Shown: positions 1 through 64,000, counted from the stretch's first letter. The stretch is DNA of 64,000 nucleotides from Carpediemonas membranifera BICM (GCA_019828565.1 JAHDYR010000024.1:6434-70433), one strand, 5' to 3'. A program made the numbers and translations. The notes: generated by a model not told the origin, from the sequence alone.

Positions 1-400
1 GTCAAAATTTTCTGTTTACGCAAAGCAATATAAATATGCCAATTCATCACGTAAAACTTCTGGAGCCGTGTTCAGACAGTCAGAGAACCCACCATACCGC
101 TTTTCAGCCAGAATAGACTCAACCCTAATTTTTGCTTTTACGTATATCTCGGTAAATAGACTCGAACGATATGTAAAAAAATCTTGGATCCGTCCTAACA
201 TATCAAATACTACACATATACCAAGTTTCAGCCAAATCCAAGCCGAGAAGATCACCCCCGTCAAGCCCATGGACAATGGTAGGTCAGCGTGGTTTTGGCG
301 AAAATAACAGTGCATTGCTGTATTCCAAATGTATGACTTATAGTGCAATGCACTGTTATTTTCGCAGAGCCGAACTTGGACGTGGCCAGAAACTGACATC

Positions 401-459
401 GCTGAAAAGCTCAGAGACGTCGTTATATCATCTATAACGGCATCTCTGAGCTTTTAAGC
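401..459. repeat. Long imperfect hairpin
   Basis: Arms 405-427 and 433-455 are reverse complements at 21/23 positions, with a 5-nt loop. Confidence 0.8.
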
Positions 460-1168
460 ACACAGTTCTCATCCTGACGTGGAGATTGATGCTTGATAAA
501 TTGAAGAATCGACTAGGAGAGCTCTACGCTTGCATGCAGCCTTCTATTAGGTTGTTGATGTTGGTTATATGCTTCTTTTTCGTTCTCGATGCGTGTGGAT
601 GAGTATTCTGTTGCAAGATTCATTTTGATGGACTGATGTTGGTTATAGAGGATAAAGGCACCAGAATGGATCATATGCATGCTATAAACCGTTCTGTGCC
701 GTTGGTCGGACGGCTTCAGAAGTCATTGTATAGAAGGAGATCGTTTAATGGTCATCACATACATCATGGTATTGCGGGGAATCATGGTAGTGAGGTGATT
801 CGATTTCGAGACTCGGTGGTGAACTGCGGACAGGAGATGGAGGCGGACTTACAACAGGCGTGGCGGGGGCTGGCGTTGAAGGCGGAGTGGGGGATGGAGA
901 CGGGCACGGAGATGGATACGGCGAGCTGTACGGCATACACCTTACTGGAAGCGGCATCTCCGGCCACTTGACGAACCTGCACCGCCGGGCAGTTAAATCT
1001 TCAGGCCTCTTCTTGTTCCGTTTTAGTTTCGTCATCGCTCTGTGCAGAACAAGACGCAATTTTCGCACAACATTTACGTATTTACCCAGTTATGTGTCGG
1101 TATATGTTCAAACCACGGCCAGGCCCCACCGGGGGTGAGTGTTGGGCATGCGCCGGTGTTCTTAGGAC

Positions 1169-1918
1169 TCATGGTTTCGAGTTCAATGCTACGACCCTTT
1201 CGAATCGCATCTCTAAACTTTTCCTCCAGGACCCCAGTTGGCAGCAGTCGACCATTCTCTTTCGCTGATCTACAGAGAGTAAGACCTGTTCAGTGTCATC
1301 TAACAGAAGCGGACTCGGCTTGGCGACGCATTCATGCACGCGCATGATGACCTTGAGCTTGTCAAGACATTCGGCAGCAGTGGGACGCTTCGTTGGGTCG
1401 AAGTGGAGCATCTGCATTGCCAGGTCGTACATTCCGAGGCAAGTGGGTGGCGTTGTGCCGCGAATCGGTAGTGCAGAGTTCACGTTCACGAAGTTGAGAC
1501 AATCTCTGAGCGGTTCGAGTGTCTTACGTGACAACTGCAACTGCCCACCATAGAAGTGGCACCAGTTCAGCAAGCTACCAAGCTTCAGCATCTTATTCTT
1601 CTTCTTGTTGTCGATCTGCGCCATGTCAGTCACCTTCGCGGCAAAGGGGGACTTGGGGAGACCGTAAAAGAGCAATGACTACACCGCACGAGTAAATGTC
1701 GGAGGCAGGTGTGACGACATGAAGAACAGGCGGGAAGAGCCGATGCAGTCATGCGCGTATGCTTGGAGGTCTCGTATGGCGCTCGTTGACGGCGGAATGA
1801 CCGAACACGAACACACTTTGAACATTTCTGGGGGTAAATACCCATGCGTGCCGCGATATTCGGATGCCGATTTCAGTTCTATGGCCCAGTTCTCGTCGCG
1901 ACAAGCCGGCTTCGTCAT
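1169..1918 (-). pseudogene. Protein kinase C-lobe fragment (paralog of 6075-7327), frameshifted, N-lobe missing
   Basis: RGTHGYLPPE (subdomain VIII), SDIYSCG in another frame (IX), DLAMQMLHFDPTKRPTAAECL (XI). Confidence 0.75.
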
Positions 1919-2026
1919 AGCAGAACTTCTTCATCAACGAAGTCTGTGCAGGATATGATTGAAATGATTGAAAAGAAACAGCCTGACATAAGACCCACCC
2001 AACCTTACATGGGTCATTGAAGGGTT

Positions 2027-2842
2027 GTGTGCCACGCTCTTGGTGCTGTGTCATTGCTGCGTATAAACTGCTGGTATAAACTGCGTAGAATGCAGCAAGA
2101 AAGTGGAACTGTCAACTTTTGCTGCGATTGCTTTCCGGAAGAGCTTGCGCGTCGTGTCTATGCAAATTGGGCGGACATGGGCGAAGCCGCGATGAAGATA
2201 GACGCCTTGCCTTTCGATGATGACCAAATTGTCGAGCTTGACGGCCAATCGCTCATTTCTCTGAAGTGCAGCACATGCATGGTGTCAAAGGGCGATGACA
2301 TGATGTATGGTTTGGTCACGGCTGGCGATGTTGATGAGGGAGAAGTGCTCGGGATTGCCAAGGGTGTTCTTAGCGATCAGCCTTCTCGGATTCAGCTATC
2401 GTCACAGCTGCACCTCATGACTCCTGATGAAGCATGCGTCAACAAGCTTTGCCATCATTCGGCTGCTGGCAACTGCAGGTTTGCCCTATTCAAGGTGGAT
2501 AAGAAGCCGATCTGCTTCTTGGTTGCCACCAGCAAGATCCCAAAGGACAAGGTCATCCTTGAAGGTGGCGGCACTGACGATAATGTCTTTGTCGTGGTTA
2601 AGCATGCGAGGAATCGTGATGTACCGAAGGACGTGAAGCACTCAATTTCTCGCGTGGTCCAGGAGGATGCAGAGAAGGCGAAGAAGTTAGATGTAATGAA
2701 GTCGAAGAAGAAGGCGAAGGCAAAGAAAAAGGAAGCAGACATGACGGAGGAGGAGAAGTACAGATTAGAGCAGAAGAAGCTAAGAAAAAGCATGCGCCAA
2801 TGGGGAGCTGGGAGCCTTCTAAGAAGAAGAAGACGACTGTGA
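2027..2842 (+). CDS. Divergent SET-domain-like protein with Lys-rich C-terminus
   Basis: YGLVTAGDVDEGEVLG ~ GxGLFAxxDIxxGE; HHSAAGNC ~ NHSCxPNC; FLVATSKIP ~ IFAxRDI; terminal ELxxDY missing. Confidence 0.55.
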   Translation: MCHALGAVSLLRINCWYKLRRMQQESGTVNFCCDCFPEELARRVYANWADMGEAAMKIDALPFDDDQIVELDGQSLISLKCSTCMVSKGDDMMYGLVTAGDVDEGEVLGIAKGVLSDQPSRIQLSSQLHLMTPDEACVNKLCHHSAAGNCRFALFKVDKKPICFLVATSKIPKDKVILEGGGTDDNVFVVVKHARNRDVPKDVKHSISRVVQEDAEKAKKLDVMKSKKKAKAKKKEADMTEEEKYRLEQKKLRKSMRQWGAGSLLRRRRRL

Positions 2843-3025
2843 AGAGAAAGGGTACCAAATCGAGGTTGACGAAGAAGGACAAGGTGGCCATGACGCACAA
2901 TGCGAAGACGTTGGACGAGTTCCTTAAACTGTTTTAACCTTTATGTCTCTTCAGCCCGCAGAGACGCCTTCGAATAGTGGGGTTTAGAGGCGCGCTGATC
3001 GAGTCAATGGTCAACAATTGCATCT

Positions 3026-3884
3026 TTACACTGTAGAGAACATACCGAGCTCTCTTAAAAACTGGTAAATCTCAACCTCCATCTCTTGACGAGCAATCTG
3101 CCGTTCTTCAGTCATGGAAAGATGGTTGCGAAGCTTCTTTCTCTCATCAGACGGCATTGTCAGGCAAGCTTCGTCGTAGGTGGCATTGCTCGTGGACAGG
3201 ATAAAGAAATCAGCATTGATCGCTTCAGGGGAGAAGCAGGGAGACAATCTTGTTCCAAGGGAGGTTTGGAAACACCTTCGCCAGGTGTTCGCGCAAGGCA
3301 GCGCGAAGATTGGTCGAGAAAAACTTCTCGTCACTGCGAGGAAGGCAGTACTTGGAGAATTTCTTCGTATCCTTCAGCTTCAGGAACCGACGCTGTTCTT
3401 CAGGATCCAGGCGAGCATGTGGCACATCTGGCGTTGCGTCAAGAGCAACCGCTAAGGTGTCAAGCAGTGTCTTCATATCTTCTGTCGCAGCAGTCTCAGG
3501 GTCAACGCTGCGGAAGGCATGCAGCGCTGATTGGTAAGCAGCTTCTGCCCGCGCTGCCACCTCGTCCTTCCTCGATGGGTTCATGTGGACAGACTCGGAC
3601 TCAGTGTTGAATGCAAGTCGGAAACCAGCTCGTGTTGAATTCTTGACCATCTGCTTGAAGTTGTGCGCCTCCGTCTTCTTGATGCACGACAGAATAGTTT
3701 CTTGGATATCAGCATCAGCCTTTTGCAGGACTGCCGTGCAATTCTCCAACGCGGCCTGAGACAACGGCTTGTAGGTGCGGTACGACGAAGTATTCGCTCT
3801 CCGCGCAGCTATCGCTGCTAACTGCTTGCGAGGCGCCTTTCCACCTTGCGTAGGCCGGCGAGCCGTTTGCTTTGTTCTAGCCAT
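3026..3884 (-). CDS. Protein with a histone H3 N-terminal tail fused to a non-histone body (probable frameshift near 3240)
   Basis: MARTKQTARRPTQGGKAPRKQLAAIAARRA; no recognisable histone fold; a 1-nt indel joins it to ORF 3026-3334. Confidence 0.8.
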
Positions 3885-3946
3885 CGTCTTCTGAATGCAG
3901 AATTATATGCAATACATTTCTCACATAAAGCTGCTTTTAAAGTGCG

Positions 3947-5627
3947 ATGCCATTTTCTCACCCTCAATTTGGCATTGGCGTCATGAACGACGATCAGACA
4001 TTTTTCAATGCAATGGGGTGGAGAAATCGATATCTGGATGGATCAAAGCTGTTTGAATGTGTCTGTGGGGACATCAGTAGCGAAACACGCAACGTCGGTT
4101 TTCCCTCGCCATCCCGACGTCACAAGTGCACCCGTACTGCACTGGCGCTGAAGAATACACGTGTCCTCATCGTGTTCGAGCCAACCTATGGGTTCGTTGC
4201 TGGAGATAGCAGGCAGTTTTCGATTGATGAATCTGTCTCCATTGGAGGGCACGCAGAACGCATTCGTCAGATCTTTGCGGCAATGCATAGCGAGTATACG
4301 GTTATCGAGACGGCCCAGTTCGAGAACGAGGACGATTTTGAGGCGAAAATCAAGGAATTCGGCAAGCTGTATGGTGACTATGAGACTTTTTTTCATTATC
4401 ACTGGTCACTCGGACTCTGATGGTCGGTTTGTGGTCGATGCCCGCACGATACCAGCCATCTGGACAACTGCCTTCGACTTCATCGAGGCAATTCTGAAGA
4501 ATTATGAGAGTCATGTCTGCAAGTTCGCCCGAATCATGGGTGTGTATATTGCCGCCTGCCAGTCTTCCGCCCGTGACCCACGGCCGATCTTTCAGTTGTA
4601 TTCTGGCAAGTTCAAGTTCACAATGCAACGGTGTGTGGTGCTTTTGACACCAGATGAGCTACCCGCCGTCGAACTTGCCGCCCATGACGCCACGTGGCTC
4701 ATCAGAATCATGACTCAGCCAGATCACCTCCATGAGATCGCGCAATTCTGGTTCTGGATGTCCAAGCTCTCGTACATGAAGCGAAGAGTCATTATCGCAA
4801 GACCTGACGGTTGTGCAAAAGCGAAGATCGTATCGGAGGAAGACGCAAGACTCCCGCCGCGTTGTTATCCTTTGCTTAACAAGGTTTACCGGCCTGCGTA
4901 CCCGAACTTCGATTCCACTGCTAAGATCGTCGACTTTCGCTCTCTGCTCTTGATCAAGTCTGAACACGAGTCATCTGTGGCCATTGAGTCTCACATCAAC
5001 AATATGATTGAGAAGAAAGAGATTCCAATCGGCACCAGCGGTCAGCCACAGTCCTTCGTTGAGGAAATTGTGAATGGGTTGAAGTCATGGAGGAAATACT
5101 CGACACACCGTGATGGCAGCTGTGTTGCGCACTGCTGTTGCATGATTAGGGACGGCCATTTCCGGGATATGACCACCCTGACCCACAGAACAGATCTTGA
5201 GGCAGCCATGGCTTTGCGTGCCGAGCTGGTGGAAAGCCGGGTGAAGCGGACGGCTCTGACGGAGGATTCCGCTAAGGCAGAACTGTTTTCCAAGATGGGC
5301 TGGCTTACCGATGATGCTGTGCGAGAGTTTTCCATGATCTACATGCGTAATGTCATCATGGTGTGCAACAACGGTAATAATTCTACAGTGATATTGTTCA
5401 CACATGGTCACCAGTTTTGGGGTTTGTACCCTTCTGGCGACTCAGCTGCTGATCGTTGTGAGAATTTCCAGGTGTTCTGTTCCAGACATGGCATTACCCA
5501 CTTTATTCTGCTCCAGGACGACCATGCGGAACTTGTCAGTCTCCCAGAGGGTATCAAAAGAAAAGCGCAAATACAGGAAGGCGCTCCGTCATCCACAAGT
5601 AGACAAAAAGATGATGAGAGTGATTAA
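3947..5627 (+). CDS. Caspase/CHAT-like peptidase domain plus C-terminal OTU-like domain (T7 frameshift at 4386-4392)
   Basis: Removing one T gives ETFFIITGHSDSDG; YIAACQS; C-terminal DGSCVAHC...GWLTD...LLQDDHAEL. Confidence 0.55.
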
Positions 5628-6074
5628 CAGTAAGTACAAGATAGAAGCAAAGAAAGTAGTGTAAAGATCATTCTGGAAGCGCCTTCCACATATTCCTCAG
5701 CGGCCGCCAGCTGCTTTTTGCCGGTAGAGTTCCAGGCCATATCGTCCGGTCGGGTCTTCTGCCTGGGTACTACAGGAACGAACACTGTATCACAGCCACC
5801 CCACTCCAGTTCGATTCGAGCGTCTACTGGACTGATTTTTCGGTTTTAGTGTAAACAACTGGGTATTGTCTATAAAGCCAGCGCAAGGCTGCAGCACGGG
5901 AAACAAGCTCAGTCCGGGGTCAGAATCCAAGCACCATAAATTTCTTTTCTTTCTTTCTTTCTTTTCAAGGCTGCAGCATATCTCCTTTATATCTGGTCGA
6001 GTATGCGGCCTCATCTCTTCTTTGAAGGTGAATGCGATCATCCCATGGTAGTGAGGTGATTCGATACTGGGCGG

Positions 6075-7327
6075 TTACATATCAATAATCAATGATAGAT
6101 CACGATGAACCCTCCAAACTCGTCCTCTTCTCTTTGTGTGGGGGTTCATGATGCTTCTGTAATCTTGGTGGTGTGTCTTGCAAGTTATTGTTCGATTATC
6201 GTGAACCGGCATGCCACATGCAATGCATCGGCCAGCAAATCGGGTTTCTCGAAGTGCTTCAACGGTGAGTTTGGCGGCAGCGAGCGTTTCCTGAGAGATT
6301 GTCACCTGGTCGTTGATCATCAGTGGTGTTGATGCGAACGTTGCTGCTAGGGCGGCGATATCGTTGAGATGTTCAGCGCACATCAAAGCTGTTGGTCTAT
6401 CCTCCGGATTATAGCTGAGCATCCCCATTGCAAGGTCATAAAGGCTCCTATACTGTGTCGGAGGGCTTCCTCTCGTGCAGAGAGTCGGATTGATCATCAA
6501 ACCACGGGCTGCATTCTTCTTCTTGCTGTGTATCGTGATTTCGCGGCCGTAGAAGTACGCCATGTTATATAGAGCGCCAATATGCTCGTCTGGGTTACTT
6601 GGCTTGCCACCATCCACTCTCACAGATCGAAATGGAGACTTATCCAGTCGCAATGCCATCATGAGGACGATAACGCCGCAGGAAAAGATGTCGTATGCCG
6701 CATCAACTGTGTGCATGTTGGTGTTTCTGGTTGTGGTGTTCCTGGAAGCCTGGAAGGGGTTCAAATTCTGTGGTTCCCGCATAGCTACTGTACAATGCTT
6801 CGATTTCCGACTGAGTTCGTCGGCACGAAGCTCGGGGGGATAAAACCAGGTGTCCCTCTCATGTCTTGTCCCATATACCTGTTAATCCCAGTAGGAGCCT
6901 CTATTTTGATGGCAGAGCCGAAGTCAATGAGTAATCCACCGTCTTCTCGGTTGAAAAGGTAGTTGTCGGGCTTGATGTCGCCGTGGATGAATCCATTCTC
7001 ATGCACATGGCTGAGAGCTAACAGTAAGTGCCGCAAGTAGCGACATTGATCCGGTACTGGTAGTGCCAGAACGTCTCGCCACGACATATGGTCAACAAAG
7101 CGAGTGGCAAACGCTTGATCGCTGTCAACAAAGCCCACATCGACGATTGTAACAATAAATGGGCTTTTCATTGCCTGAAGTATCGTCTTTTCGTGTGTCA
7201 GGCGAAGTGTCATACAGTTATCGACCTTGACGACAGTTTTGACCCCGCTAATGTCGGCAATGTACGTATTACTGTAGTTAGTCTTGTGTAGTTGCGTCAA
7301 ATCGGCAGCGGAGAGCTTAAAGACCAT
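6075..7327 (-). CDS. Cdc7-like Ser/Thr kinase (C-run frameshift near 6834-6839)
   Basis: VVK; YLRHLLLALSHVHENGFIHGDIKPDNYLFN; LIDFG; RGTPGFIPP(E); DIFSCG; one added C joins ORFs 6785-7348 and 6075-6782. Confidence 0.75.
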
Positions 7328-7825
7328 TTCCACAGACGTCTGTTGCAAAAATGACTTTAAAGTGCGTTTTTGGCAGATTTTGCAACAGACGTCTGTTGAA
7401 ATTGGTTTTGAGTACGAATTGTGAAATTTTGAGTCTATCTGCTGAATCAGGAGGCCATTTTGAGTAATCTAAGACTCACCTCGAACATGTGTCAAATCTG
7501 GCAAATCAGAAGTCAATAAAAAAAGGGCAGAGAGGAGGAAGCGACCCATAAGGCGTACTTATGGACCATTTCCTCCCCCCAGCCCGATTTTTGAGTCTGA
7601 ACTCCCAAGGAATAATTGTCCCTATGTTACTTTTTTCTAGCAGGATTTAAAGCTCAAAACTACGCATGAGTAGTCCTCATGTGTAGGCATGTATTCAACC
7701 TCATTTATAGATTATGAATACAGCTCGTTGTTGATTTTTTTTTCTTACCGAGTCGAAATGCTAGGGGAAAGCCCGAGGAAATTCCCCTACCCAATAAGGG
7801 AAATTCCTGAACCCTGGACAGTATG

Positions 7826-8757
7826 AAATCATCCTTTAGTGACGGGCATTCTCCTCTGCATTGCCGAGAAAAAGAGTTGATGTTGATTAGATGGTGACGA
7901 ATGCATTACCGGACATTTGACGCGCACAACCTGCTTAATACTGCATAAAAGCATCGCTGATCGCTTTCTCTTCTGTTCTTCAACGCCCAAGGAGCGGCTT
8001 CCAGGTCGGCAACCGTTGCCGACCTGGACCCGTGCAGTTTATGCTTTTTCGGCCAACCGACGAAGTCAAGCTTGGCCAAGACACATACTGTGTACAAGGA
8101 CCCTGGCAGGCTAGTTACGCCGCTCAGCCTCTGCATCCAGTTGATAATCACTCGCCATTTACTTCTGGTGCTTTTCCTGCTCTCTCTTCTCCATCACGTC
8201 GTCATACTCGGCCCTCGTCAGCCTCACAGTTGTCATCCCGGCATCACGGATGTGCTCAAAGGCCTCAACGGGCAGCTTCGGCATCCCGTCCTCGCTGTCG
8301 CTGCTGCTGCCCAAGTCTGACTCGCTCTCGTGATAGCGGCGAAGGCGAATGCGTCTGCTGGGCACCCTGGTCTTCATAGAGTCATAGATCGGAGCGAGCC
8401 CACTTCCATTGGCCCCGCTACGGACACCCTCATCGGTATCTCTCTCAGACATATCACACTCAACCTGTTGTGACTGAAGAAATGACAGGTTGTCGACGAG
8501 GCTATCCTCGGCATCGCTGTCTGAACTCTCCTCATCCTCCCACTCTCCTTCCAGCATCTCCAACCCGGCCTCATCGTCAAACTCGCCCTCCACTGCGGTC
8601 TCCGGCATCTCTGCCTCGCCAGCTGTCTCGTCAAACAGCGCCTCATCGTCAGACTCACCCTCCCCCGTGTCGACCCCCATCGGGATTACGCTGGTCGTGG
8701 AGCTGGACCATCCTCATCCTGAGCTTTTTGTAAAGCCACCAGGTCGGCAGAGCTTAA
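7826..8757 (-). repeat. Inverted segmental duplicate of 15932-16880 (partial gene copy)
   Basis: ORFs 8159-8680 and 7906-8151 are near-identical to the 3' part of 15129-16547 and to 16555-16800. Confidence 0.9.
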
Positions 8758-8820
8758 GGTAATCCTGGCGCCCTCATCCTGGCGCCTCATCCCTGGCGCC
8801 GTCATCCCTGGCGTCCTCTC

Positions 8821-9224
8821 CCTCATAAATCTGAATCATCTTCTTGTCTTGCTCCCGATGTTGTCATTGCTGTTTTCGTGTCCACAAGCATTCCAGTCTC
8901 ATTATAATGTTTATTCAGTACCAAATCATCCTTTAGTGACGGGCATTCTCCTCTGCATTGCCGAGAAAAAGAGTTGATGTTGATTAGATGGTGACGAATG
9001 CATTACCGGACATTTGACGCGCACAACCTGCTTAATACTGCATAAAAGCATCGCTGATCGCTTTCTCTTCTGTTCTTCAACGCCCAAGGAGCGGCTTCCA
9101 GGTCGGCAACCGTTGCCGACCTGGACCCGTGCAGTTTATGCTTTTTCGGCCAACCGACGAAGTCAAGCTTGGCCAAGACACATACTGCGTACAAGGACCC
9201 TGGCAGGCTAGTTACGCTGCTCAG
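8821..9224. repeat. Further copy of the duplicated unit; 8821-9141 recurs at 11566-11887
   Basis: Direct sequence identity, including the 29-bp palindrome. Confidence 0.9.
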
Positions 9225-9227
9225 ACT

Positions 9228-10115
9228 ATGTCTAGAGACGTTCGGCTGGGCTCTGCACGGATGGAAATGAACACTATCACGTCAAGCACCCAACAGCAAG
9301 AGACAACGGCTTTTAAGGAAGCTTTTGAGCTCTTTATGGACAAGTACTCGCTATTCACAATCAGTAGGCTTAACGAGGGCGAGAATAACGGTAACACAGC
9401 CAAAATCAGGGCCGATGTCCGCAGCTCGTTCTTTTCCGCTTGGCTATGCACTCAGTGTGGCAGTAAGTGGATGATGGAGAGAACGAACAGCCTTCTTGTG
9501 TCGTTCTCGGGCTCTGTGGCAGTCGACATTCAGACGACAGTCTTCGCAGGTTTCGGTGCTGGTGATCCGTCGTCAATGTCGATCGACACCACCCTCGCAC
9601 TGCTCAAAGACGTGCAGGACTTGGTTGTTTGGTGTGACATTGCTGCTAAGGTGAGGCGCATGAGACTACCGAGCGACAAGGTCAGGAAGGCGTGCATTAC
9701 CATCGCACCGACGAGTGTGGCCAAGAGGGCTTACGCAATCGTCAGCCATCCTACTGCTTTCACGGTCTGGTGGGAGCACTATGCCCTTCGCAAGATTTCT
9801 CCTGAAGTCTTCAAGGACTTTATTGACTGGGCCAACTTTACGAGCACAGCCGATCTCGTCACTGGAGAGGTGACTGCTGTTCAGCTCACTGACACTGTGA
9901 TGCACTATGCCATAGACTCTATCTCCAAGTTTGAGTCCGGCTATCACCTCACCAAGTGGGAGGAGCCGTGGGTGACCAGAACTTGGCAGAAACCGTGCGA
10001 GGCGACTGCAGACGCCAAACAAAAACAATCTGGTCGAAAACAAAACTACTCGCAGCTGGTATTGTCCGCAGCCTTCGCCTCAGGCTCGAAAGCTGTTGGA
10101 GCAGTTTACCCGTAG
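9228..10115 (+). CDS. Hypothetical protein
   Basis: ~295-codon ORF; no motif recognised. Confidence 0.5.
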   Translation: MSRDVRLGSARMEMNTITSSTQQQETTAFKEAFELFMDKYSLFTISRLNEGENNGNTAKIRADVRSSFFSAWLCTQCGSKWMMERTNSLLVSFSGSVAVDIQTTVFAGFGAGDPSSMSIDTTLALLKDVQDLVVWCDIAAKVRRMRLPSDKVRKACITIAPTSVAKRAYAIVSHPTAFTVWWEHYALRKISPEVFKDFIDWANFTSTADLVTGEVTAVQLTDTVMHYAIDSISKFESGYHLTKWEEPWVTRTWQKPCEATADAKQKQSGRKQNYSQLVLSAAFASGSKAVGAVYP

Positions 10116-10164
10116 CTCCTTTACTCGGTTTGGTAAGTAACACTGATAAATCAATGGATATAGT

Positions 10165-11439
10165 TTACTCGTCAGGCTCTTCGACCTGAGGAACTGCCCC
10201 AGTTGAGACAACTTCCTCATCAGCTGTTCCAATCGCCTTATAAATGACAACTCTTCTGTCATCGCCCTCAAACTTCTTCTGGATGAGCGTGGTGAGGGAC
10301 GAGTCATCCTCGGCAGGGGTGTCAAGCAAAAGATTCTTCAGACCAACATCCATGACAACGTTGGTGTAAGCGATGGTGTCAGGCAGACAGTGGCTCGAGA
10401 GCAGGTCCCAGAAGAGATTGGGGAAGAGAATCATGTATCTCACCACGAGAATATAGTGTCGCGTGACGGTCCCAGGGTCGATGAACAACATCGTTGCCAT
10501 GGAGTCACAAATCGACTTGACCATGCCGGCGTACGTCGCCCTGTAATTCCACACCTTCCGAGTTCCATCGATAAGTTCTCTGGTGGGTCGCATCAAGGCC
10601 TCGCTAACCCTAGCCTGCAGTACCTCCAGCTGCTCGGTCGGGACGATGCAGTCGTCGATGGCCACACCGTCATTCTCCAGCTCATTGTAGAGCTCCATCT
10701 GATATGCCACCCATGCGATGTTGCAGATGCGCTCGACACTCTGGACCCTCTCATTCCGAATGACCGACTTCAGGTCTGACTTGGATATAAACTTCAGCTC
10801 CCTGGCGCCGGCTGCCTCAAGCTTGGTGGAACTAGCCCACGAGCTTAGGAACTGCTCCACATCAATCTCACTGGTAAGGAAAGGAAGCTTGCGCTTCGGC
10901 GCCTTGGCGCGGGCAGTGGGAGTTATGGCGGATGCGGATGCACCAGTGTCGGCGATGGCCACAGACGAGCTACCAACAGAGCCAGAAGAAGCTGACTCGG
11001 CGAGGGACATGGAAGGGACAGCCGAGCGGGTGCCAGAGCACGGGTCATCCGCTGAAAGCTGTCTGGCAGCAGAACCGGTGGGAGATGGGCCGGCGAGGGA
11101 TGTAGCGGCGTCGCCAGCTGCGCGCCTGGCTGCGCGCAGGGCTCGGTCTGAAGGCTTGGCAGGATAATCGACTTGCTCTGCGCAATCGGCGGAGCGAACG
11201 CGCTTCTCAGCAGGTTGCGGAGCTGCCTTGCGCACAATGGGCTCATCGCGTTCCTCGAACACGTTAGAGGCTGGAGCAAGCTCAAGAGCGGCGAGAAAGA
11301 GCTCCTCGGCACGTCCACGGGCGGAATCGTTGAAACGGTTGACAACGAGGACCGATTTCTCAGATAACTTGTCCCGTCGCATACGATAGGACGTACCAGT
11401 GAGGCAGTGAAGCTCCTGAAGCATGTAATTGCTTTCCAT
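10165..11439 (-). CDS. Hypothetical protein with a Ser/Ala-rich linker
   Basis: 424-aa ORF; no motif recognised. Confidence 0.6.
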   Translation of the reverse strand: MESNYMLQELHCLTGTSYRMRRDKLSEKSVLVVNRFNDSARGRAEELFLAALELAPASNVFEERDEPIVRKAAPQPAEKRVRSADCAEQVDYPAKPSDRALRAARRAAGDAATSLAGPSPTGSAARQLSADDPCSGTRSAVPSMSLAESASSGSVGSSSVAIADTGASASAITPTARAKAPKRKLPFLTSEIDVEQFLSSWASSTKLEAAGARELKFISKSDLKSVIRNERVQSVERICNIAWVAYQMELYNELENDGVAIDDCIVPTEQLEVLQARVSEALMRPTRELIDGTRKVWNYRATYAGMVKSICDSMATMLFIDPGTVTRHYILVVRYMILFPNLFWDLLSSHCLPDTIAYTNVVMDVGLKNLLLDTPAEDDSSLTTLIQKKFEGDDRRVVIYKAIGTADEEVVSTGAVPQVEEPDE

Positions 11440-11565
11440 GTCGATTCCAGTAATGCGCGAAGAACAAGAACCTTGGGAACAACCATGGGAGCACCAGACG
11501 TACTGTTTACGAAGGAAGATGGCAGGCCAGGGTCCCCGGTCGATTCACCATGGCCTCTTCAGCGT

Positions 11566-11887
11566 CCTCATAAATCTGAATCATCTTCTTGTCTTGCTCC
11601 CGATGTTGTCATTGCTGTTTTCGTGTCCACAAGCATTCCAGTCTCATTATAATGTTTATTCAGTACCAAATCATCCTTTAGTGACGGGCATTCTCCTCTG
11701 CATTGCCGAGAAAAAGAGTTGATGTTGATTAGATGGTGACGAATGCATTACCGGACATTTGACGCGCACAACCTGCTTAATACTGCATAAAAGCATCGCT
11801 GATCGCTTTCTCTTCTGTTCTTCAACGCCCAAGGAGCGGCTTCCAGGTCGGCAACGGTTGCCGACCTGGACCCGTGCAGTTTATGCT
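11566..11887. repeat. Third direct copy of the duplicated unit
   Basis: Matches 8821-9141; central base of the palindrome differs. Confidence 0.9.
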
Positions 11888-12070
11888 CGCAACCAAAGTT
11901 GGTCACAGTTTCAATGATACGTGTTAACAATGCAACATAGACGGGTAAACACTGGTGTGAACTAATATATCCTCGCTAATTCACGTGACGTGAGTGATGT
12001 TGCACTTGTGACTATGAACAGACTCCTAGTTAATAGTACCGATCAAATTACCGAATACTTCATGTCATAT

Positions 12071-14055
12071 TTAGTTCTTACGTCTCCTAATCTTCACCTG
12101 GGTCGGCTTTGAGACCTTCCGCAAAGTTGCATGTCGACCCATCAACTGTATCACGTAGTTGATGTCGAGCCTGGCGCACTCCGCCCTAAAACTCTCCAGC
12201 GCTCTACTCTGATCGCCATCGAAGGGACGCCGCACTGTCAATGCATTGCCCTTCTCGTTACGGTAAATGTGCGTGATCATCTTCTCATCAATGTTGACAA
12301 GCATGGTCGGCTTCCCTGTCATCGAAGTCCACACTCTGATTGCTTCAACGCATGCCCATCTCGTCACTGTCCCGTCACTATTGACGTGCCCAGGAAACAG
12401 CTCATCCAGAAGCTCTATCTCTGTCATCTTTGAGAATACGGCCATGGTCCTTGCGTGGGCGAGGAGCGTCTGGCGGTAAGCTGTCGCCTCATCCTCAGCC
12501 TTGAGCTTCTGCGACAAGGGCAATTTGCGTCTGAACGCAGTAAATGTTCTCAGACCCGACATCATCATCAGGCAGTGAATGATGCAGTTCCCATAACCCA
12601 GGGTCGGATACGTAGGCCAACCTGAACTCGGAAGCCTTGTCGTGATGATCATGTCGAATGCCACAGTTCGGTTGTAGCGGGTTGGGTCAGACCTGGCGTT
12701 GACCACTCTTCCGCTCTCCTCGGTTTCACCCTCCTCCTCTGCCCCACCCTCCTCGTCTGACTCGGCCTTCTCTTCCTCCTGCTCCTCCTCTGACTTACTC
12801 TTGGCCGGAGAGTGCTGTGCGATGATATCCTTCATCTCAGGCGTAAAGTTGAGGTCTATGGGGTCTGCCAGGTCATTCGGAGCGGTTGCTTGTGCAGACG
12901 CTGAGCAAACATCCTCGTCGTCGCCGGAGTTGCCGCCCTCGAGGTCGCCAAAGTGCAGCTCCTCCATCAACTCATCCGCCACTGGCTCCTCTTCCTCCTC
13001 TGACTCGACCTCCTCCACTGGCTCCTCTTCCTCCTCTGACTCGACCTCCTCCACTGGCTCCTCTTCCTCCTCTGACTCCTCCTCCGAGTCCTCTGGCCTG
13101 GCCTTCTCGGGCGTGATGATGAGGGCCTTGCGCTTCACAGACATGGCTGCCTGCGCCTCGTCCGTATCGCGTCGGGGACAGGAAGTCCTGGAGACTGTGC
13201 CAGACTGTGGCGGGATGGGGCTGCATGGGAGTGATGCATCCATGGACTTGTCAGCGTCATAGGCTGCCTCTCGCTCAGCCTGCTGCTGCAGAAGGCGTCG
13301 ATGCAGCGTGATGACTTCCTCACTCTTTGCCGTCAAGCTCTTCCTCAACTGCTTGACTCTCTTCTTGTATCCTCGAACAATTTTGTGATAGTAATCGATG
13401 ATAGCGCCAGTACCTGGGGGGAGCAGGGGCGTACCTTCTCCCGCGGGGGTCTCCAACCATTCCAGGGCGATGATGTACTCTTCGAAGTACGAGCGGCAGG
13501 AGTGCTTCATGTAAGCAAGGTCTGCCTCCTTGCTGCGCACCCTGGCAACCATTGCTGTGACATGGTCGCGCACAAGCGCGTTGGTGGATGTCGCGTTGCG
13601 CCACGCCCGAACCTTGACACTCAGCGCCTCTTTTTCGATACGCGCGCCCTCATTCTCCTTGGCATACTCAGCCCTCTTGGAGTTCTTGAAGGCTGTGACA
13701 GCGGCCGACTCAAACGCCTTCATCTCCTTCTCCGTGAAGATTGCCTCGATGTTCTCGTTCGAGGTCTTATCCTGCACCTGCTGAGACAGCAATGCCTCGA
13801 GTTCTGCCTTCTTCTCGCCCTGAATCTCGAAATATGAGCACAGGTGGTTAAAGTTGATCCCTATATAAACATTTGCACCAATTACGTACCGTTCTTGACG
13901 ACTATATCGAAGATATCGTTCTCGTCGAGCAATTTGTCCCGAAGAACGGCACTCTTCGCCTTGTTTGTCTTCTTCTCCTTGAATTCGGTGATAACGGCCT
14001 CAATCACATCATCTGAGGTGCTCTCGATCCACTCGTGAAGGAATTCGAACGTCAT
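12071..14055 (-). CDS. Coiled-coil/acidic protein with C-terminal OTU-like domain; 29-nt intron at 13861-13889
   Basis: PTLGYGNCIIHCL...RWACVEAI...LMGRHATL; splicing GTACGT...TATAG joins ORF 13882-14154 to 12071-13792 in frame. Confidence 0.65.
12979..13082. repeat. 36-bp coding tandem repeat, ~3 copies
   Basis: Encodes SEEEEEPVEEVE units. Confidence 0.85.
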
Positions 14056-15185
14056 TCTTCTCTTCGTTATATCCCAATAATGGACATATAACAGAGATGA
14101 GAAAATTGCCAGTAACCGTAGGCAACGGGGTGTCGGAAACGTTATACCATACAAACGGGGGATATAATCGCTCCGAAAACATCCATTATGTGGACTGAAT
14201 GGCGATATAACGTATGGGGAGTGATCCGACGAGCTTTCGGGCGGTGCAGGCTAAGACACACCAAGTCTGTGGTGCTATAACGTACCTCGGGACGCACTGT
14301 GGAGGCCCCTAGAGTACTCGGTCATGGCATGTCAGACCAAGGGTCCCTCAAATCTGGCCCCATTCAGGATGCTCCCCCTAAATGTTCCGTTGCAAGCGTC
14401 TGACGGAGGTTCTCTGGATACCGACCAAGATGGAGGTCACGTGGATCAACGGACGATAATTGCGGTATTCTGGCCATGCCTGGTACTTTCAAATCAGCTG
14501 TACTGATCTATGCTCCATTTATAGTTCATATCGTATGGTCCTGGTGGACTTATAGTTGTTGATGTTGTTTAGGGATAATTGTTGCTTTAATGATGCTCTG
14601 CGCCCGCATACTGATGTTTCTTAGTGTTGTACACATGCCTACTACGTTAAAGCCGCCAGTATTCTTTCTATTCTTAAGTTCGCCATTTCAATCTCGTTGC
14701 GAGCATAAAGTGCACATTGTGAAAGGAAAGTGGGTGGTTATCTAATGGATACAGGGCAGGACAAGGTACACAAATGCCGTCCTGAGGTTTGGCATGGGAT
14801 ACTGATTTCATACGTCTAAAATGGGCGGTTGGACCCGAATTTCAGAATTTCGGCATGTCCGAATTCCGAGGCAAGCGGGTAGGGTGTACAAAACCTGGCC
14901 TGGGTACCTATTAGAGCGAATAGAGAATGGCAGCACCATGGATTCGGTTTTCAGAATAATAATTGCATTTGGATCGCCATTTCAGAATTACTTCCAGCAC
15001 CGGAGATTATCATTAAATCTGGGAGTGTAACAACACTTTTAAAAAAATGAAAGGTCCCCATTCACCCACTCAGGCCCTAGATCACGTATCTGAGCTCAGT
15101 TTGGGTCAATTCCCAATACTTTAGAGTTTTGTATGGTCGAAATTCTGGAATAGCAATCCAAACTGAAGCAGCAAAAACTCATCCC

Positions 15186-16547
15186 ATGGAGGCTGTAGCG
15201 GCAATAGACGAAGATATCATGAAGCGTTGGTTGAAGAATGTTCCAACCAAATCGCGTACGAACTACAACAAGCTTCTGAAAGACGTTTTGGCCAGAATTT
15301 GTCAGGAAACCGCCACAGATATCCAGAAGGGCATCGCGATTGTTCGTAGTGACGAGCTGGTAACCCATTTGCGCCGGTACCTCGCTGAGAAGCCTCTGGG
15401 GACGCAGAAGAAGATCGTTTCGGCTGTTCAGTCTTTCCGGAACTTCGACTTGCCACACCCCGCGAAGCCGTTGTCCTGGAAAGAGGAGGAAGAGGTGTCG
15501 CCTGCATCAGTTGAGAGTCTCCCCAGCCCGTATGGCGCCATTGCCATTCTGCTCAACCAGACGGGCTGGGAGTATTCGTATCTCCAAGGTAATCTCCCCG
15601 ATGCGATAGACCTTACCTCGTGCCCGAGCTGGATGGGCTTTGGCACGCTCAAATCGGGATTCCCGCAGGCCAGTGCTGTATCGGAGGCGCTCAAGGTTCA
15701 GGGGTTGACGGTTCGCATGCTTCGCTTTGCGCAGCGGATCGACGTGTCCACCGATAGGATGCAGTCTATCGGCACGCTAGAGCGCCGTGGCAGACCGCGG
15801 GAGAAGCCTCAGAAGGTCATTAAGGACAAGCGCATCAGCCTGACCGATGAGCAGTTCAGGCACCAGTTGGCGTCCAGTCACTTAACGACCACGCGGCGCC
15901 CAACGATCCTCGATCTCAACCCGGAGATCCGAAGCTCTGCCGACCTGGTGCCGCCGACGCTCGATAACTGGCTTTACAACAAGCTCAGGATGAGGATGGT
16001 CCAGCTCCACGACCAGCGTAAGCCCGAGGGGGGCGACACGGGGGAGGGTGAGTCTGACGATGAGGCGCTGTTTGACGAGACAGCTGGCGAGGCAGAGATG
16101 CCGGAGACCGCAGTGGAGGGCGAGTTTGACGAGACAGCCGGGTTGGAGATGCTGGAAGGAGAGTGGGAGGATGAGGAGAGTTCAGACAGCGATGCCGAGG
16201 ATAGCCTCGTCGACAACCTGTCATTTCTTCAGTCACAACAGGTTGAGTGTGATATGTCTGAGAGAGATACCGATGAGGGTGTCCGTAGCGGGGCCAATGG
16301 AAGTGGGCTCGCTCCGCTCTATGACGCTATGAAGACCAGGGAGCCCAGCAGACGCATTCGCCTTCGCCGCTATCACGAGAGCGAGTCAGACTTGGGCAGC
16401 AGCAGCGACAGCGAGGACGGGATGCCGAAGCTGCCCGTTGAGGCCTTTGAGCACATCCGTGATGCCGGGATGACAACTGTGAGGCTGACGAGGGCCGAGT
16501 ATGACGACGTGATGGAGAAGAGAGAGCAGGAAAAGCACCAGAAGTAA
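15186..16547 (+). CDS. Protein with an integrase core-binding-like N-terminus, AT-hook-like motif and acidic region
   Basis: WL..vptksRTNYnklL...LRRYLaekplgTqkkivSAvqSF; RRGRPR. Confidence 0.5.
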   Translation: MEAVAAIDEDIMKRWLKNVPTKSRTNYNKLLKDVLARICQETATDIQKGIAIVRSDELVTHLRRYLAEKPLGTQKKIVSAVQSFRNFDLPHPAKPLSWKEEEEVSPASVESLPSPYGAIAILLNQTGWEYSYLQGNLPDAIDLTSCPSWMGFGTLKSGFPQASAVSEALKVQGLTVRMLRFAQRIDVSTDRMQSIGTLERRGRPREKPQKVIKDKRISLTDEQFRHQLASSHLTTTRRPTILDLNPEIRSSADLVPPTLDNWLYNKLRMRMVQLHDQRKPEGGDTGEGESDDEALFDETAGEAEMPETAVEGEFDETAGLEMLEGEWEDEESSDSDAEDSLVDNLSFLQSQQVECDMSERDTDEGVRSGANGSGLAPLYDAMKTREPSRRIRLRRYHESESDLGSSSDSEDGMPKLPVEAFEHIRDAGMTTVRLTRAEYDDVMEKREQEKHQK

Positions 16548-16554
16548 ATGGCGA

Positions 16555-17337
16555 GTGATTATCAACTGGATGCAGAGGCTGAGCGGCGTAACTAGCCTGC
16601 CAGGGTCCTTGTACACAGTATGTGTCTTGGCCAAGCTTGACTTCGTCGGTTGGCCGAAAAAGCATAAACTGCACGGGTCCAGGTCGGCAACGGTTGCCGA
16701 CCTGGAAGCCGCTCCTTGGGCGTTGAAGAACAGAAGAGAAAGCGATCAGCGATGCTTTTATGCAGTATTAAGCAGGTTGTGCGCGTCAAATGTCCGGTAA
16801 TGCATTCGTCACCATCTAATCAACATCAACTCTTTTTCTCGGCAATGCAGAGGAGAATGCCCGTCACTAAAGGATGATTTGGTACTAACAGGCTTTAATA
16901 AGCATGTCAAGCCTGTGATCACGATAACAGCCTTCAATAACTACATCAAGGCAATACATCAAGAAGATTGTTTAAAGAGACGGCGGGGAGCAAGATGCAG
17001 GGAGAGCGGCAGGGAAACGAAGGCATGGGGACAGGAGCCCGAGAAGAGCGCCTGGAGAACGGTGAGGAAGAACGGCGGGGAAGAGCAGCCGGGCGCATGG
17101 GTACACAAATCTGTCATCATGTGGCATCAACATTGCCACAGTGGTCAACTCAATAACAAGCAATGTCTTCATTTACTCACTGTTCTGGATCACCAATTCG
17201 TACGACGAGTAACAGTCGGGACAGAGCCGAATCTTGGGAATCGACTTGCCACAGATGACAATCTTCAGCAGCTCCATCTGTACGCAGTTGGCAGAGTTAC
17301 AGAACCAGTGCCCGCACTGCCTACAGTGCACGGCTGA
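16555..17337 (+). CDS. Reading frame with a 54-nt in-frame intron (16797-16850); may be further exons of the preceding gene
   Basis: GTAATG...CTAAT...CTCTTTTTCTC...TGCAG contains the only stop codon; ORFs 16555-16800 and 16879-17337 share a frame. Confidence 0.45.
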
Positions 17338-18454
17338 GTCGTTGCGTCGGCATGCGTAACACTTCTTCTCATTGAGGCAATAGCTACACGTGTATTTCCA
17401 GCGACCCTTAGTGGACTCGGCCCAGTTCTTGTTCTTTCCAGTCTTAGGCCGGGGAGGGACACAGCGTGAGTTGTCGTGGAAGTTCACTTTGCATTCCTGG
17501 CAAGTCACAAACTTTGACGTCACGCGATTGTCGATCCAGTCCAGACTGTGGCAATGGCCGCAACAGAAACAAAGCAGCCTATTCTGAATGTCGAGAATCG
17601 AGAAAGAATCATCACCGACCTCAGACACATCGTCATCGTTGTCCCCTTGGCTGGCCAGACGTGCCTCCACGGTGGCGAGCCTCTGATCGACACTCATCGC
17701 GACACGGTGAACATCGTGCAGCACAATCGACTCGCGAGGCGCTTGAGGGGAAGCTGGAGAGGGAACCGAAGTGGGACCGGACGATGAGTGCAGGAAAGGC
17801 TCACTTTTCACGCAAAGCTCTTGCTTCACGTGTGTAAGGGCGGGGGTGGCAGGGTTGGGGATTTCAACTGTTCTGCACTTGCCCACAAATCTCTCCGGGT
17901 CATTGATATCGGGCACACAGAGATTAAAGTCTCGGGAGTCGAGATTATCTGGCACAGGAATATTGAGTCTCGACAGGACGGATCTGATCGCGCTGGTTAG
18001 CTCCGAACGGACTGGGCGAGGGCTCTTGCAGAGAGCATGGACAACCTTGGGTTTCCCGTCAGATATGGCCACAGTCACCCCCATCGTCTCAGCCCAATCT
18101 CGGACGTTCTTCGCAACAACCCTTCCCATCGAGACGCCAGGTTTCAACTTCAGCTCATCGAGGAAGTCCGGTGTTTCGGAGCACGGCTGAAGAAACGACA
18201 CGATGATGTGGTTGAACGCATTTCCGAGCTTTTTTGATGGACAGGCCAGTTGGGTCTGAGTCAAAGACGTCAAACGCAAACGTGAAGAAGGCCTTAAGCA
18301 TGCCCATCATGAGAATTGACCGGCAAGTACTCAAAGCGGTTGTGTTCCACTTCGTCATCGGTCTCGATCTCTTAGAAACAGCCTTAACTGCATGATCGTC
18401 CGCCATGTTCTCATTTACGGCCGCGCGCTTCGTTTCTAGCTCCGTTTCTGTCAT
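17173..18454 (-). CDS. PHD-finger protein with a second Cys-rich finger (A-run frameshift near 18230-18235)
   Basis: CFCC...FVTCQECKVNFH...C...WKYTCSYC, then CYAC...CRQCGHWFC...C...CPDC. Confidence 0.65.
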
Positions 18455-18551
18455 TCCAGAGTAGATTTTCTACTAAAAATTGGCATTGTTACAACCAATC
18501 ATTAACATTAATAGAGAAGGAGAATAAAGACTCACCAGCCCGCGGCCAATC

Positions 18552-21167
18552 GTGACTCAGGTTCGCATCAGACGTCGACAGAGACGAGTTAAACATGAGG
18601 CTGGGCAATTGTCTTCTGAGCTAATCCTTAACCTTTCAAAGAGGATGCTAATACCGAAGTGGACGCTATTACACGGCACTATTTATGCTCCTCAAGAGGA
18701 TACTGGCATCAACACCATTCTATGCAGCGTGTACCTTTCCATTGACTCAGATAACGTCAGCACACATCGGTTTCGTGTTTCCAAAGCTCCCCAACGCCGT
18801 GAGTTCGTCCAGGTTGTTCAAGAGTTGCTCAGTGCAGGATATATATGTCGCCAGGATGTTTCAAAGCAGCTGTACCCCTCTCCGACTGCCACATCTATCG
18901 CTGCGGAGAAGAGGAATCACACGACTTACCCAAGAGCCTACGTGAAGCATACATCCGCAGTTGACACTCTCGCAGCCGAGAATGAGTGTCTACGGAAGCG
19001 TCTGGCCGACACGGAGCGCCTGATTCAACTAACGAACCAGCTCAAGTCCATCACAAACGGATACAATGCCGTTAACGACGAGATCCGCATAATGAACTCT
19101 CTTGCAGGTAGGCTTAACCTTGATATTGTGCGGATATCTCCTGTTACCTCGAAGATCAAGTCTCTCGCGTGTAATATCCAGAATATGGAGGAGATAGAAT
19201 CACTTCTCCAATCTGACACCGCTTGGAGGAGATTTATCCGCAGTCACGTTCCCGCCAACATTCAGCACAGGGTAACGGCGAGAAGGTCTGATCAGGCCAA
19301 TCAGGAATATGAGCTCGACCTCATCACCCATGTCGAAGCTCCTCTTGATGTTGTACGATCATCTATTCAGGGCGACTCGGCCCATGCAGAGCACGTTGCA
19401 GGAAAGATCGTCGTCTTCTATGACTCAGAGCAGGACCGTGAGACTCACTATAGCATCATGAAAGAGCAAGGCCTCACCCCTCGGATGCAGACGAGTGCAA
19501 GATATACCCATGTATATCATGCATCATTTGATATCATGGAGTATTATCGCCAAGCGGTTGCATTCCCCGTATCGCTGGAGACGTCACGATCCGGGCGCAA
19601 GAGTGCAGCTCGGACATTAAGACGACAGAGTCATTCCGCTGAGACGGGGACGATCCCACTCGTGTTAGAGGTGTGGGTCGATGCGTGGAGAGGGCTGACA
19701 ACCGCTGTTAAGATTCGTTTCCTCGACGACTCCCACAAAGTCTTTCCGTCTGGTGCGACTCCTCCTTTCCGGATTCTTGAATACAACGGCCCAGAAAGTC
19801 TCATCACTGAGCATTTTGCCTTCATTGAACAGTCCATCGAGAGCACACACCGCGAGGTGCTGGAAGTCAGGAACACGGGTCTCCTCTGCCGAGTAACGCG
19901 TGTCTTTATTATCGCTGACCATCCAGCCATGTCCAAGGTTTGCGGGGCACTCATTGGAGGCAATTACCCCTCGCCATTCAGTCCCGTTCATTCGAAGAAC
20001 AAGGGCTGGAGTCCCTTTGGTCGCACCCCGCGCTGCACCTTGGCAGATATCCTGCTGGCGAAGCATAAGTCACAGTTCGACACTATTATGGACAGAGAGG
20101 CCAAATGGGGATCCTTCTATAACCATCAGAAGAAGTGCATCGCTCCCACTTTGTTTGAGACGTCGACTGCGTCGCTGCCCAGAGACTGCGTCTTCTTATT
20201 CCCTCCAATCATGCATGTCAGTCATGACTTTGTGTCGTTGATTCATGCCATGTGCCGCATGTTCAAGCCAGAGCCAATTGACCCAGAGAGCGACCCTCGT
20301 CAAATTAAGAAGGTGAAGGCAAGGAACGCGATGCTAGCGAATCTGGCGTCGTTTGAGCCACCCAGCCGTACGACGGGCTGCAACGAGCAAGTCAAGGGGA
20401 GAAAGATGATAGCATCGATTGGACTTAAGCTGCATCGTGCGTTCCCGCCACCCGTGCAGTCATTATTCATACTCGCTGCATATCTCCAGGAGCACTACTA
20501 TTCCCACGAGGATGTAACTGAGAACATGGTCGTGTGGCATCGCTTGACAGCACTTCTCGTGCACCTCTTCTCTGTGACCATGTGTCTTAGCACATCTAAC
20601 ACGGTTGCCCCAGACATTCCGATCCGTCAACCATCTGCGACTCCCGATACGGCGCCGTGTGTTGATACACTTCACGGATTGGCGCGTATTGCCGCGCTGC
20701 CGGAGATACAAGCGAAGACTCGGGCCTCCTTTGGTCGAGTCATCGAAGAGTGCTTTGAACGTGATTTCATTGGGAATCAGGAGAGTCGAGTGCGATTGCG
20801 TCAGAACCAGACGGTTCTTGAGAGCACTATTCTGAAGGAGCAGGTTGAGTTGCTGTTCAGATGCCTTCGTGGAGTGATTTCCTACGGAAGACGCGAAACA
20901 GATGTCCCACCCCAGTCACCCCTGAAACATATGCGCATTCATAAGTGTTGTAAGGATGCCAATTGGTGGCTTCGTATCCGGAGTGTGCATTCTAAGACGC
21001 TGACAGCGACTGAGTGCCAAAAGCTGCACATGGTGTTTACGAAGGAAGTCAACGGCCTATGGCGCACTGTCTTGTCGAAAGCAGACTGTAGCTTTGACTC
21101 AGACTGGCTGGATGTTCCCATTCACGAGCAGGGACACACTCTTGATGTTTGCATATGCAAGAGATAG
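18552..21167 (+). CDS. DDE transposase, Transib/RAG1/CMC(Chapaev)-like
   Basis: EVWVDAW (D1); IIADHPAMSKVCG..GGNYPSPFS (D2); PPIMH; TLH; FGRVIEECFE (E), in the expected order. Confidence 0.55.
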   Translation: MTQVRIRRRQRRVKHEAGQLSSELILNLSKRMLIPKWTLLHGTIYAPQEDTGINTILCSVYLSIDSDNVSTHRFRVSKAPQRREFVQVVQELLSAGYICRQDVSKQLYPSPTATSIAAEKRNHTTYPRAYVKHTSAVDTLAAENECLRKRLADTERLIQLTNQLKSITNGYNAVNDEIRIMNSLAGRLNLDIVRISPVTSKIKSLACNIQNMEEIESLLQSDTAWRRFIRSHVPANIQHRVTARRSDQANQEYELDLITHVEAPLDVVRSSIQGDSAHAEHVAGKIVVFYDSEQDRETHYSIMKEQGLTPRMQTSARYTHVYHASFDIMEYYRQAVAFPVSLETSRSGRKSAARTLRRQSHSAETGTIPLVLEVWVDAWRGLTTAVKIRFLDDSHKVFPSGATPPFRILEYNGPESLITEHFAFIEQSIESTHREVLEVRNTGLLCRVTRVFIIADHPAMSKVCGALIGGNYPSPFSPVHSKNKGWSPFGRTPRCTLADILLAKHKSQFDTIMDREAKWGSFYNHQKKCIAPTLFETSTASLPRDCVFLFPPIMHVSHDFVSLIHAMCRMFKPEPIDPESDPRQIKKVKARNAMLANLASFEPPSRTTGCNEQVKGRKMIASIGLKLHRAFPPPVQSLFILAAYLQEHYYSHEDVTENMVVWHRLTALLVHLFSVTMCLSTSNTVAPDIPIRQPSATPDTAPCVDTLHGLARIAALPEIQAKTRASFGRVIEECFERDFIGNQESRVRLRQNQTVLESTILKEQVELLFRCLRGVISYGRRETDVPPQSPLKHMRIHKCCKDANWWLRIRSVHSKTLTATECQKLHMVFTKEVNGLWRTVLSKADCSFDSDWLDVPIHEQGHTLDVCICKR

Positions 21168-22450
21168 TAAAGATCGGATTTAGTCTCGCGGTCAATCTCA
21201 CGTGGCCCAGAGCAGCGTGCTCCTGGAATCAACAGGGCATAAAACACCCTGCGTATTCCGGTAGCACACCGTTCTGACTCACGTCCGTCTCTGGTTGTCG
21301 TACAGGTCTATTTACGTGTTTGGCGATGGCGCTCCTGACATAAGCTTAATGGCGTGTCGTGGCTGTCAGTATGCTGCAAATGTCTCAGCGAGAAAGGAGT
21401 CACCAATCGCGTTCAGCTTACTTGTTTCTCGCCTGATACTGCTCGTAATATCGTTCAAGCGTGAATCTATGAAGTAATGGGACTGAATGGCCTCTATTGC
21501 GTCAATTTCCTGCGTAATCGTTGTTGAATGGTCTAGAATAGATGTTGCAGCTACTTCCAGCTCATGTTGCATGCTAAATGCTGTGTTTTGGACAATTGGT
21601 CGTGTTCAGGCAGAATTTTTTCGTGCAAAGTGCAGGCTAATACCCGTCCTTAAACTGTGGGATCAGCCGCTGGGTAAATATACTGAGAAAAAACCATATA
21701 GCTGAGTTCACTGTCTTGTGCTGAATACGGTGGCGCCATTTATTTCTCTGAATCGTCAAGTTTTGTCAGCGTTGACCGCGCAAGACCGGTCGTCCTTACG
21801 CGATGTCACCAACACCATCATATTCTTCCCCCTGACATTCTACGTGTCCCCCAGTCTGGATTCGTGGTCTGCAATATTCACAGAGATATTCGCCTTCTCT
21901 TTCGCGAATTTGACTCTGATCAAGTCGAAAAACGAAAAAACGACCATATCTCGAAATCTACACGTTGGAATCGGTACCAGAGTGATTTTGCGCATATGTA
22001 CATCCCGTCAGCAGTCTGCAAAATCACTCTCGTACCGATTCCAACGTGTCAATTTTGAGATATTGCTCGTTTCATCCTTTTGCCTTAACCTGCGTCGCAA
22101 AGAAGTCGAAATCAGTGGTTAGACCGCACTGGACCTCTTGCAGGCTCTCTGCATACGCGCTTTAGTATGCAATGAAGGTATTCATTTTCCCGTAAATTGT
22201 TTAAATTCAATGAATACTTCATTTTCGGTCCGGAAGAAATAGATAATCTAGGGTTTTTAGGCCCTAGATTATCTAGAAAAAATCGTAGATTATCTGCCGA
22301 CTTTCACAGTATGTCCGCGTCCCTATCGACGATATCCCCGACGGCGACCTCTTCGACACTATCGCGACCGAGTTCTTCAAGTTTCATACACAAGTTGAAG
22401 CTTACCAGTCTATCCAGCGCCTCCGCCTGCGCTCCCTCGAGCCGCCGGCC

Positions 22451-25400
22451 TGTCAGGGTCCTACCCATTGTTTACATAGTTGATATATTTATTATTGCCA
22501 TATTTACCACAGCAGGGTCAAACCCTCTCTTCTTTGCTTTTACTAAAAGTTCTTCTAAGTCTTGACAGACCACAATACTAGTATTCCCCTTTCATCATGA
22601 CATTTAAGAACAAAGAAAAAGCGGTTCCCCCGCTATTCCGCGACCCTTCAATGAAGGCGTTGCTTGATTTTTACCTTCACCTCCAAACGTACCGTTCCCT
22701 CGGCGGTAAGGCCGATATCTCCGAACTCGTCGATCCATCTATCGCTGACTATGTCTCGCAATGCATCGACGAGGCCGGTAACTCCGAAGACGATGATTAC
22801 GTACCGTTACTGATGGCAACTACCGAGCGCCGCCGTCAAAAGCGCAACTTCAGCGATCTACGAATCCTCAAGCGCCTAGGCAGCGTACTGCGTCCCAGCA
22901 GATCCACCGCTCAGCTCGATCTTTTCCGTCTACGCGCCAAGACCTTCGACCCCGTCGAGGTCAATAACGTCAATCGGAAGTTCAAGGCGCTCCAGCTGTT
23001 AGTCAATCCAGATGTACCTGAGGATGTGCTCAAAGAGACGTACTGCAGATGCTTCCGCGTGCAAGGATCCAACACGATCATGTACAAGGTCAAGGAGCTC
23101 GCAGAAGGCCTCGACATCCCCTCGATCATGCCGAAAGTCATGGCAATGTCACGCGACCAACAGGAGTCGCAAGAGATGGTGAACTCCTTCTCCCCCGCTG
23201 CTGCCCGTCCCAGAGCTCCACATGTTCACGAGCGCGAGCCACGCAGTGACCACCAAGATCCTCGGAGCGCCACGAACGCCAAGGTTCGAAGCCCATAGTG
23301 AAGCCCAACCGTCAGAACAAGCCCAAGAAGCAGTACGTGTGCTACAACTGCGGTAAGCCCGGGCATCCGTCTTTCAAGTGCGCTGAGCCGAAGGCATTCT
23401 GCCCTAAGTGCCATTAAGTCAGGACACCTGGCCGATTACTGCCCTACCAAGAAGGGAGTAAATCAGCGTCGGTGTGTTCATTCTGTTTCGGATTCAAAAT
23501 TCGCGCGCCTACGTGATAGACACTGCGTTCGACATCATCATCGGATTTCCTCAGATGGTAAGTCTCGGACTCTTGCCAAGCGCCATTCCCAGCTCCTCCG
23601 ACCCGACTGAGGACTCTAGTGAGACCCCACCGGCCACGAAATACATCGCACAAGCCATGTCCGAGCTGTCCCAAGAGGCACGCGACCGACAGTCGTCTAT
23701 ACTTCGACGATACGCCTCCAACTTCAAAGAGCGTGATGCGCCTAGCCTACTAGACCCCTACGACCTGGTGATCAAGGGAAACAAGGTCGTGAACGTCCGT
23801 CCATACTTCGTGCCTCCTCCTAAGGTCCCCATCGTTAAGGAGCACGTTGACACCTTGCTTGCAAAAGGCTTCATAGAGGCCTGTCAGTCTGAGTATTCTA
23901 GCCCGACGATCGTTGTCCCCAAGAAGGGTGAGAAGACGCGGTTCGTGGTCGATTTCCGGGAAATTAACTCCTTGACCGAGCCGTTTGACTATCCGATTCC
24001 TCGCATTGACGAGATCTTGGCACAATTGAGTCGCAAGAGGATCTTCGCCACTCTTGACCTTGCAGCAGGTTACCACCAAATCGCGCTAACCGAGCGTTGT
24101 CGCCACCTAACGGCCTTCCGAACTGTCTTCGGACAGTATCAGTACACTCGCATGCCGTTTGGCCTGCGGAACGCTGGGGCTTATTTCCAGCGCGCGATGG
24201 AGACTGCGTTCGAGGGTCTGGTCGGAGCTTCCTGCATTATCTATATTGATGACATTATTGTAATGGGAGACTCTGAGGCAGAGTATCTGGATAACCTAGA
24301 GCGAGTGATGGCCCGAGTCGAAAAGATGAGACTCCACCTGGGTCGGGATAAGTGCCAGTTCGACTGTGCCGAAGTTGAATTCTTGGGGTGGATCATCCAC
24401 AATGGTACGGTTCGCATTTCGCCTCAGCGTGTTGAAGATATAGCACAGTTGAAAGTCCCGAAGTCCACAAGAGGGTTCCAGGCCCTTCACGGGTTCCTGA
24501 ACTACTTCCGCGATCATATCCCTTTCTTCGCCGAGCGAGTCAAGCCTATAACGGATGCAATGTCCGGTAAGACGAGTTCTACAAGCGCTGACGTCTCCAA
24601 AGCACTAGAAGACGCGAAAGCCGCCCTCTGCTCCGCGGATGCACTCGCGATCTTCGACGCCACGCGTCCACACGTTGTTATGACTGACGCTTCCGCCGTG
24701 GGATACGGAGCGGTTCTCCTCCAAGACGGCAAGCCCGTCTGCTATCTATCGAAGGCATTTAATGATGTACAGTCGCGGTGGAGTGTTGGTGAAAAGAGGC
24801 GTACGCCATTGTGTCCGCGCTCCAGGCCTGGCGCAAGTTCTTGTGCTGGGAGCGCTTCGAGATCAAGACCGACCACCGTAACTTGCTCTATATGTATAAG
24901 TCGGTCAACGCTAAGGTCAGGCGCTGGGCCGATTCTATCGCCGATCTCGATTTCACTATCTCCCACGTTCCCGGCCTCGATAACGGTGCCGCTGACGGTT
25001 TGTCTAGGGTGTTTGCCATGGCCAAGAAGACAGCAACGACCGAACAGATTCACCAAGCTCACTTGTTCGCCGACGTCCACCTGTCGAGACGTCTTACGAT
25101 CGAGCGCCTCCGTGGCCAAGGACTGTCAGTCTCACGCGATGCAGTTGATAGGGTCGTATCCGACTGTCCGATCTGCCAAGTCCTCGATCGGCCGCCGGTC
25201 GACCAACCCGACGGTCTCCACACAGCTGTTGACACCCCACTACAACGCGTGGCAATCGACACGATGGGTCCTTTGCCGTCCTGTGACGGGTACTCGTATA
25301 TTACCGTCATGGTAGATATGTGCTCTCGCTGGACTGAATTAGTCCCTGCCAAGAGCAACTCCGGAAAAGAAGCAGCCGAGGCCTTTATCAATACCTGGGT

Positions 25401-25644
25401 CCTAAGATATGGAGCGCCGCAAGTACTCCAGTCAGACGGCGGATCTGAGTTTCACAATGGCCTATTCCGACGACTATCGCAAGAGGTGGGGTTCCAGCAG
25501 CATATCACCACCGCGTACCATCCTCAGGCCAATGGGATGGTGGAAAGAGCGAACCAACAAGTCGAGAGGATCCTTAAGGCCCGTAAGTTCCAGTTAAGAA
25601 ACCCCAACTGGCTCACACACCTGCCAGTCGCAAGATTCATTGCT
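22451..25644 (+). mobile_element. Ty3/gypsy element G1a, defective (gag with CCHC knuckles, protease active site deleted, RT, RNase H, integrase core); 5' LTR ends at 22574, its start is uncertain
   Basis: CYNCGKPGH; MPFGL; YIDD; TDAS; HLS..CPICQ; SDGG..F; ERAN. Confidence 0.85.
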
Positions 25645-27601
25645 TCCAAGACGGTCATTGGAGCGACTTCCATCGACTATTTGGGCTGGCGAGTAGACAA
25701 GGACGGTAAGCGGATCTCCCCCGACCGTCTGGAGGCCATCCATGATCTCAAGGAGCCGACTAGTCTGACGGACGCCCGAGCCTTGCTCGGGTTCGCGAAC
25801 TACTTTCGAGCACTCATTGAGCGTTACGTCGATATGACTGAACCCATCACCGAGCTCACCCGAGCCGCCGAAAAGTTCGTTTGGGGCGACCGACAACATG
25901 ACGCGTTTGAGCAGATTAAGCGAGAGCTTCTACTGCAGCGCACGCTGGTCCACCCCTGTCCCGACGAACATCTCCACATTTTTACGGACGCATCAGACTA
26001 CGGCATTGGTGGCGTGCTGATGAACGCGGTGTTTAAGCCCATCGCGTTCTTCGCCAAGACGCTCACGCCCCAACAGCGCCGTTGGTCTACGATAGAGAAA
26101 GAGTGCTACGCTCTGTACTTCGGTACTACCAAGTTCAGAGCGCTATCTCGCTGGACGAGACTTCACAGCTCATCTAGATCACCGTAACTTGGTCTACATG
26201 GACCGTTCCTTGAATTCCAAGGTGATTAGGTGGAGCCTCGCGCTGTCTGAGTACTCATTCGACATCGTACACGTTCCAGGTTCCGACAACTCTGTAGCGG
26301 ACACCCTGTCCCGCCTCGTTCACCTGGACGAGACCTCCGTCGAACCTTCCCCTCCACCCGAGGCGCATCGGGAATCCTTCCAAGAAGCACATGGCGGAGA
26401 TGCTGGTCACCTTGGCCGTGATGCCACCTGCAAACGCATCATAGCCGCCGACAAGGGCTGGCCTGGCATGCGCCGGGACGTTACTGCCTGGATAAGACAG
26501 TGCCCTGTTTGCCAGTTGACACGCCTCAAGCTTTCACCGTTTCCCCAAGCGACCCATCCCATGACCGGCAGCCGACCCTTCGAAGTAGTGGAGGCCGACA
26601 CCATTGGTCCCCTCTCACTGCCCGGGCAACACCGCTACGCGGTTGTGATTATCGACACGTTTACTAGACTCACCCAAGCCTACCCCACGAAGAGCACGGA
26701 CGCTGTATCTGCACGTTCGGCTTTATCGACATGGATGAAACACTATGGCTCCCCGACATGCTTGATTACCGATGGTGGCTCACAGTACCATAACAGAACC
26801 ATCAGAGAATTTTGCCAAGACCACGGTATAAGACACGAGATCGGTACGCCTTATCATCCTGCGGGACAGGGTGCTGTTGAAAGAGCGAACAAAGAGGTGA
26901 AGAGACACCTACGCGCCTGGATTCTCGAACATGACGACGACTGGGAGGACGCCTTACCACGAATCACGAATATAATCAACAACGCACCTCTAACCGCCTC
27001 CAACCTGTCGCCGTACGAAGTCCTATACGCCAGGGACGTCCACGAACCGACTAGACAACCTTCCCTCACCGTCGACCACTTCCGTACCACCCTACGCTGT
27101 TTACAGAGCAGAAAACGCGCTGTCGGTGGCCAAACTCCAGCGCAGAGCCATCCAGCGAGTCATCTCCTTGGATCCGCCGCCATGATCCAGCGCAAAACTG
27201 CCATAGGCATCGTACCCCGGGGCCCGGTCCGGGTCATCTCCACCAATCCCGACCGCCCCAACACCTACGTCGTTCAAGACCTCACCACTGACCACCGCCT
27301 GACAGTACATGCCTCTGAGCTTTACCAGTTCGAGGGCAGCTACACTGACGCTGAGCTCAAACACTGGGCAGCCCGCAACGAAGGAGAGTACGTGGTTAGG
27401 AAGGTTGCTGACCATCGCCGACAAGCGGGCAACCTTCAGTTCCTCCTCTTGTGGGAGGGTTACGATGACGACGAAGGCACATGGACCGATTACAGCCGCG
27501 AAATCGATGGATTAGCTGCCCTGGACGCATACATTAATGAGCATCCGAGATTGAAGCTTCCATCGCTCAGGAAGGGACGCCACGCCGGTAAATCCCCCTG
27601 A
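25645..27601 (+). mobile_element. Ty3/gypsy element G1b, 3' half (RT end, RNase H, integrase, chromodomain), fused to G1a
   Basis: DYLGW; TDASDYG; GHLG..CPVCQ; TDGG; YVVRKVADHR..FLLLWEGY. Confidence 0.85.
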
Positions 27602-27994
27602 GACGTGTGCTGTTGATGTTGTTTGATGAAGAAAGAAGAGAAGAAGAGGAAAAGTGATTGCAATCACGAGGATAATGATAATGAACGCAAATGATCACCT
27701 AAGAGAGAGAGAGCGCGTGAACTCGCCGAAACGAACTAATGAGAAGCGATGAAACTGAAGAAGCGAGACAGAAGCGCGAAAGAGACAGAAATGGAGAAGA
27801 ATGAAGTATAGAGCGTGAAGAAGATCATAGTTACGTACCAATCCGTCGTCACTGGCAACTTAGACGCAATGACTCATTTTGTGCCAAATCTGACAAAAAG
27901 GACCAAATTTCCGAAGATCGCAAAAGGAATTTAGATTAGGTCTAAAGGCTCGGACGACATCCGAGTAATACACGACCTCCGAGAACTCAACACC

Positions 27995-29623
27995 GTGACG
28001 GAGGAGACCCGAGTCTTCCGCCTCTTCGGCATCAAACGTGCTTTGGCGACGCTCACGGCCGGGGACTGGATGACGAGGATCGACCTCCGCTCGGGGTACT
28101 CTCAAGTCCCAGTCAGGGAGCAGGACAGGACACTTCTGGGCGTGGTCACTCCGGAGGGCGAGACATTCTGCTACACTGGACTCCCCTTCGGTTGGACCGC
28201 GGCTCCGTTCTACTTTCAGACAATAACCATCCAGGCCGCAAAGATCATCGCCAGGCGCCTCCAGATCCACGTTTGCGTGTATCTAGACGACTTCCTCCTA
28301 TCGTCTGCGCGCAAGGAGCACCTGGCATGGGCAACACACGAGGCCCTCGAGCTCATGCGCTCCCTCGGCCTCATTCCGGGGCTGGACAAGTGTATTCTTC
28401 AGCCTACACGCTGCTTGGAGTACCTCGGCCTCCTCATCAATACGGAGAACACTTCAGTGCGCCTTTCCAGCGACAAGGCGCGCAAGTATCAGCAGACGTT
28501 GATATCCGCGTTGGAGAGCGACTCCATCAGCGCCGTCGACTACTCCAAGATCCTAGGGCGTCTCTCCTTCTTCGCTTCCGCAGCGCATGCAGCACAGCTC
28601 AAGCTGCGGCCGTTGCAAGCAAGACAGCCGAGAGGCAGAGTACCTTTGGATGCAGCCCTCAAGCAAGAGCTCGCCCAGTGGGTCTCACTGCTGCAGCAGC
28701 GCCCAGCCAAGTCATTTATCGAGCTCAGGGCCCTCTGGGACATGACAGGCTCCCTGGAGATGACAGTGGCGTCCGACGCATCCAGCTTCGGCTGGGGGGC
28801 CAGAGTATACCTCGGAGAGAACAACAGATCGGCGCATGGGCACTTCCCCCCGCACATAGTGAACGCCCACATCTGCACAAAGGAGCTTTTCGCAGTCGTT
28901 CGGGGCATCGAACTCATCTCTCCACAGCCGCAGGTGCGCACCCTGACAGTTTTCTGCGACAACTCGGCCGTAGTCTCGTGGGTCAACAAGGGCGGATCGA
29001 CAAGAGCAGACCAGACAGTCATGAGCCTACTCCACGAGCTGCAACAACACCTCGACAGCAGAAACCTCGTGGCTCGATGTCTTCACATCGCAGGACACCT
29101 CAACGTGGAGCCGGACAGGCTGAGCCGGTTCATGAAGCTCGAGTGGTCGACCCCGCGTTCAGTCCTCGAGCGAATCCAGCGCAACTGGGGACCAGTGCAG
29201 GTCGACGCGACCGCCGCTCCCACTCGCCGCCTGGCCCTCCCAGGATTCGCTCAGCACGGATGGACTCTCGCAGAACACGGCCTGTCTCGGGACTGGACGG
29301 GGATGAGAGTCTTCGCAGCTCCTCCAGTAGCGATGATTCCAGCGACATATCTGCATATTCGGACGATTCGGTCGCCGACCCAGACTGGATCCCCTCAGAC
29401 GTGGAGGTCAGCTGCGATAATAGTGACTCCGGACATCCCGTCACCAGAACTCCGCCGCTTGCTAGCCCTCTCATCAGTTCCCAAGATGTACTTCAGAGTG
29501 AACCAAGATCTTCTGTCGGACTCCGAGCTGTCGCGGCTGGCCGAGAGGGGCAGGATAAGGCTCATCGCGATGATCATCAGGACTTCGAGTTCCTCCTCCA
29601 CCACGACAGGCTCTCACATCTGA
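27995..29623 (+). CDS. E1 RT / RNase H / methyltransferase-like ORF
   Basis: LPFGW; YLDD; SDAS; FCDNS; HLNVEPDRLSR; FAAPP. Confidence 0.9.
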   Translation: MTEETRVFRLFGIKRALATLTAGDWMTRIDLRSGYSQVPVREQDRTLLGVVTPEGETFCYTGLPFGWTAAPFYFQTITIQAAKIIARRLQIHVCVYLDDFLLSSARKEHLAWATHEALELMRSLGLIPGLDKCILQPTRCLEYLGLLINTENTSVRLSSDKARKYQQTLISALESDSISAVDYSKILGRLSFFASAAHAAQLKLRPLQARQPRGRVPLDAALKQELAQWVSLLQQRPAKSFIELRALWDMTGSLEMTVASDASSFGWGARVYLGENNRSAHGHFPPHIVNAHICTKELFAVVRGIELISPQPQVRTLTVFCDNSAVVSWVNKGGSTRADQTVMSLLHELQQHLDSRNLVARCLHIAGHLNVEPDRLSRFMKLEWSTPRSVLERIQRNWGPVQVDATAAPTRRLALPGFAQHGWTLAEHGLSRDWTGMRVFAAPPVAMIPATYLHIRTIRSPTQTGSPQTWRSAAIIVTPDIPSPELRRLLALSSVPKMYFRVNQDLLSDSELSRLAERGRIRLIAMIIRTSSSSSTTTGSHI

Positions 29624-30483
29624 GCCTAGAGGCGTCACGCAGGGCAGTCGCGGGCTACCTCGTCAAGTTCAACGCGTCGAGAGACACCACGCTATCACAC
29701 GCGGCGCAGCTCAGGCAGCACCTCATGAGCGAAGCCAAGACCTCGGGGCCCGACACGATCGGCAAGAAGGGACACTGGATTTGCAAAGCGGCCCCACTGA
29801 TCTGCGACTGGACCCCCCCGCAGGACAGCAGCGAGATCATTCGATCAGTCCGCAACGTAGCATCCACCACCAGACTGACTGGCGGGGCTCGACCGGTGAC
29901 GAGCGACATAATCCGGTCGGGTTTCCGACGTTGGAAACAAGATCCGAAGACGTTCCAGGCGGTCTTGTTCGCCGCACTCTGCTTCCAAACTGTCAGCCGC
30001 GGCAAGGAAATCTTCACTCTGACGAGGGGAGACGTGACGTTCAGCCCAGAGGGCGACGCGACGCTGTTCATGGCACGCACCAAGACTACCACAGCGGTGA
30101 AGAAGCTCGTGGTCAACGCCACCTTTGACTCATTCAACATCGCGAAGGCGCTCCAGCTTTGGGTCAACTTGGCCACGAAGCGCGACACGGATTCACTATG
30201 GAGGAAGGTCAACGGAGACACGATCAGCAAGACAGAGGGGCTGTCAGAAGGCGCAATGAGGCGCTGGATCGCAGCAGTGTTTGGCGACTCCGTCACTTGG
30301 CACAGCTTCAGAAAGGGCGCGGCGACCGAGCTCGCCGTCGCCGGCACTCCTGAGCACGTGCTGATGGCACTGGGGAACTGGCGCTCCGCGAAGAGCCTGC
30401 TGGCGTACACCGGCAATGGCATCCGCCAGCACCCCGCGGTCCAGAGAGACATCGCCAGGTCTCTTTTGGGCAAGCCACTGTAA
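28192..30483 (+). CDS. E1 tyrosine recombinase (overlapping frame)
   Basis: SRGKE; RTKT; HSFRKG; GNW; terminal Y (LLAY). Confidence 0.9.
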   Translation: MDRGSVLLSDNNHPGRKDHRQAPPDPRLRVSRRLPPIVCAQGAPGMGNTRGPRAHALPRPHSGAGQVYSSAYTLLGVPRPPHQYGEHFSAPFQRQGAQVSADVDIRVGERLHQRRRLLQDPRASLLLRFRSACSTAQAAAVASKTAERQSTFGCSPQARARPVGLTAAAAPSQVIYRAQGPLGHDRLPGDDSGVRRIQLRLGGQSIPRREQQIGAWALPPAHSERPHLHKGAFRSRSGHRTHLSTAAGAHPDSFLRQLGRSLVGQQGRIDKSRPDSHEPTPRAATTPRQQKPRGSMSSHRRTPQRGAGQAEPVHEARVVDPAFSPRANPAQLGTSAGRRDRRSHSPPGPPRIRSARMDSRRTRPVSGLDGDESLRSSSSSDDSSDISAYSDDSVADPDWIPSDVEVSCDNSDSGHPVTRTPPLASPLISSQDVLQSEPRSSVGLRAVAAGREGQDKAHRDDHQDFEFLLHHDRLSHLSLEASRRAVAGYLVKFNASRDTTLSHAAQLRQHLMSEAKTSGPDTIGKKGHWICKAAPLICDWTPPQDSSEIIRSVRNVASTTRLTGGARPVTSDIIRSGFRRWKQDPKTFQAVLFAALCFQTVSRGKEIFTLTRGDVTFSPEGDATLFMARTKTTTAVKKLVVNATFDSFNIAKALQLWVNLATKRDTDSLWRKVNGDTISKTEGLSEGAMRRWIAAVFGDSVTWHSFRKGAATELAVAGTPEHVLMALGNWRSAKSLLAYTGNGIRQHPAVQRDIARSLLGKPL

Positions 30484-31014
30484 ACATTCGATGGGATGTT
30501 TATGGTGCAGGCTGTTGCGACCTCACGGGAGGTGACAGCTAGGAGTTAATGATATCTCCTCGGCCGGCGGGACAACCCCGTTGGATCTACAGAGTGTAGA
30601 GGGTCAGGTGGCCCGCGAGTCGGGCGGGTAGTACCCCAGCTCATTGTCGCAAGGGCGACGGGACGTGGGCGAGGCCGGCAATCGCCGGATGCCCGCGTCA
30701 TTGGTCAAGATTGGTCGGCGCAGTTTATGCGGCCAGATGACGAACGATTCGCAGCCGGTGGCTGTAAGAACGCGCTCGGGAGAGCGTCCCTCGTCGGTAC
30801 GCGAGGGAAACCCAAGACTTACTTAGGAGCCGAAGGCGCGTAAGTCTTCGAATATTGACGCGGCGAAACAGGGGTTTCTTGCGTAAATATTCTTTCCCCC
30901 GTTGGATCTACAGAGTGTAGAGGGTCAGGTGGCTCCTGTCACAGGACCATCACTGGCACCTGCGCGCGCCGATCAATGTGCACTTTAGGTCACACTTCGA
31001 AACGCATCGGCAGG

Positions 31015-31497
31015 ATGTCTGATAACGAAGACCTGCCGCCGCAAGACAGTCCCGATGAGCTTAACAAGCGTATCGAGAAGCTGGAGCGCTTGGTTAAGAT
31101 ACAATCGGAAGCAATTTTGGAGCAGCAAGCAGAAGCAGCTCGCCGTCCACTGTTCCTGGAGATGCCAAAGAGGTTCGGCCTCGAAGATGAGGCCAGATTC
31201 GTATACAAGACCATGAATAGGATCGAGAACGGCGCAAAGATGAAGGAGATCGGGAACATTCTCTTTGCAAGAATCCAGTACCTTCTAATCAAGGACGTGT
31301 ACACTGACGCTACTGCAGAGCGGTTCGAGAACTATTGCAAGGCGAAGGGCGTGCCTGATCGCGACGAGGTCCTGGAACTGGCGGCCCGCGCCAAGTCTAA
31401 GGGCGATAAGCGCGACGCTAATTTTCGCCGCGGTGGCCGCGCTCAGGACCGAGGTCGCACTCAGACAGGATCCTCCGGCAAGAGAGCCCACACCTAA
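31015..31497 (+). CDS. E2 gag-like ORF1
   Basis: Coiled coil and basic tail; RIQYLLIKDVY resembles ORF1 of E3-E6. Confidence 0.75.
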   Translation: MSDNEDLPPQDSPDELNKRIEKLERLVKIQSEAILEQQAEAARRPLFLEMPKRFGLEDEARFVYKTMNRIENGAKMKEIGNILFARIQYLLIKDVYTDATAERFENYCKAKGVPDRDEVLELAARAKSKGDKRDANFRRGGRAQDRGRTQTGSSGKRAHT

Positions 31498-34183
31498 CCC
31501 TCTTTCCATGCATGAACGCGGCGTGGAGGGAGTGGCAGAGGTTGGGAGCATCACAACGGGTGATCAACTGGTTACGATACGGGGTCGAGATCCGTCTGAG
31601 AAGTCAACCACCAGCACCAAGGCAACAGCCGACAGTCGACCCATTCATTGTCCAGCAGATTCCTTCCTTGATAGAGACAGGCGTCATAGAGCAAGTGAAT
31701 CCCTCTTCCCTGCGACACACCGCCTCGCTGTTTACTGTGCCGAAGGGCGAGTCGAAGAGGATCATTCACAACCTCACGATACTGAACGACTGCTCGGCAG
31801 AGCGCTCATCCTTCCGGCTCTACGGTCTGCGCAGAGCTCTCTCCCTTCTCCAGAGGGGCGACTGGATGGTCAAGTTCGACCTCAAGTCCGGGTACCATCA
31901 AGTACCAGTACGGAAGGAGGACCGCAAGCTGCTAGGAGTCTATCTTCCAGACGGACGAGCGTTTCAGTACAGAGTGCTAGGCTTCGGCTGGCGCGCATCG
32001 CCGTTCGTGTTTCAGACGATCACCAACCAACTCGCCAAGATACTAGCCCTTCGGACGGGTCTTACCATCGTTGTCTACCTCGACGACTTCCTCTTATTTC
32101 ACCGCGACCGAGAAATCCTGAGGAGGGCGGTGCCGCGCATCAGGCGGACTCTAGCCGACCTCTGTGTCCTCACCTCAGAGGAGAAGTCAGAATGGGCACC
32201 GACTCAGTCATTGGTCTATCTGGGGCTCGTGATAGACTCCGCGAGTTTTACAATACGCCTCCCGGCGGACAAGGCCAAACGTTACTCCTCTCACATTCAT
32301 CAGGCTCTGGCAGGCAAGACCATCGATCAGGAGACTTGGGCCAAGATCCTCGGGAGACTGACTTACTTCGCTACAACCGCCCACGGGGCTTTCCTCCGGC
32401 TGAGACACCTTCAACAGGACCCACTCTCCAAGGAGCTACTGCAAGAGTGGCTGCTACTGCTAAGAGAGCGCCCAGTCCGAGACATCAGAGAACTTCAGTC
32501 GCTTTGGGGCGCTCACCCCTCCTTAGACCTCGTCGTATCGACAGACGCATCTGGAGTCAAGTGGGGAGCAGCCGTGCACGGCGAGTATGGGACCTCAGCC
32601 TCGGGCACGTTCACTCCAGAACTAAGAGCAGAATCTATCAACGTGAAGGAGCTCGCGGGAATCCTACAGGGCATCCGTCTGATCGGCAGACAGAGTTCCC
32701 AACGCGAGCTATCGATCTTCTCAGACAACACATCAGCTCTGGCCTGGCTCAACAAGGCGGGGTCTACGAAGGCTCCACCTCAGGCCCTGCACATTCTAGC
32801 CCAGATCCAGAAGGAGGCGGAGGACCGGAACCTGACACTCCGTGGACTACACACTCCGGGCATCATCAACCTGGCAGCAGATCGGCTGTCCAGAGGCTTC
32901 TCACGACTCCCTTCCTCTCTGGAGTCCAGCATGGAATCTGTCCTCGCGGAGTGGGGTCCAGTCCAGACAGTCTCAACGGACGTAGACGTAAGGCTTGGAT
33001 GTCGCGTCCTCTGGGCCCCCAATCCGTCTATGGCAGCCATAGTCCAGAAGATAGCGACAGCGAGAGTTCAGACTCAGACTGGACACCCGAGGTCTTGGAC
33101 CTCAGCAGTCTTTCTCCTCTACCCAGAGGTTCAAGCGCCGGAGATGAGACTCCTCAAGAGTTGGACGCCCTGGAAACTCCGTCTCTCCGTCCCGGCTTCG
33201 AGCTCAGATCTGGCCCACCTACTTCACCTACAGGACAGAGGACGCCTACGGTTCAATGTGATGGCGTTCAGGACGTTTTCCACAGAGTCCTCAGGTCGGA
33301 CAGAGTGATTCACCTTAATCACGCGTCTGCTCGGACGGTGGCCGGCTGGGTGGCCAGGTTCGAAGGCTCTCGCGATCGCAGCCTGTCGGATCGAGACCAG
33401 CTTGTAGCCTTCCTCAAGGACGAAGGCTCCTTCTGCGGGCCATCGAACGTGGCGAGGAAGGGCTACTGGATTGTTCAGCTACAGGAGTTCCTCAAAGACT
33501 GGCATCCGCCCGCCAACTCCAAGTACATCGTTAAGCAGGCGGCTAAGGGCGCCAGCACGGCGGGAACTACCGGCGGATCGCGCGCCATCACCAAGGCTGA
33601 GATGATCGAGGCACTGGGGCGCCGGAGTGACGACTTTGAGTCATATCAGGCATGTCTCTTTGGGGCAGTCGCCTATCTGACGGTGTCCAGAGGCATCGAG
33701 ATACTCTCCCTATGCCCGGCCGACCTGGAGCTACTCAAGAACGGCGACATTCTCCTACACATTCAGCGGACCAAGACCATCCTAACGGGAGTTAAGAAGC
33801 GCGTACCATACGTATGGCTATCAGCCGCCTTCAACCCGGCCTTGGCACTTAGACGCTGGGTCGAGGGCACACACTACCTGGCTGATGACACCCCCATCTG
33901 GCGAGTCATAATCAACGGGCGCCTGAGCAGAGACAAACCGCTCACAGCCGCACACCTCCGACGAGTCGTGAAGGCGTTGTTCGGTCCACGGACGGGTCTC
34001 CACAGCTTCCGTAAGGGGGCAGCGTCGGAGATGGCTCTATCAGGAGTCCCGCTGGAGGTGATCCTCTCAATGGGCACATGGAAGGACGTCACCTCCCTCC
34101 GCAGCTATGTCGCTGACGCCATCAGAACAAACGAGGACCTCACCAGGAGGATGAACCTCAGCCTTCTCGGGCCCCACTTTTAA
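31433..34183 (+). CDS. E2 tyrosine recombinase (overlaps the whole RT ORF)
   Basis: SRGIE; RTKT; HSFRKG; GTW; LRSY. Confidence 0.9.
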   Translation: MAALRTEVALRQDPPAREPTPNPLSMHERGVEGVAEVGSITTGDQLVTIRGRDPSEKSTTSTKATADSRPIHCPADSFLDRDRRHRASESLFPATHRLAVYCAEGRVEEDHSQPHDTERLLGRALILPALRSAQSSLPSPEGRLDGQVRPQVRVPSSTSTEGGPQAARSLSSRRTSVSVQSARLRLARIAVRVSDDHQPTRQDTSPSDGSYHRCLPRRLPLISPRPRNPEEGGAAHQADSSRPLCPHLRGEVRMGTDSVIGLSGARDRLREFYNTPPGGQGQTLLLSHSSGSGRQDHRSGDLGQDPRETDLLRYNRPRGFPPAETPSTGPTLQGATARVAATAKRAPSPRHQRTSVALGRSPLLRPRRIDRRIWSQVGSSRARRVWDLSLGHVHSRTKSRIYQREGARGNPTGHPSDRQTEFPTRAIDLLRQHISSGLAQQGGVYEGSTSGPAHSSPDPEGGGGPEPDTPWTTHSGHHQPGSRSAVQRLLTTPFLSGVQHGICPRGVGSSPDSLNGRRRKAWMSRPLGPQSVYGSHSPEDSDSESSDSDWTPEVLDLSSLSPLPRGSSAGDETPQELDALETPSLRPGFELRSGPPTSPTGQRTPTVQCDGVQDVFHRVLRSDRVIHLNHASARTVAGWVARFEGSRDRSLSDRDQLVAFLKDEGSFCGPSNVARKGYWIVQLQEFLKDWHPPANSKYIVKQAAKGASTAGTTGGSRAITKAEMIEALGRRSDDFESYQACLFGAVAYLTVSRGIEILSLCPADLELLKNGDILLHIQRTKTILTGVKKRVPYVWLSAAFNPALALRRWVEGTHYLADDTPIWRVIINGRLSRDKPLTAAHLRRVVKALFGPRTGLHSFRKGAASEMALSGVPLEVILSMGTWKDVTSLRSYVADAIRTNEDLTRRMNLSLLGPHF
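31512..33308 (+). CDS. E2 RT / RNase H / MT-like ORF
   Basis: LGFGW; YLDD; TDAS; FSDNT; NLAADRLSR. Confidence 0.9.
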   Translation: MNAAWREWQRLGASQRVINWLRYGVEIRLRSQPPAPRQQPTVDPFIVQQIPSLIETGVIEQVNPSSLRHTASLFTVPKGESKRIIHNLTILNDCSAERSSFRLYGLRRALSLLQRGDWMVKFDLKSGYHQVPVRKEDRKLLGVYLPDGRAFQYRVLGFGWRASPFVFQTITNQLAKILALRTGLTIVVYLDDFLLFHRDREILRRAVPRIRRTLADLCVLTSEEKSEWAPTQSLVYLGLVIDSASFTIRLPADKAKRYSSHIHQALAGKTIDQETWAKILGRLTYFATTAHGAFLRLRHLQQDPLSKELLQEWLLLLRERPVRDIRELQSLWGAHPSLDLVVSTDASGVKWGAAVHGEYGTSASGTFTPELRAESINVKELAGILQGIRLIGRQSSQRELSIFSDNTSALAWLNKAGSTKAPPQALHILAQIQKEAEDRNLTLRGLHTPGIINLAADRLSRGFSRLPSSLESSMESVLAEWGPVQTVSTDVDVRLGCRVLWAPNPSMAAIVQKIATARVQTQTGHPRSWTSAVFLLYPEVQAPEMRLLKSWTPWKLRLSVPASSSDLAHLLHLQDRGRLRFNVMAFRTFSTESSGRTE

Positions 34184-34407
34184 CCACCCCCTCCATTAAA
34201 CATCCGCGTTCGAGGGGAACGGCCGAGGCGAGACGGACTCGCCGGCCTGGATTCATCATTAATTCTTAACTCTGGTCGAGGCGAGATAGACTCGCCGGCC
34301 CAAAGCTTTAGTCCCACAGGGACGTCTTGCGGGATTGTCCCATTTTGGTTGGATTTAAGAGGAGGGCTCTCTGTTATAGAGCCACACTTTGTGGACCGCG
34401 AGTCGGG

Positions 34408-34453
34408 CGGAGTCAACGACCGCAAAGAGTGAAATAAAATTCGAGCGATGCAG
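34408..34453 (+). repeat. 46-bp target-site duplication, left copy (right copy 37992-38037)
   Basis: 45/46 identity; includes the last 12 nt of tRNA-Arg. Confidence 0.85.
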
Positions 34454-37400
34454 CATCAGAGAATGTCGGTAGATCACCGACGATCACAAGAAGGAGGTGG
34501 GAGAATCATCTTCACAAGGTCTCCTGATGTGCCTGGTGGTACATTAGGGATCCAGGAGGAGCTTCTCCACGTTATCTCCGAAATCCGCAAAAATTTCGCA
34601 CAATACGTCCCTGATGAGGTCGTGAACGACTTCAACAGTAATCAGGAACTATTTGACGCTTTGCAGAACGAAGCAAACGTTAGAACTTGGCTTGGAGACG
34701 GGAAGTCCCGTAAGAACAAACGTCTGACTCTCGCAAAACTGCGGGAGATCCTCGACAGAATTCGTGCAGTTGCCGTGGCATACGAGGGTCGCAATGCGCC
34801 CAACGTCACGAAGTCTCGCATGACAATGATCGATACAGCGCCTGCTCATGCAGCCGAAGTCGTGAGGACTGTCGCCCGGATCGCTGGTGCGCCTGTTGGG
34901 TCAACCGACACCGCCCGCGCCCTCAGCCCTTCACCCCAGACTCAGTCTGCCCCCGTCCCCCGCCCGCCGATTCCGAGCCAACCGCCGGCTCCGAGTCAGA
35001 CCCCTCAACGCCCAGCAAGCCAGGCAAGCGAGGGCCCGTCCAGCGTTACACTCGACGCGTCCCAGACGCCAGAGTTCAATCAGCGCAGAGCGACGGCCCC
35101 CGTCCGCCCAGACTGTTTCCTCGACCCAGCGAAGGCCCTCTTCCTGGGTAAGCTCGCCCCACCCAAGCGCCGTCGCGCCGGGTTCGCGGAGGGCTTGATC
35201 AGCCGCCTGAAGGCAATCGCCGACGCCGAAGGCACGGACGCCAAACTTGCTGCCGCCGCGAGACTGTGCTCGTACGCGCAGACCTTGTACGCACCCCCGA
35301 AGGTCTCGGCTCGCAGGCCGAGAGCCAACCGCACAAGGCGCGCGTGGAACTTGGCCATACGTGGCTTCATCTCCAAGGCAGTGACAACGATCACGGGGTC
35401 GGAGACGACCCTCACGCCTGACGAGATCAATCAGTCTCTGAAGGAGAAGCTGTCTTCTCCGACAGGGCTTGTGCCGAACATCTCCCTCCCCGACGTGCCG
35501 GCGAACCCGCTCAGTGCCATCACGGTCTCGCGCAAGCAGATCAAGGCCGCACTCATGAGCCTTTCGCCGGAATCCGCCCCTGGACCGTCGGGCCTGTCAG
35601 CGCTACACCTGCGCATTGCCGCGAGCGTGAGGCGTGGAGACCTCGTAGCCGCCTTGGAGCCTGTCTTGCAGGACATCCTGGACGGTGAGGAGTACACGTC
35701 GATCTTCGCACACGCGATCCTGGTGCCGGTGCCGAAGGATTGCGGTGGGGTCCGCCCTGTCGCAATAGGCGAGGTGCTGCGCCGGCTGGCGGCTAAGGTC
35801 GCCGCAACAGTCGTCTTCCCAAGGCTTGTCGTCGAGGATGAGTTGATGGGGGACCAATTCGGGCTTGGCGAATCAGCCGGCCTGGAGCGGCTGGAGACGG
35901 CCACGCTGAACGAGTACATGAACGGGAGCACCATCGTGACGTTGGACATGTCCAACGCGTATGGCACGATGTCCCGAGATTATCTCGTGAAGGTGGTCGA
36001 GGCATATATTCCCGTACTCGGCCCCTACCTCCGCCGAATGTACGCCAGCGGCTTGCTGCTGACGACGACTGGCGAGGTGTGGGCCTCGGAGGAGGGCATC
36101 CACCAGGGGATCCTCTCTCCCCACTCCTCTTCTCGCTGGGCATGTTCCCTCTGCTGACGCAGTTGCGCGGGGAATTCCCGGACTTCACTGTTCGCGGATA
36201 CCAGGATGACGTTTCGGCGTCCATCCCGAGCCCCCTGCAAGACTACGAGACGGGCCGGAAGGCGAATTCATTCGTCTCTCGGTCGGAGCAGCTCTTTGCG
36301 AGTGTTGGGATGCCGTTGAACCGGTCCAAGTGTGCGGTCGCTCATCGCGAGTCGCGGGACGACAACAACGCTTCGGACCAGGTGACGCGGGCGCAGTCTT
36401 TCAAGCTGGTGGGTATCCCCATCTCCGTCTCCTCAGCCTTCCACGTTGAGTGCTGTACCAAGATCCTGAAGAAGGTGAAGGCCGTGCTCGACGCCGCCAA
36501 GGAGCTCTGCCGGGAGATCGGGTCGAAGGCCACGGCGGTGGCTCTGACGATTGTCAGGGTGTCTGCGCTCACCATCCCCATACATTTCTACCGCAACGTT
36601 CTCCCCACGATCAAGTCTACCACAGGCCAGGGCAATTTGCTGGGCAAGACGGCCGTCTTTGAACGGCAGTGTATTGCCCCAGCCGTCTTGGACATCCTGC
36701 AAGACAAGATCACCGATGCGGAAGAGATGAAGAAGTTCTGCCGGCGGCTAGGGCTGCCGGTGCATGCGGGCGGTCTCGGCTTGCCGATGCCGCTCGATGT
36801 CTGGGCTCCCGCCTACCTGGGGGCCTCCCGGCATCTGCTGGAGTTTGGCCTCAGCCGGCCCGACCTGGATAAGGTCCTCGCGCTGGGCGCCAACGTGAAG
36901 GATTGGCCCAAGGATGAGGCAGCGCTGAAGGCGGTCGGCAAGGACAAGCCGCAGCACGAGTTGGTGTGCCTGTTGAAGGAACATAATTTCAACACCAACC
37001 CTGCGGTGAAGGACAGCGTCGTCGCGCCCAACATCATCAGCGCTATGCTCAAGTCCGACCCAGTCTCTGTCACGAGGCAGTCGAACCGCCACGAGGTCGA
37101 CCGGGCCATGATCGCCGACCACCTGGGCCGGCCCGCCTTTAGCGACGCGGCTGGAGTGTGCCCGATCTGCTCTGAGAAGCACAGTCGTACTGTGGCTATG
37201 AAGGGCTGGTCGCACGCGGTGGTGTGCCCGTGCCTACGCGGTGACGCAAAGGTGCAGCGGCATGACGCCATCCGGGACGAAGTGATCAGGACCCTCAAGG
37301 AGGAGGGCGTGGCAGCCAGGCCTGAGAGGTGGCTGACGCCGAAGTCTGCAGAGGCGAAGCATCCTTTGCGGCCGTACAGAGTGCGCATGGACGTCGAAGT

Positions 37401-37991
37401 CAGGCCCGACGAGGGCGGTGTGAAACCCGTCATTGACATCGTCTGCTCGGACTACGTCTCCGACGCGCGGGCTGATAAGGTGAAGCAGTATCAGCACTTC
37501 AACGTTGATATGGTGCCTGCTGTTGTCAGTTCGAGCGGCCGTTGCGCGCCCTGGAAGGCTGGCGGTGTGCCCTGGCCAGAGAGGCTGGTCGAGATGAAGC
37601 TGCTGGACAACGCGGCCAAGGATCGTCTCGTGGACCGGGTTTTCGTTGCCAATTGGAAGTGGCAGTGCAGAGCCATCGTGGATTGGCTGACACAAGCCCA
37701 AGCTGCTCGCGAACGCGCGGCTGCTGCTGGGCAGGACATTGTGAGTGAGTAAGAACGGGAATACCACAACATTTCGCTGTTTTGATCTCACTTTGGTTAC
37801 TTTCGTTGTCTTTTGCGGAGAATTAGCTCCTTTCAAGGAGTTTTGGTACGTTTTGTGCGAGTGGATGCGTGAAATTGCGCAAAATCGAGCCTTGGTGCTC
37901 AGATGCGCGCTGCTGCTGAAAGTGAACGCAAACCGTGTTCCTTTACGCCGTTTAACGCAGTAAGCCGCGAGAGCGCCATCGACGACCGAGT
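34454..37991 (+). mobile_element. Non-LTR retrotransposon, CRE/SLACS-like RLE type; single ORF ~34463-37752 with a G-run frameshift near 36106
   Basis: SAPGPSG; VRPVAIGE; DMSNAY; QG(D)PLSP; GYQDD; GGLG; CPIC..H..C; RHD; RMD..IDI..KVKQY. Confidence 0.88.
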
Positions 37992-38025
37992 CGGAGTCAA
38001 CGACCGCAAAGAGTGATATAAAATT

Positions 38026-38099
38026 CGAGCGATGCAGGACTCGAACCTGCAACCACCTGATCCGTAGTCAGGTACTCTATCCAATTGAGCCAACCGCCC
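38026..38099 (-). tRNA. tRNA-Arg(ACG)
   Basis: Full cloverleaf GGGCGGT...CCTGA CT ACG GA TCAGG...GGTTCGAGTCC...ATCGCTCG, followed by TTTT. Confidence 0.93.
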
Positions 38100-38102
38100 T
38101 TT

Positions 38103-38413
38103 TGGCAAGGCCAGCGGAGCCAAAACTTCGGCGCGAGAGGTCGAGGATGATTCGATACGATCTCAAAGACGGGATCGTGCGTCTCATAAGGGCGGTTCAG
38201 TTGTTCAAGAGCGAACTGAAACCGCGGGGCAGCCTTGCTCCCGATCCCCTCCTTCGGAGGGTGACGCTCGGCATTACGTAAGGTCGAGCGAGGTAATTTA
38301 CTCCGGCTTACACAGAGATAGACCCGGGACGATGCGAGAACGCGACACAATAAATTACCTACCCCCCCCCTGTGGGAATGGACGGAGTCTACCGGATCGT
38401 CAGCCTGTCTGAC
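38103..38413 (+). mobile_element. Solo A-X-B remnant of a YR retrotransposon
   Basis: Starts TGGCAAGGCCAGCG like E4 A; same spacer fold; C-run plus a B repeat similar to E5 B1. Confidence 0.75.
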
Positions 38414-38551
38414 GGCGGGGCACGCCTTCAATAGGACGTAGGGGTCCTGCGCCGGATACGGTTCGATTTGCTGATCTGATTCTGCGAAGAGGATCGAGAT
38501 CAACTCCGAGCAAGTCAGTTCGGACGAAGGGCAAAGGAATAAGCTTTAGAG

Positions 38552-39070
38552 ATGGCACCGACCAACAACGAGACACCTGAGCAACTGCAGGAGACCATTG
38601 AGCAACAACGGGACATCGAAGTAACTCCGAAGTCCAACGAGCAACTCGAGCAGGAGCTCAAGACCTTGCGGGGCCTTATTTCCAACCTTGAGGATGAACG
38701 GCGCTCCAACAACTGGACCCCTCCGCATTCGGACTCCATGCGAGGGGAATGGGCCTTCCTTCAGCGCCTCTACCGAGCCATTCGGTTTGACGCGTCCACC
38801 TCATCAACCGAGCTCCTCAACAGGCTCTACTCTCGCCAGAGGGCCCTTGCCATCAAGGACCGCTACGGGTTCCACGTAGGCCTGGCGGTGGAAACCGCCA
38901 CTGACGCTCTGCTCAGCGCTAAGCCAACTGCTACGGAGGCGATCATCGAGGAGAAGATCCTCTCCACCCTTTCCAAGATCCCCAGGCTTGGCGACCGCCA
39001 GCGTGAACGCGCTTCTTTTCAGCGCTCCCGTCGCCCACCGAAGCGAAGCGGCAAGCCCGCCAGAGATTAA
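38552..39070 (+). CDS. E3 gag-like ORF1
   Basis: RLYSRQRALAIKDRYG, homologous to E4/E5 ORF1. Confidence 0.8.
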   Translation: MAPTNNETPEQLQETIEQQRDIEVTPKSNEQLEQELKTLRGLISNLEDERRSNNWTPPHSDSMRGEWAFLQRLYRAIRFDASTSSTELLNRLYSRQRALAIKDRYGFHVGLAVETATDALLSAKPTATEAIIEEKILSTLSKIPRLGDRQRERASFQRSRRPPKRSGKPARD

Positions 39071-39201
39071 GAAAACATCCGAAAAGACTCTCTCTAGGCG
39101 ATCGCTCTCACTCTCTTGCCTCTCCCCACTCCTCCCCACCCATGCTGTCTGGAGGGGGTGTATGGGTGGCAGTATACACCTACGGAACAGAGGGGCTCTG
39201 T

Positions 39202-42200
39202 TGTGCCGGATGGCAGCAGAAAACGGGGAAATCCATTTACCTTAAAGTGCACTGGGAGTGAGGGAGATGCTGTGACATCTTGCCCCCCTAAGCCGAAGCT
39301 TATTGGCTCTAAGGTAAGCACGGGCGAGCGAGACTCCGGAGAGTGCAGTCGCCGGCTCATAGGTGGGTTCGTCGTAGCCTTCCCACTTCACCTTCAGTTC
39401 GAGGATGTCGTCCTTGACGCGGTGCTTGAGGATCTTCTCAACGATAAAAGTCTCCTCGTCTGAGGAAGCTAGCTGGCGGAGCTTGTTGAAGTGGTAGTTC
39501 ACGTGGAACGGGAGCAGGTGATCCCGGTGGACGGTTGTGGTGGTGTTCGTGATGATGTCGGCGATAACGACGGCCTTGTGGTCGAGGATCTCGAGGATCT
39601 TGTAGGGTCCCAGGTGACCGTGCAACTTGGGGGTCCTGTTGCGCTGTACGAGGACTAGGTCACCTGGCTTGAGCTCGGTCTCTGCGGTCTTTCCTTTGGC
39701 AAGGCGCTTCTCGACAACCTTACGTTGCGTCTCCTCCCCCTTCTTGGAAAGGGACTTCAGGTGGTTAGTGAGGTTGTCTAGGTATTCACGATGGGAGGAT
39801 AGGATTGTCTCGGAAGCTGTAGGGTCAGTCGGGGCGAGTAGCCGGGCTCTAGTGGCGGACGGGTCCAAATGCTCGCCGTAAAGCATGCTGTGGGGGGTGA
39901 GGCCTGTGGCAGAGCAGATAAAAGTGTTCAGCAAAAGCTGAACGGCAGGGAGAAGCCTGATCCACTCGTCAAACTTGTTAAAGTTGAGCGTGAGGCAGCG
40001 GAGGTGCTTCATCACTTCGGCGTTACGGCGTTCAACAACGCCGTTGGACTGGGGATGATACGGGAGAGTGTGTTGTTCGGTGATCTCGGCATCAGACAGG
40101 AGGGCCTTGATCACGGCACCAGTGTACTCCGGCCCGTTGTCAGCCTTAATGGCGGCAGGGATGCCATGACGGCAGACAAGTTGTTGCCAGATGGCAGAGG
40201 CAGCGGCATCGGCAGTGTTCTCATCGCTGGCATATAACTCCGTGTACCTGGTGAACATATCAACAAGGACGAAGATGTACTTGCGGCCGAACATGTCTGC
40301 GGGGATGGGGCCTATGGTGTCAATGGCGACCGTGTGGAAAGGCTTATACACGGCCGTGGTCCCTAGGCTTGACTGAGCGAACTCAGAGAGTCTAGCCTTG
40401 AGACAGATCGGACAGGAGTGGACGTAGGCGGCGATCTCTTGAGTCGCGCTGACCCAGGTGTAGCCGTCATCGCGGAGGCGGGTGTACGTGGCTCTAGCTC
40501 CGTGGTGGCCACGGTGAGCGATGGCAATAAGCTCTTGGCGTAAGCCCTTCGTTTGATCACAGGTCGGGATCATGCAGGCTCCGTTCCGGCGTCGGAGACC
40601 ATCAGCGTCTACCGGCAGCTTGCTGATCTCCGGGTCCTCTCCTTGGAAGTGTGCCAGTCTGTCCTTGAACCGGGCATCGACAGATATGGCGGCGACGGGT
40701 TGGGCTGTAGTCTGGCCGTGGCCATACCGGCTGAGCGAATCAGCTATGACGTTATCCTTCCCGGGAACGTGTGTGATTTCAAAGTTGAAGTCGGCTAGCG
40801 TCAGACGCCAGCGGAGGATCTTGTCGTTCGTCGCGGACTTGTAGATCATGTAGATCAGATTACGGTGGTCTGTTCTGAGGGTTACATGCTTCACGCGCAG
40901 AAGGTGGGTGAGGGAGGGGTGCGTGAAGGCGTATACGATGGCGAAAAGTTCCTGTTCGCAGGTAGCCCATCTGGTCTGGGTGGGGGTGAACGTATGAGAG
41001 AAATAGGCCAGCACTTGTCTGCCCGAGTTGTCGTTGGGAGTCTGGTAGAGTACACCTCCGGCTCCGACATTGGAAGCGTCGGTCTCGAGGGTCCAAGGAA
41101 GGGACAAGTCTGGGTGAGCGATGAAGAGGTCATCGGTGAAGAGGGACTTAAGGGTGTTGAAAGCCTCAGTCTCGGCTGGGCCGAAGCTGAAGACGGCGTC
41201 CTTCTCTAGGAGAGCGGTAAGGGGCTTGAACAGCTCATGGCGTTTCTCTGAGATGAATGAGGCTAAGAACTGGAACTTGCCGAGCACGGTCCTGAGCCCG
41301 TGGACATCAGTGGGGAGGGGAAGCTCTCGTAGGGCGCGGGTGCGCTCAGGGTCTACGTGAACTCCAGCCTTGTCGACAATGAAACCAACTATGGGGGCCT
41401 CGGAATAGCCTATTCGGCACTTCTTTGCGCCTAGGCGGACGTTGGCTTCTTCCAGGCGAGTGAGGGTGTCATCGAGAAGCTTGAGGAAAAGTTCCTCGGA
41501 GGAGTACATGAAGAGGTCATCGATGTACGGGTCAACCCCCTTATGGAGGATGGGCCCGAGGATAGTCTCGATACCTCGCTGGAAATGCGACGGGGCATTG
41601 GCAAGCCCAAAAGGCATCCTGGTGAACTGTTCATGCACGCCAGGGGCGATGAACGCGGTCTTCTCCTTGTCCTCGTCAGCCATAGGCACCTGCCAATAGC
41701 CTGAGGTCAGGTCCAGGGCGGCAAATCGGTCGCACCCACTTGCTCGGCGAAGGAACTCGCGCATGTTGGGGAGGGGGTGTCGATCACGGGTGGTGTGGCT
41801 GTTGAGTAGGACATAGTCGATGCAAAGCCGCCAAGCGTCCCCCTTTCGCACGAGGACTACTGGACTGGCATATGGGCCGGTGTTGGCCTCGGTGATGCCC
41901 TTGTCGCGTAAGTCTGAGACATGATCGTGCAGCCACTCCGTCTTGGCTGGAGCCAGAGGGCGTGGCTTCATGTTGACAATGTAGCCGTCGGTCGGGATGG
42001 TCATGGGGGGGAAGGCTGCCGGCTCTTCGGGGAGGTTTGGATCGAACACGGCGTCATGCTTGCGGAGGATCTCACGGATAGGGTCGTGTAGTTGATCAGG
42101 ACATACGTCCACTTCATCGCTGAAGAACTGTGGAGCAGCTGAGGCTTCAGCGACAGGGACTGGGTCTAGGTACTTGTGGGGAGGGAGCCCTTCGGTGGTC

Positions 42201-43781
42201 TGGGGGTCTTCGTTGCAGTCGACGCCTGTAGGGACGAAGAGGCCCTTGGCGCTGAGGAAGCCAAGAGCTCTGAGGATATCACAACCAACGAGTATGTGAT
42301 CATCGTCGCGTTCGATTACGTGGAAGGTGGCCTCGGTAGTGACCATGGCGTTGCCCGCAGATGGAAGGCTCAGACTCACCTTTGCTACGCCCTTCGTCAT
42401 AAAAAGCTGCTTATTGACGTCCAACAGAGCAATTGAGACGGATGTGTCGATCGTGGCCTTGAGGCGCTCGGCCAACAACTGCGAAATACAGCTTGGGGCG
42501 GAACCGGAATCAATCAGGATTGTCTGCGTCTCGCCGTTGACTTTCCCTTGGACGGTGAAGTAGGATGAGTCGGGCTGTGGTTCGTCGACAGACTGCACCG
42601 GCTGGGCATGGGCGGTCTCATGCACTGGTCTTCCCTTCTTGAGGGTGCTGCTGGGGCGGAGGTTCATCCTACCAGCGCGGCGGTCGGACTGCTGAGTGGG
42701 ATCCGCATTTGGTTGAGGCACTGGCAGCTGGCGGTTGGCGTTGCCCGAAGTATGTCGGGCTTGGGTATGTGGCTGTTGCTTGTCATGCTGGCCGGTCGGT
42801 TGTGCCGGGTGCGGCGACTGGTTGGACTGCTGGGTGGAGCCTCGCTGGGCGGCGTCGGCCTTAGGGCACTGCCACCTCCAATGCCAACCACCACAGAATG
42901 GGCAGGGGGTCTTGGAGGGTGTGGCCGGGAGCCCATGTGTTCGGCCTATGGCGGGGCGGCCTTGGCGGCTCTGCCCGCCACCTTGGCGAGGGCGGTCAAC
43001 GGAGGTCAACACGGCAGCTGACGTGGTGGACGGTGTCAAAGACGAGATGTCGAGGCCTGCCAGATCGCTTGCCAGCGCCTGGAGGCGCTCGACCTCGGTC
43101 TTCACGATCTGAACGGTATCCTCGAACAGGCGAGCGCCTTGTAGCTCAACCTCGGTCTTGAGGCGAGCTTGAAGCTCACTTGGCCTGATGGCGGCGAGGA
43201 GTACACGGGCGGCGACCTTGCTCAGGCCCCGATGAGCGGGGCTAGGCCCGGATGGCGAGGAGCCCAGTAGCTCAGCGAGAGCGTCTACGTCGGGGTCGTC
43301 ATCATCAGCTTCAGGCTTGGGCGGGTCGTGGTCGGGGATGAACGTTAGAGCGTGCTTGTAGAGCGCACGGAGCTCTCGGACGTACAAGAGGATCGAGTGA
43401 AGCTTGTTGTCGTGATTAGGCATCTGGAGGGCACGCATTGCTCGGAGGCATCCATTGAGTGTTGGAGGTAGGAGGTGCGTGAGGAGAGAAGCCTCGATAT
43501 CTTCAATGGTTGCGGAAGAGAGATCAACTTCATATACGAAGCTCAAGGACATCAAGAATCTCTTCTGAAATACAGTCGGATGGCGAAAGAGTTGGAAATT
43601 GGGCTTTGAGGACTCGGAAGTGCCGAGTGAAGGTTCTGATCGTAACAGGATCTAGATCAGATAGGAACAGATGATTCTGCGTTACCATTTTCCAGGAGTG
43701 ATCACTGTGCCGGATGGCAGCAGAAAACGGGGAAATCCATTTACCTTAAAGTGCACTGGGAGTGAGGGAGATGCTGTGACA
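39202..43781 (-). mobile_element. Complete Ty3/gypsy chromodomain element G2
   Basis: Identical 76-bp LTRs at 39202-39277 and 43706-43781 (TG..CA); TSD CTGT; PPT AGGGGGGCAAGA. Confidence 0.95.
39242..43688 (-). CDS. G2 gag-pol (PR-RT-RH-IN-chromodomain); probable true ATG at 43688 with a 1-nt indel near 43548
   Basis: CPFCGGWH; IDSGS; YIDD; TDAS; HHG..CPIC; ADNG; KVKWEGY. Confidence 0.92.
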
Positions 43782-44695
43782 CTGTCAAAAATGTCCGATT
43801 TAGAACGTCTTACTCTGGCACCATGTAGCCCCCTTCCTGATGCACCTTTGAGCACGTGCTTGGCCTGCGATAATTACTTGGCGTCCCGTAAAGCCCAAAA
43901 ATTAATCAAATCGTCATCAAATGCGAATTAAAGATGCTGATATTGCTCATGAAACGACTCTGCTGATCAGCTGGGACTCTACGCGGCGATATGGCATGGC
44001 AAGTCTCTACACTTTGGAGACAATTCGGTCCCATGGTTCCTACCTTGACCCACGTTGTCTCGCGCGCGCGAGGGACTCACTAAAAGGATATATCAACACT
44101 GGGAGCAGAAAAAAGGCACGGCGAGATGCAGGCGCTGTTGCTGAGCTCATTTTCCGGATAAGACCCGTTTTACCTCAACCCATTCATATTGGCGGCTGTT
44201 GCTTCGTTTTTGATCAAATCAAATGGAAACCAAAACGAGATCCGGGAAACGAGGATGATTGGGAGAGATAGACACATCATAAGGTCTTTAATATAGTAAT
44301 GCACCGTCAATGAGAAGTTCTTGGTTCCTGAAATGGATTATTGATCCCAAACGCTTTTCTTTGAGGATAACGCACTTATAGCGGTGATTTCCACACAATT
44401 CATCCAAATGCTGATCAAAACATCAGAACTGCAAGTAAAATGGGTATAGATCGTTTATCCACGGAGATATCAATTGCTCCCAATCCCAGCTTGCAAGAAA
44501 AAAGTTAAGGGGCTGTATTGGGGCTTGCACTGATATCTCTATATATGCCGACACAGTCACTGGGCTGCCCATCACTGAACAGCTCTAGCCCAATACAAAA
44601 ACTTGAGGGCTCGAAGTTTTGGCCTTCTCGGAAAAGGGTGGCAGTATACTGCTACTTTTCTTTGCTTGAGTAGCTGTATTACACCCCCTCCAGAC

Positions 44696-46586
44696 CTACC
44701 TTACAGGATCCCCGAGGAGCAGCGAAATGCGCTCGTCCATTGGCAGAAGCTTCTCAACAACCATACTCCACGTCCCCTGAAAGAACTACTTTCCATTTGG
44801 GGCACTTCCAGCAACCTGGACGTTACGATAGCCTCAGATGCTTCGAAATTCGCGGCAGGAGCCGTCATCAGCATCGATGGAGCGAAGAAGACGATCTCTG
44901 TACCAACAAGCACCAACAAGGACCGTCATATAACGGAGCTGGAGTTCTTCGCTGCAATGGAGGCCATCAACTTCGTGCTGCAGGAGACAGCGGTCTCGGA
45001 CCGCGAGATCCGCGTATTCTCGGACTCTACGGCGGCTGTGGCGTGGCTCAACAGGCAGGGCTCGTCCCGCTGCCCTCAAGCAGTCATTGCAGAGCTCCAT
45101 CGCATCCTCCCGCGCCTGAGAGCCAGAGGACTGCTACTCAGGGCGGTGCACGTGAGCGGGCACCTGAATGTACGCCCGGATCGGCTGTCACGGCTCAGCA
45201 AGGTCGATTGGGGCACGCCACAGGTGGTCCTCGACCATATCATCGACTCTTGGGGGCCTCTACAGGTGGACGTCACAGCACAGGAAGGCAAGACGCTGCA
45301 GATCGGGGCAAACCCGCTCATGCCCCTTACTCGCGCGCAGGATGGTCTCTCATCCCGGTGGGAGGGCCTCAGAGTCTACGCAGCACCCCCGTGGGCCCTC
45401 ATCCCGGCCACTCTATCGAAGCTGGCCTCCATCACCACCCCCTCACAGGACGGAGATCCCTCCAGCTGGTCATCAATGGCAGTAGTGCTCGTGCCGGACA
45501 TAGTGTCGGCCGCGACCCTCGCCCTCAAGCGCTTAACGCCCCACAGGCGGTACTTCCGCCTTCCTCCGGGCTCATTCGATGGGACAGAGCTACAGAGGAC
45601 GGCACGGGCCGATGGCACGGTCAGACTGATGGCTCTCGCGTTCCGGCTGAAGCCTTCAACACCCTCGTTGGACACCCCAGGCTCGGAGGCCTCTCAGACT
45701 CCTACAAACGCCACATCGCGGGTACTCTGGTGACATTCGTCGACTTAGCCTCAACAACACCCACGGTAGAGCAGGTAGCTACCTGGGTGCGGCAGCAGAG
45801 AGCCTCCTGCAGCGAGACCACGATCATGCGGAAGGCCCAGCTCATCATCACTCATGGGCCAGACATCTTGGGCATCCAGCTCCCTGAACACTTCCGTCCG
45901 GCCATTAAGGAGGCCGCAAGGGCGCAGCCGGCAAGCCGATCGGTCAGGCCCCACCCATAAGACTGCCACTCTTCCACAAAGCACTGTCAGAGGCAGCCGC
46001 CTCCGGGCCCCTACCGAAGACGTGGGTGCAAGCCTTCGCCTTCTCACTAGTGGCCTACTCGACGACCTCAAGACCAGGCGAGATCTTCGGATTGACAGGA
46101 GGAGACGTGAAGCCCGCGGGCGCGCGCGGTATAACGATCCGTATTCAGGCGACTAAGACCGGGAGGTCTAAAGTGCTCAAGCTCGTACCGGACGTGCGGG
46201 GTCACCCGCTTTCCCCTGCGCTGTGGCTGGCCCGTCACATTCAGAACCTCCCTCAATCTGATCTGAACGAATCTATCTGGCGTGCGCCGCGTGTCGATGG
46301 CTCGCTCTCATCCACGCCCATCTCCTTCGACCTACTTGGAGACTACATGGCTGGCGTCTTCCACAGAGTCAGCATCCGGGCTCACGGGCTTAGGCGCGGC
46401 TCAGCCGCCGACCTAGTCCTGGCGGGCGTTTCTCCCTATGTAGTCGCAGCCAAGGGTACATGGGCCGACATCAATTCGATGCTCCGCTATATCGACGACA
46501 CGATGAGACTTGACCGCGCAACGTCGGCAAAGTGTTTCACGCCCCACATGGCACAGGGGCTGCCGGACAAGATTGAGTTCGAGTGA
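44696..46586 (+). pseudogene. E3 RNase H/MT remnant and tyrosine recombinase (frameshift near 45942)
   Basis: SDAS; YAAPPW; SRPGE; ATKT; HGLRRG; GTW; LRY. Confidence 0.85.
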
Positions 46587-47617
46587 AAGAGAGACTGCAA
46601 GAGAGCAGCAAGGGGCCCATCAGCCGGGACGGGTGGTCTGGGGAGGCTACCTCGCCCTCGGCCGGGCCCTATCGCGTGGACCAAGTGTGGTCGCGATAAA
46701 TTTTGAGAGAGTTATGTTGTTGGCGACCGGGATTCCCCATGGGTTCACATTTGACATACCCAATGTCTGCTTGTCAGACTGGCGGGGCACGCCTTCAATA
46801 GGACGTAGGAGTCCTGCGCCGGATACGGTTCGATTTGCTGATTCTGCGAAGAGGATCGAGATCAACTCCGAGCAAGTCAGTTCGGACGAAGGGCAAAGGA
46901 ATAAGCTTTAGAGATGGCACCGAACCGCGATTCGAATCTGGTAGCTCGAGACAGGAGAAACTGAATTTGTTTCCCTCGTCAGACGAGCTGACGAGTCGGC
47001 AGACTCTGTCTTAACCATCCGGGGGGGGGGTGAACAATTTACTGTGATCTTCTGTAGCACTATGTAAACAGGAAATTGTTCCGCCGGGCCCTTACTGGGA
47101 CCCAGACTCACTCCCCTCGAAAGGGGAGGATTGGCAGCCAGGCTGCATTGCGACTTATTTCGCTTCTCCTTCGTTCTCTGGGTTCCTGATTTGATCTGGT
47201 CCTGATTTGGCCTCAATCTGATGCGAATCAGAATGCCTCGACCGCTCAGCCGAAGATTGTCCACTACGCTGGCCTTGCCAGTCAGACGAGCTGACGAGTC
47301 GGCAGACTCTGTCTTAACCATCCGGGACTCGTCGCCGCCACGATCCCTGGCTCATTTTCTCTATCCATCATTTGACTGGATCAAATTTGGCGCACATCAT
47401 CTTGGATTCTTAAACCTCCCGACGGTTCCTCTGTATTCCACCCGTGCAGGTGGAGAGCTCGAAAAACGTGCCTAGAGGTCTCAACACCGCCTGGTTGCCG
47501 AGATACGGCACTTTTGATATTTTCTCTCTCTTTTGAGCGTATATCGCCGTAGTTTCGCTAGAATCCGTGCGTAACCTCTCTAAGGTATCTCCCTACACTA
47601 TAAGGAACTCAATATCA

Positions 47618-50443
47618 TCACGTTTTACGATCAACCTCACTAAGGTCCGCGATCGTGCTGGAGCAAGCACTCCTCAATGCTGCTCCAGGCCTCAACGAGG
47701 CAACAGAAGTGCTGTAATCGAGGCGTAGGACGTCCTCGATATAGCGTATCAGTGATTTGGTATCCACCCAAGTGCCCTTCGCGGCCACGACGGGAATGGG
47801 TATGCCCGCAAGGACCAGGTCCGCCGCGCTGCCGCGGCGAAGGCCATGAAGCCTTGCCCTCGAGGAGCGAAGGATCCCCTTAATCTGGTCCTCAAGCTCC
47901 GAGAACGCAAAAGACCAGAGTGGATCCTCCTCCCCAGCGTGGGCGTCCATCCGATTAACGACGACCTCGGAGAGCCAATGCGCAGGGTCCAGCTCGCCAT
48001 CGACCCTTGGTACCAGCTTCTCTATGACCTCACGCCGCGTCTTTGTGCCCTGTATTGCCACGCGCAGCCCTCGCCGACCATCAGTGGACACGTCCCTCAT
48101 CCGCAAAGAGAATATCTCCATAGGCCGCGATGTGGTGGCGTAGATGGTGAGCGCGAAGGCGAACGCCTCTCTCCATAGGGCCTGCCGGCGGGCCTCCGGC
48201 GTGGAGGCGTGGAGTCTTGCAGCTAACATCTGGGCCCTGATGGGCAGGGCTGGGCCCATCGGTCGACCAAGCGCGTCTCTCGCCTGCTCGATAACCACCG
48301 CCGTGCCGTCCACGGGGACCTCCCAGGGGACAACCCGGTCGAAGAACCTCACTATTAGGTTCCACTTCGACATGATGGTGGGGCGAGCCACCCTCTCCGC
48401 CTGGTCGTGTGCCCACATTCGAACGAGCTCGGTGTCGCCACGGGCCTCGGTGTGGCTGTCGCGGAAGTCAGCGAACTGCTGCAAGACCCCGGCCACGTGT
48501 CTCTTGTCCTTGAATCTGGCTAGCATGTCACTGCTGACGGCCTGGTCGAAGACCTGATGACCATGAAGAGGGCCATGAGCCTGAACGTCCCGTCCGACTG
48601 GAGCGGTGTGACCTCCGACAGGTCTGCCTCCTCCTTCCGAATCCTGAAGTAGAGCCGGTGCTCCGAGAGCTCTCTCAGTGCCATCGCTGTTGGAGAGCGG
48701 CTGTCCGACACAAGCAAGACCAGAGCATCCGGACATGCTGAGGGGGAGCTGGGATGGTCCATCTGGAGGCGTTGCAACTTCGAATAGACCTCCAGCAGCA
48801 GGCTGAACGGGACTACTGCCAGCCACCTGCCGACTGACCAGTCCTTGTCCATGAACTGTATGCTCCCGGAGGCCTCTGTCGCGTCCTGCTTTGCTCCAAG
48901 CCACCCGGAGGGCCATATCTCTCCTTGAACCGGGCCCCACGTCGTGATTATGCGCTCGAGCATCCGTCTGGGTGGTGATAATGTCTCGGATCGAGATAAG
49001 GCGTCGGCAGTGACGTTGAGGTGACCTGACACGTGCACGGCCCTGACCCTGATCTGTCGCCTGCTGAGCGTGGGCAGCAGGGCTCGGAGGGTCTGGTCCA
49101 CCACCTCTGGCGCCTTTGTAGACCCCTGGTGGTTCCACCAGGCCACCGCCGCAACAGAATCCGAGAAGATAGTGATCTCGCTCGGGTCTCGAAGGTGTTG
49201 GAGAGTGAGCTCCACAGCCTGGCAGAGGGCTCGAAACTCTAGCAGGGTGATATGCTCCCCCTTCGGGGCCGAAACAGCGAAGGTGTGAGGGTCCTGGCCT
49301 GGGATCAGGAGGACTCCGCCGAGGCCGGCCTCCGAGGCGTCCGTCATCACCGTAACCTGAAGCTTCGGGGACATGCCCCACAAGTGGGTGAGCTCCAAGA
49401 AGCTGCGGACTGGGGAAGGGCGACTCAGGCGGGCTTGCCAATCGATGAGGGCCGCCTCTGCCTCGCCATGGACTCTCGTCCTGTATCGGGCCTTGATGTT
49501 GGCCAAGCAGCGTTGGATAGGCCTGATGGCCGCCCGGCCCTCTGGCCAGACTATCGACGCAAAGCCCAGGTTCCCGAGGAGTCTCTGCAGGCTGTGGAAG
49601 GTGACGCCCTGCTGGAGAGCCTCCTCCACTCTGGACAGGTACTTGTGGCGCTTCTCCTCCTGAAGGGAGACTCCATGCTTCCTCGAGTCGAGCACGAAGC
49701 CAAGGAAAGTCGTCGTGGGCGATGGTGTCAACTGGGATTTCTCCCGGTTGATTACGAGGCCTAGGTCCGTAAGCAACCGAACTATCCCCGGCATCGACGA
49801 CTCTAACAGGGCTTTCGGACCGCAGAAAAGCCAGTCGTCTAGGTATATCGTCAGGTTGATACCCGGGAAGGCACGCGCGACAATCTGTCCGGCGGTCATC
49901 ATGACCCGTTGAAAGTGGTAGGGTGCCGCGCTCCATCCAAACGGCAGGACGTTGAAGCAGTAGGGGCGCCCGTCTACCACAAAGCCCAGGAGTGTCCGGT
50001 CCTGCGGTCGGATGCCCAGCTGATAGTACCCCTTTGTCAGGTCGATGCGCGTCATGTAGTCGTTCTCTCTCATCTGGCAGATGGCTTGCCTGACGCCTCG
50101 AAGCCGGAACGACCTTCTCTCGAGCGACACTGCATTGAGTGACCTCAGATCGTGAATGAGGCGCGTCTCTACAGGTGTCTTCGGCACGGTGAAGATTGGC
50201 GAGATGAGACTCGGTGCCCGGCACGGGCTGGCCGCTCCCAAGGCGAGCAGCGTCCTTAGATGATCTCGGAAGGCCTTTCGATCCCTCGGCCGCGGTGAAG
50301 GAAGGCTGGGGTGCCTCGGCCGCGCACTCACCGAGATGGGGATACCCTCTCGTAGCCACGAGACCACCTCGGATGGCGCGTGTAAGCGCTCCCAAAGGGT
50401 CCAGCGGCTGTTGATGCACGGGAAGGGTCTCATCTTCGGGCAC
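47618..50443 (-). CDS. E4 tyrosine recombinase
   Basis: SRPME; GTKT; HGLRRG; GTW; IRY. Confidence 0.9.
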   Translation of the reverse strand: MPEDETLPVHQQPLDPLGALTRAIRGGLVATRGYPHLGECAAEAPQPSFTAAEGSKGLPRSSKDAARLGSGQPVPGTESHLANLHRAEDTCRDAPHSRSEVTQCSVAREKVVPASRRQASHLPDERERLHDAHRPDKGVLSAGHPTAGPDTPGLCGRRAPLLLQRPAVWMERGTLPLSTGHDDRRTDCRACLPGYQPDDIPRRLAFLRSESPVRVVDAGDSSVAYGPRPRNQPGEIPVDTIAHDDFPWLRARLEEAWSLPSGGEAPQVPVQSGGGSPAGRHLPQPAETPREPGLCVDSLARGPGGHQAYPTLLGQHQGPIQDESPWRGRGGPHRLASPPESPFPSPQLLGAHPLVGHVPEASGYGDDGRLGGRPRRSPPDPRPGPSHLRCFGPEGGAYHPARVSSPLPGCGAHSPTPSRPERDHYLLGFCCGGGLVEPPGVYKGARGGGPDPPSPAAHAQQATDQGQGRARVRSPQRHCRRLISIRDIITTQTDARAHNHDVGPGSRRDMALRVAWSKAGRDRGLREHTVHGQGLVSRQVAGSSPVQPAAGGLFEVATPPDGPSQLPLSMSGCSGLACVGQPLSNSDGTERALGAPALLQDSEGGGRPVGGHTAPVGRDVQAHGPLHGHQVFDQAVSSDMLARFKDKRHVAGVLQQFADFRDSHTEARGDTELVRMWAHDQAERVARPTIMSKWNLIVRFFDRVVPWEVPVDGTAVVIEQARDALGRPMGPALPIRAQMLAARLHASTPEARRQALWREAFAFALTIYATTSRPMEIFSLRMRDVSTDGRRGLRVAIQGTKTRREVIEKLVPRVDGELDPAHWLSEVVVNRMDAHAGEEDPLWSFAFSELEDQIKGILRSSRARLHGLRRGSAADLVLAGIPIPVVAAKGTWVDTKSLIRYIEDVLRLDYSTSVASLRPGAALRSACSSTIADLSEVDRKT
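48520..50433 (-). CDS. E4 RT / RNase H / MT-like ORF
   Basis: LPFGW; YLDD; TDAS; FSDS; HLNVTADALSR. Confidence 0.92.
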   Translation of the reverse strand: MRPFPCINSRWTLWERLHAPSEVVSWLREGIPISVSARPRHPSLPSPRPRDRKAFRDHLRTLLALGAASPCRAPSLISPIFTVPKTPVETRLIHDLRSLNAVSLERRSFRLRGVRQAICQMRENDYMTRIDLTKGYYQLGIRPQDRTLLGFVVDGRPYCFNVLPFGWSAAPYHFQRVMMTAGQIVARAFPGINLTIYLDDWLFCGPKALLESSMPGIVRLLTDLGLVINREKSQLTPSPTTTFLGFVLDSRKHGVSLQEEKRHKYLSRVEEALQQGVTFHSLQRLLGNLGFASIVWPEGRAAIRPIQRCLANIKARYRTRVHGEAEAALIDWQARLSRPSPVRSFLELTHLWGMSPKLQVTVMTDASEAGLGGVLLIPGQDPHTFAVSAPKGEHITLLEFRALCQAVELTLQHLRDPSEITIFSDSVAAVAWWNHQGSTKAPEVVDQTLRALLPTLSRRQIRVRAVHVSGHLNVTADALSRSETLSPPRRMLERIITTWGPVQGEIWPSGWLGAKQDATEASGSIQFMDKDWSVGRWLAVVPFSLLLEVYSKLQRLQMDHPSSPSACPDALVLLVSDSRSPTAMALRELSEHRLYFRIRKEEADLSEVTPLQSDGTFRLMALFMVIRSSTRPSAVTC

Positions 50444-50481
50444 TGGAGGGGGGGGTTGGTGGATGGTGGGCTGAGGGTGGT

Positions 50482-50577
50482 CGTGAGGAGAGCGGTCGTG
50501 AGGAGGGTGACCGTGAGGAGGGTGACCGTGAGGAGGGTGATCGTGAGGAGGGTGATCGTGAGGAGGGTGATCGTGAT
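50482..50577. repeat. 15-bp tandem repeat (CGTGAGGAGGGTGAY), ~6 copies, between E4 gag and RT
   Basis: Direct inspection. Confidence 0.8.
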
Positions 50578-50598
50578 GATGATGATGATGGTTTGGAC

Positions 50599-51102
50599 TT
50601 ATGAGCGGTTGTTGCCGGGGCGCTTCGGGCCCTGGCCGCCTCGCTTTCGAAAATCCTTGCCTGGCTTCTCCGTAAGGCGGGGGTTCTTCGAGAGCGTCCG
50701 GAGGACCAGGGTCTCGATCTCCGACTCGGTCATCTCTGGCTTCTCGGCCAGGGCGGCGCGACCGGCGGTGCTGACCGACTGGCCGGCGAGGTAACCGTAG
50801 CGATCCTTCACCCAGAGCACCCGGTGACGGAGGTAGAGTCGGGCGAGGATGGCGAAACCGCTGAGGCGACGGAACTTGAATCCGCGGTACATCTCCTCAA
50901 TAAACTCGGCCTCCTCCTTCATCGTGTTGGAAGCTGGCCGTTTCCAGTTGATGAGCGACTCGTCGGATAGCATCTTCACCATGGAGGAAAGGTTCGAAGT
51001 TGGTTGTGCGATCTTTGTGGTCTCTTCGAGTTGTTTCTTCAGTTGCTCGATTGCATCTTGCATCTCCTTGATCGTGGCGGCGTTCTCAGATTCCTCAGGC
51101 AT
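50599..51102 (-). CDS. E4 gag-like ORF1
   Basis: RLYLRHRVLWVKDRYG, closely similar to E5 ORF1. Confidence 0.85.
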   Translation of the reverse strand: MPEESENAATIKEMQDAIEQLKKQLEETTKIAQPTSNLSSMVKMLSDESLINWKRPASNTMKEEAEFIEEMYRGFKFRRLSGFAILARLYLRHRVLWVKDRYGYLAGQSVSTAGRAALAEKPEMTESEIETLVLRTLSKNPRLTEKPGKDFRKRGGQGPKRPGNNRS

Positions 51103-51240
51103 TCTGATGACTTATTTCGCTTCTCCTTCGTTCTCTGGGTTCCTGATTTGATCTGGTCCTGATTTGGCCTCAATCTGATGCGAATCAGAATGCCTCGACC
51201 GCTCAGCCGAAGATTGTCCACTACGCTGGCCTTGCCAGCT

Positions 51241-51313
51241 CCACCGATAGCAGAGTCGACTGATCCCCGGCTTCTGTTGCCGGAGGTCGCGGGTTCGATT
51301 CCAGTTGGGGTCA
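51241..51313 (+). pseudogene. tRNA-like sequence (pseudo-tRNA or SINE head)
   Basis: 73 nt; A-box-like TAGCAGAGTCG at position 8; perfect B box GGTTCGATTCC at 51292-51302; 5-bp stem with 7-nt loop; acceptor stem poor. Confidence 0.6.
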
Positions 51314-51738
51314 GACTTTCCACAAAGCTCAGTGGAAACGAAACAAAAGGAGCAATAACGCGAGACGTACTCAGGTCCGGCGAGTTAACAGGACGTTGAG
51401 GGAAGAGCCGAAGCCAAAGTGGGCTAGGCAATGAGGCCATGGAACCCGCAGCCGAGGGGCACCTCTTGCCACTGCGGGGTGGCCACCTTTATCCGCCGCG
51501 AGGCGTGAGTCGGTTGACCGGTGGTACGGTCACCGACGCGAAATATTTCCGCTTACACAGACAAGAATAGCGTAAATATTTCTCCCCCCCATGGGTTCAC
51601 ATTTGACATACCCAATGTCTGCTTGTCAGACTGGTAGGTGAGCGGAGCGCCACGCCCACGCTTCGGCTGAGCGGTCGAGGTTAATCTGATCGAATTGATT
51701 CCGATCAAATCGTCGCAGTTCAGGAAAGAGAGCAAAGA

Positions 51739-52251
51739 ATGGCAAGCATGAACGCCAATGAGCAAGAAGAGCTAACGCAAGCGACGGCCAAGATCGCAGA
51801 ACTCTCCGGAGCTTTGGACAAGCTAAAGGAGCAGCTCGATGACAAGACCGAAGAGAGGAAGCTCAAAACCACCGTGGCTCAGCTTCAGGAGGAGGCAAAT
51901 CTTTCCTGGAAACGCCCTGCTTCCCAGTCAATGAAGGAGGAATCTGAGTTCCTCGAAGACCTCTATCGAGGCTTCAAGTTCGGACGCCTGAACGGCTATG
52001 GACTGCTCTCGCGCCTGTACCTCCGCCACCGTGTTCTGTGGTGTAAGGACCGGTATGGTTACCTCGTTGGTCTCTCGGTCGCCACTGCCGGCTCGGCGGC
52101 CCTCGCAGAGAAACCCGACATGGGCCCTGAGAAGATTGACAGCGAGGTTGTGTTTAAGACTCTGGCGAAGAACCCGCACCTCAAGGAGCGAACGAGACAG
52201 GACGAGGATTTTCGGAAGCCGAGGAAACCCAAGAGGGCAAACAATCGGTAA
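51739..52251 (+). CDS. E5 gag-like ORF1
   Basis: Homologous to E3/E4 ORF1. Confidence 0.85.
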   Translation: MASMNANEQEELTQATAKIAELSGALDKLKEQLDDKTEERKLKTTVAQLQEEANLSWKRPASQSMKEESEFLEDLYRGFKFGRLNGYGLLSRLYLRHRVLWCKDRYGYLVGLSVATAGSAALAEKPDMGPEKIDSEVVFKTLAKNPHLKERTRQDEDFRKPRKPKRANNR

Positions 52252-52675
52252 ACCGCCCTCTGTCCAAAATTCATCATCATCATTCATTCCCTCCTCTTCA
52301 TCCATGTCCTCCTCAATCTCCTCCCCCATCGCCTCCTCCCTCTCCCCCACCGTCCCCTCCAACGTCCCCTCACCCATTACCATCCCCTCAGAGCCATCTG
52401 ATAGCGCTAGAGACCAATTGCGCGGAAACACGTCCATTCCCGAGCATCAACAAGACGTGGCGGCTCTGGAAGGCATTAGGCGTGCCATCAGAAGTGGTCA
52501 CGTGGTTGCACGACGGCGTACCAATCTCCCTGTTCAGCAGACCGCGGCATCCGAGCCTCCCACCAGTGCGGTCGCAGGACAGGAAAGAATTCCGTCGCCA
52601 TCTACAGACGCTCCTCCACCTCGGAGCAGCAGTGCCGATGCGAGCACCGACGCTCGTCTCTCCGATTTTCACCAT

Positions 52676-55600
52676 TGTGACCCTAAACTGCGGGAGTTGG
52701 TTGCATAAAACTCATTCGTAATACGGCACAATATCGATATTACCGGTGAAATGAAGCAATTCACGACTAATGATCCAGAAAGCGCAATCCAGGCGCTCGC
52801 GGATTACACCACTGCAATTATCCACGAGAGAAACCCAACTTCTTTCATCCAAACGCTCACAGCGGACACGGTCGCGAAGTTAAAGCGTGATTGGCGTCCG
52901 ACAGCGAAATTTCCCACTCTTGAGAGCCTCCAGACCTCCATTATGTCTGACGCCGAAGCCCGAGCTCAGGCCCGTTCGGACGAGGCTCCGCAAGCTATAT
53001 CCCACAATCCCACCGCAGATGCAATCGCCAAGCGTTTCGCTGCTGCCTTTGAGGCGGCCTGCAAGCGAGCGCAGTACGCAGAGTGTGTGCGGGTCTCTTC
53101 AAACTTCAAGGACCCGGCCCTCACCAGCCTGACAAAGGAGTCAATCTCAGCAGAGATACAACGCGCAATCCCGGAGGCCACTGAGAAGGCCAGGACATTC
53201 ATCACCTCGTACATGAAGGACCCCGCGGCCAACAGATGGTCCGACCTCTTCAGCGCCGCAACCCCGACTGTCCCCGTGCCTGACGGGACCGACATGACAC
53301 TCCCAGATTTCTCTGACAAGGTCCCGGAGCCCACCATAGATGAGAAGCCCGACCTGGCCGCCTGGCCAAAGCGTGCTGATTTCCCCGACGTTTACGCTTA
53401 CCTCCGCGCCGAGGCAAAGGCGATCATCCCCTACATCGTTTATACGCTCCTACCGACCCTCGACATGGGATCGAGACTGAAGATGGTGCGCGACAAGGCA
53501 TCCGGCCTTAGATTCTTCGGCCCAGCCGTCGAGCACCGACTCGCCGTCTTCAAGCTACGTAGGATCCTCAACGCTTACGATCCATGCGTCCCAGACATCG
53601 AGGCACTAACCTACAACTCGACTGAGCGCTTACTGGGGTCGATCTTCCTCAAGGGCTATAGCAAGGACGCCGAGGCTCTTTACGAGGACATCATCGAGGA
53701 CCCAGCCGAGTCAATCGACGATCTTCTTTCTCGCCTCGAGAACCTCGACGTCGATCACGACGAACGCGTTATTGTCCCGTGGCGGGCGTTCGCGGTAACA
53801 TCCCAACCCGCCGACCAGAAAGACAGCGGCCGTCGCGCCCCTGGCAAGCAAAAGCCGACAGTACTGCCCCATACAAGCGATCCCTATCTCCAGTTCAAAG
53901 ACAAGCACAAGTATGCCATCCCACAGCACTTCAACAAGTGGTGCAAGTCTCATGGGTGGAACAGTAACCATACGACAGAGTCATGCAGGTTCCTCGCACG
54001 GCAGAAGGACAACCAGTCCAAGGGCACCTCCGGCTCCTCTCAGCCGCGGAAGAACGACCAGAAGCAGACCAGCGGTACGCAGTCCGACCGTCGGGCCGGC
54101 AACATGTTCCTGAGGGACTCCTCAAAGCTTCGCAACTCGCGCGGCCAGCGCGACGTCCATGAATTCGACAACAACGCCTCAGATGACGCCGAGTCCGAGG
54201 ACGAAGGTGACGTCTATGAGGTGGGGGCTGTTGAGATCGACAACGACCCCATCAACGTCCCGGCCACGATCAACGGTGTCCAAATCAAGACGAAGTTCGA
54301 TATCGGAGCCTGCGTCTCAGTCATCTCGGAGCCCGCACTAGCGAAGGTCCCGAATTACCAGCTCATCGACACCTCAGTCGAGCTCTTCGGCGCCGGCGAC
54401 GAGGTCATCTCCATCGGTAAGGCCGCAAAGGTCGACATCACTCTCCCGTCTATCGATGGCAAGACCGTGCAGGCCACCGCATTGCTGATGGTGATCCGCG
54501 CCAAACGCCGAAAGGTCCTGATCGGCCGCGACCTCCTCAGAAGGTTGGGCTACCTCATGAACGACAGACTGCTGATCCCGTCATCCGCCACCATCTCCGA
54601 CAACGACAATCTGCCTCCACACCCGTGTCTCGACTCCTGCACAGATGAGATTGATGTTGATAACGAGTGGAAGAAGGTCCGAATCCCTTACGATGACAAT
54701 CCAGACCTCACTAAGTGGCTCGAAGGCTTCCTATACGAACGCCGCGAGCTCTTCGGCGAGCTGCCAGAGGACGGCAGCGAGTTGCGTCCACACAAGATCA
54801 CCCTGAAGCCTGGCGACCACAGGCTCCCGAAGGCAAGACCACGCCCCCTTAAGGGTTCCCAAGCGTCCAGCGCCGCCGCTGAAATCGACAAGATGCTCCA
54901 ACAAGAAGTCATCCGCCCAAGTGACTCGCCGTACTCATCCCCACACGTGATGGCGAAGAAGAAGAACGGTGAGGACAGGTTCTGCGTCGCGTATAACGTT
55001 CTGAATGAAGCCACCGAAGACGATCGCTACCCGACACCAGATATCCGCTCCTTCGTCCATGAGGCAAGCGGCTGCTCACTCTTCGGCACGCTCGACCTCC
55101 GAAGCGGCTACTGGCAGCAACGTATGGACCCCGACAGCGTCTCACTCACCGCCTTCACTATCCCAGGCGGTCATTACGAGTTTCTTCGTACCCCCTTCGG
55201 GCTCAAGAATGCCCCGGCCAAGTTCCAGAGAGCGATGGACGAGGTGTTGGAAGACTGCAAGAGCTCCAAAGCCTACGTCGACGATATCTTCACTTACTCG
55301 CACACGGAGGAAGAGTTCAAGAGCGCCATCACGGATCTCTTCGATCATCTACTGGCGGCCAACGTCAGACTGAAGGCCGACAAGTGTGCCCTCGGCCTCT
55401 CCGAGGTTGAGGTGTGCGGCTTCATCGTTAACGAGATGGGCAGATCCGTTGCCCCCGCTCGAGTCCAGGCCATCCGCGACCTCTTTCCTCCGACCACCAC
55501 GTCGGAACTCCGTCGATCCCTCGGCAAGTTCAACTACTTGTCGAATTACATTCCCCATCTCGCCGACGCCGCAGCACCTCTCAACCGGCTGCTTAAGGGC

Positions 55601-57539
55601 TCTCCGGGGAAGTCGTCCCCCGTGGCCTGGGGCGCCGAGCAGGACGCCGCTTTCGCTAAGATGAAAGACCTGGTCACCGAACACACGGCACTCGCCCTCC
55701 CAGACTTAGACAAGCCCTGGACCTTGGAGACCGATGCCTCCTCAGTAGCGATCGGCGGGGTCCTCTGGCAGGGCGAAGGAGTTGAGAAGGTTCCCCTCGC
55801 CTTTTATTCCAAGACCTTGGACGAGACTCAGCAAAGGTGGTCGACCGTCGAACAGGAGCTTTACGCGATCATCCACTGTGTAACTCGACCGGAGTTCTCA
55901 GCCCTCCTTAAGATTAAGCCGTTCTCTCTCAGAACCGATCATCGGAACCTTATTTGGCTCCTGAGAAAGACGGACGAGGAGGGCACGAAAAAGCTTACTC
56001 GCTGGCGCCTGACAATGACCGAATACCCCTACTCCATCGCCCACATCAAGGGCGTCCACAATGTCGTCGCCGACTCGCTGTCCCGTCCTAGCAGCGTCCC
56101 AGAGGACCGAGACGACCTCAAGGCCGCTATCGAACAGGTCTCCAGTTCTCACCGTCACCTCATCAACCAGGCCCACGCCGGTGCACAGGGCCACGTCAGC
56201 GTCGCTCAGACGATGGAAAGTCTCCGCAACGCCGGGCAGTCTTGGCCCGACATGAAATCGGACGTCCGGGGAGACCCTCAGAAGTTGCGCCGTCTGCCAG
56301 AAGGTTAGACCCCCTGCCCGCGAGAAGACGAAGTGGCACTCCACGCAGCGACTCAAGCCCTTCGAGACGGTCCAGCTTGACACAATAGGCCCCCTTCCGG
56401 AAGAGGCCGGCATGTCCTACATCATCACGATCGTGGATGTCTTCTCCAAGTTCACGATCCTCCGTCCGGTCGCTACTACAAAGGCCGAAGAGGCTGCAGC
56501 AGCGATGCTGGATGTGTGGTCCACGTTCGGAGTCCCAAAGGAGATTCAAACCGACCAGGGCACTCAATTCCGTAACGCCCTCATTGCCGAGTGTAACGCC
56601 ATCATCAGTCTTCAGCACAGGTTCTCAACCCCTTACCATCCGGCCAGCAACGGAGTCGTTGAACGACTCAACGGCACGATCATGTCTCGCATGAGAGCGC
56701 TCCTCCTAGACGCAGAGGACGGCAACTGGCCCGCCTATTTACCGCTCGCTCAACACGTCATCAACTCTACCCGCCACGCCACCACCGGTCGCTCCCCTTT
56801 CGAACTGCTGTTCGGCAAAGAATCGACGCTACGGGTCGCCCCGATCGCTCTGGCAAACGCCACGAAGAGCTGCACCCCTGGGAGCGTTGATGAAGGTGAG
56901 ATTGTCCGCTTCCAGGAGGACGTAGCCGCTCTACAAGCCCTCGCCCGCGTCAAGATTCGCGCGTACGAGGCGCGCAAGGCCAAGGCCACAGCAGACACTC
57001 ATGCGTGGGAGAGAGAACAATACGTTCTCCTGCGCTACCCGGGCAAGCCCCCGGCTAAGATCTACACCCCCCTGCGCGGACCCTTCCGCATGGAGGGGAA
57101 GGGCGAACACCCGAACACCTACCGCGTCCGTGACCTCGTCACAAGATGCGTCAGCACGGTCCACGCCGACAGACTGGTCCGATTCGAGACCGATTCTTCC
57201 GACACCGAGCTCGAGCGGATCGCCGCTTTCGAGCAAGGCGAACAGCCCGTCAAGGAGATCGTCGGTCACAAGAAGAAGAAGAACGGCTCATTGGAGCTCC
57301 TCATCCGTTGGGAAGGCCTCACACCCGACGAAGACTCCTATGTACCCTATAACCGGTACTATGACCAGCTAGCGGCTCTCGATGATTACCTCGTCGCTCA
57401 TCCAGAGCATGAAGCCGCGTTCGCCGCCGCCAAGAAGAAGTTCCGCAGTTCCGGGCGCCGTTAATGCGTCCGCATGGGGGGAAGTGTGACCCTAAACTGC
57501 GGGAGTTGGTTGCATAAAACTCATTCGTGACACGGCACA
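52676..57539 (+). mobile_element. Complete Ty3/gypsy chromodomain element G3
   Basis: 55-bp LTRs at 52676-52730 and 57485-57539 (2 mismatches); TSD CCAT; PPT GGGGGGAAG. Confidence 0.95.
52751..57464 (+). CDS. G3 gag-pol (G-run frameshift near 56268)
   Basis: FDIGA; PFGLKNAP; YVDD; TDAS; GHVS..CAVCQ; TDQG; LIRWEGL. Confidence 0.92.
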
Positions 57540-57543
57540 CCAT

Positions 57544-60017
57544 CCCGAAGTCCCTCGCCGAGACGAGACTGATTCACGACCTCAGGTCGCTGAATGCTGT
57601 TTCCTCCGAGAACAGGACGTTCAGATTGCACGGGATCAAGAGGGCGCTCGCGACGATTCGCCCGGGCGACTGGCTCACCAGATTAGACTTAACCAAGGGT
57701 TATTATCAGGTTGGGGTCCGCCCCGCCGACAGGACTCTCCTAGGCTTCATTGTGGACGGCAGGCCGTATGCGTTTCGAGTCCTCCCATTCGGCTGGAAAG
57801 CTGCGCCATTTCACTTCCAACGGATAATGCTAGAAGCGGGCGCAGTCGTGGCCAGGAAGTTTCCGGGGGTGAACATAACCATTTATCTGGACGACTGGCT
57901 CTTTTCGGGCCGCAAAGAGATCCTGACGGAGGCAATGCCGAAGATCATCCGCCTCTTGACGGATATGGGCCTGGTAATCAACAGACAGAAGTCCCAGCTC
58001 ATTCCTACGCAGTCCACGACGTTCCTTGGCTTCGTGATCGATTCACTCCGCGAGGGGCTGAAGCTAGACGAGAGCAAGCGTCTGAAGTACCTATCGAGGG
58101 TGATAGAAGCCCTGGCATCCGGGCTAACGGAGCACTCGGCTGCCAGGCTCCTGGGGAACCTCAGCTTCGCGTCGTTGATCTGGCCAGACGGCGTGGCCCA
58201 GCTGAGGCCGCTTCAACGCGCTGCCCAGTCACTCAAGCACAAGTACCGAACTCGGATCCACGGCGATGCTCGGGACGCACTGATAGCGTGGAAGACCCGC
58301 TTGGAAAGACCTTCTCCTACGAGATCAACCAGGGAGCTGCTCCATCTCTGGGGTATGTCGCAACAGCTCGAGGTGACAGTCATGACAGATGCCTCGCTGA
58401 GCGGTTTAGGGGGCATAATTCGAGTTCCGGGCCAATCACCGATCCATTTTGCAGAGCCAGCGCCCCAAGGCGAGCACATAACGCTGTTAGAGTTCAGGGC
58501 CATCAACGCAGCCCTGGAGCGCGTAATGCAGAACCACCAAGCAGGCTCCTTCGAGTTGACGGTCTACTGCGACAGCAGGGAGCTGCGGTAGCTTGGCTGA
58601 ACCGCCAAGGATCCACCAAAGCGCCGCCAGTCGTGGACGAGATCCTCAGAGAGTTACTACCGAGGCTCTCCGAGCGGCTTATTTCGGTCAGAGCGGTGCA
58701 CTCGGTAGGACATCTGAACGTCCTCGCCGACTCCCTGTCCAGGAACGATCGGGAGCTCACATCGGTGGAGAGGATCATCGGCCGCACCATAGAGGCCTGG
58801 GGGCCGCTGGAGAAGGATGCCTGGCCCCTAGAGCTCTTCGGGGCCAAGGCCCTGATGACCCCGGCAGAGATGCTGGACCGAACATGGTCGGACGGACGGT
58901 GGTTCGCAGCGATACCCTTTGGCATGCTGACACATGTCTACGCCAAGGTCTCTCGCCTAGTGAGCAAGACTCCGCTGACCGACCCGAGGAAGTGCAGGTT
59001 AGCGATCATACTTCTCGTCTCCGATGCAAGATCACCAACGGCGATGTCTCTGCGTCATCTAACGCAACATCGCCTTTACTTCAGGATTCACAGCAACAAC
59101 GGCGTGGACTTTTCCGAAATAACGCCTCTTCAAGCCGACAAGACATTCCGACTTGTCGCGCTATTCATTCCCCTGCAATCTTTGAAAGAGCGCTCAGAAG
59201 TCCAATGCTAGAGCAGTACTCAATAGCCTATCGGCGCCAGATTGCTGGATCACTTGCGCAATTTGCTTCATTCCGAGAGCAACATCCGCTCGCTGATCCT
59301 ATCGACCTTCTCCGCCTATGGGCTGTATCACAAGCTTCATTAGTGACTGGAGATACAATCAAGAAGAAGTTTCGAGCCATTGAGATGTTCTTCGAGAGGA
59401 TCGACACATCCTGGTCGCTCCCGGTGGATGGCCGCTCGGTGGTCTTCGGCGTCGCAAGAGAGGCTCTTGGTAAGAGGCTCGGGCCAGCAGTCCCTATTAG
59501 GGCGCAGATGCTTCTAGATCGCCTCGACAGACACCGGGCTAACATCACCACAGTCGGCTCATGGCGGGAGGCCTTCACGTTCGCAGTGACCGTCTATGCT
59601 TCCACGTCGAGGCCGGGCGAGGTCGCATCCCTCACCATGGGTGACATATCCCCCGACTCAGTCGCAAGAGGTCTCCGCATTCGCATCAGAGGCACTAAGA
59701 CGAGGCGAGAGAGAGTCGATAAGCTAATACACCGGATCGACGGGCCCCTGGACCCTGCTGCATGGCTCTCAGAGCAGGTGGTCTTCCGCATGGACGAGGG
59801 CGCTTCGGAGAACGACTCCCTCTGGTCTCTACCCTATCAAGAGATCGTGGTGCTGCTCGAGTTGATCTTGTCGAAGCACATGCGACCGCACGGCCTCAGA
59901 AGGGGCAGCGCAGCCGACATGGTGCTGGCTGGCATCCCGGAAGAGGTAGTCGCGGCAAAGGGTACATGGGCGAACACTTCCTCAATGATCCGCTACATTG
60001 AGGATGCCTCCGGCTAG
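57544..60017 (+). CDS. E5 RT/RH/MT 3' part and overlapping tyrosine recombinase (frameshifts near 58578 and 60007)
   Basis: YLDD; TDAS; SRPGE; HGLRRG; GTW; IRY. Confidence 0.85.
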
Positions 60018-60999
60018 ACTACGAGACATCGGCGAGGCCGATAAAGGTGGCAGCGAGCAGCCACCTTGGGGGTTGGCACCCCGGGCCCACTGCTGTTGAG
60101 GAGCAACTGGCTGGGTCCCGCCGACCTCCTATCACTGAGGACCCTTGAGGGGTTAGTGATAAACGGATGATGATGCTAGAGTTGCTGTGGGTCTTTGGGG
60201 GACTGGCATATTCATTGGCGACTGGTGCCCTATGGGATATAGACGTAGTCTACCGGACCGTCTGCCCAGTCAGACTGGTAGGTGAGCGGAGCGCCACGCC
60301 CACGCTTCGGCTGAGCGGTCGAGGTTAATCTGATCGAATTGATTCCGATCAAATCGTCGCAGTTCAGGAAAGAGAGCAAAGAATGGCAAGCATGAACCGC
60401 GACGCAGCCGGTGGGCTGCTATCCTCCCGAACGGGAGTGACTCCATACTGTTAAAAACGGGGTTTCGATGCCTGAGGAAGTCGTGAGGAAGTGAAAATGG
60501 CGATATCCGAAACTAGAACCCCTGAAGCCGATTTAAATACTACAGCAGGTGCTTTATAGATGAATAACGCATATCTTACATCTTTGTCGAGCATTACTTT
60601 GCTCATCGGCGAGTAAATAGGGAAACGCATTTTATGTAGTTGGTGAAAAGTGGTCGTAATGACAAGCTGGTCTGTAAGCAAGCTCAGTACTACTGTTTAT
60701 ACATCCTCTCTCGGTTTCAGCTCTCAGCGATGTCTCAGTCGCTGGGTTCTTTTGATTGAATCACTCGATCTCGGGATTGGTGAAGTGCCCCAACTAACCA
60801 ACCATACTGGGGTGCTATATGACCTTTATACAGCACCCGGATATGCTCGGCTAGATGGGGCACTTCATCAATCTTGAGATATAAAAAATGTGGTACCATA
60901 TCTCGTCGATGACAACATTGCAGAACATTTCGTCAACAGTAGATGTGTATCATAGCCTATAAGGGCTAATGGTATGCTTCATCATTATCGACGCCGTCG

Positions 61000-62100
61000 A
61001 AGGTGCCCAAAGACGTTGTGAAAGGGGGAGTGTTGGGAAGCTGCAGCAACACACACAAGCAGGCTGCGGCACGGCCCAGATGGGGAGTGGTATAACTCCA
61101 GGGCCATATTGGAGCTCCACTGGCTACTGTAACAGGAGGATGAAACAGTGAAGGAGGGTCTATTATGCGGGGAAAAGGCCCTCATGAACCTCAGAACAGG
61201 CCCAGATCCCTAGGAAGGCCCTGGGTGAAGACAAGGCACAGGGCGGAGCACTCCTGGAACCGGCGGGAGGTGTTCCCCCCCCCCACATATTCCGGTAGCG
61301 CCCGGCGGCACACCCAACTCAACCCACGCCGCAAGGGAGCATTTTGATACCTGCGCCACACTTGAAACAACTCCCCCATCACCAAGAGGGGACAGGCCCA
61401 ACCCACAGGGCGGACTGGAATGGTGGCCCGAGCACCGACCCCAAGCGCAGCGGATCTGGAACCAATGAGGACAACACCACCTTTTCCGGTAGCGCCAGGC
61501 GGAGGGAAGGCTGCAAAGGACCACTAAGGGACAATCGCATACAACAAGCACGAAATAGGGAAGGCCTGGCAAAACAGCTGGGCCTGTAGGGCGCAAGCGA
61601 CCGGACAAGCGGTCCGGCGCACCCCTCCGGCGCGCAAGGGGGTACCCCCTCCCCACACAGTGGGGGCGCACCAGGAGGATGACGCATGGCAGACTGGCGG
61701 AGGCACTGGATGACGCAAGAAGCTACCCACTCCGTCGGTTACCTGCCAGGAAGGCAGGGCCATCCTGATGTGGCCCGGCGCCTAGCCAGGAACACTGGAA
61801 GACGTGGCAACCGCCCCTGGGAGCTCCCCCCGATAATGGGAACCTGGAGTGAAATCGGACAGCGCTAGATGAGCCCGAACGGAGCCTGCAAGTCCGTGGA
61901 AGTCTACCTACGCGGCGTCGGTGGGTTCCTAACCCGGCCCAGCTGGTACGGCGAACTCTAGACCCGACCCCGCCCTGGCGGGTGCCTGAAACATGGCGAG
62001 CGGGTCGAGGAAACTCCAGGACCTCCCTAGGGGACCCGGGGGAGAGGGGAAACGTACGGAAGGTCCCTGACAGCAGCGTGCAGGGCAAGGCTTTGTAGGT
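61000..62100 (+). pseudogene. Possibly a heavily decayed YR-element 3' half
   Basis: Fragments SWNRREVFPPP (MT-like) and ALAG/VPE..G...TSL (YR C-terminus-like); no intact ORF. Confidence 0.3.
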
Positions 62101-62370
62101 GCCAGGCAGACCTGGGACTCAAAGGGCCCCCAAGAGTAAGACCTGGGTTAGCCTAACTTTGGGGGTATAAATTTGGCCATGTATAGGATCCCTCTAGCGT
62201 ACCAGCTAGGCCTTGACGGCCGTTGTTCACGCCCTCTTAGGAAGTGTTAGGTGTGCTCTGTAGAGGTACCAACACGCTCAGGCGTTCCTCGAAGGGGTGA
62301 CACAAACTGTGACATTCAGCTTACACAGCAGGACGAGTAGCAGGACACACTAAATTCTTTCTTTCTTTCT

Positions 62371-62692
62371 TTCGACTGTAGTCGACTAACAGTCGGCGTA
62401 CCGTCGTAGACGTAGACACAGTGCGCCTTGGGGCGCGGTCCATAAGGGTCCGAGTGGGGTGCCGATCACCCGGACCCAAACCCAAAAAGATTCGGGAGAA
62501 TCTTCTAGATTCGGGGAAAATATTCGGCTGGTGACCTGGGACGTTTAAGCCAATTTAACCAAGGGGGAAAAACCTCCCCTGTTCGGCACATCCCTGGAAA
62601 TGGCTGACGACGAGCAAGACGCTCAGCCTGATCTTGGAGTATAAATTTGATTAGATCAAATTGGAGACTTCGACTGTAGTCGACTAATAGTC
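62371..62692. repeat. 24-bp direct repeat pair (62371-62394, 62669-62692), possibly split direct repeats
   Basis: TTCGACTGTAGTCGACTAAYAGTC. Confidence 0.6.
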
Positions 62693-62878
62693 TGGTACTA
62701 CGGAGTCAAGATTGCGGGTATCCGTGGCCCGGTGCAGCCACGCGCGCAACCCCGCTCAGGAAGCCACCGTGAGGCTTCTGGGCGTCGGCGGTGGTCCTGG
62801 GATGATTTTCGTCTCCGGGGAAATTCGGCCCAGTTTATGGGTTTGATGAGTTCATTTCAGAACTCCTCGAAGAAGCCG

Positions 62879-63761
62879 ATGCCGCAGCAAAATATGCTAG
62901 AAGAAGCCTTTAACCTCCTCAAGAGCCTCAAGGACGAATTAGAGAAGACAAAATCCGAGAACAAGGTTCTTCTGGCCGCGATGAAGGATGTGAAAGACGA
63001 AGTTTCCATGAAAGACGATGATTCTTCTGATTTCAGATCAGAATTGCTGAAGAAGGAATATAGGGCTTGGAGAGTGTTCTTCGTGGATTACAAGGCCGAT
63101 ATCCTTAAATTTCCCGCCGATCTTGATTCAAATGACCTCACAAAGATGGTCCGTTTTCGGGTAGAAAACAGACTAGAGTACCTTCGTGTCCTTAATAAAT
63201 ACGGAGATGAAGCTGCTGCAAGCTTTAAGCTTGCTACCGCGGACCAACAGCTGAGCAAGACGGAGCTACGAAAGATGGCCAATAAGGCGGTCAAAGACAC
63301 TCCCACTCCAATCAAGCGCCTGGGTACACACCATAAATACATCAGCAAGGGCCACAGGGTGAGGTGTGGTCATTGCGGCAAGCCAGGTCATGATGCAGAG
63401 AACTGCTGGCTCCTTCACCCCGAGAAGGCCTCTAGAGGTAAACGGTAAGAAGGTCATCCTGGGCTAGAGAGAGGCAGTTCATATGTTGGCGTCATTTCGC
63501 CTTCCATTTCAAGCTAACACAGCCGCAGTTTATGACGATCGGTGGTTGATGCTATCTCAGATCAGCTGGAGGTTCCAGTTGGAGAAGGCGTTGACGTATA
63601 ACGACAAACCCGTGGTGGGTTCAATCACGAAGGCCTGGGAGGTATGGGAGAGGACATCCCCATCCCAGGAGGTCATGGCAGCAGTGAAAGATGTCCGAAT
63701 CGAGGCCTTGAGGCCTCCAACGGAACACAGCATGCACAAAACCAAGGCCGCTCAGCAGTAG
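62879..63761 (+). mobile_element. YR retrotransposon E6, 5' part: gag with CCHC knuckle (to 63448) and the start of RT, truncated
   Basis: CGHCGKPGHDAENC; RLEYLRVLNKYG; GSITKAWEVWERTSPSQEV resembles the RT N-termini of E2/E4. Confidence 0.65.
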
Positions 63762-64000
63762 ACGCTCTGTGGATGATACACGGGGCCAGACTCTCATACG
63801 TCAGTCATCCATCGAATTCAGCTAAGTCGAAAGACTATGTTCGGGGATGGATAAAAGGCCAACGGCCTGTCCCAGTAAACTGGTACAGCGCCCCCATCAG
63901 CTCAGAAGGAGCGGCCTCAACCAATCCATAAAACTCAAAAGGTCACATTCGCGGATAGGTCTTCTTGTCAAGATTTGGTATGGCTCTGCTCTTTATCTTT

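Follow-up and report, generated by a model that had tools for sequence, protein, structure and literature searches.

DIRS-order retrotransposons docked a few nucleotides upstream of tRNA genes in Carpediemonas membranifera

The insertion of retrotransposons beside tRNA genes is a textbook case of the safe havens that such elements find in compact genomes. How these genes are targeted has been worked out so far in yeasts and dictyostelids, for LTR elements with an integrase and for non-LTR elements with an endonuclease. Ty3, a Ty3/gypsy LTR element of Saccharomyces cerevisiae, inserts 1–4 bp upstream of the tRNA transcription start site in either orientation, and its integrase binds TFIIIB. The tRNA-targeted set of Dictyostelium (TRE5, TRE3, DGLT-A, Skipper-2 and NLTR-A) consists entirely of LTR or non-LTR elements, among which TRE5 lies upstream of tRNA genes in the opposite transcriptional orientation and NLTR-A lies 2–6 bp upstream. 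The dictyostelid tyrosine-recombinase (YR) element DIRS-1 enters other DIRS-1 copies and shows no targeting of tRNA genes. Among prokaryotes, bacterial and archaeal tyrosine integrases recombine within a single, specific tRNA gene, in its 3′ part, by way of an identity stretch that the element carries. The searchable literature names only LTR and non-LTR elements as tRNA-targeted and holds no DIRS-order case, in keeping with a preliminary description of the present locus that knew of no such precedent.

The locus lies in a 64-kb stretch of the genome of Carpediemonas membranifera (the window), in which a tRNA-Arg gene anchors a stack of elements. Its features are as follows.

38026–38099, minus strand: tRNA-Arg(ACG) gene on which the stack is anchored, with +1 at 38099 (ARAGORN; Rfam RF00005, 60.6 bits at G000:C24:44459-44532)
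38100–38102: 3-nt spacer TTT between the tRNA +1 and the first element
38103–38413, plus strand: solo A-U-B unit of family F1, starting TGGCAAGG, its B ending GTCTGAC
38414–46977, plus strand: E3, first part; protein identity 98–100% to the intact copy in L075
39202–43781, minus strand: chromovirus (Ty3/gypsy) nested in E3, with 76-bp LTRs and the target-site duplication (TSD) CTGT
46978–51237, minus strand: E4, family F2, complete, 4260 bp, from TGGCAAGG to GTCTGAC; ends set by the empty paralogous site in L075
51238–51240: 3-nt spacer GCT (plus strand), separating the E4 5′ end from the tRNA-like module
51241–51313, plus strand: tRNA-like module in the E3 3′ region, with box A at +8, a perfect box B (GGTTCGATTCC) at +52 and degenerate stems
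51238–51631, plus strand: E3, second part, completing the 3′ region; 97% identity to L075, in which this region is contiguous
51632–60404, plus strand: E5, TGGTAGG family, adjoining the E3 3′ end with a gap of 0 nt

At the tRNA-Arg gene we find, as first described, TTT at 38100–38102 and, on the plus strand, TGGCAAGG from 38103. What had been read as a solo A segment from 38103 has the right start and the wrong extent: it is a solo A-U-B unit of 311 nt (38103–38413), made up of A (38103–38222), a unique U segment and B (the last ~46 nt). The A segment of family F1 measures 120 nt, with 298-nt matches in the genome, and the solo unit is identical at 309 of 310 compared positions to the A2-U-B2 portion of a full copy in L045. 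E3 opens with an A1 (38414–38561) that lacks its first T, and continues with a gag ORF (38552–39070), RT/RNase H/MT-like remnants (44603–45960) and a YR ORF (46026–46586); its B1 ends at 46779, A2 begins at 46780, and a further 55 nt lead to the E4 insertion point. The second part of E3 holds U, with the tRNA-like module, and B2, which ends GTCAGAC at 51631; a Pfam Dam match in E3 is weak (E 0.016, 15 bits). E5 comprises A1 from 51632, gag (51739–52251), pol (57538–60005), a B1/A2 junction at 60275/60276 and a nested gypsy element at 52676–57544, and its 3′ end was not located within the window. The gypsy elements of the window are nested, with TSDs, inside docked YR elements; the chromovirus in E3, in which Pfam recognizes protease, RT, RNase H, integrase and chromodomain, is outside the tRNA-docking system.

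The docking elements are DIRS-order retrotransposons with split direct repeats, arranged as A1, gag, RT/RNase H, tyrosine recombinase, B1, A2, unique segment and B2, and the B1/A2 junction and the repeated B end were seen in five families. The unique segment, about 145–410 nt between A2 and B2, departs from the plain split-repeat layout and in two families (E3 and GAGACG) contains a tRNA-like module. LTRs, aspartic protease, DDE integrase and short target duplications are absent from the docked elements. When the B ends were compared with antisense tRNA 5′ parts in a position-weight scan, the idea that they are attP-type mimics of those parts was rejected as a general rule, the resemblance being weak in F1/F2 and absent in four to five other families.

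E4 preserves this organization on the minus strand, with A1 (51109–51237) and A2 (47152–47280), each of about 130 nt, identical at 100%; a gag ORF (50599–51102); an RT ORF (48520–50433); a YR domain (47618–48517) that forms the C-terminal end of an overlapping ORF (47618–50443); a B1/A2 junction at 47281/47280; and a B2 ending at 46978. The RT ORF matches Pfam RVT_1 (4e-19; 69.6 bits, cut-off 29.6), no E4 ORF has a Pfam rve or protease match, and a phmmer search of the 941-aa ORF against the PDB returned no match. Eight recombinase sequences from six families all have the residues R, K, HxxR, W and Y; Pfam Phage_integrase matches all eight (best 4.8e-14), and the recombinase profile matches Cre over both domains (E 1.6e-11 to 1e-9). 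Judged by these residues and profiles, the tyrosine recombinase is catalytically intact, and its pairing with an RT confirms at the sequence level that these are tyrosine-recombinase retrotransposons, as initially proposed.

E4 is nested in E3, which it entered cleanly 3 nt upstream of the tRNA-like module and without target duplication. In the uninterrupted E3 paralogue in L075 the corresponding sequence is continuous: ...CCCTC and GCTCC..., the two flanks of E4, meet there with no nucleotide duplicated or missing. Two further copies, on C8 and C54, break at the E4 site. The start of TGGCAAGG at 51237 on the minus strand, the GCT spacer and the tRNA-like sequence from 51241 stand as the preliminary description gave them, and the +1 at 51241 is upheld by an in-register alignment with tRNA-Asn. 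Its view that E4 sits beside a degenerate tRNA needs correction: what lies there is no decayed chromosomal tRNA gene but a tRNA-like module within E3, recurring at 95–97% in two other E3-family copies. The Rfam tRNA model scores the module at 14 bits, below the cut-off of 29, and ARAGORN calls no tRNA there, and the 44 nt from box A to box B equal the distance in genuine tRNAs of the genome.

The preliminary description had proposed a genome-wide survey of distances between element starts and tRNA genes, and the outcome is strongly positive. Among the 40 best-scoring of 63 listed tRNA genes, 23 have the 5′ end of a YR element 1–4 nt upstream of +1, with spacers of 3 nt (n = 10), 2 nt (n = 7), 1 nt (n = 3) and 4 nt (n = 3). 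This tRNA-side census and an element-side search together identify 28 distinct docked tRNA genes of 10 isoacceptor types, occupied by at least eight element families with differing termini, and in 28 of 28 cases gag, RT and YR read away from the tRNA. The association is far beyond chance, and what the sites have in common is position and a single orientation, not sequence, as had been surmised. These data show that any isoacceptor can serve as target, that the elements always diverge from the tRNA, that integration is clean, without target duplication, and that the insertion point lies 1–4 nt from the mature tRNA 5′ end at a distance specific to the family. A spacing of exactly 3 nt, as originally put forward, is right for the TGG-type families (14 of 15 cases); the others range over 1–4 nt.

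Element copies are 99–100% identical and have open frames, from which we infer that the families were recently active. Eleven tRNA genes, of seven isoacceptor types, are directly adjoined by young F1/F2 copies that are 100% identical and have differing spacers; docked spacers look like the native leaders of empty tRNA genes, and one isoacceptor can occur both docked and empty. In the element-side search, 12 of 27 outer (non-internal) F1/F2 starts abut the 5′ end of a tRNA or tRNA-like sequence, 11 lie at the 3′ end of another YR element and four were left unassigned. Of the other Pol III genes, the 5S copies belong to the rDNA array, and no YR element was seen within 1.5 kb of the lone U6 candidate, which scores below threshold. 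Several loci have tRNA downstream flanks in common; these flanks represent other retrotransposons, docked at tRNA 3′ ends.

Elements on a tRNA pile up head to tail. In the window and in three other loci (L076, L045 and L048), the proximal spacer and the nucleotides left over at the next junction add up to the spacer expected of the distal element, a sum that also holds for a distal element without its first T; this bookkeeping agrees with modal spacers at only five of eight junctions. Read from sequence, the leftovers suggest that each newcomer inserts adjacent to the tRNA. A recurrent non-tRNA flank of F1/F2 starts (...CTGCAAGTCG) was considered as another Pol III gene and ruled out; it is the 3′ end (B) of the GCATACC family, and these starts therefore belong to stacks.

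Beyond this genome, our search for relatives returned one marginal locus among viral contigs and one short contig among metagenome contigs. An RT 43% identical lies on a 3.4-kb contig that lacks the element 5′ end, and a gag profile search retrieved C. membranifera proteins only. Database relatives carry RVT_1, and distant ones carry PF05869. No tRNA was found on three distant Dam-bearing DIRS-like contigs, and in L088 a YR gene lies 530 nt from a divergent tRNA-Thr, not docked at −4.

The best explanation, and the one towards which we lean, is that DIRS-order elements integrate at a fixed point beside the tRNA gene and find it through a tether to the Pol III initiation complex. The integrating form would be a double-stranded circle with a B/A junction (GTCWGAC/TGG...), recombined into the target at that junction by the element's own Cre-like recombinase. 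An element protein would be tethered to the initiation complex at the transcription start, as in yeast Ty3, and no specific DNA sequence would be read. The one indirect sign that TFIIIB, TFIIIC or Pol III bound at the gene may be needed is the insertion of E4 next to a module in which box A and box B are preserved. Distance would be measured from the tRNA gene, so that a new element would enter between the tRNA and the resident one, giving rise to the head-to-tail stacks; the tRNA-like module in the 3′ region of some families, with its box A and box B, would act as a second landing site, and would thereby explain the presence of E4 inside E3.

A less probable but serious alternative is that the recombinase or another element protein reads generic features of the tDNA 5′ part (box A/D-arm, acceptor end) and makes its cut a set distance away without the aid of a host factor; tentatively, this could be a relaxed form of the use that bacterial integrases make of tRNA genes as attachment sites. 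Sequence-directed action is the norm for tyrosine recombinases, and the tRNA-like module that drew E4 keeps box A and box B despite its degenerate stems. Direct reading can also draw on the lack of any match in the genome to the Pfam models of the TFIIIC B-block and the Brf1 C-terminal domain, in a search that is weak for so divergent a metamonad. The B ends of F1, F2 and E5 carry short GTCTACCGG-type stretches that resemble the antisense D-arm in the 3-nt register and rank in the top 1–4% of background, which hints at some sequence mimicry. Four to five other families, however, have no tRNA-like B end, the D-arm and acceptor sequences of the targets differ strongly (Leu, Ser and Arg versus Lys and Asn), and one landing zone is common to eight families with unrelated termini. 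The termini differ between families, and the B ends have no general homology to tRNA 5′ parts. Between direct reading of the tDNA and a tether of the Ty3 kind to the Pol III initiation complex, we prefer the tether.

It is improbable that the elements mainly recombine into resident YR copies, in the manner of DIRS-1, and owe their link with tRNA genes to a few old founders. The 11 of 27 outer F1/F2 starts that adjoin another element's 3′ end would fit such a history, as would tandem arrays (for example on C11, with 3.9-kb spacing) and the known entry of DIRS-1 into DIRS-1; but it sits poorly with the spread of young, identical F1/F2 copies over so many tRNA genes and isoacceptor types with differing spacers, with the position of E4 by a tRNA-like module and not at an element end, and with distal elements that lack their first T, which fit a cut measured from the tRNA and not from the element end. 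Random insertion followed by selection sparing the tRNA-side copies, or co-copying of tRNA and element by segmental duplication, is very improbable: the genome is compact (24.2 Mb) and some tRNA downstream flanks recur at several loci, but selection can produce neither the single-nucleotide precision nor the uniform orientation (28 of 28 cases), the loci with shared flanks differ in spacer (TTT versus GTG, ATT versus CGC) or in tRNA, and the flanks themselves are other retrotransposons at tRNA 3′ ends.

Whichever way the position is recognized, these elements add a third retrotransposon order to those that target tRNA genes, in the distant lineage Metamonada, with single-nucleotide precision and strict polarity. 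They raise the question of how a Cre-like recombinase, an enzyme of a type that ordinarily requires a defined DNA site, chooses a position set by a transcription complex or by generic tDNA features. If the tether is real, a natural site-specific recombinase has been redirected by a protein partner, which would interest recombinase engineering. A more speculative possibility is that, with the recombinase harnessed to the Pol III initiation complex, the Pol III-promoter-like module of the E3 and GAGACG families serves as a portable landing pad, drawing insertions into the element and not into host DNA. Were the harnessing to Pol III true, Ty3-like docking at tRNA start sites, already seen with DDE integrases and with target-primed reverse transcription, would have evolved in a third, chemically unrelated integration machinery. 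Element DNA has taken the place of the upstream sequence at about two thirds of the sampled tRNA genes, which bears on the tolerance of Pol III promoters for foreign upstream sequence.

Set beside known systems, the Carpediemonas elements resemble Ty3 in lying a few base pairs from the tRNA start or 5′ end, in using any tRNA gene, in leaving the gene intact and in occupying a safe haven within a compact genome. Ty3 works with a DDE integrase on linear cDNA and leaves a target duplication of 5 bp, whereas these elements carry a Cre-like tyrosine recombinase, make no duplication, keep a fixed orientation and form head-to-tail stacks, and their tether is one that we infer. As in Dictyostelium, a single compact protist genome holds several unrelated families with a common preference for tRNA genes, but at 1–4 nt as against mostly 13–150 bp. 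With the DIRS order (PAT/Ngaro, DIRS-1) they share an RT and a tyrosine recombinase, E4 being without protease or DDE integrase; a YR frame overlapping the RT frame, as described for DIRS-1; and, like the PAT/Ngaro type, A1...B1-A2-B2 repeats that imply a circular junction (the circle here being putative), with no target duplication. They depart from that order in the unique segment between A2 and B2, in the tRNA-like module of two families and in a position-specificity for tRNA genes that the searchable literature does not record for it. Prokaryotic elements that use tRNA genes as attB likewise combine a tyrosine recombinase, a circular intermediate (presumed here) and a landing site at a tRNA gene; in Carpediemonas, by contrast, the elements land upstream of the 5′ end at genes of many isoacceptors, and element and target share no general homology.

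Two junctions in the window set a tyrosine-recombinase (YR) retrotransposon of the DIRS order immediately upstream of a tRNA or tRNA-like sequence. Their geometry as first described (38099/38103 and 51237/51241) is correct, because the ARAGORN call, the TTT spacer, the register of box A against tRNA-Asn and the spacing of the internal boxes agree.

Features of the window around the two junctions
34448-36157 and 36079-37752, plus strand: ORFs of a non-LTR-type element (RVT_1, 3.6e-7)
38026-38099, minus strand: tRNA-Arg(ACG), the sole tRNA call in the window (ARAGORN)
38100-38102: spacer TTT between tRNA-Arg(ACG) and TGGCAAGG
From 38103, plus strand: start of F1, TGGCAAGG
38103-38413: solo F1, in the stack on tRNA-Arg
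38414-46977 and 51238-51631: E3, in the same stack
46978-51237, minus strand: E4 (family F2), with A1/A2 end repeats, gag-like region, RT and YR
47618-50443, minus strand: long YR-frame ORF of E4, with the tyrosine-recombinase domain at its end, spanning the whole RT ORF in another frame
48520-50433, minus strand: RT ORF of E4 (Pfam RVT_1, 4e-19)
50599-51102, minus strand: gag-like ORF of E4
From 51237, minus strand: start of E4, octamer TGGCAAGG; three nucleotides separate it from the tRNA-like sequence
From 51241: tRNA-like sequence, +1 set by alignment with tRNA-Asn, box A in register
From 51632: E5, in the same stack

The tRNA-like sequence at 51241 drew no ARAGORN call and scored 14 bits against the Rfam tRNA model (cut-off 29); it has 44 nt from box A to a perfect box B, matching the genome's genuine tRNAs. 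It had been taken for a degenerate tRNA, but proves instead to be a module borne by E3: the repeat at 51239-51633 matches, at 97% identity, the 3' region of an intact element of the E3 family that is docked at a tRNA-Met (locus L075), and at 95% a copy on contig C54. The L075 sequence is continuous through ...TTTCCCTC GCTCCACCG..., and in the window the equivalent halves are parted precisely by E4, one reaching 46977 and the other resuming at 51238. Because L075 is uninterrupted where the window halves flank E4, this alignment shows E4 to be nested within E3, with ends TGGCAAGG and GTCTGAC, a target in which no nucleotide was duplicated or lost, and an insertion point 3 nt upstream of the E3 module. 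The E3-type region breaks at the E4 point in two further copies (contig C8, about 186-192 kb; contig C54, about 257-262 kb), and on C8 an opposite-strand recombinase gene occupies the position expected for the tail of a nested element. A similar module is carried by the GAGACG family (named, like others below, by its terminus). Such modules (window 51241-51313; locus L052, about 3755-3830) lie in the 3' unique segment of two YR families, in sense orientation and with canonical box A-box B spacing.

We searched 24,237,836 bases on 69 contigs; the published C. membranifera assembly has 24.2 Mb, 69 contigs and 57.1% GC, and its paper mentions neither tRNA nor transposons (PMC8516963). NCBI assigns the proteins closest to the element ORFs to C. 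membranifera. On the element side, 43 starts with TGGCAAGGCCAGCG (40 fetched, three in the window) comprised 16 internal junctions between end repeats B and A of the same family or subfamily (two of them doubtful), 11 adjoining the 5' end of an antisense tRNA (Leu-CAG, Leu-AAG, Lys-CTT twice, Asn-GTT twice, Ser-CGA, Arg-ACG twice, Thr-AGT twice), one adjoining a tRNA-like module, 11 adjoining the 3' end of another YR family and four outside these classes. The spacer was 3 nt in every tRNA case except one, counted after reconciling one-base ARAGORN differences among identical tRNAs.

The tRNA-side sample consisted of the first 40 of 63 tRNA genes scored with Rfam RF00005, each with 6 kb upstream. 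A recognised YR start lay 1-4 nt from +1 in 23 of them, which we call docked, with spacers of 3 nt in 10, 2 nt in seven, 1 nt in three and 4 nt in three; all 23 have gag, RT and YR pointing away from the tRNA, the polarity described from the window. Three further genes, whose junction sequence is repeat-derived, were counted apart from the docked ones, eight had no element at the junction, and six, all tRNA-Ala(AGC), had a separate repeat context. Both searches combined gave 28 distinct docked tRNA genes of 10 isoacceptor types, all in one orientation, extending the association beyond the two cases of the preliminary description. At least eight families dock, with termini TGGCAAGG (F1, F2), TGGCGGGG (E3), TGGTAGG (E5), GAGACG, GCATACC, GCGTACC, GCATATC and GCAGGTACGG; the earlier suggestion that position rather than sequence is shared is borne out by these differing termini and isoacceptors. 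The proposed distance of exactly 3 nt holds for families whose termini start with TGG (14 of 15 cases) and not for the families as a whole, whose spacers range from 1 to 4 nt.

If a few hundred element ends were scattered over 24 Mb, the rough expectation for a start in a given 4-nt window and orientation would be some 1e-5 to 1e-4 per tRNA gene, and chance is excluded as the source of the pattern. Nor does tRNA identity set occupancy, because Asn and Ile isoacceptors include both docked and empty genes. The spacers are T-rich, as are the leaders of empty tRNA genes, and are therefore host sequence. That insertion beside tRNA genes is targeted seems to us very nearly certain.

Complete tRNA-adjacent elements nearly always have another YR 5' end directly behind them, with a gap of 0-1 nt. 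In the window stack, E3 contains a nested gypsy element as well as E4.

Stack junctions and their reading
L076: TTTT, GAGACG element, F1 without its first T; reads as tRNA-TTT-TGGCAAGG cut at 4 nt
L045: TGT, F1, G, GAGACG; reads as a 4-nt spacer cut at 3 nt
L048: AT, GCATATC element, T, TGGCAAGG; reads as a 3-nt spacer cut at 2 nt
Window: TTT, solo F1, E3 without its first T; reads as a 2-nt spacer and the initial T of E3, cut at 3 nt

Leftover nucleotides at the junctions agree with a cut measured from the tRNA, and five of eight junctions match the modal spacers; newcomers would enter beside the tRNA and displace older elements outward.

E4 begins with A1, a 129-130-nt repeat whose 100% identical copy, A2, lies 3957 nt further in; protease and DDE integrase are absent from the element. 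Just before A2 in these elements stands B1 (~46 nt), repeated as B2 at the 3' end beyond a unique segment, and the B ends of five families terminate in GTCWGAC. Split direct repeats of this kind (A1...B1-A2-B2), whose logic is common to PAT/Ngaro-type DIRS elements and the Carpediemonas elements, imply a circular intermediate in which B and A are joined (B|A). The B ends of F1 (38380-38413), F2 (47281-47315, minus strand) and E5 (60240-60275) also contain GTCTACCGG / GTCTGCCGACT, similar to the tRNA-Lys/Asn D-arm read antisense in the register that a 3-nt spacer gives, with scores only among the highest 1-4% of background. Across six families the recombinase domains keep R, K, HxxR, W and Y invariant, their profile matches Cre at E of about 1e-11, and all eight recombinase sequences match Pfam Phage_integrase. 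The genome holds at least 137 recombinase-profile matches and yielded 335 YR candidates; since many YR-element copies have open frames and 99-100% identity, the families were active recently. In the window (47618-50443, minus strand) and at L048, L049, L054 and L076, the YR frame stays open for 870-1124 codons, so that the RT ORF, in a different frame, is overlapped from end to end; the YR frame of several families resembles ORF3 of DIRS-1, described likewise as overlapping RT.

Position and polarity are fixed, the target is clean, without duplication, and the recombinase is intact. A circular intermediate would be recombined into the target by the element's own recombinase, and what defines the target, we infer, is the tRNA gene in its role as a unit of Pol III transcription. 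We favour a tether to the Pol III initiation complex, because eight families with unrelated termini use one landing zone, target sequences differ, the landing site is the expected Pol III start, and a degenerate module keeping only box A and box B drew insertion in the correct register. The main rival, itself plausible, would have an element protein read box A or the 5' tDNA directly. No general sequence identity was found between element ends and targets. As regards the tether, Pfam models for Brf1 and the TFIIIC B-block matched nothing in the genome, a search that is weak for a divergent metamonad, and none of the genome's non-tRNA Pol III genes was informative on targeting.

Retrotransposons lie on both sides of tRNA genes in C. 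membranifera. The non-LTR-type RT element (34448-38025, plus strand) runs up to the 3' end of tRNA-Arg; a second tRNA-Arg, on contig C5, has the element's final 320 nt in its flank, and comparable shared flanks lie behind Lys/Asn and Thr tRNA genes. Six tRNA-Ala(AGC) loci (L067-L072) share one upstream sequence, in which the tRNA's first 14 nt and leader are repeated about 4 kb upstream and RT-bearing ORFs in the interval read towards the tRNA; this repeat may be another tRNA-specific element, duplicating part of the gene. Two gypsy elements of chromovirus type, complete and bounded by very short LTRs, are nested in YR elements (39202-43781, 76 bp, TSD CTGT; 52676-57544, about 60 bp), and no gypsy element occurred among the sampled tRNA-proximal elements. 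The region 7819-16886, with 914-nt inverted repeats (99% identical) and more copies at 8821-9230 and 11566-11887, may represent an element of DIRS-1 type, its termini inverted. Two more YR retroelements stand in tandem at 27944-34180 (plus strand), 25-37% identical to E3/E4 proteins; the GTCWGAC motif was not found within that interval. In another assembly (PPCM01006382.1, GCA_002919055.1; 590-2405), a related recombinase domain is encoded by an ORF of 403 aa. A tRNA-Thr(CGT) diverges from this ORF, its 5' end 530 nt from the ORF start; AT-rich DNA fills the gap, and there is no docking at -4.

Pol III-targeted retrotransposons comprised only Ty1/copia, Ty3/gypsy and L1-type elements in a 2018 review (PMC5911963), YR elements appear in a review of target-specific transposons only as microsatellite-specific Cryptons, and a 2026 preprint covering Carpediemonas Dam-bearing elements leaves tRNA unmentioned. 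The preliminary description knew of no DIRS-order example, and we likewise found none in the open literature searched, within which (subscription-only papers and Repbase Reports aside) tRNA targeting by DIRS-order elements is new. According to a dictyostelid survey, the YR element DIRS-1 enters other DIRS-1 copies and not tRNA genes (PMC5006619). Docking at tRNA genes is a known behaviour, and tyrosine-recombinase retrotransposons are its new agents.
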